Source: Bdellovibrionales bacterium (GTDB taxonomy: Bacteria > Bdellovibrionota > UBA1018 > JADZFF01). From it: 64,000 nt of DNA. The notes under the pieces were generated by a model that saw only the letters and a program-made list of their open reading frames with translations, was not told where the DNA came from and did not search any database. Shown piece by piece: positions 1 to 64,000 of the stretch; within the stretch, counting starts at the first letter, position 1; each line of letters opens with the position of its first letter. A program made the position numbers and the translations under genes. The DNA lies in contig JADZFF010000042.1 of the NCBI GenBank assembly GCA_020850015.1, positions 890 to 64,889 of the forward strand, in the 5' to 3' direction.

Positions 1-157
1 GGCCTTCGAGGATGATGTTCCGCGCTCGGTACTCGTTGATGACCGCGAGGAAGTCGTCCTCATCGCCCTCGTCCGTGCTGACGAGGATCCTGAGGCGCTC
101 CTCGAGTTCGGGATGGGTGAGTTTGCTGAAAACGGGGTGGCGTTGTTTGGTTTGCAT
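1..157 (-). CDS. hypothetical protein, N-terminal fragment (gene runs off the window start)
   Basis: Manual minus-strand translation from ATG at 155-157 stays open to base 1: MQTKQRHPVFSKLTHPELEERLRILVSTDEGDEDDFLAVINEYRARNIILEG. Truncated, so absent from the ORF track. No motif recognised. Confidence 0.4.
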   Translation of the reverse strand, partial: MQTKQRHPVFSKLTHPELEERLRILVSTDEGDEDDFLAVINEYRARNIILEG

Positions 158-352
158 TTCCGGGGCTCAGCCAGAAACGTGCCGATCCAAAGAGGCGTTT
201 CGCCGCTCCGTACCCGCTGAGACGCGGACTTGGAGTGCGGGATCCGGCTCAAGGGGCGGGGGTAGGAGATGGCCCCTCGCGGCCGAAAAAGTCGGTTCAA
301 ATCCTTCCCCACATCGATCACGCCTCGGTCCGAGAGATCCCGCTTTTTGTCG

Positions 353-871
353 CTAGGGCTTTTCGTTCAAGATGCAGGCGGCCTGTTGCTGGCCCGCCAG
401 GGTCTCGAACTGGAACGAAGTGAACTCGAGCGTTGTAGGGGAGAACTCGATCATGGCCTCTTCGCGAGGGTCCGGTTGGCACACGCCGCGTGGAATGGGG
501 CAGCCGTCGAACACCAGCTTGTTCTGGATTTTCCGGAACCATTTCAGATCCAGCGCTCTAACCGCATAATTCGGAACCGGATCCGTAATCGAAGCCGGAT
601 CGCCGGCATTGAGAGTGACGAGATGAGTTTGCTCGGAGAGCTTCATCAGGGTGACGGAGCAGGGGAGGGCCTGCGACACGTGACCAAAGGTCTCGGTGTT
701 GCCCTCGTGTTTTCCGAGGTTCGCTTCTACGATCCTTTTTTTGCCGCCGGCGTACGCCGACTCAGTGGTCGCGAGCAGGGCGACCGCCAGGATCCCTGGC
801 TTGAGCACGCGGCTCCCGAATGCGAGGAATTGGATGAGGGGACGGCGAGTGCTTCTGTCGGACCTTGTCAT
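353..871 (-). CDS. secreted hypothetical protein (172 aa)
   Basis: ORF track 353..871. Basic N-region, hydrophobic core and AYA-type cleavage site (GILAVALLATTESAYA). No catalytic motif recognised. Ends with TAG. Confidence 0.55.
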   Translation of the reverse strand: MTRSDRSTRRPLIQFLAFGSRVLKPGILAVALLATTESAYAGGKKRIVEANLGKHEGNTETFGHVSQALPCSVTLMKLSEQTHLVTLNAGDPASITDPVPNYAVRALDLKWFRKIQNKLVFDGCPIPRGVCQPDPREEAMIEFSPTTLEFTSFQFETLAGQQQAACILNEKP

Positions 872-883
872 GGTGTTGCTGTA

Positions 884-911
884 GATATACCGGCTTAACG
901 CATAGCGTCAA
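884..911 (-). promoter_or_regulatory. candidate sigma-70 promoter TTGACG-N16-TATATC for the 353..871 gene (near-leaderless)
   Basis: Minus-strand reading shows TTGACG (911-906), a 16-nt spacer and TATATC (889-884), only 12 nt upstream of the ATG at 871. No Shine-Dalgarno between them. Confidence 0.3.
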
Positions 912-1192
912 GAATCTTGTTTTGAGGCCTGCTCCCTGGAAAAGGCGGTTGAAATTATCGATTCTCCTGAACCTAGCCGCCGTCTTAACGGCTCCATGCA
1001 GCTTGTAGGAGGGTCGGGCGGGCGACGAAGGAGCGTTTTGGCCGATCGCCTTGTATTCGGCTCAGGGAGTGCCAATGCTCGCAGCGGGTGTGATCAACGC
1101 GACTCAGATTACTCAACCCGAAAGACCCGAAAGAAGAGAGGGGCCGGAAATCCTCACCTGCCCAAAGATCGGCCCAAGGACCGCTAAAAGTA

Positions 1193-1230
1193 AAAGCGCG
1201 GAATAAGCCTTGGCTAACTCCGCGCTTTTA
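1193..1230 (-). terminator. rho-independent terminator downstream of tRNA-fMet (bidirectional shape)
   Basis: Stem GCGCGGA (1196-1202) pairs with TCCGCGC (1219-1225). It is flanked by an A-run and a T-run, so the minus-strand transcript ends ...TCCGCGCTTTTACTTTT. Confidence 0.6.
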
Positions 1231-1239
1231 TTGAAAAAT

Positions 1240-1316
<77 letters not shown>

Positions 1317-1340
1317 TCACACTTTTGAGGAACGAGTCGG

Positions 1341-1370
1341 ACAATAGACCCGAGCCCCAGCGGGAGTCAA
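1341..1370 (-). promoter_or_regulatory. candidate sigma-70 promoter TTGACT-N18-TATTGT for tRNA-fMet
   Basis: Minus strand shows TTGACT (1370-1365), an 18-nt spacer and TATTGT (1346-1341). The -10 box ends 24 nt upstream of the mature tRNA 5' end. Confidence 0.45.
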
Positions 1371-1382
1371 ACGGGTTCTCTA

Positions 1383-1404
1383 CCGAAGGAGGGGATTCCT
1401 TCGG
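1383..1404 (-). terminator. terminator-like hairpin after the 1422..1928 ORF (no U-tract)
   Basis: CCGAAGGA-GGGGAT-TCCTTCGG: 8-bp stem with a 6-nt loop, 17 nt past the stop at 1422. Confidence 0.3.
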
Positions 1405-1421
1405 CAAAGTGGTTTAGTCGG

Positions 1422-1928
1422 TCACCAGGCGGAGTCCGCCGAGTTGAGATCCTCGTAGTAGGATCCGTCGCCCTCGGTGAAGTCGAGCTGATGGGATTCT
1501 CGGATGCACCTGCGTCCGCCCTCGCGCACGAGCAGGCGACCGTCGTTCAGGGTCTCAGCCGCGCCCGCGAGCACGGGATAGGAAAAGGGGGCCGTGAGCT
1601 GAAGCGCCAGTGCGACGCTCTGCCAGCCCAATGAGGACTGGGAGGTGACGGGCTGGCGGAACAGCTTGTCGTGGAGGCGGAACCCGAGGTCGACGTTGGC
1701 CTAGAGGCGGCCCTCCGTGAGGTGGATGGAGCGGGCGAAGTCCTGGATGTCCAGCCCGGGCATGAGCTCGATTAGATTGCAGGCAGCGAAAACCACGGTG
1801 GCGTCGGCGGTTTGGACCGGGGTTGCGGGCGCGAAACCGGCCAAGAGGGCGCGGCCTCCGATGGACGGACAAAGTCTGGCCGGAGCGCGCCAGCTCTCGT
1901 CAGCGTTCTGAACGAGAACTCGCAACAT
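1422..1928 (-). pseudogene. hypothetical gene interrupted by one in-frame TAG (1701-1703)
   Basis: ORFs 1701..1928 and 1422..1631 are in the same frame (297 nt apart). Read-through gives ...HLTEGRL*ANVDLGFRLHDKLFRQPVTSQSSLGWQSVAL..., about 168 codons. Function not recognised. Confidence 0.5.
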
Positions 1929-1942
1929 GTTAAAATCATGGA

Positions 1943-3163
1943 ATGGGGGCAGTGCGCCTGAAGCGGCTTCTGGGGGTCGTGGCTTGGGTGGCTACGGGGG
2001 CGGTCTTCGCGACCTCGACCGACCGAACCATCGAAGACCTCAACTTTCATCGCAACACGATCCTCAGAGTGGACCGGGCGCTCCAGGAGTTGGGGCCCTC
2101 GCAGGCCCCGGGGTCCGGAGTTCTCGTGAACATCGATGGGAGCACGGATGGCCTGGTCTGTTCACCCACGGGCGGCACCGAGCTCGACCCCAGACTTGAG
2201 TTCACGCGCCCGCTCGGGGCTACCGAGACGCTCTCCTACTGCAGCGCAAGCGCAGCCGGGGCGGAGGCCTTCTGCAGTGCCGCCTTGGGGGCTTGCGTTC
2301 GTTACAGGGCCCTCGGTGCCCAAGGGTGCGTTTTGGTGCCGATCGACGCCAACACCCCGAACCCCATCGCGCAGGCGCGGACGAGATCACGTACCTACCT
2401 GCTTCCGCGAATGGAGACGCACGCAAACCAGTTTCTGCGGTCGCTCGCCGGAACCGGGAGCGGCACCGCCCCCGACTTCGCTCGCCAGTGTTGCGGGACG
2501 GGAGGCGGCTCGGCCGAGTGCCTGAGCTCGCTTGGCGCGACCTCGATGAGCTTCATCCGCGAAGACGAGTCCAACGTAAACTGGGCAGGCAGGTATGCGC
2601 TTAACGACGCGCGATACGTGCAGGGCCAGGGAGTGCGGAACAGGATCGTGATCTCGGAGGCGACGCTGGCCCACTTCATCACCGAGCAGTCGGTGGAGGA
2701 ACTCGTGATCCACGAGCTCTCTCACGCCTGCCAATTCAGCCGGACGCACCTGGATTTTACGGCCGGCATGACGGAGCCCCAGCGCAACGACGAATTCGAC
2801 CGGTTCAAGTTCAACGACGATCGTACGGCGGAGCGAACCCGCGCCGATCTCGTGGCGCTGACGGGATCGGCGACCGTGGCGGACTGTATCGACCAGGCGG
2901 TGCGCTCGCAGGTGGCGGCCGCGCGCGCGGCCGGCGGCGACGCTCGTTTCGCGCAGCAGGCGAAGGAGGCCTTCGCCGACGCCGTCTCAGCGATTCATCG
3001 GGCCACTCAGAACGGGGACATCAGCCAGTTTTCCCTGGACTGTGCGAGGAGCGCGGACGCCCGCCATCCCTCGGGCGTCGATACCCACCTGAAGTGCCTG
3101 CTTGCGCACCCGGGTCCCCCCGCTCAGTCGTTGCTCAGGCAAAGGCTCTGCGGACCGCGCTAG
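1943..3163 (+). CDS. secreted Cys-rich HExxH protein (putative zinc metallopeptidase), 406 aa
   Basis: Signal-like N-terminus (LLGVVAWVATGAVFA), HELSH motif in VEELVIHELSHACQF, and many Cys residues. No family assignment possible by eye. Confidence 0.55.
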   Translation: MGAVRLKRLLGVVAWVATGAVFATSTDRTIEDLNFHRNTILRVDRALQELGPSQAPGSGVLVNIDGSTDGLVCSPTGGTELDPRLEFTRPLGATETLSYCSASAAGAEAFCSAALGACVRYRALGAQGCVLVPIDANTPNPIAQARTRSRTYLLPRMETHANQFLRSLAGTGSGTAPDFARQCCGTGGGSAECLSSLGATSMSFIREDESNVNWAGRYALNDARYVQGQGVRNRIVISEATLAHFITEQSVEELVIHELSHACQFSRTHLDFTAGMTEPQRNDEFDRFKFNDDRTAERTRADLVALTGSATVADCIDQAVRSQVAAARAAGGDARFAQQAKEAFADAVSAIHRATQNGDISQFSLDCARSADARHPSGVDTHLKCLLAHPGPPAQSLLRQRLCGPR

Positions 3164-4107
3164 CGCCTAGTCCCGCGCGGACCACGGCGGGATGCCTTCG
3201 CAGGACGCGCCGGACGCTGGGGCCGCTTCGCCTCACCCGAGCGCGCGGGCTTGCCCCCCGCGGCTTCTCGAAGAGCGCGGCCGGTAGCCGCGGCTTCCAC
3301 GTCGCGCCGGGCCTCGGCCTTCTGGCGTCCGCCCGACTTGTTCTGCACCTGGCGCTCCGGCTTCGGCGCCACGCGCCCGAGCTCGGGCTGCCGCACGAGC
3401 GCCTCGAGCTGGCTTTTCTTCAGGAACACAAACCCGCCAAGCGGCACTCGCTCCACGCTCAGGTGGCCGAAGCGCGTGCGCACCACGCGCTCCACGAGGA
3501 ACCGTTTGGCCTGGAAGAGCTCCTTCACGTCGAGCGCGCCCATGCCCACGAACTGCACCTGGATCACGGACTTGCTCTTGCGCGACTCCACCACCTCCAC
3601 CGCCTCAGGCCGCACGAGCTTGTTCTCGAGCTTCGCGCCTTTCCGGAGGTCGTCGAGCGCCTCGGGAGCCGGGTGGCCCTTCACTCGCACCTGGTAGGTG
3701 CGGATGATGTCGGGGCTCTTGAGAATGGACTCAGCCATCGTGCCGTCGTTGGTGAGGAGGATGAGCCCCTCGCCGTTGTAGTCCAGGCGGCCGATCGGGA
3801 ACACGCGGGCCTTCACGGCGCCGAGGTAGTGCGCGATCGTGGGGCGGCCTTCGGGGTCGGGCGCCATCATGGAGATCACCCCGCGCGGCTTATGGAAGGC
3901 CAGGTACACCTGGCCGACGTTCTTGGCCTGAAGGGTGAGGAGCTTACCATTGACCTTGATGGCGTCTTTGAAGGTGTCGGCCTGATCGCCGATCTTGGCG
4001 ATACGGCCGTTGATGGTGACTTCGCCGAGGCGGATCATGTCTTCGGCGCGACGGCGGGAGGCGATCCCGGCGCGGGCCAGGACCTTTTGAAGGCGTTCGA
4101 TAGGCAT
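3160..4107 (-). CDS. rluB: 23S rRNA pseudouridine synthase, RluB type (S4 domain + RsuA/RluB core + basic C-tail)
   Basis: MPIERLQKVLARAGIASRR (S4) and catalytic FPIGRLDYNGEGLILLTNDG. Start set at the ATG (residue 8 of ORF 3160..4128), which matches the canonical RluB N-terminus. Confidence 0.85.
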   Translation of the reverse strand: MPIERLQKVLARAGIASRRRAEDMIRLGEVTINGRIAKIGDQADTFKDAIKVNGKLLTLQAKNVGQVYLAFHKPRGVISMMAPDPEGRPTIAHYLGAVKARVFPIGRLDYNGEGLILLTNDGTMAESILKSPDIIRTYQVRVKGHPAPEALDDLRKGAKLENKLVRPEAVEVVESRKSKSVIQVQFVGMGALDVKELFQAKRFLVERVVRTRFGHLSVERVPLGGFVFLKKSQLEALVRQPELGRVAPKPERQVQNKSGGRQKAEARRDVEAAATGRALREAAGGKPARSGEAKRPQRPARPAKASRRGPRGTRR

Positions 4108-4152
4108 GACGCTCAATACCCCGGGCAACCGGAAAAGGCCATTGCAGGGGCT

Positions 4153-5649
4153 CTACAGCGAGGCTTCAGGGTCGTCGGAGGCCGCCGAGGAGGCCGCCGA
4201 GGAGGCCGTCTCCGTTGCCTCCGCGGCCGGATCCACCACGGCCGCGATCTCGTGTTGGCCCTGGGAGGTCACGGGGACACTTTCGCCGGTTTCGGCGGCA
4301 GCTCGCTCGGCCTCGGCCAGCTCCTGCAGGTAGGGCGTGGACACGGGGATCCCCTTCACCCGTTCGCGGATGTCCATGAGGAAACGCTCGTCCTCTTCGG
4401 AGTTGTACTGGAGCTGCGTGCGGTCCGTGGTCATCTCGCCCACGAGGCGGCGCATCTCCTTGATCTTGGGATCCACGTCGTCCGGGTTTTTCGTCTCGGA
4501 GCTCGGGATCATCTGCTCGAGCTCGCGGAGCGGCGGCATGGCGGAGAGATCCTTGAGGCCGAAGACCTCCAGGAACCGGTCCGTGGTGTTGTAAAGCATC
4601 GGGCGGCCCGGCAGCTCCGAGCGGCCCGAGATTTCGATCAGCTTCTTCTCAAGGAGCCTTCGCACGAAGTGCGACGAATCCACGCCTCGAACCTTGTCGA
4701 CGTCTTCCTTCATCACGGGCTGGCGGTAAGCCACGATGGCGAGCGTCTCCATGGCTCCGCGCGAGAGGCGCTCCTCGGCGGTCTTCACGAGTTTCTTGGC
4801 GAGCGCAGCCCGGCCCGGCTTGGTGCGGAGCTGAATTCCTCCGGCCACCTCGGCGAGCTCGATGCCGTGCGCGGGGCTTTGGTACTTGTGGTACAGGGCC
4901 GCGATCGCGTCGTCGAAGAGCTCCTCGCGGATCTCTGGCCCAAGGTGCTCGCGCAGCTTGCGGCGCGAGATGGGGCGCTCCGAGAGGAACACGAGCGCCT
5001 CGATGCAGCTCTCGAGCTCCTGGAGGTCCAGGTTGCCTTCGTCGTCCACCTTTGGGAGCGCGGCGAGCAGGTTCTCGTCCACAGGCTCGGGCTCGGGCAC
5101 GGCCACGGCCTGCTGGTGCGCCTCGATGGCGTTGTCTTCGGCGATCTGCTGAATGAGCTCGACCTGGGCGGCGGCCTCTTCCGCCCCGGCCTCCTCGATG
5201 AGGTCGGCTTCGGCGCGGCGGTGCTCCACCGCCATCGCCACTGCCAGTTCCTCGAGCTGCTCGGCCGTCTCGGCGGCGTCGGGGATCTCGAGCTCGGCGG
5301 GCTCCTCTTCGATATCGGCCGACTTCGCGGCCTCGGCGAAGATGTACTCTTCGTCCTCGTCGTCCGCCGTGGCGGCGGTATGGGCCGTCTCAGCCTGAGC
5401 CACGCGCTCCTCAAGCTGAGTCGTGGTCTGGGCCATTACGTCGATCAGAGTCGGGGCTTCGGCGCTGACGGCGGCGAGGGTCTCCAGGGCCTCTTCAACG
5501 GCGGCTTCCGCTTCCACGAGGATGCGGTCAGTCTCTTCAGTCGAAAGCACGACGGGCTCGGCGCTCAGCTCCACCGAAGGAGTCTCCTCAGGCGCGGCGG
5601 GCGGCGTCTGCTGGATCTCGTCGGCTTTCTGGGTTTCGTCGGTGCTCAT
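4153..5649 (-). CDS. scpB: segregation and condensation protein B with ~270-aa acidic N-terminal extension
   Basis: Core IEALVFLSERPISRRKL...GGIQLRTKP...ETLAIVAYRQPVMKEDVDKVRGVDS...GRPMLYNTTDRFLEVFGL. Start taken at M80 of ORF 4153..5886 (MSTDETQ), 17 nt after the scpA stop. Confidence 0.8.
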   Translation of the reverse strand: MSTDETQKADEIQQTPPAAPEETPSVELSAEPVVLSTEETDRILVEAEAAVEEALETLAAVSAEAPTLIDVMAQTTTQLEERVAQAETAHTAATADDEDEEYIFAEAAKSADIEEEPAELEIPDAAETAEQLEELAVAMAVEHRRAEADLIEEAGAEEAAAQVELIQQIAEDNAIEAHQQAVAVPEPEPVDENLLAALPKVDDEGNLDLQELESCIEALVFLSERPISRRKLREHLGPEIREELFDDAIAALYHKYQSPAHGIELAEVAGGIQLRTKPGRAALAKKLVKTAEERLSRGAMETLAIVAYRQPVMKEDVDKVRGVDSSHFVRRLLEKKLIEISGRSELPGRPMLYNTTDRFLEVFGLKDLSAMPPLRELEQMIPSSETKNPDDVDPKIKEMRRLVGEMTTDRTQLQYNSEEDERFLMDIRERVKGIPVSTPYLQELAEAERAAAETGESVPVTSQGQHEIAAVVDPAAEATETASSAASSAASDDPEASL

Positions 5650-5665
5650 TTGATGAATCTCGGTC

Positions 5666-6577
5666 TCAGTCGTTGAGGCTGGGCTCGGGGGCTCCGATTC
5701 CGGGTGTTCCACCAGCGTCAGCCTCGGCGCCGCCCAGGGCTCCGACATCGACTCCAACGTCGTCGGAGGCGCGGCCGTTCTCGGCTCCGTCAACGTCGCG
5801 GTTGAAATTTTCGACATCGAAGTCCGAAGCCAGTTCAAGGCGGATCGCCCGAATGTTCTCAAGAAGCTCAAGGTAGATCGGATCATAAGTTTGGTTTTGG
5901 TGGAGGCGCATCTTCTTGAGCTTGGAGAGCTCGAGGCCCGCCAGGAAGCTCACCACGACACGTGGGATGCTTGGGTTATCGCCAAGGAGCGAGCGCAGGT
6001 CGGTGAGCTGCCCCACCTCGAGCACTTCGCCCAGGCCGCGGATGGTTTCCGCAACTGACACCGTCTCCTTCTTCAGAATTTTCGTTTTGCGGCGCTGCCG
6101 CACGAGCGTTTCCTGGTAGCTCAGCGCCAGGTCGCTCACGCTCATCTCGCGCCAGATCTTCGCGACCTTGGGGCGTTTGTAGGGGCGGAGGAAAACCTCG
6201 AGGTCGACCTGGTTGAGCTGGTTGAGGTCGTCACCCGCCGAGAGGAAGCGCTGATGCTCGAGCATCTGGCGCAGCAGCTCTTCCGGCGTTGGGCCGAGAT
6301 CTTCCTCGGCCTGGGCATTGGGGTCTTACTCGCGCGGGAGCACCGCTTTGCTCTTCCAATAGAGGAGAGTCGCCGCCATGAGCAGGAACTCCGAGGCCAT
6401 CTCGAAGTTCATTTCCTGCATCAGCTTGATGTAGGCCAGGTACTGGTCCGTGATCCGCGCGATCGACACCCGCGAGATATCGAGCTCGTTCTCCTGAACG
6501 AGATAGAGGAGCAGGTCGAGGGGGCCCTCGAAGCTCTCCAGGCGGATGGTGATGGGTACGCGGTGCAGCGTGGTCAC
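5666..6577 (-). pseudogene. scpA: segregation and condensation protein A (kleisin) with in-frame TAA at 6326-6328
   Basis: N-terminal ORF 6326..6577 (FEGPLDLLLYLVQENELDISRVSIARITDQYL...WKSKAVLPRE*) and C-terminal ORF 5666..6265 (...VVVSFLAGLELSKLKKMRLHQ) share one frame. Read-through gives PRE*DPNAQAEEDLGPTPEELLRQMLEHQRF. Confidence 0.8.
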
Positions 6578-6652
6578 GGGAGCAGCATACCGAACTGATC
6601 AGGGAAGGCAACCTTCGGGAGCCCCCAGGGAACGGGGCTAAACCGTGAAAGT

Positions 6653-7693
6653 TTACGCCCTGGGGAGGGCAAACCCGAGGGCGTCGTATACGCGCCGGAG
6701 GGTGGGCGCGGCCCGCTCCGAAGCCCGCCTGGCTCCTTCGGCGAGGATACGGTCGAGCTCGCCCCGGTCCTTCAGGAGGCGCTCGGCCTCGTCGCGCACG
6801 GGCCGGATGGCCTGAACGACGATTTCGGCCGTGTCGACCTTGAGGTGGCCGTATTGTTTGCCTGCGTAAGCAGCCACGAGATCCTGCGGCTTCTTCCCCG
6901 TGAGGGCGGCCTGGATCGTGAGGAGGTTTTGGATGCCGGGCTTGTCGTCGCTGAAGGCGATCTCAGTGCCCGAGTCGGTGACGGCGCGCTTGAGCTTGCG
7001 TTCGATGTCCTTGTCGGAGTCGAAGAGGTACACGGCGCCGTTCTCCGAGGAGTCCGACTTGCCCATCTTGTTCGTGGGTTCCTGGAGATCCATGATGCGC
7101 GCGCCCACAGGCGGGATGTAGGGCTCAGGGATCGTGAAGAGCGGCTTCTTCGGGGTCGCTCCGGCCTCGGGCCCTTCCTGCGGGGTGAATCGGTTGTTCA
7201 TGCGGATCGCGAGATCGCGCGTAAGCTCGATGTGCTGCTTCTGGTCCGCGCCCACCGGCACCCAATTGGCCTGGTAGAGCAGGATGTCGGCCGCCATGAG
7301 CACGGGGTAGGTAAAGAGCCCGGCCGGGATGTGGCTTCCCGCTCGCTCGCTCTTGTCCTTGAACTGGGTCATGCGGTTCAGCTCGCCCATCGTGGCCATG
7401 CAGTTCATGATCCAGCTGAGCTGCGCGTGCTCGGGCACCTGCGACTGGACGAAGAGCAGGCAGCGTTTCGGGTCGAGCCCCGCGGCCACGTACACCGCCA
7501 GGGAGCGGTAGGTGGCCTCGCGTAGCTTCTCGGGATCCTGGGGTACGGTGAGGGAGTGGAGGTCGACGACCATGAAGATCGGGTCGTAGGTTTCGAAGAG
7601 GTTGAGCCAGCTCTTGATGGCCCCAATGGAGTTACCGAGCGTGAGGAAGTTCGTGGGCTTGATGCCCGAGAGCATTACGGCTTTCCGATTCAT
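6653..7693 (-). CDS. trpS: tryptophan--tRNA ligase
   Basis: MNRKAVMLSGIKPTNFLTLGNSIGAI..., KMGKS (KMSKS-type) motif, 346 aa. It is the 3' portion of the artefactual 590-aa ORF 6653..8425. ATGA overlap with the upstream gene. Confidence 0.95.
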   Translation of the reverse strand: MNRKAVMLSGIKPTNFLTLGNSIGAIKSWLNLFETYDPIFMVVDLHSLTVPQDPEKLREATYRSLAVYVAAGLDPKRCLLFVQSQVPEHAQLSWIMNCMATMGELNRMTQFKDKSERAGSHIPAGLFTYPVLMAADILLYQANWVPVGADQKQHIELTRDLAIRMNNRFTPQEGPEAGATPKKPLFTIPEPYIPPVGARIMDLQEPTNKMGKSDSSENGAVYLFDSDKDIERKLKRAVTDSGTEIAFSDDKPGIQNLLTIQAALTGKKPQDLVAAYAGKQYGHLKVDTAEIVVQAIRPVRDEAERLLKDRGELDRILAEGARRASERAAPTLRRVYDALGFALPRA

Positions 7694-8397
7694 AGCCCGA
7701 GGCTCCCGCCCAGCCCGAAGAGGTTCGCCGCACCGAGGAGCATCCAATCCCCCACGACCTGCGCGGGGTAAAGAAGCACGCGGATGGCGCCCGTGAAAAT
7801 GAGGCCCATGATGATCACGAAGCTGAATCGGGCCATGCTCTCGTACTTGATCGTGGCCTGCGGAGAGAGCCTGCTCTGGATGATCTTGCTGCCGTCGAGC
7901 GGCGGGATGGGAAGCAGGTTGAATGCGGCGAGCACGAGGTTGATGCCCACCGAGTAGTGCGCCATGCCCACCAGGGGCTCCTTGAGCGAGAAATCCGCGG
8001 GCACGAAACGCAGGATCGCCGCGAAAATCAGGGCCGAAAACAGCGCGAGCAGAATGTTCATGGCGGGCCCGGCGAAGCTCACCCAGAACAGGCCGGGGCG
8101 GTACTTCTTGAAGCGCCGGGGATCGATCGGCACGGGCTTGGCCCAGCCGAACACGAAGCCGGTGCCCATGAGCATCATGCCCACGGGAAGGATCACGGTG
8201 CCCAGGGGGTCGACGTGCGGGAGCGGGTTCAATGTCAGGCGGCCCTGCTCCTCGGCCGTTTTGTCGCCCCAGCGTTTGGCAACGAAGCCGTGGGCGTATT
8301 CGTGGAAAATCATGGCGATCATCAGCGGCATGAAGCTGATGGTCAGCATCTGCATGCTCTGTTGGAAGTCCTGCATACGGGGGAGGTTGTACCACAA
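7690..8397 (-). CDS. M50 family (site-2 protease-like) membrane zinc metalloprotease
   Basis: HEYAH zinc motif plus NLLPIPPLDG motif; polytopic and hydrophobic. TTG start at 8397; an ATG alternative lies at 8376. Confidence 0.8.
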   Translation of the reverse strand: MWYNLPRMQDFQQSMQMLTISFMPLMIAMIFHEYAHGFVAKRWGDKTAEEQGRLTLNPLPHVDPLGTVILPVGMMLMGTGFVFGWAKPVPIDPRRFKKYRPGLFWVSFAGPAMNILLALFSALIFAAILRFVPADFSLKEPLVGMAHYSVGINLVLAAFNLLPIPPLDGSKIIQSRLSPQATIKYESMARFSFVIIMGLIFTGAIRVLLYPAQVVGDWMLLGAANLFGLGGSLGL

Positions 8398-8421
8398 GTC
8401 GGGGGAGCGGCGGCCCGGGGC

Positions 8422-9393
8422 TCATCCGCGGGGATGGTGGCGGCGGTGCACGTCGCGGAGGCGTTCGGGCTCGACGTGGGTGTAGATCTGGGTGGTGGAC
8501 AGATCGGAGTGGCCGAGCAGGAGCTGCAACGAGCGAAGGTTCATGCCTGCGTGCAGAAGGTGAGTGGCGAAGGAGTGCCGGATCCCGTGGGGAGTGACCC
8601 GCGACTGGATGCCCGCCTTCTCCGCGAGCGCGCGGAGGAGGGCCCAGACCTTTTGCCGGGTGAGCGGCTTCACGCGTGGAGCGGCCTCCGGGGTTCGCCT
8701 GGGCGTCGGAAGATAGTCCACGAACACGGGCAGCGTCGCGGCGACCGCGCCCGCCACGGATGTGAGCGCTCGGCGCGGGCCCTCAAGGTAGGAGGCCAGT
8801 GCCTGCGCCGCTGAATCGGCCAGGGGTACCTGGCGTTCCTTGTCGCCCTTTCCCCGCACCCGCACGGTACCCACGGCGAGATCGAGCTGCGCGGGTTTGA
8901 GCGCGCACAGCTCAGAGACCCGGAGACCGGCGGCGTAGAGGGTGAGCACGAGGGCGCGGTCCCGGGCGCGCAGCGCCTCGGCTTCGCTTTCAGTTCCGCC
9001 ATAGGCAAGCCCCTGTGCCGTGGCCTGAATCAGGCGGCTCATCTCGTCCTCGGAGAGGGGGGTGGGGGGGCGCCGGTGGGAGCGGGGGGGGGGGAGCTCG
9101 GAAGCGGGGTCGGTTTCCCGCCAGCCCTCCGCGCAGCAAAAGAGGAAGAACTGGCGGAAGGCCGAAACCTTGCGGGCGAGGGAAGCGGGGGCCAGCCCCT
9201 GGGCGTGGAGCCCGGATAGGTGCTGTTCCAGGTGTTCGGCTTGGACCTCGCTCAAGGTGGGGGGGCAGAGGGTGGCCAGCGCCTTCAGGTCCCTCCCGTA
9301 GCCCTCCAGGGTGGCCGGCGCGGCACCGGCCTCGACCCGACGGGCATCAAGGAAGGTCTGGATCGCTGTTTGAAGGGTGGGGGGGCGGGCCAC
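8422..9393 (-). CDS. xerD: tyrosine site-specific recombinase, XerD-like
   Basis: HGIRHSFATHLL and LLGHSDLSTTQIYTHV catalytic C-terminus; SAM-like N-domain. Calling XerD rather than XerC rests on the HSDLSTTQIYTHV signature only. Confidence 0.75.
   Translation of the reverse strand: MARPPTLQTAIQTFLDARRVEAGAAPATLEGYGRDLKALATLCPPTLSEVQAEHLEQHLSGLHAQGLAPASLARKVSAFRQFFLFCCAEGWRETDPASELPPPRSHRRPPTPLSEDEMSRLIQATAQGLAYGGTESEAEALRARDRALVLTLYAAGLRVSELCALKPAQLDLAVGTVRVRGKGDKERQVPLADSAAQALASYLEGPRRALTSVAGAVAATLPVFVDYLPTPRRTPEAAPRVKPLTRQKVWALLRALAEKAGIQSRVTPHGIRHSFATHLLHAGMNLRSLQLLLGHSDLSTTQIYTHVEPERLRDVHRRHHPRG
9057..9094. repeat. cluster of G/C homopolymer tracts (G6, G7, G11 on + strand) inside xerD
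   Basis: 9057-9062 is G6, 9064-9070 is G7, 9084-9094 is G11. They encode the ELPPPRSHRRPPTPL linker on the minus strand. Confidence 0.8.
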
Positions 9394-9449
9394 TCCTTCT
9401 AGGATAGTCGAGGGGGTGGTCGGCGAAAAGTTGTCAATATCAGTCGGGA

Positions 9450-10472
9450 ATGATACACAGCGTCATCATGAGGCGCTCCGTCTTCTCCATTCTGGGTTTG
9501 GTTTCGATGGTGTCCCTGGCACTCGTTCAGGGGGCAGCTGCGGACGACGACACCCCCATGATCGAGGTCGGGATCAACCCCGGCGCGGAAGTGGGCGGAG
9601 GTGGAACGACCGAGGGTCCGGGCCTCTGCGACCCCGTGGATCCCGCCTGCGAGTCTCAGATCAGCCAGATCATCCGCGGCCTGCGCATCCTGAAGCCTGA
9701 GGTCGAGGGCGGGGTGATGTTCGCGGGAGGCCAGGCCGGGGGCGCTGTACGCTTTTCCCTCGAAGGGATCTCGCTCGATACTCCGGTCGGCGACCTGGAC
9801 CTCCTGCAGTTCGCGGCCGTGTACCTGCCGGACGCCGGCGGCTTCCGCCTCCGGCTGAAGCTCGCCGACTCAGACGTGCTCTTCTTCTGCAGGGACGCCG
9901 ACACCGGCGAAACTCACGCGCCCCTGATGGCGATGTTCAACAACTGCGTGCCCGAGGGCATCGTGGGGATCGGCGGCTCGCTGCTCGACTTCCAGTGGGA
10001 CATCCAGACCTCGCGCGTGATGGCGCGCTGGTTGGAGGCCAACGTGGTGGTGAATTTCCTCCGCAACGGCAACGGCACCGAGTACCTGAATCACCGCCTG
10101 ACCGCCTTCCTGGGCGCGAGCCTCGACACGATGTTCCCGGGCGACGTGCCGGGCGGCGACCCGAACACCGCCGTGATGCCACGCCTGAACATGGGCATCG
10201 CGGGCATGCTCCGCACGGCGAACAACCGCCTGGAGATCCACGGCTACGCGGGCTATCGCCCCAACCTGCTCGACTTCACGGACTTCGCCGTGGAGGGAGA
10301 GGTGAAGCTCCTCTACAACTTCCTGTTCTCGCGCAACGTGATGGGCCAGGTCGGGCTGCACGGGGCCGCGAGCTACTGGTCGGTGCCTTCGCACTCGATC
10401 GGCGATTTCGCCTCGGATCAGGATCGCGAGTCGATCTACGTGGGCGGGCTGTTTCGGTTGATGTTTAGGTAG
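9450..10472 (+). CDS. secreted / outer-membrane-like hypothetical protein (340 aa)
   Basis: Signal peptide MRRSVFSILGLVSMVSLALVQGAAA. Alternating beta-like segments toward the C-terminus (YVGGLFRLMFR). No known motif. Confidence 0.55.
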   Translation: MIHSVIMRRSVFSILGLVSMVSLALVQGAAADDDTPMIEVGINPGAEVGGGGTTEGPGLCDPVDPACESQISQIIRGLRILKPEVEGGVMFAGGQAGGAVRFSLEGISLDTPVGDLDLLQFAAVYLPDAGGFRLRLKLADSDVLFFCRDADTGETHAPLMAMFNNCVPEGIVGIGGSLLDFQWDIQTSRVMARWLEANVVVNFLRNGNGTEYLNHRLTAFLGASLDTMFPGDVPGGDPNTAVMPRLNMGIAGMLRTANNRLEIHGYAGYRPNLLDFTDFAVEGEVKLLYNFLFSRNVMGQVGLHGAASYWSVPSHSIGDFASDQDRESIYVGGLFRLMFR

Positions 10473-10515
10473 AATCCGGAAACGGGCAACGGGCATCCGT
10501 TGACCGGTTCGGGGA
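10471..10515. repeat. left imperfect inverted repeat of the four-helix-bundle cassette
   Basis: AGAATCCGGAAACGGGCAACGGGCATCCGTTGACCGGTTC. The blocks ATCCGG-AACGGG, CGGGCA and ACCGGTTC recur inverted at 11031-11075. The core CGGGCAACGGGCATCCGTTGAC recurs inverted at 10684-10705. Confidence 0.6.
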
Positions 10516-10683
10516 TCGGTGTCGGTACCGGTTACCGACCGCACAGCCGGTTGAGGTGCGCGCCGAGGCGATCAGCTGATCCCTCTAGGTCTGCCAGTGC
10601 TTCAGGTTCCAGAGCCAAGTCGGCCGACCGGGACCGGCATGAAGGCAGCCTGGCAACTGGTTCAGATACAGGTCCCTGAGGCG

Positions 10684-10705
10684 GTCACCGGATGCCCGTT
10701 GCCCG
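10684..10705. repeat. internal inverted copy (21/22) of the CGGGCAACGGGCATCCG-TGAC motif
   Basis: GTCACCGGATGCCCGTTGCCCG is the reverse complement of 10483-10504 with one mismatch. It lies 30 nt upstream of the four-helix-bundle ATG. Confidence 0.7.
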
Positions 10706-10735
10706 GTTCTCCCAAACGCGGTGAGGAACTTCACA

Positions 10736-11032
10736 ATGATCAAAAAATTTCGGACCTATGACTTGGCCCTGGAGCTGTACCGTGGCTGTGAAAAGGTATC
10801 TGCTCCGCATCACCTCAAAGAACAGCTCCTAAGGGCTTCGCTCAGCGTGGTGCTCAACACAGCGGAAGGATCGGCGAAGCCGACGGCCAAGGAACGCAGA
10901 CGCATGTACTCCATCGCGCTCGCCTCGTGCCGGGAGACCCAGGCCCTGATCCAGATCCTGAACCGGAAGGAGCTCGAAGAAGTCGCCCATCGCACCGGCG
11001 GCTGCCTCTACCGCCTTGTGCATCCTGCATGA
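10736..11032 (+). CDS. four-helix bundle protein (23S rRNA intervening-sequence protein / Avd family), 98 aa
   Basis: MIKKFRTYDLALELYRGCEKVSAPHHLKEQLLRASLSVVLNTAEGSAKPTAKERRRMYSIALASCRETQALIQIL matches the family pattern (F-x-DL, QL-RAA-S, NIAEG, F-IA-GS--E). GAGGAA sits 8 nt upstream of the ATG. Confidence 0.75.
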   Translation: MIKKFRTYDLALELYRGCEKVSAPHHLKEQLLRASLSVVLNTAEGSAKPTAKERRRMYSIALASCRETQALIQILNRKELEEVAHRTGGCLYRLVHPA

Positions 11033-11075
11033 ACCGGTTCCCGCGTGCCCGTCTCGGGTCCCCGTTGCCGGATCT
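11031..11075. repeat. right imperfect inverted repeat of the four-helix-bundle cassette
   Basis: GAACCGGTTCCCGCGTGCCCGTCTCGGGTCCCCGTTGCCGGATCT. Its reverse complement aligns block-wise with 10471-10515. Confidence 0.55.
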
Positions 11076-11083
11076 AAAAACTT

Positions 11084-11122
11084 GAAGGGCCCGGCGGGAG
11101 GTAGGTTCCGCCGGGCCCTTCT
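11084..11122. terminator. bidirectional rho-independent terminator
   Basis: GAAGGGCCCGGCGG-GAGGTAGGT-TCCGCCGGGCCCTTC, a 15-bp stem. It is followed by TTCATTT on the + strand and by AAGTTTTT on the - strand. Confidence 0.7.
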
Positions 11123-11326
11123 TCATTTCGGATTCGCTGTTGCCCAGACTGCGAGTCCAGGCGGGTTCTGGTATTCCGTGTTGCGCGCCGGACCGCTCCA
11201 GCACTCATCGCTTCAACTTCTGCACATCACTATCGACTCGGGCCGCGTCTCAACATCCGCTCAACAGGCCCCAACTCAACATCTGCTGTCACTCGTCGCA
11301 TTCGCTCGTCGCAGCTATCGCGGTCC

Positions 11327-11367
11327 GGCGGGTGTTTCGCCTCGGTTTCCTCGGCGCCCGCCTTTTT
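11327..11367 (+). terminator. plus-strand terminator-like hairpin with T5 (no annotated + gene upstream)
   Basis: GGCGGG/CCCGCC outer stem and CGCC/GGCG inner stem with a 5-nt bulge, followed by TTTTT (11363-11367). Confidence 0.3.
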
Positions 11368-11373
11368 CTAGGT

Positions 11374-11397
11374 CCCGCTTCGGGTGCCCGAAGCGGG
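11374..11397 (-). terminator. hairpin 19 nt past the lipoprotein stop (no U-tract)
   Basis: CCCGCTTCG-GGTGCC-CGAAGCGGG, a 9-bp stem. Confidence 0.35.
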
Positions 11398-11416
11398 TTC
11401 TGAGAACTTGATCAGG

Positions 11417-12142
11417 TCAATACATCAGCACGAAGCCGTGCTGCGTACGGTTCAGGTAGATGTACACCTTGCCGTAGGGCCGGTTGCCCGCGTAACCCAG
11501 GTTGAAGGCCACGTTGCTCACGCAGGCCTGCTGCTGGATCTGGGGCTGCGGGACCGTCGGGTAAGGATTGTACGGGTTGTACGGCTGCCCATAGGGCTGG
11601 CTGTACTGGTTGTAACCCAAGCTCTGCATGATCTCCTGCTGCGTAGTGGGACTCAGCGTGAGCGAACCCTGCACGCTGCCGACCGTGCTGTAGGAGTAGG
11701 GGTTCGGCTGGTACGGATTGTAGGGCTGGTTGTACGGCTGACCATAGGGTTGCGTCTGCTGATTCAGCCGGAACGCCGTCATCTGGATCGTGCCGTCGAA
11801 GCTCTGGGCCTGAAGGGCCGTGCTTCCCATGGCTCCGCCGTTCCCGATGCCGCCCGAGCCGATGCCCACCTGGCCGACCAACTTCGTGGGCCAGGTATCG
11901 ATCGGCGGGAGCTGCCCGCCTACCAGGTTGTAGGTATCGAAATGAATGTTCTGGCCGACGAAGCCCACCGGGCTCTGGATCGGGATGCAACCGCCGGATC
12001 CGATCCCGCCGGTGGTTCCACCCGGGATGTTTCCGATGCCAGTCGTTCCGCTGCCCGAACCGCCGCAACCGGACAGGACCACCAGTCCGAGCGCCGCGAT
12101 CAGGGCCGTCTGCGCGCCTTTTTTCTTGAAATTGAGACTCAT
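11417..12142 (-). CDS. lipoprotein with Gly-rich and Q/P/Y/N-rich repeat regions (241 aa)
   Basis: MSLNFKKKGAQTALIAALGLVVLSGC lipobox, with GGAGG 4 nt upstream of the ATG at 12142. Repeats QPYGQPYNQPYNPYQPNPY and QPYGQPYNPYNPYP. Confidence 0.7.
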   Translation of the reverse strand: MSLNFKKKGAQTALIAALGLVVLSGCGGSGSGTTGIGNIPGGTTGGIGSGGCIPIQSPVGFVGQNIHFDTYNLVGGQLPPIDTWPTKLVGQVGIGSGGIGNGGAMGSTALQAQSFDGTIQMTAFRLNQQTQPYGQPYNQPYNPYQPNPYSYSTVGSVQGSLTLSPTTQQEIMQSLGYNQYSQPYGQPYNPYNPYPTVPQPQIQQQACVSNVAFNLGYAGNRPYGKVYIYLNRTQHGFVLMY

Positions 12143-12244
12143 ACTACCTCCACTCAGCTTCCACACTTCACTCATCAACAGTGACGCCAACCGCTTCCAC
12201 ACAAGATCTACAAGGCGTCACGAGCACTTCTCAGGAGGGGTAAG

Positions 12245-12261
12245 AGCAAGGCGGGTGCCAA
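12245..12261 (-). promoter_or_regulatory. sigma-54 (-24/-12) promoter TGGCAC-N5-TTGC
   Basis: The minus strand reads CTTGGCACCCGCCTTGCTCT. This matches the TGGCAC-N5-TTGC consensus spacing, about 100 nt upstream of the lipoprotein ATG. Confidence 0.6.
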
Positions 12262-12370
12262 GGTGGGTCGTTTCTGACACCGTGGAGCAGAGCTTGGAAA
12301 TTTCAGGGGAATTAGGCGCGAAACGGCCCCAGGCGAACTGCGTGTAACCCTTGGAGCCGCGTCGGCTCTG

Positions 12371-13204
12371 TCAACGGATCAGACAGGTGCTCAGCTTCGA
12401 CGAAGCCACTCGCCGGCTCGCGCCGTCGCGGAAGCCCGCCATCGCGTCGGCGAGCGCGCGCGCGATCGAGCGGCGCCCCGACTCCGAAAGCACGAGCGAG
12501 CGGTCGCGCGGGTGATCGAGGAAGCCGGTCTCCACGAGGGCGCTCGGCATGTCCGCTCCGAGCAACACATAGAAGAGGGCCTGGCGCACGCCCCGGTTCC
12601 GCGCGCGTCGTCCGGCCTGGGCCGACGTGGCGTTCACCAGGCTGCCCTGGACCGCGCAGGCCAGGCGCCTGCTGTCGGGGAGGTTTCCGTCGATCAGCAG
12701 GTCTTTCACGATGAGCCCGACGTCGGGGGTGTCCTGGTCCTTGTTGGCCACGCTCCCCGAGAGCACGGCGTTCTCGAGGTCGGCGAGCCGGCGTGAGCTC
12801 TGGTCGGTGGAGGCGTTGAGGATATAGGTCTCCACGCCCTGGGCCTCGCCCGCGCGGCGGCCGGAGGCAGAGTTCATGTGGAGCGAGAGAAAAACTCGGG
12901 CGCCGAGCCGGTTGGCGAGCGCGGTACGCTCGGTGAGGCCGACATCTCGATCCTCCTCACGGGTCAGCACGACGCGCATGCCCCGCGCGCGCATCTCCCG
13001 GGCCGCGGCGAGCGCGAGCTTCAAGGTGACGTCCTTCTCCGAGACTCTGCGGCCCTGGTCGCGTACCACGGCTCCGTGGTCGGCGCCGCCGTGTCCAGGG
13101 TCGATCACGACGAGAAAGGGGTCGGCCTTGAGGGGTGCGGCGCTCAAGGTCCCGGCGAGAAACGGGGCGCTCATCAGCGCGGCGGCGAGGGTGCGAGGTC
13201 GCAT
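12371..13204 (-). CDS. N-acetylmuramoyl-L-alanine amidase (Amidase_3 family), secreted
   Basis: Signal peptide, then VVIDPGHGGADHGAV...EKDVTLKLA...VFLSLHMNSA...ETGFLDHP. Confidence 0.85.
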   Translation of the reverse strand: MRPRTLAAALMSAPFLAGTLSAAPLKADPFLVVIDPGHGGADHGAVVRDQGRRVSEKDVTLKLALAAAREMRARGMRVVLTREEDRDVGLTERTALANRLGARVFLSLHMNSASGRRAGEAQGVETYILNASTDQSSRRLADLENAVLSGSVANKDQDTPDVGLIVKDLLIDGNLPDSRRLACAVQGSLVNATSAQAGRRARNRGVRQALFYVLLGADMPSALVETGFLDHPRDRSLVLSESGRRSIARALADAMAGFRDGASRRVASSKLSTCLIR

Positions 13205-13264
13205 CGGCGGGGGGTCCTCCTAACCCCTTGTCGAACCCCTCCAGCTTATGGGAGATCGGCAGGC

Positions 13265-14311
13265 ATGGGCAAGTGGACCGAACTTCTGCGCTGGTACCGC
13301 GAGAATCGCCGCCTGCTCCCCTGGCGAGAGGCGCCCACGCCCTACGGCGTTTGGGTCTCGGAGATCATGCTCCAGCAGACTCAGGTGGCCACGGTGATCC
13401 CGTACTATCAGCGGTTCATGGAGCGATTCCCCACCGTCGGGGATTTGGCGGCCGGGCCCGAGGCCGAGGTGCTGCGACTTTGGGCGGGCCTGGGCTATTA
13501 CTCGCGCGCCCGTAACCTGCAGCGCGGGGCGCGGGCGCTGGCCGGGCGCCTGGAGCGCGGCGAGGGCTGGCCTCAGGACGTGGAGGGCTGGCTCGAGGTT
13601 CCCGGCGTGGGCCCCTACACGGCGGGCGCGGTGGTTTCGATCGCACTCAATCGCGAGGCCGCGATTCTGGACGGCAACGTGGAGCGCGTATTGAGCCGGC
13701 TCCAGCGGATGGTCGACTCGGGCACGGGTAAACGCGCGCTCTGGGAGCTCGCGGCTCAGGCCGTGGCCGAAGCCCGCGCCGGGGGGGGCGCGCCCCGCGA
13801 CTTCAATCAGGCCCTCATGGAGCTCGGTGCTACGCTCTGTTCGCCCCGCTCGCCGAAGTGCGGCGCCTGCCCGCTCGCCGAGGGATGCGCCGCGCGCGCC
13901 GCTGGGGACATGGAGGCCTTCCCCCCGAAGAAGCCGCGCAAGGAATGGCTCGTGGTTCGGGAAGTGGCGCACTGCCTGGTGAACCACGAGGGCCGGGTCT
14001 GGCTGGAACGCCGGCCCGAGGGGCAGTGGCGCGCGGGACTGTGGGACCTGCCGCTCAGCCTTCCTCAGATGTCGACGGAGCTTCTGGGCGAGATCGAAAC
14101 CCGCTACGTCGTGACTCGTCACAAGGTCACGCGCCTCACCCGCGTGTACCGCCTGCGCGACCCCGCGGACTGGCGAGCGAGCGAACCCGCGGGCGCCTCC
14201 GGCGCCTGGGTCAGCCTCGAGGCCGACACGCCCGTGGCGATCGGCGCGCCGTTGCGCAAAGGCTGGCTTCGCGTGCGGTCAGAGTTTCCGGGCGTCCTCG
14301 CCCGCTCGTGA
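13265..14311 (+). CDS. mutY: A/G-specific adenine DNA glycosylase
   Basis: LPWREAPTPYGVWVSEIMLQQTQVATVIPYYQRF, HhH region, and the 4Fe-4S cluster CSPRSPKCGACPLAEGC. Start is M130 of ORF 12878..14311. Confidence 0.9.
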   Translation: MGKWTELLRWYRENRRLLPWREAPTPYGVWVSEIMLQQTQVATVIPYYQRFMERFPTVGDLAAGPEAEVLRLWAGLGYYSRARNLQRGARALAGRLERGEGWPQDVEGWLEVPGVGPYTAGAVVSIALNREAAILDGNVERVLSRLQRMVDSGTGKRALWELAAQAVAEARAGGGAPRDFNQALMELGATLCSPRSPKCGACPLAEGCAARAAGDMEAFPPKKPRKEWLVVREVAHCLVNHEGRVWLERRPEGQWRAGLWDLPLSLPQMSTELLGEIETRYVVTRHKVTRLTRVYRLRDPADWRASEPAGASGAWVSLEADTPVAIGAPLRKGWLRVRSEFPGVLARS

Positions 14312-17029
14312 CTTCAGCTCCGCGAGGAGCGTCAGCGCCTGGATGGGCGTGAGGGCGTTGGGGTCGATCCCACGCAGCTCGATGAGCACGGGGTGCGGGG
14401 CCGGGGGCTCGGGCGCCGGAGGCGGTTCGGCCATCGTCGCGGCGAACCCCGTGAGAAAGCTCTGCCCCGTCGGGTCCGCTTCCACGGGCCCGGCGGCCGC
14501 CGCCGGAAGATCGAAGAAGCTCAGCTGATCCACCGAGCGCTCCACGGCCGCGCTCAAGAGCGCGTTCTGAGTGCTCCCCCGCTCGAGCTCGGCCAGGATC
14601 TTCCAGGCGCGCTCGATGAGCGGGGAGGGGAGCCCCGCCAGGCGGGCCACGTGGATCCCGAAGCTCTCGTTCGCCGGCCCCTCGCGGAGCTTGTAGAGGA
14701 AGCGCAGGTTCCCGCCCTGGAGGGCTTTCGCTCCCTCCACCGCCATGTGGGCGTTCTTCAGCACGCGGAACTGCGAATCCAGGCGCGTGAGCTCGTGGTA
14801 GTGCGTGGCGAACAGCGTGCGCGCGCGCACCTTGCGGCAGATCCACTCCATGGTGGCACAGGCCACGCTGATGCCGTCGTAGGTGCTGGTCCCGCGCCCG
14901 ATCTCGTCGAGTAGGATCAGCGAGCGCTCGTCCGCGCGGCTCAGGATGTGGGCGAGCTCGCCCATCTCCACCATGAAGGTGCTCTGGCCGCGCGCGATGG
15001 AGTCGTGCGCGCCGATGCGGGTGAACACGGAGGACACCGCGCCCCAGCGCGCGCGGGCCGCCGGCACAGGCGCGCCCATCTGGCCCAGGATGACGATCAG
15101 CGCGCTCTGCCGCATGACCGTGCTCTTGCCGCCCATGTTCGGGCCCGTGATCAGGAGCACGCGGCGCGACTCGGGATTCAGAGAGAGGTCGTTCGGGACG
15201 AATCGTCCGCCCGCGTTCTGGTCCACGAGCGGGTGCCGCCCGCCTTCGATCTCCAGGTCGAGCGAGTCGTCGATGGCCGGGAACACCCAGCCCGGCTGTG
15301 CGCCCAGGCGTGCGAGCGCCGAAAGCGCGTCGAGCTCGCCCAGGAGCCGGGCGGACCTCGAAATGGAGGCGTGTAGCTCTCGAACGGAATCGATCACCCC
15401 TTCGAAGAGGCGCTGCTCGAGGGCCCGTCGGCGGGAGTCCGCCGTGACGATCTCGTCCTCGAACTTCTTGAGCTCCTCGGTGAAGAAGCGTTCGGCGTTC
15501 ACCATGCTCTGCTTGCGCTGGTAGCGCTCCGGCACGGCCCTCAGGTTCGCCTTGGTGACTTCGATGTAGTAACCGAACACGCGGTTGTAGCGGACCTTGA
15601 GGCTGGGGATGCCCGTAGCCTCTTTCTCGCGGGCCTCCAGCTCCACGAGCCAGCGTTGACCTTCCTCGGTGAGCGTGATGAGGCGGTCGAGCTCGGGGTC
15701 CGCGCCCGGGTTGAAGATTCCGGCGTCGCGAGAGGTCAGGGGCGCGTCCTCCCGAAGCGTGCGAAGAAGCGTCAGGCAGAGCGCGCTCACCTCGGCGTTC
15801 GCCTCGCGCAGCTCGCCGCGCAGCTGGGTCAGCGCGGGCGAGCGCGCGGCCTCGAGCGTCGCCGCCAGCGGCTCGAGCGTGGCCAGCGTGCGCGCCAGCG
15901 CGAGCAGGTCTCGGGGGTTCGCGAGCCGCGTGGCCACGCGGCCCAGGATGCGCTCCAGGTCGTAGGCCTCTCCCAGCTTCGCGGCGAGCGCCTGCTGGGA
16001 GGGGAGGTCCTGCGAAAGCTCGCGCACCGCCGTCTGCCGGAGGAGGATTTCGTCGGCATCGCGGAGCGGCTCCAGGAGCCAGCGTTTCAGGCGCCTGGCG
16101 CCCAAAGCGCTCCGCGACCGGTTGATGAACTGAAAGAGATTCGGCCCGCCGGCGGGCGAGGGGAGCAGATCCAGGTGCTCGGCGGTGCGCGGTCCGTAGA
16201 CCAACGCGTCGGGCGCATGCAGCGGAGCCGGGGGCGCCAGGTGCTCGAGGCGGCTCTGCTGCTGCGTGCGCAGCGCATAGTGGATCAGCACTCCCACGGC
16301 GTGGGCCTCGCGCCCGGTTCCGAAGAGGGAGTCGAGGTTCTCGATGCCGTAGTTCGCGCGGACCACCTCGGCCGCTCTTTCGGCGCTCAGGTAGTTTGCG
16401 GGAAGGCGTTCCACCAGGGCATGGGGCGCCTCCGCCTGGAAACGGGCGCAAGGATCCTCGGGTAGATGGTCTTCCAGGCGAAGGAGGTGCCTCACGGGAA
16501 GGGCAAGCAGCTCGTCGAGCAGCTCCGGCTCGCCGAGAGGCGTGCTCACCCGGACCTCGCCCGTCGCGGGTTCCAGGCAGGCCAGGGTCCAGAGCGGCTG
16601 AGTGCCGGGCCGCGCCTCCTCGGCGCGCACGGCGGTCACGAGGTAGGCCGACTCCGATCCCTCGAGGTCGAACTGCACGGCCGGCGTGAAGACACGCGTG
16701 ATCTCGCGCCTGACGATCGCCTTGGCGGAGGGCTCGCCCACCTGCTCGCCGATCGCCACCTTGTATCCGGCCTGAAGGAGCCGTTGCAGGTAGCCCTGCA
16801 CGCTGTGGTGAGGCACGCCCGCCATCGGCAGGGGGTTGGGCTTGTTCCGGTCCCGCGAGGTGAGGGTGATCTCGAGGATCCTGGAGGCCGTCACGGCGTC
16901 TTCGCCGAAGAGCTCGTAGAAGTCCCCCATGCGGAAAAGCAGAAGGGCGTCGCCCGCCTCGCGCTTCAGCTCTGAGTACTGCTTCATGAGAGGGCTCAGA
17001 TCGTCGGTGAGAGCGGGTTGCGCGTGCAT
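14279..17029 (-). CDS. mutS: DNA mismatch repair protein MutS
   Basis: LSPLMKQYSELKREAGDALLLFRMGDFYELFGEDA; Walker A GPNMGGKST. Start is M67 of ORF 14279..17227 (MHAQPALT). The 3' end overlaps mutY convergently by 33 nt. Confidence 0.95.
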   Translation of the reverse strand: MHAQPALTDDLSPLMKQYSELKREAGDALLLFRMGDFYELFGEDAVTASRILEITLTSRDRNKPNPLPMAGVPHHSVQGYLQRLLQAGYKVAIGEQVGEPSAKAIVRREITRVFTPAVQFDLEGSESAYLVTAVRAEEARPGTQPLWTLACLEPATGEVRVSTPLGEPELLDELLALPVRHLLRLEDHLPEDPCARFQAEAPHALVERLPANYLSAERAAEVVRANYGIENLDSLFGTGREAHAVGVLIHYALRTQQQSRLEHLAPPAPLHAPDALVYGPRTAEHLDLLPSPAGGPNLFQFINRSRSALGARRLKRWLLEPLRDADEILLRQTAVRELSQDLPSQQALAAKLGEAYDLERILGRVATRLANPRDLLALARTLATLEPLAATLEAARSPALTQLRGELREANAEVSALCLTLLRTLREDAPLTSRDAGIFNPGADPELDRLITLTEEGQRWLVELEAREKEATGIPSLKVRYNRVFGYYIEVTKANLRAVPERYQRKQSMVNAERFFTEELKKFEDEIVTADSRRRALEQRLFEGVIDSVRELHASISRSARLLGELDALSALARLGAQPGWVFPAIDDSLDLEIEGGRHPLVDQNAGGRFVPNDLSLNPESRRVLLITGPNMGGKSTVMRQSALIVILGQMGAPVPAARARWGAVSSVFTRIGAHDSIARGQSTFMVEMGELAHILSRADERSLILLDEIGRGTSTYDGISVACATMEWICRKVRARTLFATHYHELTRLDSQFRVLKNAHMAVEGAKALQGGNLRFLYKLREGPANESFGIHVARLAGLPSPLIERAWKILAELERGSTQNALLSAAVERSVDQLSFFDLPAAAAGPVEADPTGQSFLTGFAATMAEPPPAPEPPAPHPVLIELRGIDPNALTPIQALTLLAELKSRAGEDARKL

Positions 17030-17174
17030 AGGAACGCAGGGAGTACCCGGCGGGAGCGCGCCCAGGCAAGTGCGAAGGCCGCATGCTGCAACGCGCATTC
17101 GCGGACTGGGCACTGCGTCGGGCGACGCGGTGCCGCCCGGCAAGGCCTGCCGACTCGACGCATAGGGCCGGACC

Positions 17175-19253
17175 ATGGCTTTCTTAAGGGAGGAGGCTCG
17201 GGAACCCAAGTCCATGTCGTCCATCAATCCTTCACAGCAGTACTCCCAGTACGCGCGTTCGCTCGGTGAACTCGAGGCGGAGCTGCGCGAGCAGGCGGCG
17301 AAATCCCGAGAGGGGAACGAGGAGCGCGTGAAGGATCTCGAAGAGCGCTACGGGGAGTCGCTCCGGGGCGAGAAGGAGGAGTACGAGGAGACGGTGGGCG
17401 AGATCCGCGATCAGTACACCGATCGCCTTGAAACGCAGAAGAACGACTACGAGACGCAACTTCGCGAAGGCAACTACAACCGCCGTGGACGCATGGCGGG
17501 CGGAGACGCCGAGACCGTGGAGCTGCGCCAGGAGAAGGACCAGCTCGCTCGCGCGCTCGAGCTCGAGCGGCGCCAGAGCGAGGAGAAGCTGGAGGGGCTC
17601 CAGAAGGCCCATGAGCGCCAGCTCGTGAAACAGGCCGAGACCCACGAACGCGAACAGACGCAGACGGTGGACAGCGCGCGGCAAAACGCGAACGAGAGCA
17701 TCCATCGCATGACTGCCTCCGGGCGGGACCAGTATCAGGAAAACCTCGATCGGATCCAGGAAGGCCACGCCTCCGTGGCGCACGATCTGAGGGCGCAGCT
17801 TGACGAGGAACGCCAGCGATCCAAGTGGGCGGTGGAGGACATCTCCGACCAGGCGAACCATCGACTCGCCCTGGAGGCGAAGGCGAACTCACGGGGCGAG
17901 GAACGGCGTGAGTTCGCGAACTCGCGCGACCGGGAACGCGAGGCTAACGCCATGCGCGACAGCCACCGTGACGAATCTGATTTCCTGCGCTCCCAGTTGG
18001 AGGTGCTCGCCGAGAAGGATCGCGACTTCGGGCGCGGCAAGGCCGAAGGAAGGGCGTTCGCGATCGCCGAGGTGGAGCAGGAGTGGGTCGACAAGATGGA
18101 GGCTCAGACCCGAGCCCACGACCACGAGATCTACAAGGGCGAGCGCGACGCCGCCGACGCCGAGCGCCACCTGTCGGCCTCGAATGCGAAGCGTCTCGGC
18201 GAAGCCGAGCTGCAGTTCACGCGCACGCTCCAGCGCCAGAACCAGGAATCGCAGGATCGCGTGACGGACCTTCAACGGAACTTCGAGCGCGCGAAGGAGC
18301 AGGTGGAGCTGCGTTCGGAAAAGGACCTCGCCTCGGCCCAGATCTCGGCCGCGCGGCGCCTCGACCGCGCCAATGAGGCGCGGGACGCCTCGCTGTCCGC
18401 GCAGGCCACCACCTACAAGGAGCTCATGGCCCGGCAGGGCGAGGAGGCGCGTTCGCGCGAGTCCGTGCTGAAGAAGCAGGTGAACGAGCTCAAGACCTCC
18501 GAGGATTCCTCGCTTGTTTCTCCTTCGGCCGCGAACGCCATCCACAGGCAGGTCGCGGGCGGTTATCAGAAAAGCCTCGAGGCCGAGACGGCGCGCAACA
18601 GAAGGGCTGTCGAGCAGATGCGCGACACCTATCAGGACCGCCACGAGTCGCTTCTCACGAGCTCACGCGTGGAGAAGACCAAGATGGCAAACGAGCACGC
18701 CTCGTCGGTGTCCGCCGAGCGCGCCGTGTTCATGGATCACATCTACGATACCGAGACATCGAAAGAGGATGCGATCAAGTCTTCGCGATTGGATCACGAC
18801 AGCGAGCTCGATAAGATGAAGCGCGCCCAGGCCCGGATTCTCGCGGAGCAGCGGCGGCGGTACGAAGACATCCTCGAGGCGGCGAACCAGGGTTCGTCGA
18901 CGCGCATCGCCGCTGTGCGCCAGGAGGCCGAGTTCAACGCGAAGGTGTCGCAGAGGCAGTACAACCAGCGCATGACCGAAGTGATCCGCCAGTTCGGCAA
19001 ACAGCTGGAAAGCCAGAAAGACGAGTTCCAACTCGAGATCGCGGGTGTTAAAGATGAGGCCAACCGCGCGCTCCTCGAGGCACAGCGGCAGCACCGCACG
19101 GACATGGAAGCTCAGTCCCGCGACTACGAACAGCGGCTGGCGCAGGCCGAAATGACGAGTCAGGAAAAGCAGCGGAGCTTGGCGCAGAACTACGAGGAGC
19201 AGCTTGACAGCATGAAAGCCGCCAATGCCCGTACCGCCCGCCAAAAGGCCTGA
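17175..19253 (+). CDS. large charged coiled-coil-type protein (~680-692 aa), function unknown
   Basis: ORF 17175..19253. Almost entirely E/R/Q/D/A/K-rich, with no TM segment or signal peptide. Alternative start at 17214 (MSSINPSQQ). The 3' end overlaps pyk by 29 nt. Confidence 0.65.
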   Translation: MAFLREEAREPKSMSSINPSQQYSQYARSLGELEAELREQAAKSREGNEERVKDLEERYGESLRGEKEEYEETVGEIRDQYTDRLETQKNDYETQLREGNYNRRGRMAGGDAETVELRQEKDQLARALELERRQSEEKLEGLQKAHERQLVKQAETHEREQTQTVDSARQNANESIHRMTASGRDQYQENLDRIQEGHASVAHDLRAQLDEERQRSKWAVEDISDQANHRLALEAKANSRGEERREFANSRDREREANAMRDSHRDESDFLRSQLEVLAEKDRDFGRGKAEGRAFAIAEVEQEWVDKMEAQTRAHDHEIYKGERDAADAERHLSASNAKRLGEAELQFTRTLQRQNQESQDRVTDLQRNFERAKEQVELRSEKDLASAQISAARRLDRANEARDASLSAQATTYKELMARQGEEARSRESVLKKQVNELKTSEDSSLVSPSAANAIHRQVAGGYQKSLEAETARNRRAVEQMRDTYQDRHESLLTSSRVEKTKMANEHASSVSAERAVFMDHIYDTETSKEDAIKSSRLDHDSELDKMKRAQARILAEQRRRYEDILEAANQGSSTRIAAVRQEAEFNAKVSQRQYNQRMTEVIRQFGKQLESQKDEFQLEIAGVKDEANRALLEAQRQHRTDMEAQSRDYEQRLAQAEMTSQEKQRSLAQNYEEQLDSMKAANARTARQKA

Positions 19254-20712
19254 GTCCCTCGTTTCTCGCAAAGTAAAGATCGTTTGCACCCTGGGGCCTG
19301 CATCCTCCTCGGACGAAGCGGTCGCCCGCCTCGTTCATGCGGGCATGGACGTGGCGCGCCTCAACTTCAGCCACGGCAGCCACGAGGTGCATCGGGCTCA
19401 GTTCGAGCGCGTGCGCCGGGCCTCCTCGGCTGCCGGGCGGTTCGTTGGGGTGATGCAGGACCTTCAGGGACCCAAGATGCGGGTCGGTGCCCTGCCGTCG
19501 GACGGCCTCCTGCTCAAGACGGGAGACGCGCTGGTGCTCCATCCCGAGGGAGCGCCTCCGTCGGAGGCGGAGGCGCGCGGATACCTCCCTCTTCCGATCT
19601 CCGCCGAGATCGCGGGCCCCGTGTCCCGCGACGTGCGCGTGGGGGCGCGTATCCTCTTCGACGACGGCAGGCTCTCATCCCGGGTGAGCTCCGTGCGGGC
19701 GCCGTTGATCTTCATCGAGATCGAGAACGGCGGCCTCCTCACCTCCCGCAAAGGAATGAACTTCCCGGGTACCCCGCTCTCGCTCCCTTGCTGCACCGAC
19801 AAGGACTTCGAGGATCTGAAGCTCGGGCTCGAGCTCGGAGTGGACGCGGTGGCCTTGAGCTTCGTGCGTTCCGCCGCCGACATCGAGCGCGTGCAGGAGC
19901 TTATCCGAAAGAACTCGAGCCATCAGCCGCTCGTGATCGCGAAGATCGAGCGCGAGGAGGCGGTGGAGGACCACGAGTCGATCATCCAGGTCTCGGACGG
20001 CCTGCTCGTGGCGCGCGGGGATATGGCGGTGGAAGTGGGCGCGGGCCGCGTGCCCGGCATTCAGAAGCGCCTCATTCGCGCCTGCAACGGCCTGGGCGTG
20101 CCGATCATCACGGCCACGCAGATGCTCGAGAGCATGATCCAGAGCGCCACGCCCACTCGCGCCGAGGCCTCGGACGTCGCGAACGCCGTCTTCGACGGCA
20201 CGGACGCCGTGATGCTGAGCGGGGAAACCGCGGCCGGCGCCTACCCGCAGGAGGCGCTTAGAACCATGGCCGAGATCGTCGTCGAGGCGGAAAAAGGGAT
20301 GTCGGAGTTTTCCATGGGCTCCGAGGCGCTACCCACGCCGGGTTCGATCGTGGAGAGCGTGGAGTATAGCGCCTCGAAAATCGCGCACCATGTGGGCGCC
20401 GTGGCGATCGCCTGCATCACGCACAGCGGGCGTGCCGCGCGCGCGCTCGCGAAGTATCGTCCGGGCACCCCGATCTTCGCGATCATGGACCGTGAGGAGA
20501 GCCTCAGGAAGCTCAGCTTCATGTGGGGGATCCAGGGCCTGCGAATCGAGCGCATCGAGTCCACGGACGACATCTTCGTCACCGTGGAGCGCGCGCTCAT
20601 GAGCCACGGCAAGGCCGATCCGGAGGACCTCATCGTCGTCACCGCGGGCGTTCCCACGCTCCGTCGCGGCACGACGAACATGATCAAGGTGCACAAGATA
20701 GCGAGGCAGTAG
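19225..20712 (+). CDS. pyk: pyruvate kinase
   Basis: KIVCTLGPASSS, NFSHGSHEVH, LLVARGDMAVEVG, MLSGETAAGAYP. 495 aa. Confidence 0.93.
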   Translation: MPVPPAKRPESLVSRKVKIVCTLGPASSSDEAVARLVHAGMDVARLNFSHGSHEVHRAQFERVRRASSAAGRFVGVMQDLQGPKMRVGALPSDGLLLKTGDALVLHPEGAPPSEAEARGYLPLPISAEIAGPVSRDVRVGARILFDDGRLSSRVSSVRAPLIFIEIENGGLLTSRKGMNFPGTPLSLPCCTDKDFEDLKLGLELGVDAVALSFVRSAADIERVQELIRKNSSHQPLVIAKIEREEAVEDHESIIQVSDGLLVARGDMAVEVGAGRVPGIQKRLIRACNGLGVPIITATQMLESMIQSATPTRAEASDVANAVFDGTDAVMLSGETAAGAYPQEALRTMAEIVVEAEKGMSEFSMGSEALPTPGSIVESVEYSASKIAHHVGAVAIACITHSGRAARALAKYRPGTPIFAIMDREESLRKLSFMWGIQGLRIERIESTDDIFVTVERALMSHGKADPEDLIVVTAGVPTLRRGTTNMIKVHKIARQ

Positions 20713-20785
20713 CCGAGCTACCGGGTGTCCGGTGGACACCCGCGGAGCAGGATGCGGAGCGGAGGCGAGGCGGGGGCCTGAGGTT

Positions 20786-21505
20786 TCAGTCCTTGCTGCC
20801 GGCGAGCTTGGGCGCGTTCGTGTCGCGCGTGGGGTCGTGGTCCGATGGGGCGGTGCGGAGCACCTTCTCGAGCATGCTCTGCTTCGTCGGGCTCATGGCC
20901 CCGACGTTCGCCACGTACCTGAGAAGCTGCTTGCGGGTGTACTCATCGAGCGGGATCGACTGGCCGTTCTGCATCCAGCGAAGCGTCGTATCTTCCGCCC
21001 AAATAAACTCGTTTCCCAGCACCTCGATGCGAAGCTCGACTGCTCGGTCTCCCTCGGCGCCCTTCTCGAAATGGGCCTCGATCCCGTTCCCGTCGGGATC
21101 GGTCAGTACGGTGTGGTAGGAGGTCGATCCCTTCGCGGGCTTGAGAGCCGCCCCCAGCAGCTCGGGCTGGAAAAAAGTTCGAATGGCGCCCTTGAGCATC
21201 TCGGTGGGCTCCACGAACTCCATTCCGATGATGTCCTTGGTCCGGCGCACCACCTTCAGATCCACGTTCATGTTCGTGAGGCCCACGCGGACGATCCCCT
21301 TGAAGGCGGTGCCGATCTCGGGGGGCGGGATGACGTCGCTCGTGGCGAGGCCAAGCCCGAATTCCGAGACGTTCACGACTCGGAACTCGCCGGCGCCGAG
21401 GTCCGGGCAGTGGAGGTAAACGCCGCGGATCCTCCGCATGACGTCCGCGCGCCTCGCGCGGCGCCGCTCCTGTCCGCTGTCCTTCTTGTTCGAAGCTGCG
21501 CTCAT
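20786..21505 (-). CDS. PilZ domain protein (c-di-GMP receptor type)
   Basis: RRRAR (RxxxR) and NVSEFG (N-x-S-x-x-G) motifs. Start placed at M5 (21505), giving an ATGA overlap with the upstream gene's stop. Confidence 0.7.
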   Translation of the reverse strand: MSAASNKKDSGQERRRARRADVMRRIRGVYLHCPDLGAGEFRVVNVSEFGLGLATSDVIPPPEIGTAFKGIVRVGLTNMNVDLKVVRRTKDIIGMEFVEPTEMLKGAIRTFFQPELLGAALKPAKGSTSYHTVLTDPDGNGIEAHFEKGAEGDRAVELRIEVLGNEFIWAEDTTLRWMQNGQSIPLDEYTRKQLLRYVANVGAMSPTKQSMLEKVLRTAPSDHDPTRDTNAPKLAGSKD

Positions 21506-22182
21506 TCGATGGAACATCCCGCCCCGTTCAACAGTGCCCTCATATCTTCGGGGAGCGGCGCCGTGAATTCAACCTTCTCCTGGCTCATGGGATGCGGGAA
21601 TGAAACGGCCGCTGAATGGAGCGCGGGCCTGCCCAGCGGCATCGGCCGCTCCGCTCCGTACTTGCGATCGCCCAGGAGGGGGTGCCCCATCGCGGCGGAC
21701 TGCACCCGGATCTGATGCGAGCGGCCCGTTTCCAGCGTGAACTCGGCCACCGTGACGTCTCCCTGCGGCAGAAGGCCGCGGGTCAAGGGATTGACGAGCA
21801 GGACCGCTTCGCGCGCCCCGGGGACGTCACGCTTCGCGGTACGCACCTCGTTCGTGCGCGGGTCCTTGACCAGAAAATGGCTCCACCGGGCGGGCGCCGC
21901 GACGGAGCCCCAGAGCACGGCGAGATACCGGCGCTCGAGCGCGCCCTCCTGGAGGGAGCGCGTGAGCCGCTGAGCGGCCTTCGTGCGTTTCGCGACCACG
22001 ATCGCACCCGAGGTGTTCCGGTCCAACCGGTGCACCAGTCCCACGTAAGGCCGCCCGAGGTAGCCCCGCAGCCAATCCACCAGGCTCGCGTCTCCACCGG
22101 CATCTCCTTGGCTCAAGAGGCCGGCAGGTTTGTCCACCACGAGGAGGTGGGCGTCCTCGAAAAGGATGCGGGATGGATTCAT
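21502..22182 (-). CDS. RluA-family pseudouridine synthase (no S4 domain)
   Basis: LLVVDKPAGLLSQ and catalytic HRLDRNTSGAIVVAK. Start is M29 of ORF 21502..22266. Confidence 0.85.
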   Translation of the reverse strand: MNPSRILFEDAHLLVVDKPAGLLSQGDAGGDASLVDWLRGYLGRPYVGLVHRLDRNTSGAIVVAKRTKAAQRLTRSLQEGALERRYLAVLWGSVAAPARWSHFLVKDPRTNEVRTAKRDVPGAREAVLLVNPLTRGLLPQGDVTVAEFTLETGRSHQIRVQSAAMGHPLLGDRKYGAERPMPLGRPALHSAAVSFPHPMSQEKVEFTAPLPEDMRALLNGAGCSIE

Positions 22183-22222
22183 GGCTTTTCGATCGTATAG
22201 CCGCAAGATAGAATAAAATCCA

Positions 22223-25162
22223 ATGGTTGCGGCAAAGGAAGGCCGCCCGCCCAGGAAGCGGCTCACTCTTCGGCTTCAGCGTCCGTCGCTTCGCGCGGCG
22301 CTCGCGGCCCTGGGGCTTGGGATCGCCTTCGTGTCGGTGCTGGCCCTGCATAAGCAGAAGGAGCTCGATGCCCTGGCGCAGGAGAAGCTCGCCGTGGTGG
22401 CCGAGCCCCATGTCGCCTTCAGAAACCTCTTTCAGGCCAGCTTCTACTTCTATTTCCAGGAGCAGTTTCTGCCCGGGGTGCGCAGGCATATCCAAGAGAC
22501 TCCGGGCCTCCAACGCGTGCAGATCCTCTCCGGCGGCGGCGGCCTGCTCTTCGATTCCGCGGCCGCGGAGAAGTTCGAGCCCGACCCGAACGCCCCGGAA
22601 GAGAACATCCCGCCCTTCGGTGAGAGGCAGGTCGTGGCGCGCCTGGGCAAGGAGGCGCCCGGCGTGTTCGCGCAGGGATTCCGCGTGCGGATCCTCATGC
22701 CCGCGGGCCAGTACGCGATTCTCTACACCTTCGAGGCCGTGGGCCTCAGGAATCGGCTGGCGGCGCTCCTCGGCGCCGGCTTGCTGATCGCGAGCGCCCT
22801 GGGCATGGCCGCGTTCTACGTCCGGGCTTTCCGGCCCGTGAAGGCGCTGGGCCGTGGGCTTCGGAGGGTTTGGGGCTTGCGCGTGAAGTTCCTGCTCACC
22901 ATCTTTTTCGTGAATGCCCTCACGGGGGGAGTCGTCTACTTCACGTTGAGCGAGTATCAGAGCCGCGAGCTCGCCGAGCGCATCGAGCGGGAATCCGTGC
23001 TTTTCACTCAGTTCTCGACCGAGAAGATCGTCCAGGACTTCTCGAACTACTTCTATTTCTACTTCCGCGACAAGTTCCTGCCCTCCGTGAAGCAGATCGT
23101 GGCCACGAACGAGAACCTGGTTTCACTTCGGGTGATCTCGAACCGCACGCGGGCCGTGCTCTTCGACAGCGAGCACTCGGGGCAGGCCGGAGTTCCGGGC
23201 GCCACCGGCACGGGCGAGCGCGCGCAGCTCACGGATGAGGAGGAGTCGCTCCTGCTTGGGCGCGGGCTCGTGGTGCGCAACGAGGAGAGGGAGGGCAGAA
23301 AACAGCTCTTCGTGACCCGCGTATACCGGAACGAGAACGGCGAGCCCCTGTTCCTGGTTGAGTTCGCGTTTCACTACCTGAGCCTCGACCGCGCCGTGGG
23401 GGCGATCCGCCGGAGGATCCTGATGGATCTGCTTCCGTCCATGGCGCTGGGGCTCCTGATCGGCGTGGTTTTCTCCCAGCTGCTGATCTCACCCATCCGG
23501 CGCTTGGTCGGGGCGCTGAGGCGCGTCTCCGAGGGCGACTACGAGTCCACCCTCCATATCCGCCGGGCGGACGAGATCGGCGACCTCGTGCAGGCCTTCA
23601 ACGCGATGACCTCCGAGCTTCGGAAGAAGCAGGAGCTCAAGAAATACCTCTCGGACACCACTTATCGCCGGATCATGGCGGCCCAGCAGGGTTCCGCGGA
23701 AACCCGGGTCGGAGGCAAGCGCGTCGCGGCCACGGTGCTGTTCTCAGACATCCGGAATTTCGTGACGCACGTCGAGAGCATGGAGCCGGAGGAGGTGACT
23801 TCGATGCTCAACGAATATTTCTCGGAGATGGTCGAGGTCGTGCACAAACACGGCGGGGAGGTCGACAAGTTCATCGGCGACGCCCTGCTAGCCGTATTTT
23901 ACGACGACGAGGACACGATGCCCAGGACCGCGACCTCCCTCAAAGCCGTGTACTGCGCGCTTGAGATGAAGGAGCGGCTTGCGGACTTCAACGAGCGGAG
24001 GGCCCAGTCGGGCAAGAACGTCCTGGAGATCGGGGTGGGGATCACGCACGGCGAGATCATCTCAGGCCCGATCGGATCGAAGGACCGTATGGACTTCACG
24101 GTGATCGGCGACGTGGTGAATCTGGCAAGCCGGATCGAGGGGATTTCGAAGCAGGGCCGTCACACCCGGATCTGCTTCTCGCAGCACGTGGAAGACCGGC
24201 TGAAGGGGCTCGTGGATTACGAGCCTATCGGCGAGGGCAGGATCCGAGGGAAAACCGAGGATGTAGCCGTTTACGAGCTCGTCCGCATTCGGGAGCTGAG
24301 CGGGCTTCTGCAGAACCTCGAAACCGCGGACCGGGATCTGCGCGTCGGGAGCGTGGAGCTGCTCGGGCATTCCCAGAACCCGGACGCGATCGCGCCGCTG
24401 CTCCACCTGCTGCGAGACGGCGACGAGCGGATCCGCGTCGCCTCAGCCGGCGCCCTGGTGCGCCTCAGCCCGAGGGATTACCGGGCCTCCGTGGACGCGT
24501 TCTTCGAGAGGCTGGAGGTGGAGAAGTCGGAGAAGGTGATCTCGGCGCTCATCACGGGTCTTGGAAGAATGTGCGGAACCGAGCGGCTGCTCGATCTGCG
24601 CCGCTACCTGGATGCGCCGGACCACCGGATTTCCGCGAACGCGGTGGAGGCCATCGGGAGGCTTCGCAGCCCCAGGAGTCTGGATCTGGTGCTCCCGCTC
24701 CTTTCCAGCCGAAACAACCGGGTCAAGGCCAACGCGGCCATGGCTCTTTTTTCCGCCGGGCATCTCGAGGTGATCGAGACCCTCAAACCCATGCTGATGC
24801 ATTCCGACCCGCTGATGAGGTCGAGCGCCGCGTTCGCGATCGGGGAGCTGGCGCGCACTGCCGACGCCGTCAAGCTCGTGGAGGAATGGCGGGCCAAGGG
24901 CCGCGAGGTGAAGGTGTTCCTGGCGGAGCTGCAGCAGTGCGTCCCGATGCTGGTCGCGCTGCTCCGGGACCCGGAGCCCATGGTGAAACGCCAGGCCGTG
25001 ATCGCGCTCGGGAAGATCCGCGACCGATCGAGCGTGCTGCCCATCCTCGACACGCTCGAGCCTGGAAAGGATTCCAAGGAGCTCATCCGGGATATCACCC
25101 AGGCCCTCCAGGCCATCGGTTCGCACAAGCTCGTGCGGGAGGTGCTTGAGCGCCTGGGCTGA
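22223..25162 (+). CDS. membrane sensor: duplicated N-terminal module - HAMP - class III nucleotidyl cyclase - HEAT repeats (979 aa)
   Basis: HAMP (ISPIRRLVGALRRVSEGDY...DEIGDLVQAFNAM). Cyclase motifs (VLFSDIRNF, KFIGDALLAVF, GITHGEIISGPIGS, VIGDVVNLASRIE). C-terminal HEAT/PBS-lyase-like repeats (PLLHLLRDGDERIRVASAGALVRL and others). Confidence 0.85.
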   Translation: MVAAKEGRPPRKRLTLRLQRPSLRAALAALGLGIAFVSVLALHKQKELDALAQEKLAVVAEPHVAFRNLFQASFYFYFQEQFLPGVRRHIQETPGLQRVQILSGGGGLLFDSAAAEKFEPDPNAPEENIPPFGERQVVARLGKEAPGVFAQGFRVRILMPAGQYAILYTFEAVGLRNRLAALLGAGLLIASALGMAAFYVRAFRPVKALGRGLRRVWGLRVKFLLTIFFVNALTGGVVYFTLSEYQSRELAERIERESVLFTQFSTEKIVQDFSNYFYFYFRDKFLPSVKQIVATNENLVSLRVISNRTRAVLFDSEHSGQAGVPGATGTGERAQLTDEEESLLLGRGLVVRNEEREGRKQLFVTRVYRNENGEPLFLVEFAFHYLSLDRAVGAIRRRILMDLLPSMALGLLIGVVFSQLLISPIRRLVGALRRVSEGDYESTLHIRRADEIGDLVQAFNAMTSELRKKQELKKYLSDTTYRRIMAAQQGSAETRVGGKRVAATVLFSDIRNFVTHVESMEPEEVTSMLNEYFSEMVEVVHKHGGEVDKFIGDALLAVFYDDEDTMPRTATSLKAVYCALEMKERLADFNERRAQSGKNVLEIGVGITHGEIISGPIGSKDRMDFTVIGDVVNLASRIEGISKQGRHTRICFSQHVEDRLKGLVDYEPIGEGRIRGKTEDVAVYELVRIRELSGLLQNLETADRDLRVGSVELLGHSQNPDAIAPLLHLLRDGDERIRVASAGALVRLSPRDYRASVDAFFERLEVEKSEKVISALITGLGRMCGTERLLDLRRYLDAPDHRISANAVEAIGRLRSPRSLDLVLPLLSSRNNRVKANAAMALFSAGHLEVIETLKPMLMHSDPLMRSSAAFAIGELARTADAVKLVEEWRAKGREVKVFLAELQQCVPMLVALLRDPEPMVKRQAVIALGKIRDRSSVLPILDTLEPGKDSKELIRDITQALQAIGSHKLVREVLERLG

Positions 25163-25176
25163 GGCTCCGAGAGCCC

Positions 25177-26700
25177 TCAGCCCCTGGGAATGGATCGCTC
25201 CGGGCGATAACAGGCCGCTTCGGTGAAATGTCCGCGGGTGGGTTCCTCGCGGCCATCGAGCGTGGCGAGCGTCACGGCCACGCGCAGGGTCTTCGCCAGG
25301 GAGCGGAGGCTGGCCGGCTGGGTTCCCTCGGCCAGGACGCGCCAGCGGGGATGCGCGATGAGCTGTTCTGAAATACGGGCCTCGGTCCACGCCCCGGGCG
25401 GAAGGGCGAAGCGGGCGGTGAGCTTGCTTCGCGCCTCGGACACTCGTGAGGCCAACTCCGCGATTGGCACCCACCCGGGTCCGCTTGAAACCTCTCCAGC
25501 CATGACGTGGACCAGGTCCACGCGGTCCAGGATCGGCCCGGAGAGCCTGCGGAGGTACCGTTGCCTTTCCGCAAGCCCGCAGCAGCAGACACCAATTCCC
25601 GACGACCTGGGCCATGCTCCGCAGGGGCAGAGGTTGCCGGTGGCGGCGAGCCCGAAGGCCGCTGGCAGCACCCGCGAGATGGCTGCCCGGCTCAGGGTCA
25701 CGGTGCCCTCCTGCAGGGGCTCGCGCAGCGACTCCCGCGCGTCCCGTTTCCACTCCGGCAGCTCGTCGGCCACCAAAAGGCCCCCATTTGCGAGCGCGAA
25801 CTCGCCGGGAAAGATCCCATCTCCAGTGGCGCGCCCCACCAGAGACGCGGCGGTACACTGAGCCCCCACCTTGCGCACGGCACCCTGGGCGCCATTTGGG
25901 TAAGGTTCCCGAAGCTCCTGGATCAGGCGCGCGCACAGGGCGCGGCTCGGATCGGGCTCCGGCCAAAGCCTGATCAGAGTCTCCACGGCGACGCTCTTTC
26001 CCGTCCCGCGCGGCCCGAGGAGGAGCAGATGGTGCTGGCCCGCGGCGGCGGCCGCGAGCAGGCGGGCGGCCGCGGGCCCGATCGAGGCGACGCCCGGCAT
26101 GCCCCGCCATGAGGCAGCGGCCATTTCCGGGCCTGGCACCCACTGCCCGGGCCAGTGCGTCTCGGTCGCCGCGGACATCGCTTCCCGCAGAGTGCGCACC
26201 GCGCGGACGCGGGGTGCTGGTCCCGGGCCGGCGGTGGCCCCGAGCAGGGAGGAGCAGGCCTGAAGCGACGCAAGGTCGCCTTCGGGGAGAATCAGCAGTC
26301 CGGCACCTGCCCTCCAAGCCGCGATAAAGGACCTCACCGCCCGACCCACGGAACGCACGCTCCCGTTCAGGCTCAGTTCGCCGGTGGCCGCGAAGCGCAA
26401 CTCAGGCCGATCGGCGAGAAGGAGGGCGAGGGCCATGGGAAGATCCAGCCCGGTCCCCCGCTTCGGCACGTGCGCGGGCGCCAGGTTCAGGATGATCTTG
26501 CGCCGGGGAAGCTCAAGATCCATCGCCGCCACTGCGGCCCGCACGCGCTCGCGGGCCTCGGCCACCTCGCGTCCGGCGAGACCCACGATCTGGAATCCCG
26601 GGATCTGCAGAAAGGTCGCAACCTCGACGCAGGTGACTTCAGGTTCTGGAGCATGGTGTAGCGGGCCCAAGACGATCGGCATCAGCCGCTCGTGGAGCAA
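25177..26700 (-). CDS. comM: Mg-chelatase-like AAA+ ATPase, ComM/YifB family
   Basis: N-terminal Lon-like domain (FQIVGLAGREVAEARERVRAAV, ILNLAPAHVPKRGTGLDLPMAL) and Walker A HLLLLGPRGTGKS. Confidence 0.85.
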   Translation of the reverse strand: MLHERLMPIVLGPLHHAPEPEVTCVEVATFLQIPGFQIVGLAGREVAEARERVRAAVAAMDLELPRRKIILNLAPAHVPKRGTGLDLPMALALLLADRPELRFAATGELSLNGSVRSVGRAVRSFIAAWRAGAGLLILPEGDLASLQACSSLLGATAGPGPAPRVRAVRTLREAMSAATETHWPGQWVPGPEMAAASWRGMPGVASIGPAAARLLAAAAAGQHHLLLLGPRGTGKSVAVETLIRLWPEPDPSRALCARLIQELREPYPNGAQGAVRKVGAQCTAASLVGRATGDGIFPGEFALANGGLLVADELPEWKRDARESLREPLQEGTVTLSRAAISRVLPAAFGLAATGNLCPCGAWPRSSGIGVCCCGLAERQRYLRRLSGPILDRVDLVHVMAGEVSSGPGWVPIAELASRVSEARSKLTARFALPPGAWTEARISEQLIAHPRWRVLAEGTQPASLRSLAKTLRVAVTLATLDGREEPTRGHFTEAACYRPERSIPRG

Positions 26701-26709
26701 CAGGCGTGC

Positions 26710-27165
26710 CTAGCGCGACCGCCTTCGCTTGGCGAGCAACTCGTCGCGGGCTCGGCTGAGCGCGGCGGCGATTCCCTGGGCGTCTTCCCACTCGCGCGAT
26801 CCGGCGGGACCGATGCGATCAGGATGAAATCGCTTCATGAGCTCGCGATAGGCGTTCTGGATCTCGGGTTCGGAGGCGTCCTCGCCCACCCCCAGGATCT
26901 GATGCGGCTCTCCGGCGAGCGAGAGGCCGGGAAGCTGTTGGGGCTTTTGGGGAGTCCTGATCCTTGACTCCCCGAGCTCAGGCCCGGTGCGGGGCCCGCG
27001 TGGCCTGGGACGGTCCGCCTCCCGATGTTTGAATCCGGATTCCTTTCCCCCGATCCCCAGCACGCGCCAGGCCGTCCAGAGGACCGCGCAGATCAGCGCC
27101 AGCTGGATCCAACCGAATGCTCCGGCGAATGTCTGCAGGCGAGTTTCCCAGGAAGAGAGTTCCAT
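26710..27165 (-). CDS. membrane-anchored J-domain protein
   Basis: N-terminal TM helix (FGWIQLALICAVLWTAW). C-terminal J domain ILGVGEDASEPEIQNAYRELMKRFHPDR (HPD motif). Confidence 0.7.
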   Translation of the reverse strand: MELSSWETRLQTFAGAFGWIQLALICAVLWTAWRVLGIGGKESGFKHREADRPRPRGPRTGPELGESRIRTPQKPQQLPGLSLAGEPHQILGVGEDASEPEIQNAYRELMKRFHPDRIGPAGSREWEDAQGIAAALSRARDELLAKRRRSR

Positions 27166-29351
27166 CGTTCCAGATTTTGGCTCAAAATCCTCGGACTGGC
27201 GAGCGGTGCGCCCGTTGTTTGCAGCAGGGCCGGCGCGTGAGAGCTTGGATCGCGGTTTCAGCCTGGATCATGTTCGTGGCGGCGAGCGGCGCCGAGGCCG
27301 CGCTGCTTTCCCCCTGGGCGCTGCGTACCGGGAACGAAACCTGTTGGGCGCGCTATGCGCTGTCCGATGGGAGCCAGGTGTGCGTGCCAAAGGCAGTCTT
27401 CGCGCGCTGGTTGAAGCAAGATGCGGCGCGAGAGAGCTGGGACCGGGCGCCCGGCCGATGGAAACTCTCGCGTGCCGGCATGGGCCGGACCCCGGGCGAG
27501 CGATCCCGAATCTGGAGCGTCACCGGGCCCCCTGGGAGAAAGCCCAGCCGCCTTGCCTCGTTCGTATTGTCGGTGGAACAGGTTCGGGAGTGGTCGGCCG
27601 AGCACCTTCGCAAGCGGGACCCTTGGGGGGTCCTTGCTCGGCTCGCGGTCGACCAACGCACGCCGGGCGGAACCGTGGACCTGCTCCGCCTTTCGGGTTT
27701 CGTTCATGTCGCGAGCGCCTCGGGGATCCATCTCTACGCCCTGGCCGCGGGTGCGAACGCCGCCGCCGCGTTTCTGCTTCTATTCTGCGGGTGGAGCCCT
27801 CAAGGAGCGAGGCGCGCGAGCCTGATGTTCTCGATCGTGCTTTGGGGGGCTTGCTGGACCTTGGGGGGGATGCGGCCCGGCATGCTCAGGCCCATGATCA
27901 TCGTGGGTCTGAGGGCCGCCGCGCGCGGGGTCGGAGCGCGTTGGGCGCCCGGAGCGCCCCTGGTTCTCGCGCTTGCGCTCGACGGGGCGATCGCGATTCT
28001 TCGTTGGTCTCAGGGAGCTGAGCTTGCCCCTTGGGCGCCCGGACGCTGGCACTATGCGCTTGCGGTAGGGGGCGGGCTCGCGGCGCTGGAGTGGGTTCGC
28101 GCCATCGAGCGGGGCCCGCACTCCTGGCGCGCCGAGGCGCTCGCCCATCTCGCGATGTCGGTGGGCTCCTGGCTGGCCACCGCGGTCTGGGACGCGGCCA
28201 CCTTGGGCTGGGTAGCGCCCTGGACGCCAGCCCTGAGTCTGGCGACCATTCCGCTCTATTCCCAGTTTCTGCTTCCTGCCGCGCTTCTGTCCTGCGCATT
28301 TCAGATTCTGGGGTGGACTTCGGCGGCCGCGGAACTGGCGCTCGCGATGGGTGAGCTCTCCGGCGTGTTGATCGGTGGCCTGGCACGAGCCGTCTGGTGG
28401 GGCGGGGGGTTATGGGTACTTGCGCCGGGAACCTGGATCTTCGCTGGGGTGGGCGCGGCGCTCATGGTCGGTGCACGGGCCGCGCTTCGGGCGAGATGGG
28501 GAAGCAAGGGAGCGATCCTGGGCGGCGGCCTGGTGCTGCTCCTCCTGAGCTGCAGCCGCTTGGTCTCAACGTCGCGCGCAGGCAATCCCTCTTTCCCGCT
28601 TGCGACTCAGGTGGTCCAGAGAGACGTGGGGCAGGGCGACTCCGCATGGGTTCTCTCGCCTGGGGGAGCCGGCTGGGTGGATACCGGTTCAGGGCGCGCC
28701 TTTCATCCCGCGCGCATCCTGGAAGAGGCCCAACGACTGGGAGTCGGGCGGATTGACTGGGTCCTGATCACTCATTTGGACGAGGACCACGTGGGGGCGC
28801 TTCCGGGTCTGTCCCGCCTGATCCCGCTGGGCTGCGTGCGGGCGGATCGGCTGCACCTCGCGTCTGAAAGGGGAAAGGAGCTGACGCGGGAGCTCGGCGG
28901 ACAAGGCGTTATGACCACCTATCGTGGCTGCGTCCCGTACCAGGTCTTTCAGCCGCGTCCCGGCGGCTCGTCGAGCGGCAACGATCGGATGCTCGCCCTG
29001 GGCGTGCCGCTCCTGGGGGGCGGCGCCTACGTCAATGGAGGGGACATGTCCGCGTCCCAGGAGGAGCATTGGTGGCCAAGCCTTCGGCACTGGCTCTCGC
29101 GTGCAGCACCCAGAGCTGGCCAGGGGGCCCCGTTGGTCCTCAAGGCCTCGCACCATGGTTCTCGGTTCGGGACTTCCGAGGCCTGGTTGGGTCGGCTGGC
29201 GCCGAGCGTGATTTGGATTTCCGCCGGGCCCGCCAATCCCCATGGTCATCCCTCTCCCGAGGTTCTTGCGAGGGCCCAAGGGCTTGGCATTTCAGTGCGT
29301 CGGACCGATCTCGAGGGAGAGCTAAGCTGGGTATATCGACAGGGTAATTAA
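27117..29351 (+). CDS. comEC: ComEC/Rec2-family DNA internalisation protein with metallo-beta-lactamase domain
   Basis: Polytopic competence domain, then an MBL domain (VVQRDVGQGDSAWVL, DWVLITHLDEDHVGAL, LKASHHGS). Start is uncertain: the ORF limit at 27117 overlaps the divergent J-domain gene, with alternatives near 27237/27270. Confidence 0.8.
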   Translation: MLRRMSAGEFPRKRVPSFQILAQNPRTGERCARCLQQGRRVRAWIAVSAWIMFVAASGAEAALLSPWALRTGNETCWARYALSDGSQVCVPKAVFARWLKQDAARESWDRAPGRWKLSRAGMGRTPGERSRIWSVTGPPGRKPSRLASFVLSVEQVREWSAEHLRKRDPWGVLARLAVDQRTPGGTVDLLRLSGFVHVASASGIHLYALAAGANAAAAFLLLFCGWSPQGARRASLMFSIVLWGACWTLGGMRPGMLRPMIIVGLRAAARGVGARWAPGAPLVLALALDGAIAILRWSQGAELAPWAPGRWHYALAVGGGLAALEWVRAIERGPHSWRAEALAHLAMSVGSWLATAVWDAATLGWVAPWTPALSLATIPLYSQFLLPAALLSCAFQILGWTSAAAELALAMGELSGVLIGGLARAVWWGGGLWVLAPGTWIFAGVGAALMVGARAALRARWGSKGAILGGGLVLLLLSCSRLVSTSRAGNPSFPLATQVVQRDVGQGDSAWVLSPGGAGWVDTGSGRAFHPARILEEAQRLGVGRIDWVLITHLDEDHVGALPGLSRLIPLGCVRADRLHLASERGKELTRELGGQGVMTTYRGCVPYQVFQPRPGGSSSGNDRMLALGVPLLGGGAYVNGGDMSASQEEHWWPSLRHWLSRAAPRAGQGAPLVLKASHHGSRFGTSEAWLGRLAPSVIWISAGPANPHGHPSPEVLARAQGLGISVRRTDLEGELSWVYRQGN

Positions 29352-29400
29352 TTGTATTTATTAATGAAAAATATATGATCTTTATGATAAACTATTAAGT
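29345..29400. promoter_or_regulatory. 56-nt AT-rich island (7 G/C) with ATTAAT-N7-ATTAAT palindrome and -10-like TATGAT
   Basis: Begins 4 nt upstream of and spans the comEC TAA (29349-29351), extending to 29400, and lies about 30 nt upstream of the metzincin TTG start. ATTAAT at 29347-29352 and 29360-29365; TATGAT at 29383-29388. Confidence 0.5.
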
Positions 29401-29431
29401 GAGAACGCCGATATCGAGGTGAGGGGGGCCT

Positions 29432-30247
29432 TTGGAGCCAAGGGGACGAGAGCTACTGGGCGAAAGAGCCGGGCGGGAGGCCTGGCTGAGGGCCTTTGCC
29501 CCTGCGGTCCTCCTTTGTGTGGCGGCCGTGGGCTGCGCTCGGGCGATCTCAGGAAATCCCATCATTCGAGAGTGCGTGCTCGAGTCCGACCAGCAGGCCA
29601 CGGTCACCGCGCGCTGGCCGCTTACCCCCATCCCCCTGGCCTGGCACACCACCTTCAATGCGAGCGAAACGGCCGCGATGGTTTCAGCGGCCAAGACCTG
29701 GAACAAGTTCTACAAGGAGAGCCGGGGATTCGATCTCTTCGATCACGGGGGCGGCCGGAAGGCCTCTACGAACGTGAACAACGTTTGCTCAGCGGCGGCG
29801 ATCGTCTCGGGAACCGAGTACACCGGAAACGTGATGATCCTGAAACGCACGGACTGGCCCGGCACGGGCAGTCACGGGTCCGGCGTGATCGCGCTGACCA
29901 CCGTGTGTTCCCTCCCCATCGGGGGTGAGCCCCTGAAGAGGATCTCGAACGGCATCATCGAGTCCAACTACGAGAACTTCTTCATCAGCAACAAGCCTCT
30001 TCCAGACACGGAGTCGATCTATCTCCACGAGATGGGGCACCTGATCGGCATGGACCACAGCTGCGCTATCAACTCCAATTCCCAAGGCGTGCCGGACTGC
30101 AACGACCTCAACGACAGCCATCCCTACTTCGTGGCCGTCCTCTTTCCATCGATCTTCTTCCCGGACGGCCAGAACGGCGAGGAGCGGCGAGTGCTTCAAG
30201 CGAACGATATGGGTCGGGCCAATTGCCTCTATGAGCCTGCGCAGTAA
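29432..30247 (+). CDS. metzincin-type zinc metalloprotease lipoprotein
   Basis: Lipobox LLCVAAVGC. HEMGHLIGMDHS matches HExxHxxGxxH. TTG start preceded by GAGGTGAGGGGGG. Confidence 0.75.
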   Translation: MEPRGRELLGERAGREAWLRAFAPAVLLCVAAVGCARAISGNPIIRECVLESDQQATVTARWPLTPIPLAWHTTFNASETAAMVSAAKTWNKFYKESRGFDLFDHGGGRKASTNVNNVCSAAAIVSGTEYTGNVMILKRTDWPGTGSHGSGVIALTTVCSLPIGGEPLKRISNGIIESNYENFFISNKPLPDTESIYLHEMGHLIGMDHSCAINSNSQGVPDCNDLNDSHPYFVAVLFPSIFFPDGQNGEERRVLQANDMGRANCLYEPAQ

Positions 30248-30305
30248 GGGCGGCCACCCGTTGCCAGGCGCCGCCCTTCCAGATGCCGCTCCAGCCTGGA
30301 GCGGC
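30248..30305. terminator. two tandem hairpins between convergent genes
   Basis: GGGCGGC...GCCGCCC (30248-30276) and GCCGCTCCA-GCC-TGGAGCGGC (30285-30305). No strong U-tracts. Confidence 0.45.
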
Positions 30306-30331
30306 AAACCATTCGAATCCGATTACGACTA

Positions 30332-31741
30332 CTACTCTTCGCTGCCCGGCTCAACGAGCTCGGGGCGGCCGTTCTCTCCGATCACGATCAGCATGTCCTC
30401 GTGGTCGCCCACGGGGTGGTTGGCCTCGGGCGTCGCCCGGCGCCAGATCTCCTGGTGCGCGCGTTTGTAGGCCTGAACGATGCCCGGAACGGTGATCACG
30501 TAGAACTGCTCGCAGTTTCCTGGTGCGCTGATGTTCAGCGAGGCTGACGTGAAGTTGCCCGCGCCCTGGAAGAGCGTCTTGTTGTCCACCACCATGAACT
30601 TGTTGTGGTGGAGCTGAGCCGCGCCGCCCTCGGCCGAGGTCTCGAGGAAGCGCACGTCGCCGCCGGCGTCACGGACGTCACGGTGAGACTTCACGTCTTC
30701 CGCGCCCACGTCGTGGCCGTGGCCACCGTCGACCTTGCCGGTGCGCAGGGTGTCGTCGTCCATCACCATGTTGAACTTCGCGCCGTTGCGAATCGCCCGG
30801 ATCATCGGGCGGGTCACCATCGACGAAGTCAGGCGGTGGATGTTCACGAGCACTTCCTCGCGAGCGCCTTCAAGAAGCGTCTTGAGGGCCTGGTAGGGCT
30901 TGGGGTTCACGTTGCCGTGGGGGACTGGGAAGAACTTCAGGTCGCGGCGCTCAGGAGAGGCGATACGAGCGCGGCAGTCGCGGATCGTGGTCGCGATCTT
31001 CATCTGCGACTCGGCATTCATGCCGGCCGCTTCGAGGGCCTTGAATACGCAGTAGTTGGCCTGGGCCAGGTGGTCCGAGGTCTTGGCGTCCAGGAACAGC
31101 CAGTTTTCGAAGTGGAGGTTGGTGCCGAAGCTCGACATGTTGGCGCTCGAAGAGGTCACGAGGGTGCGAGTCTCTTTCGCCACGCTCGCCTCAGCCGCCG
31201 ACATCTCATGCAGGGGCTTGGGGTTCACGAGCGGGCTCGCCATGAAGATCTTCATGTGCTGGAGGTAGGCGCCTTCGGTGCCGAAGGGGCCTTTTCCGCG
31301 GGGAACGACGCGCAGGTTAGCGCGCAGAGCGGTCATGTCGCAGTTCGGGTCGGCGGCCTGGAACTCGGGGTTCGAGAGCTGCGCAGCGCTGCTCTGGTCG
31401 ATATAGATCGTGACTTTCTTGCCGACCTTGGCGGCCTCGCAGATCGATTTCTTTACGCGTTTGTTCGAGAACGAGAAGTAGGCCATCTGCACCGATTTGG
31501 TGGTGGGGGCCAGCATCGCTTCGCGAAGGGCCGCTTCCACGCCGGATTTTTCAACGGCGGCGCCGCTGTCGGTGAAGTCGCACCAGGCGCCGGGCGCCTG
31601 ACCGGGGTGGTTGCAGTCCGGCAGGTTGAAGCGGACCTCCCACTTCATCCCTGCCGACTCGCCAGAAGCGAAGGGGGCCGGCGCGGCCTGAGCCGAGGCC
31701 GAGATCAGGGCCGACAGAACGAATAGGCTACGGAACTTCAT
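30332..31741 (-). CDS. secreted phospholipase D superfamily protein (two HKD motifs)
   Basis: Signal peptide MKFRSLFVLSALISASAQA, with GGAGGAG upstream. HKD motifs at LQHMKIFMA and HHNKFMVVDNKTLFQGAGNFTSASL. Start is M31 of ORF 30332..31831. Confidence 0.8.
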   Translation of the reverse strand: MKFRSLFVLSALISASAQAAPAPFASGESAGMKWEVRFNLPDCNHPGQAPGAWCDFTDSGAAVEKSGVEAALREAMLAPTTKSVQMAYFSFSNKRVKKSICEAAKVGKKVTIYIDQSSAAQLSNPEFQAADPNCDMTALRANLRVVPRGKGPFGTEGAYLQHMKIFMASPLVNPKPLHEMSAAEASVAKETRTLVTSSSANMSSFGTNLHFENWLFLDAKTSDHLAQANYCVFKALEAAGMNAESQMKIATTIRDCRARIASPERRDLKFFPVPHGNVNPKPYQALKTLLEGAREEVLVNIHRLTSSMVTRPMIRAIRNGAKFNMVMDDDTLRTGKVDGGHGHDVGAEDVKSHRDVRDAGGDVRFLETSAEGGAAQLHHNKFMVVDNKTLFQGAGNFTSASLNISAPGNCEQFYVITVPGIVQAYKRAHQEIWRRATPEANHPVGDHEDMLIVIGENGRPELVEPGSEE

Positions 31742-31878
31742 TGGGGGTCTCCTCCCGTTAGAAACTTGATGCGGAGCGTTTATCAGAGGAGGGAGAGTTC
31801 CGCCAGCTTGGCAAAAAATCAGTAAATACAACGAATTACATCAGAAGAGCGCCCGGGGTCCTAACGCAATGCATCAGC

Positions 31879-33387
31879 CTAACCGGTCACGAGGCCCTTC
31901 TTGCGAAGGAGCTTCAGGGCCGAGTCGTTCACGTAAACGCTCGGGACGAAATGGGAGAGGTTCGCTAGGTGCCGGATCAGGGAGTTCTCCCGCTCCAGCA
32001 GGAGACTGGGGGTTCCATCCTTCGAAACGAGCTTCACGGGATCTCTCTCAAGATAGAGGTTCTCGCTCGAACCCTTTTCCGTCAGCGAATCCATGCCCGT
32101 CGCCATCTGGAGCCCTTTTTCGGGCACCTCGGCTAGGATCCACTCCGTGCCCGTGCCGTGTTTCTCCAAGGCCGACTCAAGCTCGCCCACCCGTTCCTTC
32201 ACTCTGGCGATGAGCTTTTCGCGCTCCCCGCGCTTGGCCTTGCTCCCGTCCAGGAGTCGGTGCTGGAACAGCGGGTCCTGGACGGTCTTCGGCGCGCGCC
32301 GGTAGAGCAGCATCTCGATCTGTTCGCTCACCTTGGGGTCCTGAATCAGGCCCTGGTACCGGATCTCCTGGCAGCGGGTGATGAAGTAGTGATCGTTCCA
32401 CCAGAAGAAGCGCTCATCTTTCTGGTCGATGAGCTCGAGCAAATCCTGGAACTGGTGGATCAGATCCTTCTCCAGGAGGGCCTTGGCCACGCGCGTGCTC
32501 ATGCGGTCGAACTTCGAGGTCCCCGGGTTGCGAACCACCTGGCTGTACCAGTGGAAGCGCGAAATGAGGAAATCCTCCACCGCGTGGATCGCGCTCTCCC
32601 GCACGCCGAAGCCGAGCTGATCCTTGCCCACGGAATAGGTCACCAGGTTCGCGAGCAGGTATTCGCGGTCGAACTGGCCGTACTGGATGCCGGTGTAGTG
32701 CGCGTCGCGCAGCAGGTAGTCCATGCGGTCGGAGTCGAGGTCCGAATGCATGAGCTGATTGGCGATGAGGTATTGGGAGTCGCCCTTGATCAGCCGCGAG
32801 ATGAAGGCGACGTCGATCCCGTAATCCTCGAGTATCCGGGTGATCCCGCCCTCGTGAGAGGTGTTCTTGATGATGAAGCTTCCCAGGTGCTCGTGGTTGT
32901 TGGGGAGCTCCTTCAGATCCTTGCTGCGGCCCTCGCCGTCCTCGCGGGTCCGGCGCGCGTCGTTTCCGTGCCGGATGTAAGCATTTTCGATGGAATGGCT
33001 GAAGGGAAAGGTGCCGATATCGTGGAGCAGGGCCGAGATCCGCAAGCTCTTGTGGAGCATCACGGGCGCGCTTGTGGCGCGAGGGTCGAAGAGCTCGTCG
33101 TCCGTCACCGCCAGGCCCAGCGCCCGAAGCATCCTGTGCATGGAATGCATGACACCGATCGCATGCGAGAAGCGCGTGTGCTCGGCACCCGGGAAGATGT
33201 AGTTCGAGAAGCTCAGCTGCTTGATCCAACGGAGGCGCTGAAAAAAGGCCGAGCTGATGATTTTTTCCTCCCAGTCGGTCACCGGTATGAAGCCGTGGAG
33301 CACGTCAAAGATCACGGACGCGTTCTTCGGCACGGAGGGTTTTTGAATGTGCTCGGCCAGGCGGGTGACGGGGGGTTTCTGCGCCAT
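31879..33387 (-). CDS. HD-domain phosphohydrolase (dNTP triphosphohydrolase / SAMHD1-like architecture)
   Basis: FQRLRWIKQL, HTRFSHAIGV, LLHDIGTFPFSH, DSDRMDYLLRDAHYTG. 502 aa, 20 nt downstream of thrS. Confidence 0.75.
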   Translation of the reverse strand: MAQKPPVTRLAEHIQKPSVPKNASVIFDVLHGFIPVTDWEEKIISSAFFQRLRWIKQLSFSNYIFPGAEHTRFSHAIGVMHSMHRMLRALGLAVTDDELFDPRATSAPVMLHKSLRISALLHDIGTFPFSHSIENAYIRHGNDARRTREDGEGRSKDLKELPNNHEHLGSFIIKNTSHEGGITRILEDYGIDVAFISRLIKGDSQYLIANQLMHSDLDSDRMDYLLRDAHYTGIQYGQFDREYLLANLVTYSVGKDQLGFGVRESAIHAVEDFLISRFHWYSQVVRNPGTSKFDRMSTRVAKALLEKDLIHQFQDLLELIDQKDERFFWWNDHYFITRCQEIRYQGLIQDPKVSEQIEMLLYRRAPKTVQDPLFQHRLLDGSKAKRGEREKLIARVKERVGELESALEKHGTGTEWILAEVPEKGLQMATGMDSLTEKGSSENLYLERDPVKLVSKDGTPSLLLERENSLIRHLANLSHFVPSVYVNDSALKLLRKKGLVTG

Positions 33388-33407
33388 GGGAGTCCGCCTA
33401 CCAGGCC

Positions 33408-35207
33408 TCAGGCCCGAAGCCCCGTCACGTGCTTGGACACGTCGTTGAGCCCCTGGAACAGCTCGAACACCCCTGCGCGGGGGAGCGTGGCGGTGGCTTG
33501 CTCGCCGTACTTGCGCATCGAGATCTCGTTGGCCTGCACCTCGCGCTCGCCGATCACGAGCATGAAGGGGATCTTGGCCTTCTGGGCCTCACGGGTCTTG
33601 TAGCCCATGGACTCGTTGCGGTCGTCGAGCTCGGCACGGAAACCCAGCGCGCGCATCTCGTCGCGAAGTGTGCGTGCGAAGTCGTGCTGGGCGTCGCTCA
33701 CAGGCACGATCCGCGCCTGCACGGGCGCGAGCCAGAAGGGGAAGGCCCCGCCCGTGTGCTCGATCAGGATGCCAAAGAAACGTTCGAGCGACCCCAGCAC
33801 CGCTCGGTGGATCATCACCGGGCGGTGGGCGGCGTTGTCGGCCCCCGTGTAGTTGAGGTCGAAGCGCTCGGGGAGGTTGAAGTCGAGCTGGATGGTGCCG
33901 AGCTGGTGCCCGCGTTTGAGCGCGTCGCGCACCACGAAGTCGATCTTCGGGCCGTAGAAGGCGCCGTCGCCCGGGTTCACCGTGTAGGGGTGCCCCAAGG
34001 TATCGAGCGTGGACTTGAGCGCGGCCTCGGCCTGATCCCAGAGTGAATCGTCACCCACGCGCTTCGTGGGGCGTGTCGACAGGAAGATCTTCACGTCCGA
34101 GAAATCGAAGAGCTTGTAGGTGTCGAGGATCATCCGCACGATCTTGCCGATCTCGGACTCGATCTGCTCGGGCGTGACGTAGAGGTGCGCGTCGTCCTGG
34201 CAGAAGCCGCGCACGCGAGTCATGCCCGCGGTGACGCCTGAACGCTCATAGCGATGCACGAAGCCGAACTCCGCCATCCGAAGGGGCAGGTCGCGGTACG
34301 AGTACTTGGAGTTGCCGTACACCATGCAGGCGCCCGGGCAGCTCATAGGCTTGATGGCGAACTCGCGCTCGTCCACCTCGGTGAAGAACATGTTCTCTTT
34401 GTAGTTGTCGTAGTGGCCGCTCTTCTTCCAGAGGGCAGCGTCCAGGATCTGCGGGGTCAGGATCTCGTCAAAGCCGTACTTGAAGTTCAGGGCGCGCACG
34501 TAGTCGCGGAGCTTGTTGTAAACCACCATCCCTTTGGGGTGGATGAAGGGCATGGCCGGGCCCACGGGCTGGAAGCTGAAGAGATCGAGCTCCTTGCCGA
34601 GCTTGCGATGGTCGCGTTTCTTGGCCTCCTCCAAAAAGTGCACATACTCGGCGAGCTCTTCCTTGGAGAGGAAGGCCACCCCGTAGATGCGCTGGAGCTG
34701 GGGGTTCTTCTCGCTCCCACGCCAGTAGGCGCCGGCGATGGAGGTGAGCTTGTAGGCTTTGATCTTCGAGGGCTTCTCGACATGGGGGCCGCGGCAAAGG
34801 TCCGTAAACTCGCCCTCGCTGTAGGTTGATACGGTCTTGGCGCCGAACTTGGTCTGCAGATCTTTGATGATCTCCACCTTGAAGGGCTGGCCCATCTTCT
34901 CGAACATCGCGATCGCCTCGTCCACCGGATGCTCCTGGCGGACGAAGGGTTTGTTCTCGCGGATGATGTGGTCCATCGTCTTTTCGATCTTCTTCAGATC
35001 TTCAGGCGTGAGCACCACGTCGAGCGCGATGTCGTAATAGAAGCCGTTCTCCACGGTGGGGCCGATCCCGAACTTGGCCTGGGGCCAGAGGCGCGACACG
35101 GCGTGGGCCATCACGTGCGCGCAGGAGTGGCGCATGGTCTCCACCTCTGAGGTGATCTCGGCTTCTTCTAAACCTTCCAACTGGGGGGAATTCGGCGATT
35201 GCGACAT
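33408..35207 (-). CDS. thrS: threonine--tRNA ligase lacking the N-terminal TGS domain
   Basis: Begins ...TMRHSCAHVMAHAVSRLWP (editing/SAD domain) at residue ~25. Class II core and anticodon-binding domain follow. 599 aa. Confidence 0.93.
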   Translation of the reverse strand: MSQSPNSPQLEGLEEAEITSEVETMRHSCAHVMAHAVSRLWPQAKFGIGPTVENGFYYDIALDVVLTPEDLKKIEKTMDHIIRENKPFVRQEHPVDEAIAMFEKMGQPFKVEIIKDLQTKFGAKTVSTYSEGEFTDLCRGPHVEKPSKIKAYKLTSIAGAYWRGSEKNPQLQRIYGVAFLSKEELAEYVHFLEEAKKRDHRKLGKELDLFSFQPVGPAMPFIHPKGMVVYNKLRDYVRALNFKYGFDEILTPQILDAALWKKSGHYDNYKENMFFTEVDEREFAIKPMSCPGACMVYGNSKYSYRDLPLRMAEFGFVHRYERSGVTAGMTRVRGFCQDDAHLYVTPEQIESEIGKIVRMILDTYKLFDFSDVKIFLSTRPTKRVGDDSLWDQAEAALKSTLDTLGHPYTVNPGDGAFYGPKIDFVVRDALKRGHQLGTIQLDFNLPERFDLNYTGADNAAHRPVMIHRAVLGSLERFFGILIEHTGGAFPFWLAPVQARIVPVSDAQHDFARTLRDEMRALGFRAELDDRNESMGYKTREAQKAKIPFMLVIGEREVQANEISMRKYGEQATATLPRAGVFELFQGLNDVSKHVTGLRA

Positions 35208-35302
35208 GCCGGCGTCAGGCTAGCACAAGTCGCCAGGGCGCTCCACGCCGGGCTGGCCCGCGAATTGCCCTAAGGACCCCCGAAGTCTGAAAGGAGGACT
35301 TT

Positions 35303-36592
35303 ATGATGATGATGAACAGTAAAGTGTTGTGGGGTGCCGGCAACGGCCTGGGGGCGAAAGCCCTGAGTGTGTGTCTGGGGGCGGCGTTGGCCGCGTCGGT
35401 GGCAGTTTCCCAGGGCTGCGGGCCGGCGGGAAGCAAGGCGAGCCGGGGGGCGGGGCCCGTGCGGAGCGCACAGACGGGAACGCCGGAGGCCGAAGAACTG
35501 GCTCTTGGGCTCAAGATCGGTGTGGCCGCGGCGGCCGATGCCGAGACTGGAGCGATGGGGGGGACCCGGCCGAGCACGGAACGCGCCATCCGCTTCACCC
35601 TGGTGGACGATGGAAACTCGCTCAATCTTCTGGAACCGCTCGAGTTCAAGCCGGGCTCGACGGGCGAGGTGCAGCCCCTGTTCATCACCTTGGGCGGCAC
35701 GATCGCTTCGCAGCCGATTACCAACGCCGATTTCTCCCATAAGGTGATGAAGGTCGACAGCTCGGTGCAGGGCCCGTTTCCCACGCGCGTGTTCTCTCAT
35801 GATGCGCCCTCGGGTCGCTGGTTTCTGGAGGTGGGAGACCTTCTTGAAGAGGCCCAGGTTGCCGTGGATGCGGAGGACCTCCATATTCTTGAGGCTCGCT
35901 TCGTTCTCGCGAACGGGGCGACGCGTAGCCTCAACCTGATGTTTCGGCTGCGCATGCAGGCTCCCGCGCTTGAGATCGTCTCGGGCTCGGGGCCCGTGGG
36001 CGGGATTCCGGGCGCCGGGAGTACCCTGGTTTACCGAGAGATCGTTCGGAACGCGGGCAACTTCAAGGTTCGCGTGTTGAGCAGGGTCACGGGAACGGGT
36101 GCGGTCGACTCCTGGCTCAAGACTCAGAAGTTCAAGGCGAAGGACGGCTACCTTCAGGACGTGAAGGACACGGTGGAGCACGCTTCGGGCGCGCTGAGGT
36201 ATCTGATCGGGGCCGAGAACGGGGTACATGTCCCGGGCTGGCTCTCGATCGAGCTCGCGCCGGGCGAGACGGCGACGCTCGAGTGGATTGCCGAGCCGGC
36301 CGGCGCGGTGTGTGCGGTCAGCGGTCCAAGGAAGCGCAAGTTCCGCATGCTCATGGTCGGAAACGTGAAGTTTGATCAGACCTGGAGGTGGAAGGGGGCA
36401 CGCATGGTGGGTTCGGTCGTTCGTGAGCTCCGGGTGGCCCAGTCGCAGCTTTCGGCCGCGCAGATCCTCTCGGCGACGCCCGAGACCTCGGGCGTTTCCA
36501 TTGAGCGGGCCGTTCAGGAGCTCGGCGCAAGCCAGGGGTCCGGCGGCGCCCGCACCCGCGACTACTCCTGCCAAGGCGTAGTGGTGCGCTGA
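35303..36592 (+). CDS. lipoprotein, function unknown (429 aa)
   Basis: Signal and lipobox ALSVCLGAALAASVAVSQGC; beta-rich body; no motif recognised. The long antisense ORFs here are rejected. Confidence 0.6.
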   Translation: MMMMNSKVLWGAGNGLGAKALSVCLGAALAASVAVSQGCGPAGSKASRGAGPVRSAQTGTPEAEELALGLKIGVAAAADAETGAMGGTRPSTERAIRFTLVDDGNSLNLLEPLEFKPGSTGEVQPLFITLGGTIASQPITNADFSHKVMKVDSSVQGPFPTRVFSHDAPSGRWFLEVGDLLEEAQVAVDAEDLHILEARFVLANGATRSLNLMFRLRMQAPALEIVSGSGPVGGIPGAGSTLVYREIVRNAGNFKVRVLSRVTGTGAVDSWLKTQKFKAKDGYLQDVKDTVEHASGALRYLIGAENGVHVPGWLSIELAPGETATLEWIAEPAGAVCAVSGPRKRKFRMLMVGNVKFDQTWRWKGARMVGSVVRELRVAQSQLSAAQILSATPETSGVSIERAVQELGASQGSGGARTRDYSCQGVVVR

Positions 36593-36607
36593 GCGAAGTG
36601 GTGGCAT

Positions 36608-36633
36608 AGCTCACGGCATGGAAGCCGTGAGCT
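36608..36633 (+). promoter_or_regulatory. 10-bp perfect hairpin presenting the rimI ATG in its loop
   Basis: AGCTCACGGC-ATGGAA-GCCGTGAGCT. The loop holds codons 1-2 of rimI and the left arm occupies the Shine-Dalgarno position. The hairpin starts 16 nt after the upstream stop. Confidence 0.5.
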
Positions 36634-37100
36634 TGCGCCGCGCCACCGAGGACGACCTCGAGGGACTGGCGGCCTTGGAGCAGCGATGCCAGCCCGCCCC
36701 CTGGACTCGAGAGCAGTTTCAGGCGGAATTCTTGAAGCCATACAGTCAGGTAATTCTGCTGACCGACGATGAAACCGACGAACGGATTCTGGGCTACATC
36801 GTGTTCTGGGTCGTCTTCGACGAGACCCAGATTCTCAACGTGGCCGTGGAACCTGACGCAAGGGGCCTAGGATATGGACGTAGACTGGTCGCAGCGGCGG
36901 TGAAAGCAGCGCTTCGAGCTCAGTCGAAGCGGGTCACGCTCGACGTTCGGGTGGGAAATCTGGGGGCGATCGCCCTCTATGAGCGGTGCAAGTTCGTGAA
37001 ATCCCACGTCCGAAAGGCCTTCTACTCGGACGGCGAGGATGGAATTCAGATGGACCTTTTCCTCGGAGAAGGCCGGGTTTTGCCGGACTTTTTGAACTGA
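36618..37100 (+). CDS. rimI: ribosomal-protein-alanine N-acetyltransferase (GNAT)
   Basis: QILNVAVEPDARGLGYGRRLV...VTLDVRVGNLGAIALYERCKF. 160 aa. Confidence 0.75.
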   Translation: MEAVSLRRATEDDLEGLAALEQRCQPAPWTREQFQAEFLKPYSQVILLTDDETDERILGYIVFWVVFDETQILNVAVEPDARGLGYGRRLVAAAVKAALRAQSKRVTLDVRVGNLGAIALYERCKFVKSHVRKAFYSDGEDGIQMDLFLGEGRVLPDFLN

Positions 37101-37133
37101 TCGAGCGCTTGCCAGCCCCCCACACGCTGTGTA

Positions 37134-37868
37134 ATGTCCGCGACGCTCTTATATATGAAGAAGTTTGTACGGTATTCGGCCGCTGCCCTTGGGCTCGCGG
37201 CAGTCGGCATGGCGATCCTGGGCGCGCGCAGTGTGCCCGGCTCTGCTCCCGGAACTTGGCTCGCCCAGTCATTCTGGGATGGCACGCCTGCGTCTCTGAC
37301 CGAGAGTTGGGGAGACACGGCTCCTGAGTGGGTGGCAGAGGTGTTCCGGCGGCATCTTCGGAAGTTTCCGAAGTCTCGGTCTTCCGAGCTCGCGCAGCAC
37401 CTCCTGGTGCTTTGTCGCAAGCACTCCCTGGAGCCCGCGCTCGTGCTCGCGCTGATTCATGCAGAGAGCTCCTTCCGGACAGATGCGGTGTCCTATCGCG
37501 GGGCCGTCGGATTGATGCAGATCATGCCGGCGACTGCGCGCTATGTGTCAGACCGGTGGGGCATTCCGCTCAAGGGCCCCGAAGAGCTGTTCGATCCCTT
37601 CAAGAACCTCTCGCTCGGCGTAGCTTACCTCGCCTACCTTCGCGACAGGTACGAGAGCAATCTCGTGCACATGCTTGCAGCCTACAACCTGGGGCCGGGC
37701 CGGGTCGATGAGCTCATGACCGCGACTGGCCTGCGCCTCCGGGGGGCCAAGCGGTACGTGGATACCATCACCCGTGCCCTCTTCGAGTTGCGCGAGCCCC
37801 GCCGGGGCCCCGCCGTGGAAGCTTCGACCTGGCTCAAGGCCATGGGCGTGGGGAAAGCCGGTGTTTGA
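37134..37868 (+). CDS. lytic transglycosylase (SLT domain)
   Basis: PALVLALIHAESSFRTDAVSYRGAVGLMQIMPATA...AAYNLGPGRV. Confidence 0.85.
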   Translation: MSATLLYMKKFVRYSAAALGLAAVGMAILGARSVPGSAPGTWLAQSFWDGTPASLTESWGDTAPEWVAEVFRRHLRKFPKSRSSELAQHLLVLCRKHSLEPALVLALIHAESSFRTDAVSYRGAVGLMQIMPATARYVSDRWGIPLKGPEELFDPFKNLSLGVAYLAYLRDRYESNLVHMLAAYNLGPGRVDELMTATGLRLRGAKRYVDTITRALFELREPRRGPAVEASTWLKAMGVGKAGV

Positions 37869-38235
37869 GCTGCGTGTGGAGGTCGACTTCGCCGCGGCCC
37901 ACCACCTTGAGGGGTATCCGGGCGATTGTGCGCGCCCCCATGGCCACAATTGGGTGCTCGAGGTCTACGCCCGCTCGCGCCGGGTGGACTCGGTGGGAAT
38001 GGCCATCGACTTCCGGGATCTGAAGCGGGCGGTGAAGGAAGTGGTGGCCCCGTGGGATCACCAGGACCTGAACCTGCTCCAAGATTTTCAGACGATCAAC
38101 CCCTCGGCGGAGCAGATCGCCAAACTTGCCTACGATCGCCTCAAGGCCCAGATCAACCACAACGAAACCTGGATCGATCGCGTGACGATCTGGGAGAACT
38201 CCCGCTGCTCCGCGACCTACTTCGAGGAGCGCTAG
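37861..38235 (+). CDS. queD: 6-carboxy-5,6,7,8-tetrahydropterin synthase
   Basis: VFELRVEVDFAAAHHLEGYPGDCARPHGHNWVLEV. GTG start at residue 30 of ORF 37774..38235, overlapping the slt stop by 8 nt. Confidence 0.88.
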   Translation: MFELRVEVDFAAAHHLEGYPGDCARPHGHNWVLEVYARSRRVDSVGMAIDFRDLKRAVKEVVAPWDHQDLNLLQDFQTINPSAEQIAKLAYDRLKAQINHNETWIDRVTIWENSRCSATYFEER

Positions 38236-38238
38236 ACC

Positions 38239-38925
38239 GTGGGCGCCAGCACCCGTGCCCGTTCGGTGGTGCTGCTGTCGGGGGGGCTCGATTCCGCCGC
38301 TAACCTCGCGCTTTGCTCGGTTCATGATGAGCCCGTGCTGGCTCTGACCGTGGACTACGGTCAGAGGGCCCTGGTTCGCGAGGTTCGGGCGGCCGCCGAG
38401 CTTGCCGCCCATTATCGGGTGGAGCACCGGGTGATGGAGCTTCGTTGGCTGGGAGCCTTGGGCGGCAGCGCTCTCACCGACTCCACGCGTGACGTGCCGC
38501 AGCTGGAGCGGCGCGAACTCGACGACCCGGGCGTGACCCGCGGGTCGGCCGCCGCTGTTTGGGTGCCGAACCGGAACGGGGTGCTCTTGAACGTTGCGGC
38601 GGCGCTAGCGGAGGCTCGGGGAGCCACCCGCGTGGTAGTGGGCTTCAATCGCGAGGAAGCGGCCACTTTCCCCGACAACAGCACCGAGTTTTTGGATTGC
38701 GTCACCCAGGCCCTGGCGTACTCTACCGCGAACCGCGTCACGGCCTACTGCTACACGGATCGCCTGAACAAACAGGAGATCGTGGCGCGCCTGCTGCGGG
38801 AGGCGCCGAGCTTCCCATTTGGCGCGGTTTGGAGCTGCTATCACGGGGCCGAAAGCGCCTGCGGGACCTGTGAGTCTTGCGGGCGCCTGAGGCGAGCATT
38901 GGAAGCGAACGGTGTGACGGTCTGA
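38239..38925 (+). CDS. queC: 7-cyano-7-deazaguanine synthase
   Basis: PP-loop VVLLSGGLDSA. C-terminal Zn cluster CYHGAESACGTCESCGRL. Confidence 0.92.
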   Translation: MGASTRARSVVLLSGGLDSAANLALCSVHDEPVLALTVDYGQRALVREVRAAAELAAHYRVEHRVMELRWLGALGGSALTDSTRDVPQLERRELDDPGVTRGSAAAVWVPNRNGVLLNVAAALAEARGATRVVVGFNREEAATFPDNSTEFLDCVTQALAYSTANRVTAYCYTDRLNKQEIVARLLREAPSFPFGAVWSCYHGAESACGTCESCGRLRRALEANGVTV

Positions 38926-38948
38926 GCGGAAGGGTCTGAGGGAGTTTC

Positions 38949-39548
38949 ATGCGGCCATCGGGCATCACCACCCACTGGGACGAACGCGAGCGAGAGTACC
39001 GCGGCCCTGAGCTGCGCCCGCACTTCGTGCTCGCGACATTTGGGGTGAAAGGCTCGGCGCTCGCGGCCTTCGAGGGGCCCTGCCGGGTGGACACGGAGCA
39101 CCTCGTGGACTGGGAAGATCGGCTGGCCTCTGACCGGATCGAAGCGCGCCGCATGATCCACTTCCTGGGCGAGTTCTTCGGCGTGACGCTGGCCGAGGGA
39201 GTCTGGATCCAGAGGCTCTTCATGTCGATCGTGGGTGACCGCCTGGCCCGGAGGTTGGCTACGGCCGGGCGCTGGAGCGTTCGACGGGAGGGCGATGATC
39301 TCTTTGTTGCGGCCAGGGGCGGGTCGGAGGAGCGCAAGCTCTCCGTTTCGATCGTGACAGCCTCGCCGGTTTCCCTGCTTCTTCACGCGGGGATCAACAT
39401 TGATCCCGCTGGCGCTCCGGTGCCTGCGGTAGGGCTGGCTGAGCTCGGGGTGGAGGCGCCTGCCTTCGCGCGGGAGTGTCTGGAGGCCTTTGCCGAGGAG
39501 TGGCGGGGCGTGGAGTGGGCCTGTGTGAAGGTTCGGCCGGTAGGCTGA
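38949..39548 (+). CDS. uncharacterised protein, DUF366-like, in the queDC operon (199 aa)
   Basis: Motifs RMIHFLGEFFG, REGDDLFV, KLSVSIVTASPVSLLLHAGINID and CVKVRPV resemble my recollection of the DUF366 family. Not verifiable without an HMM search. Confidence 0.45.
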   Translation: MRPSGITTHWDEREREYRGPELRPHFVLATFGVKGSALAAFEGPCRVDTEHLVDWEDRLASDRIEARRMIHFLGEFFGVTLAEGVWIQRLFMSIVGDRLARRLATAGRWSVRREGDDLFVAARGGSEERKLSVSIVTASPVSLLLHAGINIDPAGAPVPAVGLAELGVEAPAFARECLEAFAEEWRGVEWACVKVRPVG

Positions 39549-39561
39549 GGAGGCCTAGAGG

Positions 39562-40743
39562 ATGGAGTCCAAGACAATGAATCTCGTGGTTCCGGATTAC
39601 ATCCGCAGCATCATTCCCTACGTGCCGGGAAAGCCCATCGGCGAGACCCAGCGCGAGCTCGGAATTCGCAAGGTGGTGAAGCTGGCCTCGAACGAAAACC
39701 CGCTGGGGCCGAGCCCCCGCGCGGCGGCTGCCGTCCGCAAGGCCCTCAAGGACCTTCACCGTTATCCCGACGCCTCGGCTTACGAGCTCAAGCTCGCGAT
39801 CAACCGCCATCTGGGCATCGACCCGGGGCGGATCGTGACCGGGAACGGTTCGAACGACGTGATTGATCTGCTGGTGCGCGCGTTCTGCCAGCCGGGCGAC
39901 GCCATAGTCACCTCGCAGGCTGCCTTCATCGCTTACCGGATCTGCGCGCAAATCCAGGGCGTGCGCAGCCTGGAGGCTCCGCTGACTCCCGACATGCGTT
40001 TCGACCTCGGGGCGATCGCGGAGCTCGTGCGCCGGGATCCAAAGGCTCGAATGGTGTTCGTGGCCAACCCCAACAATCCCACAGGCACCTACTCCTCTCG
40101 CGAGGAACTTCGATCCTTCCTGAAGGAGATGACCCAGATTCGTGGGGGTTCGGTGCTCACGGTGCTCGACTACGCCTACTGGGAGTACGTCACGGCCGCG
40201 GACCTTCCGGATCCGGCAGAGCTCCTGAAGGAGTTCCCTCAGGTCGTGGTGCTGCGGACCTTCTCGAAGATCTACGGGCTCGCCGGGCTTCGTGTTGGCT
40301 ACGGCGTCGCAGCGCCGGAGGTAATCGCCACGCTCGATAAAATCCGGCAGCCCTTCAACCTCAACGTCATAGCGCTGGCCGCAGGGGCCGCGGCCCTTTC
40401 CGACAAGGCCTTCGTGAAGCGCGCCCGTGAAGCCAACATCCAGGGCATGGCTTTCTGGGAGAAGGGGCTCGAGCGCCTCTCGGTGCCCTACCTTCCCAGC
40501 CAGGGGAACTTCCTCCTCGCGGACGTGCGGCGGGGAATGGGCAAGCGCGGCTCTGACGTCTACGTGGCCTGCCTGAAAAAGGGCGCGATCTTTCGGCCGG
40601 TGGCGAACTACGGGCTCGACGGCTGGCTTCGCATCAGTATCGGCACCGCGGCGGAGAATCGATTCGCGCTTGAGGTGCTCACGGCAGAGAGCGGCCGGAA
40701 CGTGAAAGCGGGGCGCTCACCCCGGAAGGGAAGCATCCGATGA
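39562..40743 (+). CDS. hisC: histidinol-phosphate aminotransferase
   Basis: IPYVPGKPIGE...KLASNENPLGPSP...RTFSKIYGLAGLRVGY. 393 aa. Confidence 0.9.
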   Translation: MESKTMNLVVPDYIRSIIPYVPGKPIGETQRELGIRKVVKLASNENPLGPSPRAAAAVRKALKDLHRYPDASAYELKLAINRHLGIDPGRIVTGNGSNDVIDLLVRAFCQPGDAIVTSQAAFIAYRICAQIQGVRSLEAPLTPDMRFDLGAIAELVRRDPKARMVFVANPNNPTGTYSSREELRSFLKEMTQIRGGSVLTVLDYAYWEYVTAADLPDPAELLKEFPQVVVLRTFSKIYGLAGLRVGYGVAAPEVIATLDKIRQPFNLNVIALAAGAAALSDKAFVKRAREANIQGMAFWEKGLERLSVPYLPSQGNFLLADVRRGMGKRGSDVYVACLKKGAIFRPVANYGLDGWLRISIGTAAENRFALEVLTAESGRNVKAGRSPRKGSIR

Positions 40744-41453
40744 CGGCTGCGGCGATTCCAAAACGCGGAGCGGTGGTGGCCATCGATGGGCCCGCCGGAA
40801 CGGGCAAGAGCTCCGTGACGAAACGCCTGGCCGAGCTGCTTCATTTCGTGCACGTGGATACGGGCGCTCTGTACCGCAGTATCGCGCTGCTTTGTGCGCG
40901 TTTGGGTCTCGACCGAGAAGGTTATGACGAGGGACTCGTGACCGAGCTCGCGCGCAAGGCGCATCTGGAGTTCAAGCGTCGCTCGGATCTCAATCCCGCG
41001 AACCGGATCTTCGTGAACGGTGAAGACGTCACCGAGCTGATCCGCACGCCCGAGATCAGCATGGGAGCGTCGAAAATCTCTGCGATCCCGGGGGTGCGCG
41101 CGGCGCTGCTGGGTCTGCAGCGCTCCTTGGGCTGTGCTGGCGACTCGATCCTCGAGGGCCGCGACATCGGAACTGTCGTGTTCCCGGATGCCGATGCGAA
41201 GTTTTTCCTCACGGCGAGCGTGGAGGAGCGGGCCAAGCGTCGTCTCTCGGAGATGGAAGCGCAGGGCAAGGATCCACCCTCGTACCAGGAGATGAAGCGG
41301 CAAATCGCCCAGCGCGACAAGCAGGATTCCGAGCGCGAGATCGCGCCCCTGCGGAAGGCCAACGACGCCGTGGAAATCGATACCTCGCGCCTCACGCTCG
41401 ACGAGGTCGTGGAGCGCATGGCGGGCGAGATCCGCACGCGCCTGGGGCGCTGA
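40740..41453 (+). CDS. cmk: cytidylate kinase
   Basis: VVAIDGPAGTGKSSVTKRLA...HVDTGALYR. 4-nt overlap with hisC. Confidence 0.92.
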   Translation: MTAAAIPKRGAVVAIDGPAGTGKSSVTKRLAELLHFVHVDTGALYRSIALLCARLGLDREGYDEGLVTELARKAHLEFKRRSDLNPANRIFVNGEDVTELIRTPEISMGASKISAIPGVRAALLGLQRSLGCAGDSILEGRDIGTVVFPDADAKFFLTASVEERAKRRLSEMEAQGKDPPSYQEMKRQIAQRDKQDSEREIAPLRKANDAVEIDTSRLTLDEVVERMAGEIRTRLGR

Positions 41454-41454
41454 C

Positions 41455-42552
41455 GTGAGCGGTCCTCACGAGGCCGTGCTTCATCGCCCGGGCGTGCGCA
41501 TTCTGGTAGCGCGTCCTGATCGCATCGGCGACGTGGTGCTTTCCACTCCGGTCTTGCGCGCGCTCGGGCGCGCCTTGCCCAGCGCCTCGGTCACGGTGGC
41601 GCTACGCGCCCTGACGGCTCCGCTGGTGCGGGGCCTCGAAGGCATCGATGAGGTGCTCGAGTTCGATCCCTCCGGGCGCCACGCCGGCTGGAAGGGCTTC
41701 TTCAGGCTAGTGGAGGAGATCCGCACGGGCCGGTTCGATGCGGCGCTCGTGCTCCAGAGCCATCGGAAGCTCTCGCTGGCCATCTGGGTCGCGGGAGTGC
41801 CGCTTCGGGTGGGTCCGCTGAGCAAGCTCCATACGTATCTGTGCTTCAATCGTGGATTGAGGCAGCGCCGCTCAAGGGTGCGTATGCACGAGGCCGACTA
41901 CAACCTGGAGCTTCTCGGGCAACTGGGGCTGCGCGTGGGATCGCGCGAGATCGGCCCTCGTGTGGCCTGCCCGGATGCAGCCCGTGCGGCAGCCCGAGCT
42001 TGGCTGCGCACGCTGGAAGGTCTAGTCGCTGGGGAGGGGGGCTGGGTGGCCGTGCACCCCGGGATGGGGGGCTCGGCCCTGAACTGGCCCGAAGAGCGCT
42101 ACGTGGAACTTGCGGGCGCACTCGCTCGGCAGGGGCGTCGGGTGGTGATCACCGGAGGCGCGGTCGAGGCGCAGCTGGTGGCCAGGGTGGCGGAACGGGC
42201 CGAGCGCCCAGGAGTGAAGCTCGCCCGATGGGTGAGTGGTCCCGGTCAGACTGTGGTGGATCTGGCGGCGCTTTTCGGCGAGTGCGCCCTCGTCGTCGCG
42301 CCGAGTACTGGGCCGTTGCATATCGCCGTCGCGATGGGGCGCCCCGTCGTTACGTTCTACCCGAGAATCCGGGTTCAGAGCCCCGAACGCTGGGGCCCTT
42401 ATTTCGTGCACGGGGAGGCTCAGGCTGCGGTGCTGACTCCGCCCGACGCTAGGGCCCTGATGGACTCCATCAGTCTTGCGGACGCTCTGGCCGAGGTTGA
42501 AAAACTGGTGCCCTTTCGCGACAATCAGGCCCGATCGGAGCCCCGCCAATGA
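41455..42552 (+). CDS. glycosyltransferase family 9 (ADP-heptose:LPS heptosyltransferase-like)
   Basis: RILVARPDRIGDVVLSTPVLRAL...HPGMGGSALNWP...APSTGPLHIA. GTG start directly after the cmk stop. Confidence 0.8.
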   Translation: MSGPHEAVLHRPGVRILVARPDRIGDVVLSTPVLRALGRALPSASVTVALRALTAPLVRGLEGIDEVLEFDPSGRHAGWKGFFRLVEEIRTGRFDAALVLQSHRKLSLAIWVAGVPLRVGPLSKLHTYLCFNRGLRQRRSRVRMHEADYNLELLGQLGLRVGSREIGPRVACPDAARAAARAWLRTLEGLVAGEGGWVAVHPGMGGSALNWPEERYVELAGALARQGRRVVITGGAVEAQLVARVAERAERPGVKLARWVSGPGQTVVDLAALFGECALVVAPSTGPLHIAVAMGRPVVTFYPRIRVQSPERWGPYFVHGEAQAAVLTPPDARALMDSISLADALAEVEKLVPFRDNQARSEPRQ

Positions 42553-43574
42553 ACCGCCTTGAAACCGTAAAGACCACGTCCAAGGATCTGCCGCGCCTGA
42601 AGGATCTGCTCGCCCGCATCGGCGGAGTGGAGTCGCTCGTGGTGGGCGACGTGGGCGTGGATCGTTACACCCTGGGGGTCGTGGAGCGTATCTCTCCAGA
42701 GGCCCCGGTGCCGATCGTTGCTGTGGAGACTGAGTGGTTGAAGCTCGGGCTCGCAGCGAACGTGGCCGAGAACATCGTAGCCCTGGGCGGGAAGGCCCGC
42801 ATGACCGGTATCGTGGGATCGGACCGCGGCGCCGAGGACCTGGCGGGCCTGCTGAAGAAGGCCGGCGTGCCCTCTGACGACCTCGTCGTGGATTCCACGC
42901 GTCGTACCGTGCTCAAGGACCGCATCGTCACGGATCGACAGCAGATGCTGCGGGTGGATTACGAGAGCACGCATGAGGCAGCGCCGGTGGTGCGTGCCCA
43001 GGTGCGGAGCCGCGCGAAGGCCCGACTTGCCTCGTGCCGATCTGTGGTGATTGAGGACTACGCGAAGGGGCTTTTCTCGCGAGAGTTCCTCCAGGAGCTC
43101 TTTGACGACAGCCGGGCGGCTGGCCGCGTGGTGCTCGTGGATCCGAACCTAAAAACTCCTATCGATGCCTATCGTGGCGCGGACGTGCTGACTCCAAATA
43201 CCAAAGAGGCGGAGTCGCTCTGCGGTTTTCGGATCACGGATGAGGCCTCCCTGCTGAGGGCGGGCACACGCTTGCTCGAGGCCACGGGCGCCGAGCACGT
43301 GCTCATCACCCGCGGAAAGGACGGCATCGCCATCTTCACGCGCGGCGCTTCGGTGGGGCAGCTTGTTCCCACCACCGTGCGTGAGGTCTTCGATGTTTCT
43401 GGGGCGGGCGACACCGTGATCGCGGCTCTCGCCCTCGCTCTGCCGGGGGGCGCGACGATCGTGGAAGCGGCCGTGCTCGCCAACCTCGCCGCCGGAGTGG
43501 TGGTGGGCAAGCGGGGCACCGCCACTGTCACGCCCGCCGAGATCGAGCAGGCAATGCGCTACTTCTTCGGGTGA
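42549..43574 (+). CDS. hldA: D-glycero-beta-D-manno-heptose-7-phosphate kinase (RfaE domain I, PfkB family)
   Basis: LVVGDVGVDRYTLGVVERISPEAPVPIV and DVSGAGDTVIAAL. Kinase domain only, no adenylyltransferase domain. Confidence 0.8.
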   Translation: MNRLETVKTTSKDLPRLKDLLARIGGVESLVVGDVGVDRYTLGVVERISPEAPVPIVAVETEWLKLGLAANVAENIVALGGKARMTGIVGSDRGAEDLAGLLKKAGVPSDDLVVDSTRRTVLKDRIVTDRQQMLRVDYESTHEAAPVVRAQVRSRAKARLASCRSVVIEDYAKGLFSREFLQELFDDSRAAGRVVLVDPNLKTPIDAYRGADVLTPNTKEAESLCGFRITDEASLLRAGTRLLEATGAEHVLITRGKDGIAIFTRGASVGQLVPTTVREVFDVSGAGDTVIAALALALPGGATIVEAAVLANLAAGVVVGKRGTATVTPAEIEQAMRYFFG

Positions 43575-43577
43575 AAA

Positions 43578-43647
43578 AAGGGGTCGGAGCCTTTTCTGCG
43601 TAACGGTGCGCTAACGCACCGTTACGCAGAAAAGGCTCCGACCCCTT
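43578..43647. repeat. perfect 33-bp-stem palindromic element (REP/MITE-like), acts as bidirectional terminator
   Basis: AAGGGGTCGGAGCCTTTTCTGCGTAACGGTGCG-CTAA-CGCACCGTTACGCAGAAAAGGCTCCGACCCCTT. An A-run on the left gives a U-tract for the minus-strand DUF503 transcript. Confidence 0.85.
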
Positions 43648-43656
43648 CAAACCCCT

Positions 43657-43956
43657 TCAAAACGGGCTGATCAGGTCCCAGTCGTCTGAAACCACGCGTG
43701 CGAAGCTCGATTCGTCGATGGTCTTGAGGATCTTCTGAATCAGGCTCTTGCAGGACGATTCGCGCCAAGTCTCGGGCATCACGGCGGCGAATCCCAGCAC
43801 GCAGCGATCTGGCTGATCGAAGTCAGCCACCTCCAGGAAGCTCAGATTGTATGCTTTTCTGAGGTCCCGAAGGAGCTCTTCTAGGCGGCGCTCCTTCTCC
43901 CTGAGTTCGGCGTTTTGATAGAAATCCAGCACAACTTTGCCGGCACCGATCCACAT
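43657..43956 (-). CDS. DUF503 (YlxP-like) protein, 99 aa
   Basis: MWIGAGKVVLDFYQNAELREKERRLEELLRDLRKAYNLSFLEVADFDQPDRCVLGFAAV matches the DUF503 pattern. AGGAGAG sits 5 nt upstream. Confidence 0.7.
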   Translation of the reverse strand: MWIGAGKVVLDFYQNAELREKERRLEELLRDLRKAYNLSFLEVADFDQPDRCVLGFAAVMPETWRESSCKSLIQKILKTIDESSFARVVSDDWDLISPF

Positions 43957-43976
43957 GGGGCTCTCCTGGGCGTTAA

Positions 43977-44014
43977 CGCGCCGTTACGCAGAAAAGGCTC
44001 CGACCCCTTTTTTT
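43977..44014. repeat. third copy (32/33) of the palindrome arm, overlapping the ilvE 3' end
   Basis: CGCGCCGTTACGCAGAAAAGGCTCCGACCCCTT plus a T-run. Only a stub of the opposite arm is present (GCGTTAACGC). Confidence 0.8.
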
Positions 44015-44931
44015 AGCGGCGTAAGCCAGGAGCGGGTGTAGTCCGGCCCGGCGCCGCGCACGACTTCCGCGTATTCCTTCTGGAGCCGCTGAGTCACGGG
44101 GCCGGGTTTGCCGGTGCCGATGGTGCGCCGATCGCACTCGCGCATGGGAGTGATCTCGGCCGCGGTTCCACAGAGGAACACCTCGTCCGCGCACCACATC
44201 TCGTCGCGGGTGAAGCGAGTCTCCTGGACCGCGAGGCCCTGGCGGCTCAGCATTTCCATCACCGTCCGGCGCGTGATGCCGGACAGGATGGAGGTCAGGG
44301 GCGTGGTCTTCACCACGTTTCCGGAAACGATGAAGATGTTCTCGCCCGAGCCCTCGGCCATGTAGCCTTCGGGATCGACGAAGAGGGCCTCGTCGTAACC
44401 CTCGAGGATCGCCTCCCGCTTGGCGACGACACCCGTGACATACTGGCCCGTGATCTTGCCCTTGCTGAACACCGAGTTCACGTGGGGCCGGATGAAGCTC
44501 GATGTCTTGCAGCGGATCCCGTTCTTGATGCCTTCGTCGCCTAGGTAGGAACCCCACTCCCAGGCGAGCACCAAGATATCCACGGGCGGCTCCTTGCCGG
44601 GGTTGAGGCCCATGGGCCCGTCGGCGATGAAGCCCATGGGGCGCAGGTAACATTCCTCGAATCCGTTCGCGATCGGGGTTTCGATCGAGGCCGCGATGAG
44701 CTGGTCCACGGAGTAAGGACAGGCGAGACCCATGATCTTGAGGCTGTCGTGGAGGCGCACGATGTGCTCCCGGAGCCGGAACACCGCGCCACCGCCCGCC
44801 TTCTGTCTGTAGACGCGAATGCCCTCAAAGGCCCCGGTGCCGTAGTGCAACCCGTGCGTGTAGGGGCTGATCATCGCCTGCTCAAGGGGGAGGATCTTGC
44901 CGTTTTTCCAGACGTGCGTTCCGCGTGCCAT
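43984..44931 (-). CDS. ilvE: branched-chain amino acid aminotransferase
   Basis: HGLHYGTGAFEGIRVY...GYLGDEGIKNGI...GTAAEITP. The last 9 codons (KKGVGAFSA) are encoded by the repeat copy. Confidence 0.9.
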   Translation of the reverse strand: MARGTHVWKNGKILPLEQAMISPYTHGLHYGTGAFEGIRVYRQKAGGGAVFRLREHIVRLHDSLKIMGLACPYSVDQLIAASIETPIANGFEECYLRPMGFIADGPMGLNPGKEPPVDILVLAWEWGSYLGDEGIKNGIRCKTSSFIRPHVNSVFSKGKITGQYVTGVVAKREAILEGYDEALFVDPEGYMAEGSGENIFIVSGNVVKTTPLTSILSGITRRTVMEMLSRQGLAVQETRFTRDEMWCADEVFLCGTAAEITPMRECDRRTIGTGKPGPVTQRLQKEYAEVVRGAGPDYTRSWLTPLKKGVGAFSA

Positions 44932-44942
44932 GGGGGCTCCTT

Positions 44943-45851
44943 TCAGGACCTAGGGGTGCCGGAAGGATCCTTGGGAGCCATCCGGCGGCTGGTGATGAGT
45001 TTGATGATTTCCGAGGCCGTCTCCTCGAGCGCTTTCCCAGTGACGTTGAACACCGCCCAGCGGCGGTTTTTTCGGAAGAGGTCGTTCGCGTACTCGATCT
45101 CGTAGGCCACCTTCTGCGGGTCGGCGTAGTCGCCTCCCTTGTCGGACCCAAGCCGCTGCAGACGGGATCGGCGGATGGTGGTCAGGGACTCGGGATCGAT
45201 GGTGAGCCCCACGATCTTCCGCTGATCGATGGCGAAGATCTCCTGCGGGAGTTCGAAGCCGGAGATCAGGGGGATGTTCGCCACGCGGAACCCCTGATGC
45301 GAGAGGTACATCGAGAGGGGAGTCTTCGAGGTGCGAGAGATCCCAAGGATCACAAGATCGGCGTTTTCCAGGCCGGTGAGGTCTTTCCCGTCGTCGTGGC
45401 GGATCGTGTACTCCATTGCGTCGATCTTCTCGAAGTACTTTTCGTTCACGTTTCTGAGGAGGCCCGCCATGAGCACGGGCTCATCCTTGAAGTACGCGGA
45501 GAGGCCGGCCAACAGGGGGCCGAGCAGGTCCAGGCTGGGAACGCCGAGCTTCGTGGCCCGATCGGCCAGATAGAGGCGTAGCTCGGGCGAAACGATCGTG
45601 AGGATGATCAGGTCCTTTTTTACGGAGGCATCGTCGCAGATCGCGTCGATCTGGGCCTCCGTCCGCACGTTCTTGTAGCGGGTATAGTAGACGCGCTGCG
45701 ACTCGAACTGAGCCATGGCGGCCTTGATGGTCATGGCCGCCGTCTCGCCGGTGCCGTCCGAAACGATGATGACGCGGCGGAGGTCCTCCCCGGGGCTGCG
45801 CTCGATCCTCTCAGGTCTGTCTGGACCGCTGGGCCCTTTGGACTGGCTCAA
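44943..45851 (-). CDS. ppsR: pyruvate,phosphate dikinase / PEP synthase regulatory protein (DUF299 kinase-pyrophosphorylase)
   Basis: VIIVSDGTGETA...LVILGISRTSKTPLSMYLSHQGFRVANIPL. Confidence 0.85.
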   Translation of the reverse strand: MSQSKGPSGPDRPERIERSPGEDLRRVIIVSDGTGETAAMTIKAAMAQFESQRVYYTRYKNVRTEAQIDAICDDASVKKDLIILTIVSPELRLYLADRATKLGVPSLDLLGPLLAGLSAYFKDEPVLMAGLLRNVNEKYFEKIDAMEYTIRHDDGKDLTGLENADLVILGISRTSKTPLSMYLSHQGFRVANIPLISGFELPQEIFAIDQRKIVGLTIDPESLTTIRRSRLQRLGSDKGGDYADPQKVAYEIEYANDLFRKNRRWAVFNVTGKALEETASEIIKLITSRRMAPKDPSGTPRS

Positions 45852-46792
45852 TGACGTCTCTCCCGAACCGGGGTTTTAACAAGGTTCCAGGGGCTGCGGC
45901 CAGCCAAAACAGCCACTACTCCGGAGGCGGCGGCACGCGCCATCGCTTCCCGGGTTTCCCTCGTGGAGCTGCCCAGGTGAGGGAGGAGTACGACGTTTTG
46001 GAGGGCGCGCAGGGCTCGAGGAATGCGAGGTTCCCGCTCGTAGACATCGAGGCCCGCCGCGAAGATCCTGCGAGAGCGGAGGGCCCGAATCAGAGCGGCC
46101 TCGTCGATCACCGGGCCGCGCGCGGTGTTCACCACGATAGCATCCCCAGGGAGACAGGCCAGGCGCGAGGCGCTCAGCCAATGCCGGGATTCGGGCTGAA
46201 GAGGCATGTGGAGCGAAAGCACCTGAGCACGCCGGAGCTTGGCGCGCACGCGGGGCTCGGACTCCGCTCTCGAAATGAATTCCACCGTGAGACCGAGGGC
46301 TCGAAGAATGCGTCCGAACTCGGTGCCGATCTGGCCGGGCCCGGCGATGACGGCATGGCGCCCCCGCAGATCAAGACCATGCAGCTGATCGGGGTCCCAG
46401 CCCTTCCATTTTCCCGAGCGAGCCAGGCGCTCGCCCTCGGGAAGCCGGCGCGCCGCCGCGAGCAGGAGCGCGAGCGCGAGCTCGGCCGTGGCGCGGGTGA
46501 GCACGCGAGGCGTATTCACCACGCGGATCCCGCGCCGCGCGCAGGCCTGGAGGTCGATGTTGTCGAGTCCCACGGCTACGTTTCCCACCGCGCGCAGCCG
46601 GGGCGCCGCGCGCAGAAGCTCTTCGTCCACACGCACCGTGAGAAGGCTCACGAGCCCCTCGGCGTCCCGGAGCTCGCGCAGGATCGTTGCCCGCCGGGTG
46701 GCGAGCACTACGCGAGCTTTCGCATCGAGCTCCTCTCGGAGCACTCGAGGGGTCAGGGGATGGGTAATGACGATCTTTGGGCGCGGATTCAT
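45848..46792 (-). CDS. D-isomer-specific 2-hydroxyacid dehydrogenase (glyoxylate/hydroxypyruvate reductase-like)
   Basis: NAD-binding motif AGPGQIG, and VLLPHLGSSTRETR. ATGA overlap with ppsR. Confidence 0.8.
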   Translation of the reverse strand: MNPRPKIVITHPLTPRVLREELDAKARVVLATRRATILRELRDAEGLVSLLTVRVDEELLRAAPRLRAVGNVAVGLDNIDLQACARRGIRVVNTPRVLTRATAELALALLLAAARRLPEGERLARSGKWKGWDPDQLHGLDLRGRHAVIAGPGQIGTEFGRILRALGLTVEFISRAESEPRVRAKLRRAQVLSLHMPLQPESRHWLSASRLACLPGDAIVVNTARGPVIDEAALIRALRSRRIFAAGLDVYEREPRIPRALRALQNVVLLPHLGSSTRETREAMARAAASGVVAVLAGRSPWNLVKTPVRERRH

Positions 46793-46795
46793 CTC

Positions 46796-47746
46796 TCAGG
46801 CACCGTACAGTTCAAGGAAGTCGCGCCGCAAGGCCGGCAGCTCCGACTCCAGAAGGTACCCCCGGCTGACTGGGTCGGGAAGCCTGGCCCGCAAGTTCTT
46901 GAACCAGGTGCGTTGGCGTTTCACGAGCTGCCGGGTGGCGAGGTCGATCTCGTCGCCCAGGCCCGCGATCCCGGCGCGGATCTTTCGCCCCTCGGGCGGG
47001 CGTCCTGCCAGAAAATCGGCCGTCTGGGCGTATCCAACGGCGTGAAGTGCCCTCGCCCCGGGAAAACGCGCGATCAGGGACTGCGTTTCATCCAGGATGC
47101 CGTCGCGGATCATCTGCTCGGTGCGGAGCCGGATCCGGTCGCGCAGCTCCGTTTCGGGACGATCAATCACCCAGAGGCGGAGTCCTTCCACGGGCTTCGA
47201 AGGCATCTCAGCCTCGAGGGCCGAGGGTGTGCGGCCCGTCTGGTGGAGGATCTCCAGCGCTCGAACCAGGCGGTAGCGATCTCGGGCCGAGATTCGAAGC
47301 GCCGACCGTGGGTCGACCTCGTTCAGGCGCGCGTGCAGCTGCCCCGCCGGAATCGAGTCGAGTGAAGCACGGAATGCCGCATCGGGCTTTCCCGCAGCCC
47401 AGGTTCCGAAGAGAAGCGCTTTCAGATAGAAGCCGGTCCCGCCCACGATCAGCGCGCGCTTTCCCTCGGAATGAAGCTCTTCGAGCTTTTCGGCCACGGC
47501 CGCGACGAAATCGCCCGCCGTGAAGGGTTGATCGGGGTCGCGGAGGTCCAGGAGGTGGTGGGACACTCGGGCGCGTTCCTCGGCCGAGGGTTTGGCCGCG
47601 CCGACGTTCATCCCCCGGTAGACGGACACGCTGTCGGCGTTGAGGATCTCGATCCCGCGGCCCTGGGCAAGCTCCACGGCCAAGGCCGTCTTGCCCGAGC
47701 TGGTTGGGCCCGTGAGGATCGCAACAGCGGGTGAAACGCGCCTCAT
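46796..47746 (-). CDS. miaA: tRNA dimethylallyltransferase
   Basis: AILTGPTSSGKTALAVELA...ILNADSVSVYRGMNVGAAKP. Start set at the ATG of the TGATG junction with the mutL stop (M8 of ORF 46796..47767). Confidence 0.9.
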   Translation of the reverse strand: MRRVSPAVAILTGPTSSGKTALAVELAQGRGIEILNADSVSVYRGMNVGAAKPSAEERARVSHHLLDLRDPDQPFTAGDFVAAVAEKLEELHSEGKRALIVGGTGFYLKALLFGTWAAGKPDAAFRASLDSIPAGQLHARLNEVDPRSALRISARDRYRLVRALEILHQTGRTPSALEAEMPSKPVEGLRLWVIDRPETELRDRIRLRTEQMIRDGILDETQSLIARFPGARALHAVGYAQTADFLAGRPPEGRKIRAGIAGLGDEIDLATRQLVKRQRTWFKNLRARLPDPVSRGYLLESELPALRRDFLELYGA

Positions 47747-49584
47747 CACACGCGCCGCTGGAACCATTCCTCAAGTCGCGTCGCCGGCACGCGCACGACG
47801 GTTGGCCGCCCGTGCGGGCAGTTCCAGGGATGCTCGCAGGCGAAGAGCCGGTCCACTAGCCCTCGGGCTTCGGCGGGCTCAAGCCGGTCGCCCGCGCGGC
47901 GGGAGGAGTGGCAGGCCTCGGAGGCCAGCTTCTCGAAGAGGGCTTCGTCTAAAGTGAGCGCGCCTCCTGCGGGCGGGGTATCGGTGTCGAGCAAGCGTTC
48001 GGCCAGGTTGGCCAGGCGTGCGCGCAGGTTGGCGGATCCCCAGGCCGCGGGCACCGCGCGGAAGAGCAGGGTGTCCTCGCCGAATGTCTCCGCCTCGAAA
48101 CCCATGCGCTCGAGCCAGGGAAGGCGCTCGGTGAGGGCGGGCGCGTTTTCCCGGTTCACGCGGATGGCCTCCGGAATCAGCAGGTGCTGGCGTGAAGGCG
48201 CTTCGGTCCCGCCGAGAACCTGCCCGCGGAGCTCCTCGAAGCGGATGCGCTCGTGGGCGGCGTGCTGGTCCACGAGCCCCAGCTCCTCCCCGAGGTCGAA
48301 GAGCAGGTAGGTCTGGAAAAGCGAGCCCACGTATGGCGCGCCCTGCAGCGGATGCGCGGGCGGGAAGGGTGAGATCGTTGAGCGTGAATCGCCTTCCGGT
48401 TCCATACCTGCTTCGGACGCGAAAAACGGAGTCAACCCCAAGGGAAGCGGGCCCGGTGAAGAGGTCTGCGCACGCGGCGCGAAGGTAGGGGTCAGCGAAA
48501 ATGCGGGCGGGCCAGCGGGCGAAGAACCCGGAGCGTGCGCGGCGGCCCCTTCAAGGGCGAGCAGATCCTGGAAGAAGCGCGATACGGATCCGAACACGGC
48601 ACCCGAGTCGGCGAAGCGGATTTCGGTCTTCGCCGGGTGCACGTTCACGTCAAGAAGAGAGGGATCGACGTCGATCCACACCGCCACGGCGGGGTACTGG
48701 CCAGGAAGCAGCGCCTGCCGGAAAGCCGAAAGCACGGCTTGCTGGAGCATGCGGTCGCGCACGGCGCGGCCGTTAACGACCTGAATGAGGCGCCGCGCCT
48801 GCGGGCCGCTGAACCCTCGCAGCCAGACCGCGCGGATCTTCACGCCCGCGGAGCCGGCCTCCTGAGTTTTCGCTACGACGGGGTAGTTGCCGCCGTCGTC
48901 GAGCACGGCCCGCGCGCGGGCTTCGGCGTCTTGCGGGCGGAGCTGCACGATCGTCCGGTCGTCGCTCACCAGGCGGAACCCCACCTCAGGGCGCGCGATC
49001 GCCAGGCGTTCTATCCACTCTCGCACCTGCGAGACCTCGGCGCGGGGTGATTTCAGGAACTTCAGCCGCGCGGGAACCTGGACAAAGAGCGACTCCGCCC
49101 GGACGCGGGTGCCATGCGACGAGCCGAGGAAATGCCCGTAGGTGACCTTACTCGCAGGGGGAGCGAAATCGCGCTCGTCGGGATTCACCTCGTAGGCGTC
49201 TTCAGCGCCCCGAGGCCGACTCAGCACGTTCAGCCGCGCTACGGCCGCGATGCTCGGGAGCGCCTCGCCTCTGAACCCCAAGGTCGCAAGCGACTCCAAA
49301 TCCTCCACCGCGCGGATCTTGCTCGTGGCGTGGCGTTTCACGCAGAGCTCGAGGTCGTCGGGGCCCATGCCGTGCCCGTTATCGATCACCTCGATGATCC
49401 CGCGTCCGCCGTCCTCGAGCAGGACGGTGATTTCGGTGGCCCCGGCGTCGAGCGCGTTCTCGACAAGCTCCTTCACCACGCTCGCAGGGCGTTCCACGAC
49501 TTCGCCCGCGGCAATGCGCTCGGCGACGATCGGATCGAGCAAGCGAACGCGAGAAGAAGCAGTGTGTGCGCGGACCTCGGTCAT
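47746..49584 (-). CDS. mutL: DNA mismatch repair protein MutL
   Basis: IAAGEVVERPASVVKELVENALDAGATEI...IDNGHGM. 612 aa. Confidence 0.93.
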   Translation of the reverse strand: MTEVRAHTASSRVRLLDPIVAERIAAGEVVERPASVVKELVENALDAGATEITVLLEDGGRGIIEVIDNGHGMGPDDLELCVKRHATSKIRAVEDLESLATLGFRGEALPSIAAVARLNVLSRPRGAEDAYEVNPDERDFAPPASKVTYGHFLGSSHGTRVRAESLFVQVPARLKFLKSPRAEVSQVREWIERLAIARPEVGFRLVSDDRTIVQLRPQDAEARARAVLDDGGNYPVVAKTQEAGSAGVKIRAVWLRGFSGPQARRLIQVVNGRAVRDRMLQQAVLSAFRQALLPGQYPAVAVWIDVDPSLLDVNVHPAKTEIRFADSGAVFGSVSRFFQDLLALEGAAAHAPGSSPAGPPAFSLTPTFAPRAQTSSPGPLPLGLTPFFASEAGMEPEGDSRSTISPFPPAHPLQGAPYVGSLFQTYLLFDLGEELGLVDQHAAHERIRFEELRGQVLGGTEAPSRQHLLIPEAIRVNRENAPALTERLPWLERMGFEAETFGEDTLLFRAVPAAWGSANLRARLANLAERLLDTDTPPAGGALTLDEALFEKLASEACHSSRRAGDRLEPAEARGLVDRLFACEHPWNCPHGRPTVVRVPATRLEEWFQRRV

Positions 49585-49651
49585 GACGGGCCGGACTGCA
49601 TCACGGAAGGGGCGATCCTGGCAAGGGGAGGGCGTGCGCCAGAGCGGCGCG

Positions 49652-50566
49652 TTAAGACGCGGCGCGAACTTGGTTGCGACCGCTCTGTTTGGCCTCGTAC
49701 AGGGCCTTGTCGGCGCGTTTCACGAGCGTGGCGGAGGACTCCACGTCCGAACTCAGCTCGGCCACGCCGATGCTGGTGGTTACAGGGATGCGTTTGCCCT
49801 CATAGATGAAGGCGTGGGCCTCGATGGCCGCGCGCACGCTCTCGGCGATCGTCTGGGCCTGGGTGGAGGCGGTGTTCGTGAGCAGGAGCACGAACTCCTC
49901 GCCGCCGTACCGGGCGAAGACGTCCTTCGGGCGCACGTGCTTGGACTTGATGATGGCCGTGAACTCCTTGAGCACGTGGTCGCCGGCGTCGTGTCCGAAG
50001 GTGTCGTTCGTTTTCTTGAAGTGGTCGATGTCGAAGAAGAGCAATGAAAAGTCCGTATGCAGGGCCTTCGCGCGCTTGAACTCGGCTTCCAGGGCCTCGA
50101 GCAGATAACCCTTGTTGTAGATCTTGGTCATCGGATCGAGAACGCGCTTGTCGGAAAGTTCGCCCTCCAGCAGCGTTTCGAGCGTTCCGGCCGGGAGGAA
50201 CTTGAAGATGGAGCTTCCCATCTTGATCATGTCTTCCTTGCCGAGCGTGATGGCCGCGTTCGCCTCGATCTTCTTGCCGTTGACCTGGGTACCGTTAGAC
50301 GAGTTCAGATCCGTCAGCACCACTGCGCCCGACTTCTTGACGAATTTGGCGTGCTTCTTAGAGATGCTTTGGTCGGCCACGCAGATGTCTGCGGTGGGAT
50401 CACGACCGATCGTCATTTCCGCTCGGCTGAGCTCGTACTTATGACCCTGGGGAGTCCCGCGCACGAGAATGAGACAGGCCTCGGCCTTGCTGGCTCTCTC
50501 CATCTCGCGGTTGATCGTTTGATCGCCGGAGAGAACGGTGGTCTTGTCGGAGTCTTCGGCCGCCAT
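49652..50566 (-). CDS. FHA domain - GGDEF diguanylate cyclase
   Basis: FHA (MTIGRDPTADICVADQSISKKHAKF...SSNGTQVNG). GGDEF (DIDHFKKTNDTFGHDAGD...RYGGEEFVLLL). Confidence 0.88.
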   Translation of the reverse strand: MAAEDSDKTTVLSGDQTINREMERASKAEACLILVRGTPQGHKYELSRAEMTIGRDPTADICVADQSISKKHAKFVKKSGAVVLTDLNSSNGTQVNGKKIEANAAITLGKEDMIKMGSSIFKFLPAGTLETLLEGELSDKRVLDPMTKIYNKGYLLEALEAEFKRAKALHTDFSLLFFDIDHFKKTNDTFGHDAGDHVLKEFTAIIKSKHVRPKDVFARYGGEEFVLLLTNTASTQAQTIAESVRAAIEAHAFIYEGKRIPVTTSIGVAELSSDVESSATLVKRADKALYEAKQSGRNQVRAAS

Positions 50567-50600
50567 GAACCCTGAGATTATGCCGGGCCCTGCGGACCCG

Positions 50601-51938
50601 TCAATGAGACAAGTCCCCGCCGTCCCGGGACAGACTTTGCCGGATGTAGACCTTGCCCTCTTCCACGCCCGGCTGGTCGAAGGGGTTCACACCCATCAGG
50701 GCTCCGGTGAAAGCGGTCAGGGTGCAGAGCGCAAACATCAGGGCCCCCATTCCGCGCTCGTCCACCTGATCGACCTTAATCGTCAGGTTCGGCCTCTGGC
50801 GGTTAGTCATCACGCGGGCGATGGCTCGGTACTCCACCTCCAGGAGCTCAGCCAGGCTGTGGCCGGCCAGGAGGGCGAAGGTTCCATCCTGAAGAGCCCC
50901 GGCGATGGGCAGTTTGGGGATCTTCACGGGATCGCGCGGCGCGTCTACCGTCACGAAGACGGTCACCTTGTCGTCTGGTCCGTCGCGCAAAAGCTGTAGG
51001 ATGCTGTGCTGGTCCGTGGCCCCCACGGCAGCGATCGGCGTGAACCCGCGGCCGTCCTTTCCGAGGCTTTCGCCCCAGAGCTGAACCCACCACGAGCTCA
51101 GGCTCTTCAGGAGGGTGGAGTAGGGCATCAGCACATGCACGGGACGCGTGGCTTCCTGGGCCACGAGCGCGGAGGCGATCCAGAAGAGGGCATTTCTTTC
51201 CACGGGGGTCTTCTCGAAGTAATCGCGGACCTGTTTCGCGCCTGCAAGGAAGTCCGCCACGGAAAGCCCGGCGAGCGCGGCTGGGAAGATGCCCACAGGA
51301 GAGAACACGCTGAATCGCCCCCCGATGGAAGGCGCGATCGGGAGAGTACGCAGTCCCTGCTCCCGGCAGAACGCCGCGAGCTCGCCCTTCACAGGATCGG
51401 TGATCGCCACGAAGCGGGAGGCCCAGCGTTCCCGTCCCAGCCATTCGAGGGCGAGCAGGGTTTGAGCCAGGGTCTCGAAGGTGGTGCCCGATTTCGTTAC
51501 CGAGACTACGAGCGTCGCCGCTGGGTCGAGGCCCTTCAAGCTGTGCCGCCAGTCCTCGGCGTCGGGATTCTCCACGAAGTGGATCCGGGGCGACGAGGTT
51601 ACGCGGGTGCGAAGGGCGGAAAGCAGCGTGATCGGCCCCAGCGCGCTCCCGCCGATCCCGAGGATCAGCACCTCGCGCACCCCACCTCCGGCGAGGCATG
51701 CGTGGGCCAGTTCCTCGGAAGCCTTCGCGTGAGCGAGATTCTCGTCGGTAGGGGCGTCGTAGAAGCCGACCTCTCCCGAGACGAACCGCGACTTGAGGCG
51801 GCTCCACGCCTCCGCGGCAACGGCGGCGTCCATCTGCGGGCGGCGGGCCGTGGGGCCACGCCCCGCGGGCACCGAGGCAAGCGCGGACCAGTCGGCGGTG
51901 AGCGGGGAGCTTCCGATGCGGGCTGCGGTGGAGCTCAC
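50601..51938 (-). CDS. pgi: glucose-6-phosphate isomerase (short form)
   Basis: VLILGIGGSALGP...GGRFSVFS...GVNPFDQPGVE. GTG start in a GTGA overlap with the upstream stop. Confidence 0.88.
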   Translation of the reverse strand: MSSTAARIGSSPLTADWSALASVPAGRGPTARRPQMDAAVAAEAWSRLKSRFVSGEVGFYDAPTDENLAHAKASEELAHACLAGGGVREVLILGIGGSALGPITLLSALRTRVTSSPRIHFVENPDAEDWRHSLKGLDPAATLVVSVTKSGTTFETLAQTLLALEWLGRERWASRFVAITDPVKGELAAFCREQGLRTLPIAPSIGGRFSVFSPVGIFPAALAGLSVADFLAGAKQVRDYFEKTPVERNALFWIASALVAQEATRPVHVLMPYSTLLKSLSSWWVQLWGESLGKDGRGFTPIAAVGATDQHSILQLLRDGPDDKVTVFVTVDAPRDPVKIPKLPIAGALQDGTFALLAGHSLAELLEVEYRAIARVMTNRQRPNLTIKVDQVDERGMGALMFALCTLTAFTGALMGVNPFDQPGVEEGKVYIRQSLSRDGGDLSH

Positions 51939-53080
51939 GGGCGCGCCTCCGCGAGCAGGTTCCTGCCGATGATCATGCGTTGCACCTGGTTGGTTCCTTC
52001 CACGATTTGAAGCACCTTGGCTTCGCGCATGTAGCGCTCCGCCGGGAACTCGAGGGTGTAGCCTGAGCCGCCGAGCACCTGCACGGCGTCCGTCGTAACT
52101 CTCATGGCCATGTCAGTGGCGAAGAGTTTGGCCATGGCGGCCTCCTGACTGAAGGGTTTGTCCTGATCCTTGAGCCAGGCCGCGCGTTGCACGAGGAGGC
52201 GCGCGGCGTCGAGCTGGGTGGCCATGTCGGCGAGGAGGAACGACACGCCCTGGAACTCGCCGATGGGCTTGCCGAACTGCTCGCGCCCGCGGGCGTGCGC
52301 GGTGGCGATCCGCAGGGACTCGCGCGCGATTCCGAGCGCCCCGGCGCCGATGGTGATGCGGCCGCCGTCGAGCGCCTTCATGGCCACAGCGAAGCCGTCG
52401 CCCTCCTTGCCCACGAGGTTTTCCGCCGGGATACGGGCGTCCTCGAACACGAGCTCCATGGTGTGCGAGGTGTGGCAGCCCATCTTGTGCTCGCGTTTTC
52501 CCATGCGGAAGCCCGCGGTGCCCTTTTCCACGACGAAGGCCGAGACCCCCTTCGGCCCGGGGCCGCCCGTGCGCGCCATGATGATCAGGGTCTGGGCGAC
52601 GTCGCCCTGGGAGATCCAGAGCTTCGATCCGTTCAGGACGTAGTGCTTGCCGTCCTTGCGCGCGGTGGTGCGGAGCGAGCCGGCGTCGGAGCCGCTCGAA
52701 GCCTCGGACAGGCCGAATGCGCCGATGGCCTCGCCTGACGCGAGCGGAGGGATGTACCTGGCCTTTTGCTCGGCGGTGCCCATCCTCGAAAGGATGAGCT
52801 GCGGCAACCCCGTCACGGCGACGCTGACCGCGTATCCCATGTTCACCGCAGCGATTTCTTCGATGCAGGCGATGTACTCCTGGTAGCCCAGGCCCGCGCC
52901 CCCGTATTCCTCCGGGATCGGAAGGCCCGCCAGTCCCAGCGCGCCCAGCTTGCGGATCAGCTCCGGACGGAAAGTTTCGCTGGCCTCGTCGGCCTCTACG
53001 ACAGGGGCGAGCTCCTTCTGCGCGAACTTTCGCGCGAGCTCGCGGATCTCGCGTTGAATGGGGGTTTCTTCGAAGTGCAT
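51935..53080 (-). CDS. acyl-CoA dehydrogenase
   Basis: MHFEETPIQREIRELARKFAQKELAP...GAFGLSEASSGSDA...QVLGGSGYTLEFPAERYMREAKVLQIVEGTNQ. Start is M50 of ORF 51935..53227. Confidence 0.88.
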   Translation of the reverse strand: MHFEETPIQREIRELARKFAQKELAPVVEADEASETFRPELIRKLGALGLAGLPIPEEYGGAGLGYQEYIACIEEIAAVNMGYAVSVAVTGLPQLILSRMGTAEQKARYIPPLASGEAIGAFGLSEASSGSDAGSLRTTARKDGKHYVLNGSKLWISQGDVAQTLIIMARTGGPGPKGVSAFVVEKGTAGFRMGKREHKMGCHTSHTMELVFEDARIPAENLVGKEGDGFAVAMKALDGGRITIGAGALGIARESLRIATAHARGREQFGKPIGEFQGVSFLLADMATQLDAARLLVQRAAWLKDQDKPFSQEAAMAKLFATDMAMRVTTDAVQVLGGSGYTLEFPAERYMREAKVLQIVEGTNQVQRMIIGRNLLAEARP

Positions 53081-53174
53081 GGGCTTTGAGGTAACACCGC
53101 ACGTCGTGCAGGGACAATGTTTATACGCAGCGTTAAAAGGTGACTTGTATACTTCTGCATGAAATACTCGCGCT

Positions 53175-55103
53175 GTGGAATTGTGGCAGGAATTCGGTGG
53201 ACAGCCCCCGATTCGCATTTTGATCAATTACTGGGAGCTCGCCCCCGACGATCTGCGCGCGCGGCTCGATGCGCTTCAGCGCGAGGGCTTTTCGCACGTC
53301 TCGTCTTTCGTTCCCTGGCAGGCTTTCGAGTCCGACATCTCCCACAAGCTGATGAAGTTCCTCCAGGCGGTATCGGAGCGCCGGCTGAGCCTCTCGCTTA
53401 TCCTGAGCCCTGACGTCGGTGTTCACGCGCTTCACTCGGGCGTGCCGCGCGATCTGGCGGCCTCCGAGGAGATCCACGCCCGGCGGGCGGGCTCGGGCCC
53501 CTGCGTCGTGGCGCTCGCGCCGCGCTGGCACGCGCTGCCGTCTCTCCACTCGGCTGAGTTCATGAAGCGCTACTGGGCTTTTCTCTCCCGATTCCTGGGG
53601 TTTCTCTCGGATCTGGATCGAAGCCAGAGCGGCGTGCTCCGCCGACTCAGCGTGAGCGTGACCGGAAGTTTCTGGAAGTATTATCGGTCGCCGGGCGGCG
53701 GCTCCTTCGACTCCGCCACGAACGCCGCGGGCGACGAGGGGAAATCCGGATCGGCCTCCTTCCTCAAGTATCTGAGCGAACAGTACTCACAGCGCGAGTT
53801 CGCCGATCCGGACGCTGCGGCCGCGCAACGGTGGAAGACGCAGTCTTTCGAGGACGTGAACCGGAGGCATTTCGCGCAGAGCGCGGAGGATCAGTTCCGC
53901 CGGCAGAGTGAGCAGATCCTGCTGCGGAAGTACCTGCCCGTGCCGCTTGAGCATCTTGAGCTCTACACGCCCGAGGCCGATCCCGCGTATCTCCACACTG
54001 CGGTTCTCCAGGCCGCGGCGGACGGCCGCGCTGAATTTACCCGGCTCTCCAAACTCGTCGATGCCTGCGCAACCCGCGAAACCGCCGTGGATCGCCGGGT
54101 GTGCCGCCCATGCGTGCAGTGGACGGGTTTCGGGGGGTTCCAGACCCTTTCCGATTCCGAACGGCAGTTTCTCCTGCTGAAGTCGCTCCTGCTCGTTGCG
54201 TCGCGCGGGGGGGCGGTATTCCTGGAGGATCGCGAGTGGCGGCGGCTTTCCCGTTCGTTCAGGAAACGCGCTGACCTGCTCGCCAGGAGGCTCGCCGAGG
54301 GTCGGCTGCGTTTGGGAGCGTCCGTGATCCAGGTCGTGCCGCACCTGTGGTCGCCTGCGGGAGGGCCCTGGAAGGAATGGAGCCGACTGCTCGGGCCCGA
54401 GGCGCGCCTTTGTTCATCCTTGGACGTGCTTCGCGCGCATCCGGAGACCAAACTCGTGGTTGTCGACCCTGCCCTCATCCTTCGGGCGGAACCGGCGCGG
54501 GAGCTCCTGGACTGGGCCGAAGCGGGAGGCGCCTTGGTCCTTCCGCAGGGACCGCTGGTCACGGAATCGGCAAGGGCCCAGATCTCCACCCGGCTGGGGG
54601 TCAAACAGGGCCGTGGACGGGCGATCGCCGGGCGCGGAGGGGCCTCTCGGCAGACCTACGAGCTGGGCGCCGGAAAGGTGCATTTCTACGATCCCCAGGC
54701 GACGGATTGGCGCGACTTCGCCGTGTCCTTGATTGAGGAGGCGGGGATCCGGCGGCGATGCCAGCTGGGCGACGGCCGCCTGCAGACGATCTCTCTCGAG
54801 TCCGAGTCGGGGCAGGGCCTCTTCATCATGAACGGGACCTCCCGCGCTCTCTCCACTGACATCCATTTCGCCGAGTCCGTGCGGGTCACCGATCTGGCGC
54901 TTTCCCTGACGGATTCGCCGAACCCGGGGGTGGTCGAGCCTGAGCAGGTTCCCCCGGTCGAGCCGGCCAGAAGGTTTTCGCTCGAGGTGCCGTCCTGCGG
55001 CGTGCTTCCCCTGAGCGTATTGAATTCGGGAACGGCCACCGCGGTGGTCGCGGTCTCGTCGGAGCTTCCGTCCCCGGAGGGCGAACATGCAGCACCGGTT
55101 TGA
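53175..55103 (+). CDS. hypothetical cytoplasmic protein, 642 aa (loose GH42-like TIM-barrel + trimerisation-domain layout)
   Basis: No signal peptide. N-terminus INYWELAPDDLRARLDALQREGFSHVSSFVPWQAFE, and mid-protein KLVVVDPALILRAEPARELLDWAEAGGALVL, are only pattern-level resemblances to GH42. Confidence 0.5.
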   Translation: MELWQEFGGQPPIRILINYWELAPDDLRARLDALQREGFSHVSSFVPWQAFESDISHKLMKFLQAVSERRLSLSLILSPDVGVHALHSGVPRDLAASEEIHARRAGSGPCVVALAPRWHALPSLHSAEFMKRYWAFLSRFLGFLSDLDRSQSGVLRRLSVSVTGSFWKYYRSPGGGSFDSATNAAGDEGKSGSASFLKYLSEQYSQREFADPDAAAAQRWKTQSFEDVNRRHFAQSAEDQFRRQSEQILLRKYLPVPLEHLELYTPEADPAYLHTAVLQAAADGRAEFTRLSKLVDACATRETAVDRRVCRPCVQWTGFGGFQTLSDSERQFLLLKSLLLVASRGGAVFLEDREWRRLSRSFRKRADLLARRLAEGRLRLGASVIQVVPHLWSPAGGPWKEWSRLLGPEARLCSSLDVLRAHPETKLVVVDPALILRAEPARELLDWAEAGGALVLPQGPLVTESARAQISTRLGVKQGRGRAIAGRGGASRQTYELGAGKVHFYDPQATDWRDFAVSLIEEAGIRRRCQLGDGRLQTISLESESGQGLFIMNGTSRALSTDIHFAESVRVTDLALSLTDSPNPGVVEPEQVPPVEPARRFSLEVPSCGVLPLSVLNSGTATAVVAVSSELPSPEGEHAAPV

Positions 55104-55842
55104 CTGGCGGGTGTACCAGGAGTTCCTCACGGTGGGCGCGCGCGGCGTGCCCCTGGCGGAAAACGCGGGTCCGGCCCTGTTCGTGGCGCGTGAGGGGGCG
55201 GTGATTTCAGGTTACTCGTCGGGCGAGGACACGGATGAGTGGCTTGGCACCTCCACCGAAGAACTCAGACTCCGTTACGCCCACCGGGAGCATCGCGTGG
55301 TGGAGGAGGCCGACCTGCAGAAGTGGATCCGTGAGGCACTGGCCAAGGACCACGTGGTGGATCAGGCGGAGTGCCTGCGCCGCCGGCTGGGAGCGGACCC
55401 GGGGGGCACCCAGCTTTCCCGGCCCGTGGCCTATCACCATTTCCTGCTCGACGGCCTTCAGGGCTGGTGGTCGCGCGTGCTGCCTTCGAACTACGGAATC
55501 TATCTCAGGCTGGAGCGTCCCCGGGGCGTGGAGGGCGCGCCGCGTGAGCTTTGCCTGGTCGTGCGCGGTGGGCGCCTCGAGAGCTTTCATTCCCCGGATC
55601 TGAGCGGCATGGCCCGCACGGACACGCGAGGGGATGAGGATCTGGTGCGGTACCTTTCTGAGAAGTACCTGGTGCCTTTTCAGGGTGCCGTCATTCCCGA
55701 GCGCGACTGGGAGGACTGGTCGAAGCTCGCCGAGCCCTGGAGGCTCGTGCTGATGGCCCTGCGTGCGCGCAGGGCACGCCTGGTTCCGTTCCGCTGGGGT
55801 TTGGCGGGCCTACTGGGCGCCCGAGCCTATTTCGGGCTCTGA
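55087..55842 (+). CDS. hypothetical protein, 251 aa, C-terminal hydrophobic helix
   Basis: 17-nt overlap with the upstream ORF suggests translational coupling. Tail is LVPFRWGLAGLLGARAYFGL. No motif recognised. Confidence 0.5.
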   Translation: MQHRFDWRVYQEFLTVGARGVPLAENAGPALFVAREGAVISGYSSGEDTDEWLGTSTEELRLRYAHREHRVVEEADLQKWIREALAKDHVVDQAECLRRRLGADPGGTQLSRPVAYHHFLLDGLQGWWSRVLPSNYGIYLRLERPRGVEGAPRELCLVVRGGRLESFHSPDLSGMARTDTRGDEDLVRYLSEKYLVPFQGAVIPERDWEDWSKLAEPWRLVLMALRARRARLVPFRWGLAGLLGARAYFGL

Positions 55843-55861
55843 GCTTCGGCTTTCGGCGTGG

Positions 55862-55948
55862 TTACGCATGAGCGCGGCCCACGAGCATCAGCGACAAGAC
55901 GAGCAGGGACGAAAACATCAGCACCTGAAACACTCTCGACGTCAGCAT
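55862..55948 (-). CDS. candidate 28-aa hydrophobic micro-protein at the operon end
   Basis: Manual translation gives MLTSRVFQVLMFSSLLVLSLMLVGRAHA*. GGGGAG sits 11 nt upstream. Below the ORF-track cutoff; could be chance. Confidence 0.25.
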   Translation of the reverse strand: MLTSRVFQVLMFSSLLVLSLMLVGRAHA

Positions 55949-56032
55949 CGATCGCTCAGCTCCCCTAATACCCACTGATAAACGCGCCTTTCCATAGTGT
56001 AAGGGGGGCTTAACGCACCGCGCTAGTGTGTC

Positions 56033-57613
56033 TTATTGGACCTTCGTGCTCACGTCCTTGAACTTGTAGGGTGTGTGATAGCTGGAATAGATCTGTTTAT
56101 CCGCGAGGATGGGAAGTTCGGCCCCGAAGTAATGGTTGAAGACCACGCGGAGCTGATTCACCGGTGACCTCACCCGATCCATCAGGTGGGGGGGGGCATC
56201 CGGGGTGAAGTAGGCCTGGAAGTTGGGAAACCGAATCTTCTGTTGGTCCAGCAGGCTCATCCCCTCTTGCAGGTTCGGGCCGTGGTCGGAATGCAGGAGG
56301 ATCACCGGGGGCTCCGTCGATTCGGCGAGGATCCGGTCGATCGCCTCCGTGATCCGGTGGTTCATGAAGATGAGCTGGTCGAGGTATGCGTCCTTTTTCT
56401 CCCAAAGCTTCTTCTGGAACTCCATCTGGTTGGAGAGCGTCGCCTGCCTGAGAATCTTTCCTTCGCGGTTGAACAGGTAAGGGTGGTGAGGCTGCACGAA
56501 GTGCGCGACGACGAATTTCGGTCCCGGTTTCCCTCCCGAGTCCGCGAGGGTGTCGAGATGCGAGAGAACGCATCGCGCGAGATCCACGGAGGCCCGCGAT
56601 TGAAGCGCCTTCAGCCAGGTCATCTCCTGTAGGGTCCTCAGGAACTCGTCGTTGAGAAATCCCTGACGGCAGGACACCTGCTCGTCCGCGTAGACGTTGT
56701 GAAGCGTTGCGCCCCAGCTCGATTGAAAGTGGACGTATCGGTAGCCATGCGCCTTCAGGAACCGGGCCGCCGCATTGTTTCGCACGGCCTCGTAGATGGG
56801 GCGGTAGTCGCGCCCGTTGGCGGGAAGGGCGTTGCCCAGGGCCTCGGGGATGTAATCGTAGTTGAGGGAAGAAGCGAGCGAGAGCGCCGTCCAGTAGTAG
56901 TTGGAGACCGTGCGCTCGCCCACCGCAAACCCACGCCGCCTGAGCCCGTCCAGGAACGGGGAATTGTCGAACTTGTAAAGGCTCTTGAGCACGTCCGCGC
57001 GCGCATATCCGTCGAGTACGATGACGTAGATGTCCGGCCGGCGCGCGTTCCCCTCCGGGCTCTTTCCCGAGCGGGCGGCGGATTCGGGATTCGCCGGCTC
57101 GGTCGATGATCGTGCCCACGGGGAACCCACCACGAGCTGAATGCAGGTCACTCCCACGAGGAGCGCGGAAATCAGGTTGAGCGTGCGTCTGGCCCGGGCC
57201 GCCGAGCTCTCTTGGAGCAGGAAGCGAAGCGCGGCCGGAACGAGCACTGCGAGCGCAGCGAACACGAGCGTCGCATTCCGGTGGAGATTGAAGAAAGCGC
57301 GCTTGGCGTAACGGCCGTCTTCCCCGGTACGAGCGAGCCCCGAAATGGCTCGAAGCTCGAGCCAGGAGTGCACGGGGCCGTAGGCGTAAAACAGGAGCAC
57401 CAGAGCCAGCACCGCGATGCCGGCTCGATCCCAGTCTCCGAGAACGGCGCGAAGCAGGAGCACCAGGAAGATGGCTGCCGTGGCGGCGGAGGCCGCGGCG
57501 GCGAGGACCGAAGCGAGCGGCGCTTGTCCGGGATTCGTCGCTGCGAGGTAGAGGGCCGGATACAGCGCGAAAAGGCAGACGTAGTAAGGGATACGTCCGA
57601 GAGCCTGGTTCAT
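56033..57613 (-). CDS. polytopic LtaS/sulfatase (alkaline-phosphatase) superfamily transferase, paralog 2
   Basis: About 5 N-terminal TM helices, then PDIYVIVLDGYARADVL...SNYYWTALSL...VAHFVQPHHPY...LHSDHGP. ATGA overlap with paralog 1. Confidence 0.75.
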   Translation of the reverse strand: MNQALGRIPYYVCLFALYPALYLAATNPGQAPLASVLAAAASAATAAIFLVLLLRAVLGDWDRAGIAVLALVLLFYAYGPVHSWLELRAISGLARTGEDGRYAKRAFFNLHRNATLVFAALAVLVPAALRFLLQESSAARARRTLNLISALLVGVTCIQLVVGSPWARSSTEPANPESAARSGKSPEGNARRPDIYVIVLDGYARADVLKSLYKFDNSPFLDGLRRRGFAVGERTVSNYYWTALSLASSLNYDYIPEALGNALPANGRDYRPIYEAVRNNAAARFLKAHGYRYVHFQSSWGATLHNVYADEQVSCRQGFLNDEFLRTLQEMTWLKALQSRASVDLARCVLSHLDTLADSGGKPGPKFVVAHFVQPHHPYLFNREGKILRQATLSNQMEFQKKLWEKKDAYLDQLIFMNHRITEAIDRILAESTEPPVILLHSDHGPNLQEGMSLLDQQKIRFPNFQAYFTPDAPPHLMDRVRSPVNQLRVVFNHYFGAELPILADKQIYSSYHTPYKFKDVSTKVQ

Positions 57614-59205
57614 TTCCCTGCAACCCTCGGGACTGAGGCGCCACCGGGCACCTCAAACTCCTCAAACAGGAAGGGCGTAGAATAGGCCGAGCGGAAATAC
57701 CGATCGGGGAGAAGTGGAATGCCCGCATTGAAAAGGTGATTGAAGAGACGCCTGAACTGATTCACCGGTGAGGCGCCCTCGGGATAGAGGTCGGGAGCGC
57801 CTGGCACATGAGCCGCGAAAAGCGTGGAGTGCCGCACATGGTCTTTTTTCGCTCTACCCAGTCCTTTCTCGAGGGCTGGACCGTGGTCTGACTGCACGAA
57901 GATCACGGGCGGCCTTGGAGAGTTCGCGAGAATCGACCGTACAGCATCGAGTACTCGACGGTCGCCGTACTTTAGTTGCTCGAGGTAGGGGTTTCGTTCC
58001 TCCCAGAGGCGCGTCTGGAGGGCGAACTGGCTAGCTAGCGTCGTTACTTGCTGTACCTGCCCTTTCGCGTTGAAGAGGTAAGGTGGATGCGGCGGAACAA
58101 AATGGGCCACGACGAACTTCGGCCCGGGTCTCTCGCCTTGGGAAGCGAGAGAGTCGAAATTCTGGTTGTGGCAGTTCGCGATATCCAAGCCCATCCCGGG
58201 ACTCAGGAGCCGAAGCCAGGTCTCTTCGGAGACGGCCCGATAGAAATCGTCCTGGAAGGCGCCCTCATGGCAGCGTACCAGCTCGTCGGCATGGGGATTG
58301 ATGCGCGTGGCGCCCCAGGTCGTCGCGAAATGAACAAAGCGATAGCCCCTCTTCTTGAGGAAGCGTGAGGCCGCGTTGTTCCGCAGGAGTTGGTAGGCCG
58401 CCGAGCGGGATCGGCTCGCGGTGTTGGCGTACTCGGGGAGCAGAGCCTGCAGGTAATCGTAATTCAACGTGGAGGACAGGGAAAGATAGGTCCAGGAGTA
58501 GTTCGAGGTGCTTGCCGGGTTCACCCGAAAACCGATTTCACTCAATTCGCCGAGAAAGCTGGTGTCCTCGTATCCGTAGTACTCCCTGAGAACGTCGGCC
58601 CGCGCGTGGCCGTCGAGAACGATGAAGTAGATGTCGGGTTGGTAGCCCAAGGGGGTGCTCGAGGCATCGCCACCAGCGGCCGCTTCAGCAGCCGACGTCA
58701 TGGTTCCTTCCTCGGCTCCTGAGAAGGCCGCCTGGGCGCCGACCATCGCGAGCAGGAGGATCGCCATGCCGTTGAGGCTCAGCGTGGCCGCCACGACGCT
58801 GTCCTCCCGCGTCTTCCGGGCCTGCCGGAGCGCGAGGGCGATCCCGACGACACCCGCCCCAACGAGGATCGGGCTTCGGTAAGTGAGGAGGTTTCCAATA
58901 TGCACCCAGATCCCCATCTTTCCGGCGAAGTGGTCGAGCTTCAACGCGGTGAAAAAATCCAGGAGCGGGCCGTATGAAAAAAAGGCGACCACGACCGCGC
59001 CGACTCCAAACGCAGCGCGCCGCCAGCCCCCGGCGAGGGGCCGAAACGCGGCCAGGATCAACAAAGCCGAGAGCAAGGCGATGCCCGTGGCCACGGCGAC
59101 GCTGGGCGCGGGGGCCTGCCCCGGATTTCCGGCCGCCATGTAGAGCACGGGGTAGGCCGCAAGCAGCCCGGCGTGGAAGGGGTAACGCGAGAGAAAGGCT
59201 TTCAT
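57610..59205 (-). CDS. polytopic LtaS/sulfatase (alkaline-phosphatase) superfamily transferase, paralog 1
   Basis: PDIYFIVLDGHARADVL...SNYSWTYLSL...VAHFVPPHPPY...VQSDHGP. Start is M41 of ORF 57610..59325. ATGA overlap with the TagF-like stop. Confidence 0.75.
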   Translation of the reverse strand: MKAFLSRYPFHAGLLAAYPVLYMAAGNPGQAPAPSVAVATGIALLSALLILAAFRPLAGGWRRAAFGVGAVVVAFFSYGPLLDFFTALKLDHFAGKMGIWVHIGNLLTYRSPILVGAGVVGIALALRQARKTREDSVVAATLSLNGMAILLLAMVGAQAAFSGAEEGTMTSAAEAAAGGDASSTPLGYQPDIYFIVLDGHARADVLREYYGYEDTSFLGELSEIGFRVNPASTSNYSWTYLSLSSTLNYDYLQALLPEYANTASRSRSAAYQLLRNNAASRFLKKRGYRFVHFATTWGATRINPHADELVRCHEGAFQDDFYRAVSEETWLRLLSPGMGLDIANCHNQNFDSLASQGERPGPKFVVAHFVPPHPPYLFNAKGQVQQVTTLASQFALQTRLWEERNPYLEQLKYGDRRVLDAVRSILANSPRPPVIFVQSDHGPALEKGLGRAKKDHVRHSTLFAAHVPGAPDLYPEGASPVNQFRRLFNHLFNAGIPLLPDRYFRSAYSTPFLFEEFEVPGGASVPRVAGK

Positions 59206-60434
59206 GCTGTGGCTCCGGCGGCGGCTCCGCGCTGGGATTGGGAACGCGGGCTTCTCGACTCCTCGATCTGCCGCACGACCTCGTCGGCTCCAGCGCGGCC
59301 GCTCCGGCCCACGTGGTAGATCCAACGTTCGCGCGCGGCTCGCAGCGCCTCCACGAATCGCGCGTGATCACGCGTGAGTTGGCCGATCTTTTCCCCGGCC
59401 AGATGAAGGTCGGAGGGCTCCAGTACGTCGCCGATCTCCTTGCGGATGGAGTGTTCCAGTGGGGTGAGCCCAACCCTTTCCCAGTGCGCGTTGTTCACCT
59501 TGGGTGGCGTGTTCACGAAAAGAACGGGGCGTTCGAGGCCGAAGGCGAAGTCGAAGGATGCGCCCGACCAGTCGCTGATCATCACGTCCGCATGGGCGAG
59601 GGAATCCTGCTCGGACATGTCGGTGATCACCCGAAAGCGCCCCCCGGCTCCATACGAGGCGGCAAGCTTCCCCGCCAGCGTGGGGTGGTGGCGGACGGTC
59701 ATGGGGTGCAGTCGGAGGTCGACGGTGTGCCCGGCCTCGAGGAGTGCCCGGATCAGGGGTTCGCCCCAGGAGCCCTCGATGATCGACCCCGTGCCCCAGG
59801 AGGGCGCGAGCACGACGCGTTTGGTTTTCGTTTCCGTAGGACGATACTGCTCGCGGGTTGCGCGTTGGCGCTCAAGCAAGGCGTCGAGCCTACCGTAACC
59901 ATGATCGACGAGTTGCTTGGGCTTCAGCCCATAAGCCTGCTCGGTTTTCCGAATCTCAGCGGTGTGGTGCGGGCCAACACAGAGGATGGTGTCGTAGTGA
60001 TCAAACGCGCCCTCACGGTACACGCGATGACTGCTATTGATGGAATGGAAGAGATACACGTAGCGCACGGGTTTCACCGAGCGCTTGAGCTGATACTTCT
60101 CGAGGTCCGGTAGGGTGAGCAGGCAGACTCGACAGTCCAATCCACGGAATGCGAGCGTGCGCGCGGTTCCCGAGCCGATGTACAGCGGTCGCAGAAGCGC
60201 CTGGAGCTCCGGGGTCAGGCGTTCGCCGCGGAGCACGGGGTCGTGGTCATCTGAGGTGAGATAGACCATGCGCTGGCCGTGGCTCGCCGCCAGCTCGCGG
60301 AGCACGGGCTCGAGGTGAGGCCAGTCGCCAGGGCCTTCGGCGTAGACGACGAGCTCGCGTTCGGCGGCGCCCAGACGGCCGAGCTCGGAAAGGCTCCGCC
60401 ACTCGGCGGAGAGTCGGCGGAAGAAGGACAGCAT
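59202..60434 (-). CDS. CDP-glycerol glycerophosphotransferase (TagB/TagF) family protein
   Basis: VVLAPSWGTGS (like the APTWR motif), LRLHPMT, HADVMISDWSGASFDFAFGLERPVLFV (like ITDYSS-FDF). Start is M73 of ORF 59202..60650. Confidence 0.7.
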   Translation of the reverse strand: MLSFFRRLSAEWRSLSELGRLGAAERELVVYAEGPGDWPHLEPVLRELAASHGQRMVYLTSDDHDPVLRGERLTPELQALLRPLYIGSGTARTLAFRGLDCRVCLLTLPDLEKYQLKRSVKPVRYVYLFHSINSSHRVYREGAFDHYDTILCVGPHHTAEIRKTEQAYGLKPKQLVDHGYGRLDALLERQRATREQYRPTETKTKRVVLAPSWGTGSIIEGSWGEPLIRALLEAGHTVDLRLHPMTVRHHPTLAGKLAASYGAGGRFRVITDMSEQDSLAHADVMISDWSGASFDFAFGLERPVLFVNTPPKVNNAHWERVGLTPLEHSIRKEIGDVLEPSDLHLAGEKIGQLTRDHARFVEALRAARERWIYHVGRSGRAGADEVVRQIEESRSPRSQSQRGAAAGATA

Positions 60435-60442
60435 CGCGGAGG

Positions 60443-60682
60443 TCAGGGCTTGGGGGGTTCCACCGGCGACTTCGCGGGCTTTCTGCCCACGATTCGAAGC
60501 GCCAAGTCGCGGACACGAGTGAATCCGCTGCGGAAGAACATGAACCCGCCGGCAATGGCGGCGACTATCACCTGAATGGCCATGCCCATGGTGCCCGGAT
60601 CCAGATAGGCATGGGCATCCGAAGGGATCATCAGGGTAAGGCCGGCCCAAAGTCCAAGTGCAAGAGTCAGGAAATGCCGCAT
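60443..60682 (-). CDS. small membrane protein (79 aa) with AYLDPGT motif
   Basis: MRHFLTLALGLWAGLTLMIPSDAHAYLDPGTMGMAIQVIVAAIAGGFMFF plus a basic tail. GAGGAG upstream. Start is M22 of ORF 60443..60745. Confidence 0.55.
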   Translation of the reverse strand: MRHFLTLALGLWAGLTLMIPSDAHAYLDPGTMGMAIQVIVAAIAGGFMFFRSGFTRVRDLALRIVGRKPAKSPVEPPKP

Positions 60683-60749
60683 TAAGGTGTCTCTCCTCGG
60701 GATTTTTCTCACAGAATTCTTACGAATAATCCCCGCGTTCGGCAAGCGC

Positions 60750-61907
60750 CTAGGCGTCCGATATGCGGTTCCAGGCCCGAACCAGGAGCTCGCGGGCGGC
60801 CTCTTCAGCGATAGGGGTCAGGTTATTCGGCGCCCTGCCCGGGTGGATCAAGGTGCCTGGGACGTTGCGCAGGGGCTCGGGAGAATGGAGGTGCTTCCGT
60901 AGGAGGGGTTTCAGGTTCAACTCCGCGAAGAATTCGTAAATACGGCGTACGCCGCTCTCGACGCCGTCGGCCCCAAGCGCAGCAAGCACCGGTGCCACGG
61001 CTTCAGATCCGTTGGCTCCATTCCAGGCCAGCACTTCGGCGAGGGTGAAGCCGCACGCGAGCCCGTGGGGCAGACCGAGCGAAGCTGTCAGAGGGTAAGA
61101 CATTGAATGCGCCAACGCCGTGCGGGTGCCGCTGATAGCCAACCCCGCCAGCACGGCCGCCTCCTGCACGCCCACTCGCGCTCCGAGGTCCTGGGGATGA
61201 ATCATCGCTCGCGGCAGGAAAACGAGCAGACTCCTTGCGGCCCGTGAGGCCAGGGCCTCCGAGACCGGGTTCCGGTTGCGGTTCCAGAGCGACTCCAATG
61301 CGTGCGAAAAGGCATCGAGCCCGGTCAACACGGTGAGATCAGGGGGCAGCGTGAGCGTGAGTTCGGGGTCGATGAGGGCATCCGTGGGGAATAGACGGTC
61401 GTGTGTCAGCGAGTGCTTGGCGCCGGTCCTCTCGTCCCACACGGTGGCAAAAGGGGTGACCTCGGCTCCGGTCCCCGCGGTGGTTGGGACGGCAATGATT
61501 GGCAACGGCGAGAATCCGACAGGGTAGGGGATGGACTGTCTCAGGTGATCAGAGACCCACTTGGGCCCAGTCTGCCCGGAGGCGCAGAGGGCGGCGGCTA
61601 CTCCCTTCGCGGTATCGATCGTACTTCCTCCGCCGATCGCCACCAGCAACTCGGGGCGGGAGGGAAGGATCTCCAGGGCGGCCTCCTGAATCGAGGCCAC
61701 CGTGGGATTCGAAATCACTCCCCGGTGCACGGCCACAAGACCAGTACCGAGGAGGCCCCGCACCCGCGCCTCGAGCCCGCGCTCGAGCGAGCCCCGAGTG
61801 CCGAGGAGCGCCGCCCGCTTCCCCCCGGCGCGTAAAGGCAGCCCGCCGAGGCTGCCCGCGCCCATCCAGAGCCGGACGGGATTAAAAAAGGCCGCAGGCT
61901 CGGTCAT
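60750..61907 (-). CDS. iron-containing (group III) alcohol dehydrogenase, candidate phosphonoacetaldehyde reductase
   Basis: LVAIGGGSTIDTAKGVAA...AVPTTAGTGAEVTPFA...LAHSMSYPL. Start is M40 of ORF 60750..62024. The functional call comes from gene context only. Confidence 0.7.
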   Translation of the reverse strand: MTEPAAFFNPVRLWMGAGSLGGLPLRAGGKRAALLGTRGSLERGLEARVRGLLGTGLVAVHRGVISNPTVASIQEAALEILPSRPELLVAIGGGSTIDTAKGVAAALCASGQTGPKWVSDHLRQSIPYPVGFSPLPIIAVPTTAGTGAEVTPFATVWDERTGAKHSLTHDRLFPTDALIDPELTLTLPPDLTVLTGLDAFSHALESLWNRNRNPVSEALASRAARSLLVFLPRAMIHPQDLGARVGVQEAAVLAGLAISGTRTALAHSMSYPLTASLGLPHGLACGFTLAEVLAWNGANGSEAVAPVLAALGADGVESGVRRIYEFFAELNLKPLLRKHLHSPEPLRNVPGTLIHPGRAPNNLTPIAEEAARELLVRAWNRISDA

Positions 61908-62604
61908 AATCCGCCTGGGTGTCGATCTCAGCCCAAGGTTTTCCATCGGTCGGTACGAGCCGGAAGCTGTGTCCGGCCCTGGCCATGCGGGTGAAGGCCT
62001 CGGTGTCATAGGCCTGGAAATCACGATCCCACAATACCTGCTCCAGGCTCTGGAAGAGCGCCTGAGTGATGCCGCCAGAGAACGCCGCGATTCCCACCCA
62101 CTCTCCCGCGGATCGAGGAGCCGGAATCTGCTTGCTCGATGCGATCAGCCTTCGATCCGCCGTGGCTTCGACCTTCATTGCCTCTTCGTCGGTTGCCCCG
62201 AAGTCGGTGAGGAGCGCCGCCTCCGTCTGGGGCACGTCCATCATGGGGTCGAGGAGCCCGCCGTCGTAGGCCAGATCGCTGTGCAGGTAGAGGAACGGGC
62301 GGCCACCGACCCAGTGGCGGGCGCACCAGAGCGAACCTCCGTTGTTCATCTGCTCGTAAAAGGGGTTCGGCACGAACGTGACACCGGGCCCGGCAAGAGC
62401 CCGCTCCATCTGGTCGTGCCGGTAGCCTACGACGATCGCGAACTCCCGGATCCCGCGCTCCCTCAGGAGGCGCATCGACCGGCCAAGCAGGGTTTCATTC
62501 TTCAGGTCGAGAAGGCCCTTGGGTTTCTCGAGCGTGAGCGGATAAAGGCGCGACGAGCGGCCCGCGGCCACGATCACCGCGCGCTCGATCCGGTGTGCGC
62601 TCAT
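61882..62604 (-). CDS. LicC-like sugar/phospho(no)-head-group nucleotidyltransferase
   Basis: RAVIVAAGRSSRLYPLTLEKPKGLL...FAIVVGYRHDQM. ATGA overlap with the Ppd-like stop. Confidence 0.7.
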   Translation of the reverse strand: MSAHRIERAVIVAAGRSSRLYPLTLEKPKGLLDLKNETLLGRSMRLLRERGIREFAIVVGYRHDQMERALAGPGVTFVPNPFYEQMNNGGSLWCARHWVGGRPFLYLHSDLAYDGGLLDPMMDVPQTEAALLTDFGATDEEAMKVEATADRRLIASSKQIPAPRSAGEWVGIAAFSGGITQALFQSLEQVLWDRDFQAYDTEAFTRMARAGHSFRLVPTDGKPWAEIDTQADYDRACGLF

Positions 62605-63764
62605 TTCCCGGTCCACCACTGCGTGAATTGCTCCTTCACCTCTTTTGGGGTCACTGTTGGGCGTCCAAGCTTCGCGTCCGTCGAGATCCCCACCTTCGCG
62701 TGGATCAGGCAGGGGCCGCTCAGGTCTCTCGCTTTCTTCACGAGCTCCCGGAAATCGTCCAGCCGGTCCGTGCGCCAGGCCTGGGCATAGCCGCAGGCCG
62801 AGGCGGCCATCGCGAAATCGACGGTGGAGCTGACGGTCGGCTGGGCGCCCGTCGATTCGTGAGCTTCGTTGTCCAGGATGATGTGGAGAAAGTGTTTCGG
62901 TGCGTAGTGGCCGATGGTGGCGAGAGCCCCCAGCTTCATGAGCGCGGCGCCGTCACCATCGAGCACGGCGACGTGCCGCGTTCCGGAACCGCCCTCGTGC
63001 ATGCCCAGCCCGATGGCCGAGGCGCAACCCATCGAGCCCACGATGTAGAGCTGGCCCGGGCCGTGTCCGGCGGTGAAAAGCTCACGGCCGATCTTCCCGG
63101 TCGTGGCCACGAGAGCGCTATGGCCTCCGAGAAGCTCCTTCACGGCTCGGATGTAGTCGAGTCGCGGCGCCCATTGCGCGGGCTCGGTCGTGAACTTACC
63201 CTGGAGCCGCCCTTCCTCGTGCGCGTAGCGCGTGGTCCGTCGGGGCTGGGCGGCCAGCGGAAAGTCCTTCACCGAGCCCTTTTTCATGACGAGCGCAAAG
63301 GGAAGGCCGGTGGCGCGCATCGAGGCCTCGGCTCGCTCCAGCGCGGCGTCGCAGTCCGCCGGGTCCTGAGGGAAAGTCTCGTGCGGGATCCGCATCGTAT
63401 CCAGGAGCTGCTCGGTGATCTCGCCCATGAGCTCGTGCTGCGGCTCATCCGGCACCCCGGGTTCTCCCCGGTGGGTGGTGATGAGGAGCACCGGGGCCCG
63501 AAACGGGTGGTTCAAGGAGGTCAGCGGGTTCACCGTGTTCCCGAGGCCCGAGTTCTGGCAGATGATCACCGCCTTCCGGCCCACCATGGCTGACCCGGTG
63601 GCGATGCCGACGGCTTCGCCTTCGCTCGCCGCTCCGATGTAGCTGAGCTCAGGATTCTGGATGACGGAGTTGATGAAGGGCGTCAAATACGAGCAGGGCA
63701 CGCCTGTCCAAAGGGTGAAGCCGCGTTTGGAGGCGGGACGCAGAAAGTCTTCGGCATGAATCAT
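62601..63764 (-). CDS. TPP-dependent phosphonopyruvate decarboxylase-like enzyme (sulfopyruvate decarboxylase is the alternative)
   Basis: [64 protein letters not shown]; C-terminal TPP-binding half [12 protein letters not shown]...LDGDGA. Confidence 0.7.
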
Positions 63765-63875
63765 CGGGCGGGTCTCCTGAGGCGGGAGACTTTCATGGCG
63801 GGCGGGAGGCGGTCAAGGCCGCCGAGGCCCCGGCGTCCTTGCGGATCCGAGCGCCGATGGCGTAGGGTGGCCTCC

Positions 63876-64000
63876 ATGGGACAAGCAAATTCCAAGACGG
63901 TGTATGTGGGGATGAGCGCGGATCTGGTGCACCCGGGGCATCTCAACGTGATCCAGGAGGCGCGCAAGTACGGGGAGGTCGTGGTCGGACTCCTGACGGA
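63876..64000 (+). CDS. cytidylyltransferase-fold (HxGH) protein, N-terminal fragment truncated by the window end
   Basis: Manual translation gives [42 protein letters not shown]. TagD/ECT-type HxGH motif (HPGH). Confidence 0.6.

Follow-up and report, generated by a model that had tools for sequence, protein, structure and literature searches.

A predicted cell-envelope phosphonate-tailoring operon with TagF-like and EptA/MCR-1-like transferases

Does an operon that places enzymes of early phosphonate metabolism next to teichoic acid-type and lipid head group-type transferases build a phosphonate for the cell envelope, and how would such a group reach its acceptor? The question is raised by one end of a 64,000-nt stretch of DNA, here called the window, whose host is probably an uncultured high-GC diderm. 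The initial annotation had described the locus as a phosphonate-type envelope operon, with 2-HEP as the predicted compound. Each enzymatic assignment in that reading survived testing, and the locus probably serves to decorate the cell envelope with a phosphonate of the 2-hydroxyethylphosphonate (HEP) branch, with a product and an acceptor that we infer.

Layout of the operon

The ORF map of the window shows a unit of seven closely packed genes on the minus strand (56033-63764). ATGA overlaps occur at 62601-62604, 59202-59205 and 57610-57613, the ATG of the Fe-ADH gene at 61907 overlaps the stop of the nucleotidyltransferase (NTase) gene at 61882 by 26 nt, and there is a gap of 8 nt (60435-60442) between the 79-aa ORF and the ATG of the TagF-like gene at 60434. 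A plus-strand gene starting at 63876 diverges from the seven-gene operon. Packing, overlaps, gap and divergence, all reported at the outset, were borne out when the ORFs and junctions were re-read. The 111-bp divergent intergenic region (63765-63875), between the Ppd gene and the presumed CyTase-PepM gene described below, is presumed to be a bidirectional promoter on the basis of the gene arrangement; no match to the sigma-70 consensus was found in it. At the opposite end lies a hypothetical hydrophobic ORF of 28 aa (MLTSRVFQVLMFSSLLVLSLMLVGRAHA; 55862-55948, minus strand; GC3 0.79), whose membership of the operon is unproven: none of the loci fetched for comparison encodes a homolog, and no extension of the ORF looks like the small proteins of the YxDPG family.

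The operon contains no flippase, transporter or glycosyltransferase gene, and the window carries no AEP-type transaminase, no MPnS/HEPD and no second PEP mutase (PepM). The LPS heptose genes mentioned in the initial annotation correspond, at the Pfam level, to a GT9 heptosyltransferase (41455-42552) and a PfkB kinase (42549-43574).

Genes of the predicted HEP pathway

The operon gene bordering the divergent region (62601-63764, minus strand) encodes a 387-aa phosphonopyruvate decarboxylase (Ppd) of the AepY/Fom2 type. It scores 390.4 bits against the NCBIfam equivalog TIGR03297, passing the cut-off of 312.5, and its top PDB matches, the subunits of phosphonopyruvate (PnPy) decarboxylase (9iz3), agree. 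It is 48-61% identical to Ppd genes adjoining PepM in the inspected loci L003, L004, L007 and L090. A sulfopyruvate decarboxylase (ComDE), the alternative against which the decarboxylase had to be checked, is ruled out: the alpha and beta (ComD/ComE) models gave 91 and 118 bits, below their cut-offs of 148 and 221.

The divergent gene is cut by the end of the window after its first 41 codons (63876-64000, plus strand). This fragment scores 33.5 bits against TIGR00125 (cut-off 27.7) and 20.3 bits against PF01467 (cut-off 21), and carries the HxGH motif as HPGH. It shares 86% identity with the N-terminal end of a PF01467+PF13714 protein (L004:8656-9966). When a 14-aa motif of the gene was used in an unbiased genomic scan, 67 of the 71 complete ORFs also carried the Ppm motif EDKxxxxxNS, with a motif-to-end size of about 429 aa, and the L090 ortholog of the fusion passes the TIGR02320 PEP_mutase equivalog. 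The fragment is most probably, as judged from these sequence matches, the N-terminal cytidylyltransferase (CyTase) domain of a Fom1-type CyTase-PEP mutase fusion. The mutase domain would fall past base 64000, so that PepM is not inside the window; the source contig (65,969 bp) has room for the whole gene. Since the 14-aa motif heads a CyTase-PEP mutase fusion in nearly all of the scanned ORFs, the objection that the locus lacks a PEP mutase most likely fails. The CyTase domain of Fom1 is, experimentally, a HEP cytidylyltransferase, and such a domain is present in 23.6% of Ppm proteins (PMC6697681). The final head group could also be a HEP derivative, made by an MPnS/HEPD encoded downstream of PepM past the window, but this is disfavoured because none of 80 CyTase-PepM loci has an MPnS/HEPD gene within 8 kb.

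The gene following Ppd (61882-62604, minus strand) encodes a 240-aa LicC/PntC-like nucleotidyltransferase (PF12804, 53 bits). The LicC-like assignment stands, the nearest solved relatives being LicC (1jyk, E 6e-11) and the PntC domain of 6pd1 (E 6.5e-10), its top two PDB matches. The latter is the PntC domain of Tde1415. The locus has two nucleotidyltransferases, the Fom1-type PF01467 domain and the LicC-type enzyme, where the first reading counted one. The order Ppd-NTase-Fe-ADH is kept in L313/L307, L100 and L007, and the NTase of L313/L307 is 52% identical to that of the window. The third gene (60750-61907, minus strand) encodes a 385-aa group III Fe-ADH of the PhpC/FomC kind, a predicted phosphonoacetaldehyde reductase, with both expected domains (Fe-ADH, PF00465, and ADH_Fe_C, PF25137). 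TIGR03405 (Phn_Fe-ADH) is its best NCBIfam model by about 147 bits (302.7 bits, the next model giving 156), although the score lies below the equivalog cut-off of 423.7. The protein is 42-47% identical to the Fe-ADH immediately downstream of Ppd in L001-L012, and orthologs directly follow Ppd in L089 and L090 as well. Enzymes of the PhpC type are reversible (PMC13576164).

The transfer module

The TagF-family transferase (59202-60434, minus strand; 410 aa) scores 44.9 bits against PF04464, for which the gathering score is 22.1. Its AF2 model (pLDDT 95.7) has a GT-B fold, with TagF (3l7k; E 1e-12, probability 1.00) as the best Foldseek match, followed by the capsule polymerases 8qoy and 8a0m, and the family assignment is thereby upheld even though identity to TagF is only about 13%. 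The profile aligns with TarL across the APSW, R-x-HP and DWSG motifs; Arg241, His243, Pro244, Trp289, Ser290 and Gly291 are invariant and Asp288 is nearly so, and these positions, which fall in the conserved motifs for nucleotide/pyrophosphate binding, align with KMHP and SDYSS of TarL. No transmembrane (TM) segment is predicted. We propose that the protein is a soluble or peripheral CMP-phosphonate:acceptor phosphonyl transferase. The operon has no gene for supply of CDP-glycerol or CDP-ribitol (TagD, TarI or TarJ) besides the CyTase start of the predicted PepM fusion. The nearest relatives of the TagF-like protein adjoin PepM: among TagF-like loci flanked on each side by 3 kb or more, PepM is present at 18 of 36, and at 6 of the 7 best-scoring ones, for a gene found in about 5% of genomes (PMC8942020).

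Between the Fe-ADH and TagF-like genes lies the ORF for a small membrane protein of 79 aa (60443-60682, minus strand), with a signal peptide-like N-terminus, an A-Y-L-D-P-G-T motif, one predicted TM helix (32-50) and a basic C-terminal tail holding eight Lys/Arg residues. It has no match in Pfam or NCBIfam. Homologs of the same design, AYxDPG(T/S)GS followed by a TM helix and a basic tail, adjoin TagF-like and/or sulfatase-like genes in L087-L091, L098 and L101, and small ORFs of 61-86 aa hold the equivalent position in L305 and L307-L309. The ORF, first listed simply as a membrane protein, is thus a real conserved gene and, by sequence design and position, a member of a small-membrane-protein family that travels with the transfer genes.

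The last two genes encode polytopic AP-superfamily transferases, paralog A (57610-59205, minus strand; 531 aa; PF00884, 34.6 bits) and paralog B (56033-57613, minus strand; 526 aa; PF00884, 29.8 bits), which share 39-40% identity over their full length. Paralog A carries N-terminal TM helices with Lys/Arg-rich cytoplasmic loops and the motifs IVLDGHARAD, NYSWT, HFVPPHPPY and SDHGP. The AF2 model of paralog B (pLDDT 89.3) shows five N-terminal helices (11-26, 33-58, 61-99, 110-132 and 135-163) and a C-terminal alpha/beta domain, with Lys/Arg-rich loops at 55-63 and 125-136. The predicted topology of the paralogs is N-in/C-out, with the AP-superfamily domain facing outward. No PDB chain has detectable sequence similarity to the paralogs; the best Foldseek matches of paralog B are full-length MCR-1 (9nww), EptC (6a82), ICR-Mc and EptA (5fgn). 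Among 56 sequences Asp201, Thr242, His371, His376, Asp443 and His444 (paralog B numbering) are invariant. We take Asp201, Thr242 and Asp443-His444 to match Glu246, Thr285 and Asp465-His466 of MCR-1, the metal-binding Glu of MCR-1/EptA presumably being replaced by Asp here; the spacing of the conserved acidic residue, the Thr, the His and the Asp-His pair is presumably that of the MCR-1/EptA catalytic residues. By fold and invariant residues, both paralogs are closer to the EptA/MCR-1/EptC phosphoethanolamine transferases than to LtaS or sulfatases. Thus, of the initial description as two LtaS/sulfatase-superfamily paralogs, the superfamily (PF00884) and the paralogy stood, while the likeness to LtaS gave way to that to EptA/MCR-1. 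An LtaS structure is absent from the 50 best fold matches. A formylglycine sulfatase is likewise rejected: the C/S-x-P-x-R motif is absent in both paralogs and the nucleophile position is held by the invariant Thr.

In sequence, paralog B comes closest (45-49% identity) to proteins of a non-phosphonate four-gene module with neither PepM nor a TagF-like gene. Given these relatives, and since half of the wider TagF-like family lies away from PepM, the transfer module as a family is not phosphonate-specific.

Proposed pathway, alternatives and related systems

On the favoured reading, the pathway would start in the cytoplasm, where PEP mutase, strongly inferred to be the C-terminal domain encoded by the 63876 gene, would convert PEP to phosphonopyruvate. 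Ppd would decarboxylate this to phosphonoacetaldehyde, pulling the equilibrium, and the Fe-ADH would reduce phosphonoacetaldehyde to HEP. HEP would then be activated with CTP to CMP-HEP by the Fom1-type CyTase domain or by the LicC/PntC-like enzyme; for these three steps the family assignments come from sequence comparison. TagF-like enzymes normally use a CDP-activated alcohol phosphate as donor and release CMP. By analogy, the TagF-like enzyme would work on the inner side of the cytoplasmic membrane, where it would move the hydroxyethylphosphonyl group from CMP-HEP onto a hydroxyl group of a lipid or lipid-linked glycan bound to that membrane. The EptA/MCR-1-like pair, with the small single-pass protein, would finally accept the head group from the lipid donor, forming a covalent intermediate on Thr, and pass it to the final envelope acceptors, candidates in a diderm being the LPS core/lipid A, exopolysaccharide and periplasmic glucans. 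The substrates, order and acceptors of these last two steps are suggested by family mechanisms and conserved gene linkage.

The rival that survives best, which we consider unlikely but worth keeping in view, gives the decoration to the TagF-like enzyme alone, acting in the cytoplasm on a lipid-linked glycan as TagB/TagF and capsule polymerases do, while the EptA-like proteins have a loosely related or unrelated job such as transfer of phosphoethanolamine or phosphoglycerol from phospholipids, or remodelling. TagF-family enzymes do act on lipid-linked glycans, also in the Gram-negative capsule systems represented by 8qoy and 8a0m; the closest relatives of paralog B lack PepM and TagF-like genes; and three PepM/TagF-like loci (L085, L093 and L313) have no sulfatase-like gene in their flanks by tblastn. 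However, the ATGA at 59202-59205 couples translation of the EptA-like gene to that of the TagF-like gene, and an EptA-like gene is kept in compact six-gene operons of two unrelated phyla without glycosyltransferase or exporter.

Rather improbable is a polymerase role, in which the TagF-like enzyme makes poly(2-hydroxyethylphosphonate), a C-P counterpart of teichoic acid of the poly(glycerol phosphate) type, and the EptA/LtaS-like paralogs serve as primase or ligase outside. TagF is the best fold match, CMP-HEP is sterically near a CDP-activated alcohol phosphate, HEP has a free primary hydroxyl, and the window encodes no MPnS/HEPD to take that hydroxyl away. Against this, TagF-like orthologs with 48-55% identity occur in clusters with methylphosphonate synthase, whose product has no hydroxyl, so that a single transfer is the simpler shared ancestral activity. 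Moreover, the 410-aa protein is a GT-B core only, which we take to match primases like TagB in size, and a polymer export system is absent.

We give very little weight to a soluble small-molecule phosphonate made by transient cytidylylation as in fosfomycin synthesis, with the membrane enzymes related to self-resistance or export. Fosfomycin synthesis does open with CyTase-PepM, Ppd and Fe-ADH (Fom1, Fom2 and FomC), and CMP-HEP is an intermediate of that pathway (PMC6697681), but radical-SAM methyltransferase, epoxidase, ATP-grasp, NRPS and other tailoring genes are absent from the operon and its relatives, and the seven genes include three for membrane proteins of the kind that modify the envelope, besides the one for the TagF-family transferase. 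A catabolic locus, in which the cell would scavenge phosphorus from imported HEP, the Fe-ADH oxidising it to phosphonoacetaldehyde, is scarcely credible. PhpC-type enzymes do work in HEP catabolism in some bacteria (PMC13576164), but Ppd and the presumed CyTase-PepM start adjoin each other, PhnX, PhnA/PhnY, PhnW and a phosphonate transporter are all absent, and reported catabolic clusters lack pepM/aepY by definition.

The envelope-tailoring reading can be set against several known systems. With the early fosfomycin pathway of Streptomyces (Fom1 CyTase-PepM, Fom2 Ppd, FomC Fe-ADH) the operon shares three enzyme families, the predicted fusion of PF01467 to PepM and the logic PEP to PnPy, PnAA, HEP and CMP-HEP (PMC6697681); it lacks Fom3, Fom4 and FomD, and CMP-HEP is proposed as a transfer donor, not a transient handle. 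In the Pnt pathways with PntC (Treponema denticola Tde1415, Atopobium rimae), which put AEP on surface glycans, a LicC-like PF12804 NTase stands beside Ppm and Ppd, as is predicted here too, with cytidylyl activation before surface transfer (PMC6697681). There, however, the head group is AEP rather than the predicted HEP, a transaminase stands in place of the Fe-ADH, and the transferase is LicD-like or a CDP-alcohol phosphatidyltransferase instead of the predicted TagF-family enzyme. TagF/TagB/TarL and the Gram-negative TagF-like capsule polymerases share with our protein the GT-B fold, PF04464 and the R-x-H-P and D-(W/Y)-S motifs, whereas here the family is linked to PepM or other head group-making enzymes. 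Similarly, EptA/MCR-1/EptC (and distantly LtaS, OpgB and BcsG) share the five N-terminal TM helices and the outward AP-superfamily domain, but a dedicated small membrane protein accompanies the paralogs, whose proposed donor is a phosphonate-bearing lipid.

The predicted HEP-forming core is also common to the methylphosphonate clusters (PepM, Ppd, Pdh, MpnS) of Nitrosopumilus maritimus and marine bacteria, whose neighbourhoods hold adenylyl/nucleotidyltransferase and 'arylsulfatase A' genes (PMC9381506); MPnS is missing from the window, and the searchable papers mention neither a TagF-like gene nor a small YxDPG protein. HEP/MPn clusters with nucleotidyltransferases and sulfatase-family genes have thus been described already (PMC9381506, PMC8942020, PMC6697681), while no description of the TagF-like/small YxDPG protein module was found in the searchable literature. 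The initial remark that no described system of such composition was known therefore holds for this module and not for the composition as a whole, which recurs and has published parts. The transfer module recurs in many uncultured bacteria yet appears undescribed in searchable papers. The same gene set is found in MAGs of many phyla, and some relatives add MPnS-type cupin genes. L307/L313 hold sulfatase-like, small protein, TagF-like, PepM-NTase, Ppd, NTase and Fe-ADH genes. A minimal six-gene operon, free of glycosyltransferase and exporter genes and made up of the small protein, CyTase-PepM, Ppd, Fe-ADH, TagF-like and EptA-like genes, is present in L089 (Actinomycetota) and L090 (Sedimentisphaerales).

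Operon layout and predicted HEP biosynthesis genes

The operon consists of seven minus-strand ORFs (56033–63764), packed as tightly as the initial annotation had described. The Ppd (62601–63764), NTase (61882–62604), Fe-ADH (60750–61907), 79-aa protein (60443–60682), TagF-like protein (59202–60434) and paralogs A (57610–59205) and B (56033–57613) follow one another with three ATGA start/stop overlaps (62601–62604, 59202–59205 and 57610–57613), a 26-nt overlap between the NTase and Fe-ADH genes (61882–61907) and an 8-nt gap upstream of the TagF-like gene (60435–60442). A 111-bp intergenic region separates the Ppd gene from the divergent plus-strand gene at 63876, which runs past the window end. 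Every family previously named is matched in Pfam and NCBIfam profile searches, and the diderm markers, a GT9 heptosyltransferase and a PfkB kinase, are real at the Pfam level. The 28-aa hydrophobic ORF (55862–55948), listed earlier as a possible eighth member, can be read in the sequence, but none of the fetched loci contains a homolog, and its place in the operon is unproven. Promoter and terminator consensus scans gave no match at either operon end. Two plus-strand genes (53175–55103 and 55087–55842) overlap each other and converge on the operon end; neither has a confident family, the former showing a weak DUF4350 match below threshold and the latter no family match.

The decarboxylase is of the phosphonopyruvate type, as had been proposed: it scores 390.4 bits against the NCBIfam phosphonopyruvate decarboxylase equivalog (cut-off 312.5), and its nearest solved structures are phosphonopyruvate decarboxylase subunits. 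Its scores fall far under the cut-offs of both NCBIfam sulfopyruvate decarboxylase subunit models, which rules out a ComDE identity. The window holds only the first 125 bases of the gene at 63876. The 41 visible residues correspond to the HxGH start of a PF01467 cytidylyltransferase (CyTase) and are 86% identical to the start of L004:8656–9966 (L numbers denote loci fetched from GTDB genomes or metagenomes, with positions in each locus), a PF01467+PEP_mutase fusion that adjoins Ppd and Fe-ADH genes. A large-database search with this 41-aa fragment gave nothing but short fragments that lacked domain context. DNA coding for a 14-residue motif was sought, without bias, in one genome from each GTDB species: the PEP mutase (PepM or Ppm) signature EDKxxxxxNS was present in 67 of the 71 ORFs complete to the stop codon, the signature-bearing ORFs being ~429 aa long counted from the motif. 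The ortholog in L090, a Sedimentisphaerales MAG, passes the PEP mutase equivalog TIGR02320. From these sequence comparisons, we strongly infer that the truncated gene encodes a PEP mutase fusion of Fom1 architecture. The CyTase domain of Fom1 was shown experimentally to turn 2-hydroxyethylphosphonate (HEP) into CMP-HEP, and 23.6% of all Ppm proteins have a PF01467-type CyTase domain fused to them (PMC6697681).

The best NCBIfam model for the Fe-ADH is the phosphonate-associated TIGR03405, ahead by ~147 bits although under its equivalog cut-off; together with the synteny with Ppd in many loci, this supports a putative PhpC/FomC-type role. Among solved structures, LicC and the PntC domain of Tde1415 come nearest to the separate NTase. 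Since the window carries no AEP-type transaminase, MPnS (methylphosphonate synthase)/HEPD or second PepM, the predicted head group is most likely HEP. An AEP pathway is rejected, as the only aminotransferases among the scanned window genes are housekeeping enzymes of class I/II and class IV, 12–17 kb away. An MPnS gene could lie downstream of PepM, past the window end; this is possible but unlikely, because none of 80 CyTase-PepM loci has one within the fetched 8-kb stretches.

Folds of the predicted transfer proteins

Single-sequence PDB searches gave no match for the TagF-like protein or for the polytopic paralogs, and a sulfatase-like profile found nothing significant among solved structures; AF2 modeling and Foldseek were therefore used for both families. 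The model of the TagF-like protein (pLDDT 95.7) has the teichoic acid polymerase TagF as its top PDB fold match, followed by TagF-like capsule polymerases of Gram-negative pathogens, so that a TagF-type enzyme in a diderm is not unprecedented. The family profile aligns with TarL over the APSW, R-x-H-P and D-W-S-G motifs, and no transmembrane segments are predicted.

Paralogs A and B share 39–40% identity. In the paralog B model (pLDDT 89.3), an alkaline-phosphatase-type domain comes after five N-terminal helices. Full-length MCR-1, EptC, ICR-Mc and EptA rank highest among its fold matches, interspersed with sulfatases; LtaS is not in the top 50. The paralogs, formerly described as LtaS/sulfatase-superfamily proteins, thus resemble EptA/MCR-1/EptC more than LtaS. 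Six residues, D201, T242, H371, H376, D443 and H444, are invariant in 56 family members, and presumably correspond to the catalytic residues of MCR-1. The formylglycine motif C/S-x-P-x-R is found in neither paralog, which argues against true sulfatases, and the K/R distribution in the loops predicts a catalytic domain outside the cytoplasm. The fold matches of paralog B, the invariant residues, the missing formylglycine motif and the loop topology assign the two paralogs to predicted head-group transferases with a Thr nucleophile and an EptA/MCR-1-type architecture, and not to sulfatases or close LtaS relatives.

The 79-aa ORF begins like a signal peptide, carries the motif A-Y-L-D-P-G-T and a single transmembrane helix, and ends in a basic tail. 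Similarly built homologs adjoin TagF-like and/or sulfatase-like genes in L087–L091, L098 and L101, and the same position is taken in L305 and L307–L309 by unnamed small ORFs of 61–86 aa. As judged from this conservation, the predicted ORF is a genuine conserved gene.

Recurrence of the gene set with and without phosphonate genes

Relatives were sought in GTDB genomes and metagenomes with the Ppd and the TagF-like protein as queries. The composition, for which the initial annotation knew of no described counterpart, is not unique to the window and recurs in other genomes and metagenomes. In its minimal form, the operon has six genes (small protein, CyTase-PepM, Ppd, Fe-ADH, TagF-like and EptA-like) and is found in an Actinomycetota MAG (L089) and in the Sedimentisphaerales MAG (L090). 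The closest full analogue found is a soil contig (L307/L313) carrying sulfatase-like, small protein, TagF-like, PepM-NTase, Ppd (57% identity), NTase (52%) and Fe-ADH genes. Other versions of the gene set are present in Acidobacteriota, Verrucomicrobiota, Planctomycetota, Chloroflexota, Myxococcota and Vulcanimicrobiota. Of the TagF-like loci flanked on both sides by 3 kb or more, 36 in all, 18 contain PepM, as do six of the seven among them that score best to the window; as Ppm occurs in only ~5% of genomes (PMC8942020), this represents a strong enrichment. The linkage is one-sided: 80 unbiased CyTase-PepM loci contain Ppd in 63 cases, Fe-ADH in 49 and a TagF-like gene in only six within the fetched 8-kb stretches, so that the TagF-like module marks a minority branch of HEP clusters.

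Two of these loci have particular arrangements. Gene calling splits the Ppd of a TagF-like/PepM-NTase locus (L306:13892–15081) into a 177-aa TPP_enzyme_N ORF and a 142-aa TPP_enzyme_C ORF, which may reflect a frameshift, a pseudogene or a true two-subunit Ppd like PDB 9iz3. The TagF-like, CyTase-PepM and Ppd genes of a Verrucomicrobia locus without Fe-ADH (L305:4290–6344) adjoin heptose-type genes (PfkB kinase, HAD phosphatase and PF01467 transferase) and glycosyltransferases, which hints at an LPS-core-linked phosphonate with another head group.

TagF-like orthologs with 35–55% identity to the window protein share clusters with an MPnS-type cupin (L007:11843–13264; L003, ~8700–10004; L087:7615–8955, minus strand; L099, ~3749–5095; L306; L373; L381). 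The L007 cupin protein scores 482 bits to N. maritimus MPnS (6b9s) versus 301 bits to HEPD (6b9r), and was the only MPnS query in the 36-locus TagF-like screen. In all cupin-bearing TagF-like loci, the cupin has the MPnS-type Phe and Ile (VNFY, YI[T/S/M]PF), whereas HEPD has Tyr and Gly there. These sequence features suggest that MAGs of Myxococcota, Chloroflexota, Planctomycetota and Vulcanimicrobiota make methylphosphonate esters. In Limnocylindria (L081:2830–4926; also L001 and L082), an NTase match (2830–3558) overlaps a long ORF with an MPnS-like part (3004–4926), pointing either to a fusion of NTase and MPnS or to two genes that overlap.

Roughly one in two TagF-like family members has no PepM nearby. 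The neighbors are then a LicC-like NTase, a ~1020-aa PPDK_N/PEP-utiliser protein, a YidC-like protein, methyltransferases and sulfatase-like genes, in a conserved set (L345:2342–13461, L325:4517–12278 and L364:4447–10134) that looks like a separate uncharacterised head-group system. This set also carries GATase/Peptidase_C26 and formyltransferase-like genes, and the ~1020-aa protein has an NTase-like N-terminus. The closest sequence relatives of paralog B (45–49% identity) belong to a four-gene module without phosphonate genes, composed of abhydrolase_6, sulfatase-like, an 82–86-aa small protein and a 426–471-aa methyltransferase-like protein and located between aspS and mutS (L101:9406–13306, L308:6359–10312 and L309:6406–10311). 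Its small protein carries AYIDPGTGS, confirmed in L101; the contigs have a gammaproteobacterial-type context, and NCBI names one member Gammaproteobacteria. The PepM-less TagF-like loci and this module thus suggest that the transfer module serves generally to bring an activated head group to the envelope, the head-group supply being interchangeable. A YidC/Oxa1-type insertase gene (PF02096) repeatedly adjoins the TagF-like gene (L088:11147–12274, L305:13158–14846 and L345:10510–12084), and many TagF-like homologs are labeled "YidC/Oxa1 family membrane protein insertase" by JGI, a label that may stem from this adjacency or, in some genomes, from fusions.

A candidate route from HEP to the envelope

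The locus is probably one of phosphonate cell-surface tailoring, HEP branch, and is neither categorically new nor confined to the window genome; family assignments, folds and linkage support, with refinements, the earlier reading as a phosphonate envelope operon. In the proposed route, the truncated gene at 63876 would convert PEP into phosphonopyruvate, a step that we strongly infer; family assignment supports the next three, in which Ppd would yield phosphonoacetaldehyde, Fe-ADH would reduce it to HEP, and one NTase or both would nucleotidylate HEP. Family chemistry and linkage suggest that the cytoplasmic TagF-like enzyme would then take hydroxyethylphosphonyl from CMP-HEP, releasing CMP, and load it onto an acceptor in the membrane, and that the EptA-like enzymes, which face outward, would act together with the small membrane protein to pass the head group from this lipid to final envelope acceptors via a covalent Thr intermediate. 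The latter step would parallel the transfers made by EptA (phosphatidylethanolamine to lipid A), OpgB (phosphatidylglycerol to glucans) and BcsG (phosphatidylethanolamine to cellulose). Because the compact operons contain no glycosyltransferase, flippase or exporter, the carrier would be a general membrane lipid. The two NTases and two EptA-like paralogs possibly serve two acceptors or form a primase/extender pair.

Methylphosphonate has no hydroxyl group, so the activity common to the TagF-like orthologs would most simply be a single phosphonyl transfer. A fuller proposal, which we regard as a long shot, is that the TagF-family protein is a phosphonyl transferase esterifying CMP-activated HEP (methylphosphonate in orthologs) to envelope lipids or glycans, and perhaps polymerising HEP via its free hydroxyl into poly(hydroxyethylphosphonate) in HEP-only clusters. 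The EptA-like enzymes and the dedicated small membrane protein would then hand this polymer to the outer face; if real, it would give a diderm a C–P counterpart of teichoic acid that resists phosphatases.

Clusters that form HEP account for 8.5% of ppm neighborhoods, and the only isolated HEP-branch products are the methylphosphonate adduct of N. maritimus and the HEP-exopolysaccharide of Stackebrandtia; some Selenomonas clusters, which contain several sulfatases, have been classed as putative phosphonolipid clusters (PMC8942020). Nucleotidyl activation prevails in phosphonate pathways, and the steps after C–P bond formation were called "enigmatic" in the 2019 PntC paper (PMC6697681). Neighborhoods of pepM, aepY, phpC and mpnS reportedly hold glycosyltransferases, LicD-type phosphotransferases, adenylyltransferases and arylsulfatase-A-type genes (PMC9381506). 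In the literature searched, we found no described transferase for HEP or methylphosphonate, no mention of TagF, PF04464 or glycerophosphotransferase with pepM or Ppd, and nothing relevant when CDP-glycerol and phosphonate were included, an earlier mention being possible, for example in Yu 2013 (PNAS) or Metcalf 2012 (Science). The conserved, apparently uncharacterised transfer module provides candidates for the missing phosphonyl transferases, phosphonate surface decoration being predicted in ~5% of bacterial genomes. The candidate three-part machine, comprising the TagF-like transferase, the EptA-like enzymes and the small YxDPG membrane protein, is genetically tied to HEP synthesis in many lineages and to methylphosphonate synthesis in Myxococcota, Chloroflexota and Planctomycetota relatives. 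If correct, this would offer testable enzymes for building methylphosphonate and HEP esters, and would widen TagF chemistry from phosphodiester to phosphonate ester formation. Aerobic marine methane and recalcitrant dissolved organic phosphorus both have such esters among their sources.

The threonyl-tRNA synthetase of the window (33408–35207, minus strand) is 62% identical to the best among the GTDB matches listed, from an Oligoflexia MAG, and 55–57% identical to Acidobacteriota and "delta proteobacterium" MAGs among the same matches. With only 62% identity to the best match listed, the host is, as far as this one protein indicates, a deep-branching, poorly sampled lineage. Other genes of the window (14279–17227, 47746–49584, 49652–50566 and 22223–25162) code for MutS, MutL, an FHA-GGDEF protein and a HAMP-adenylate cyclase-HEAT repeat protein.
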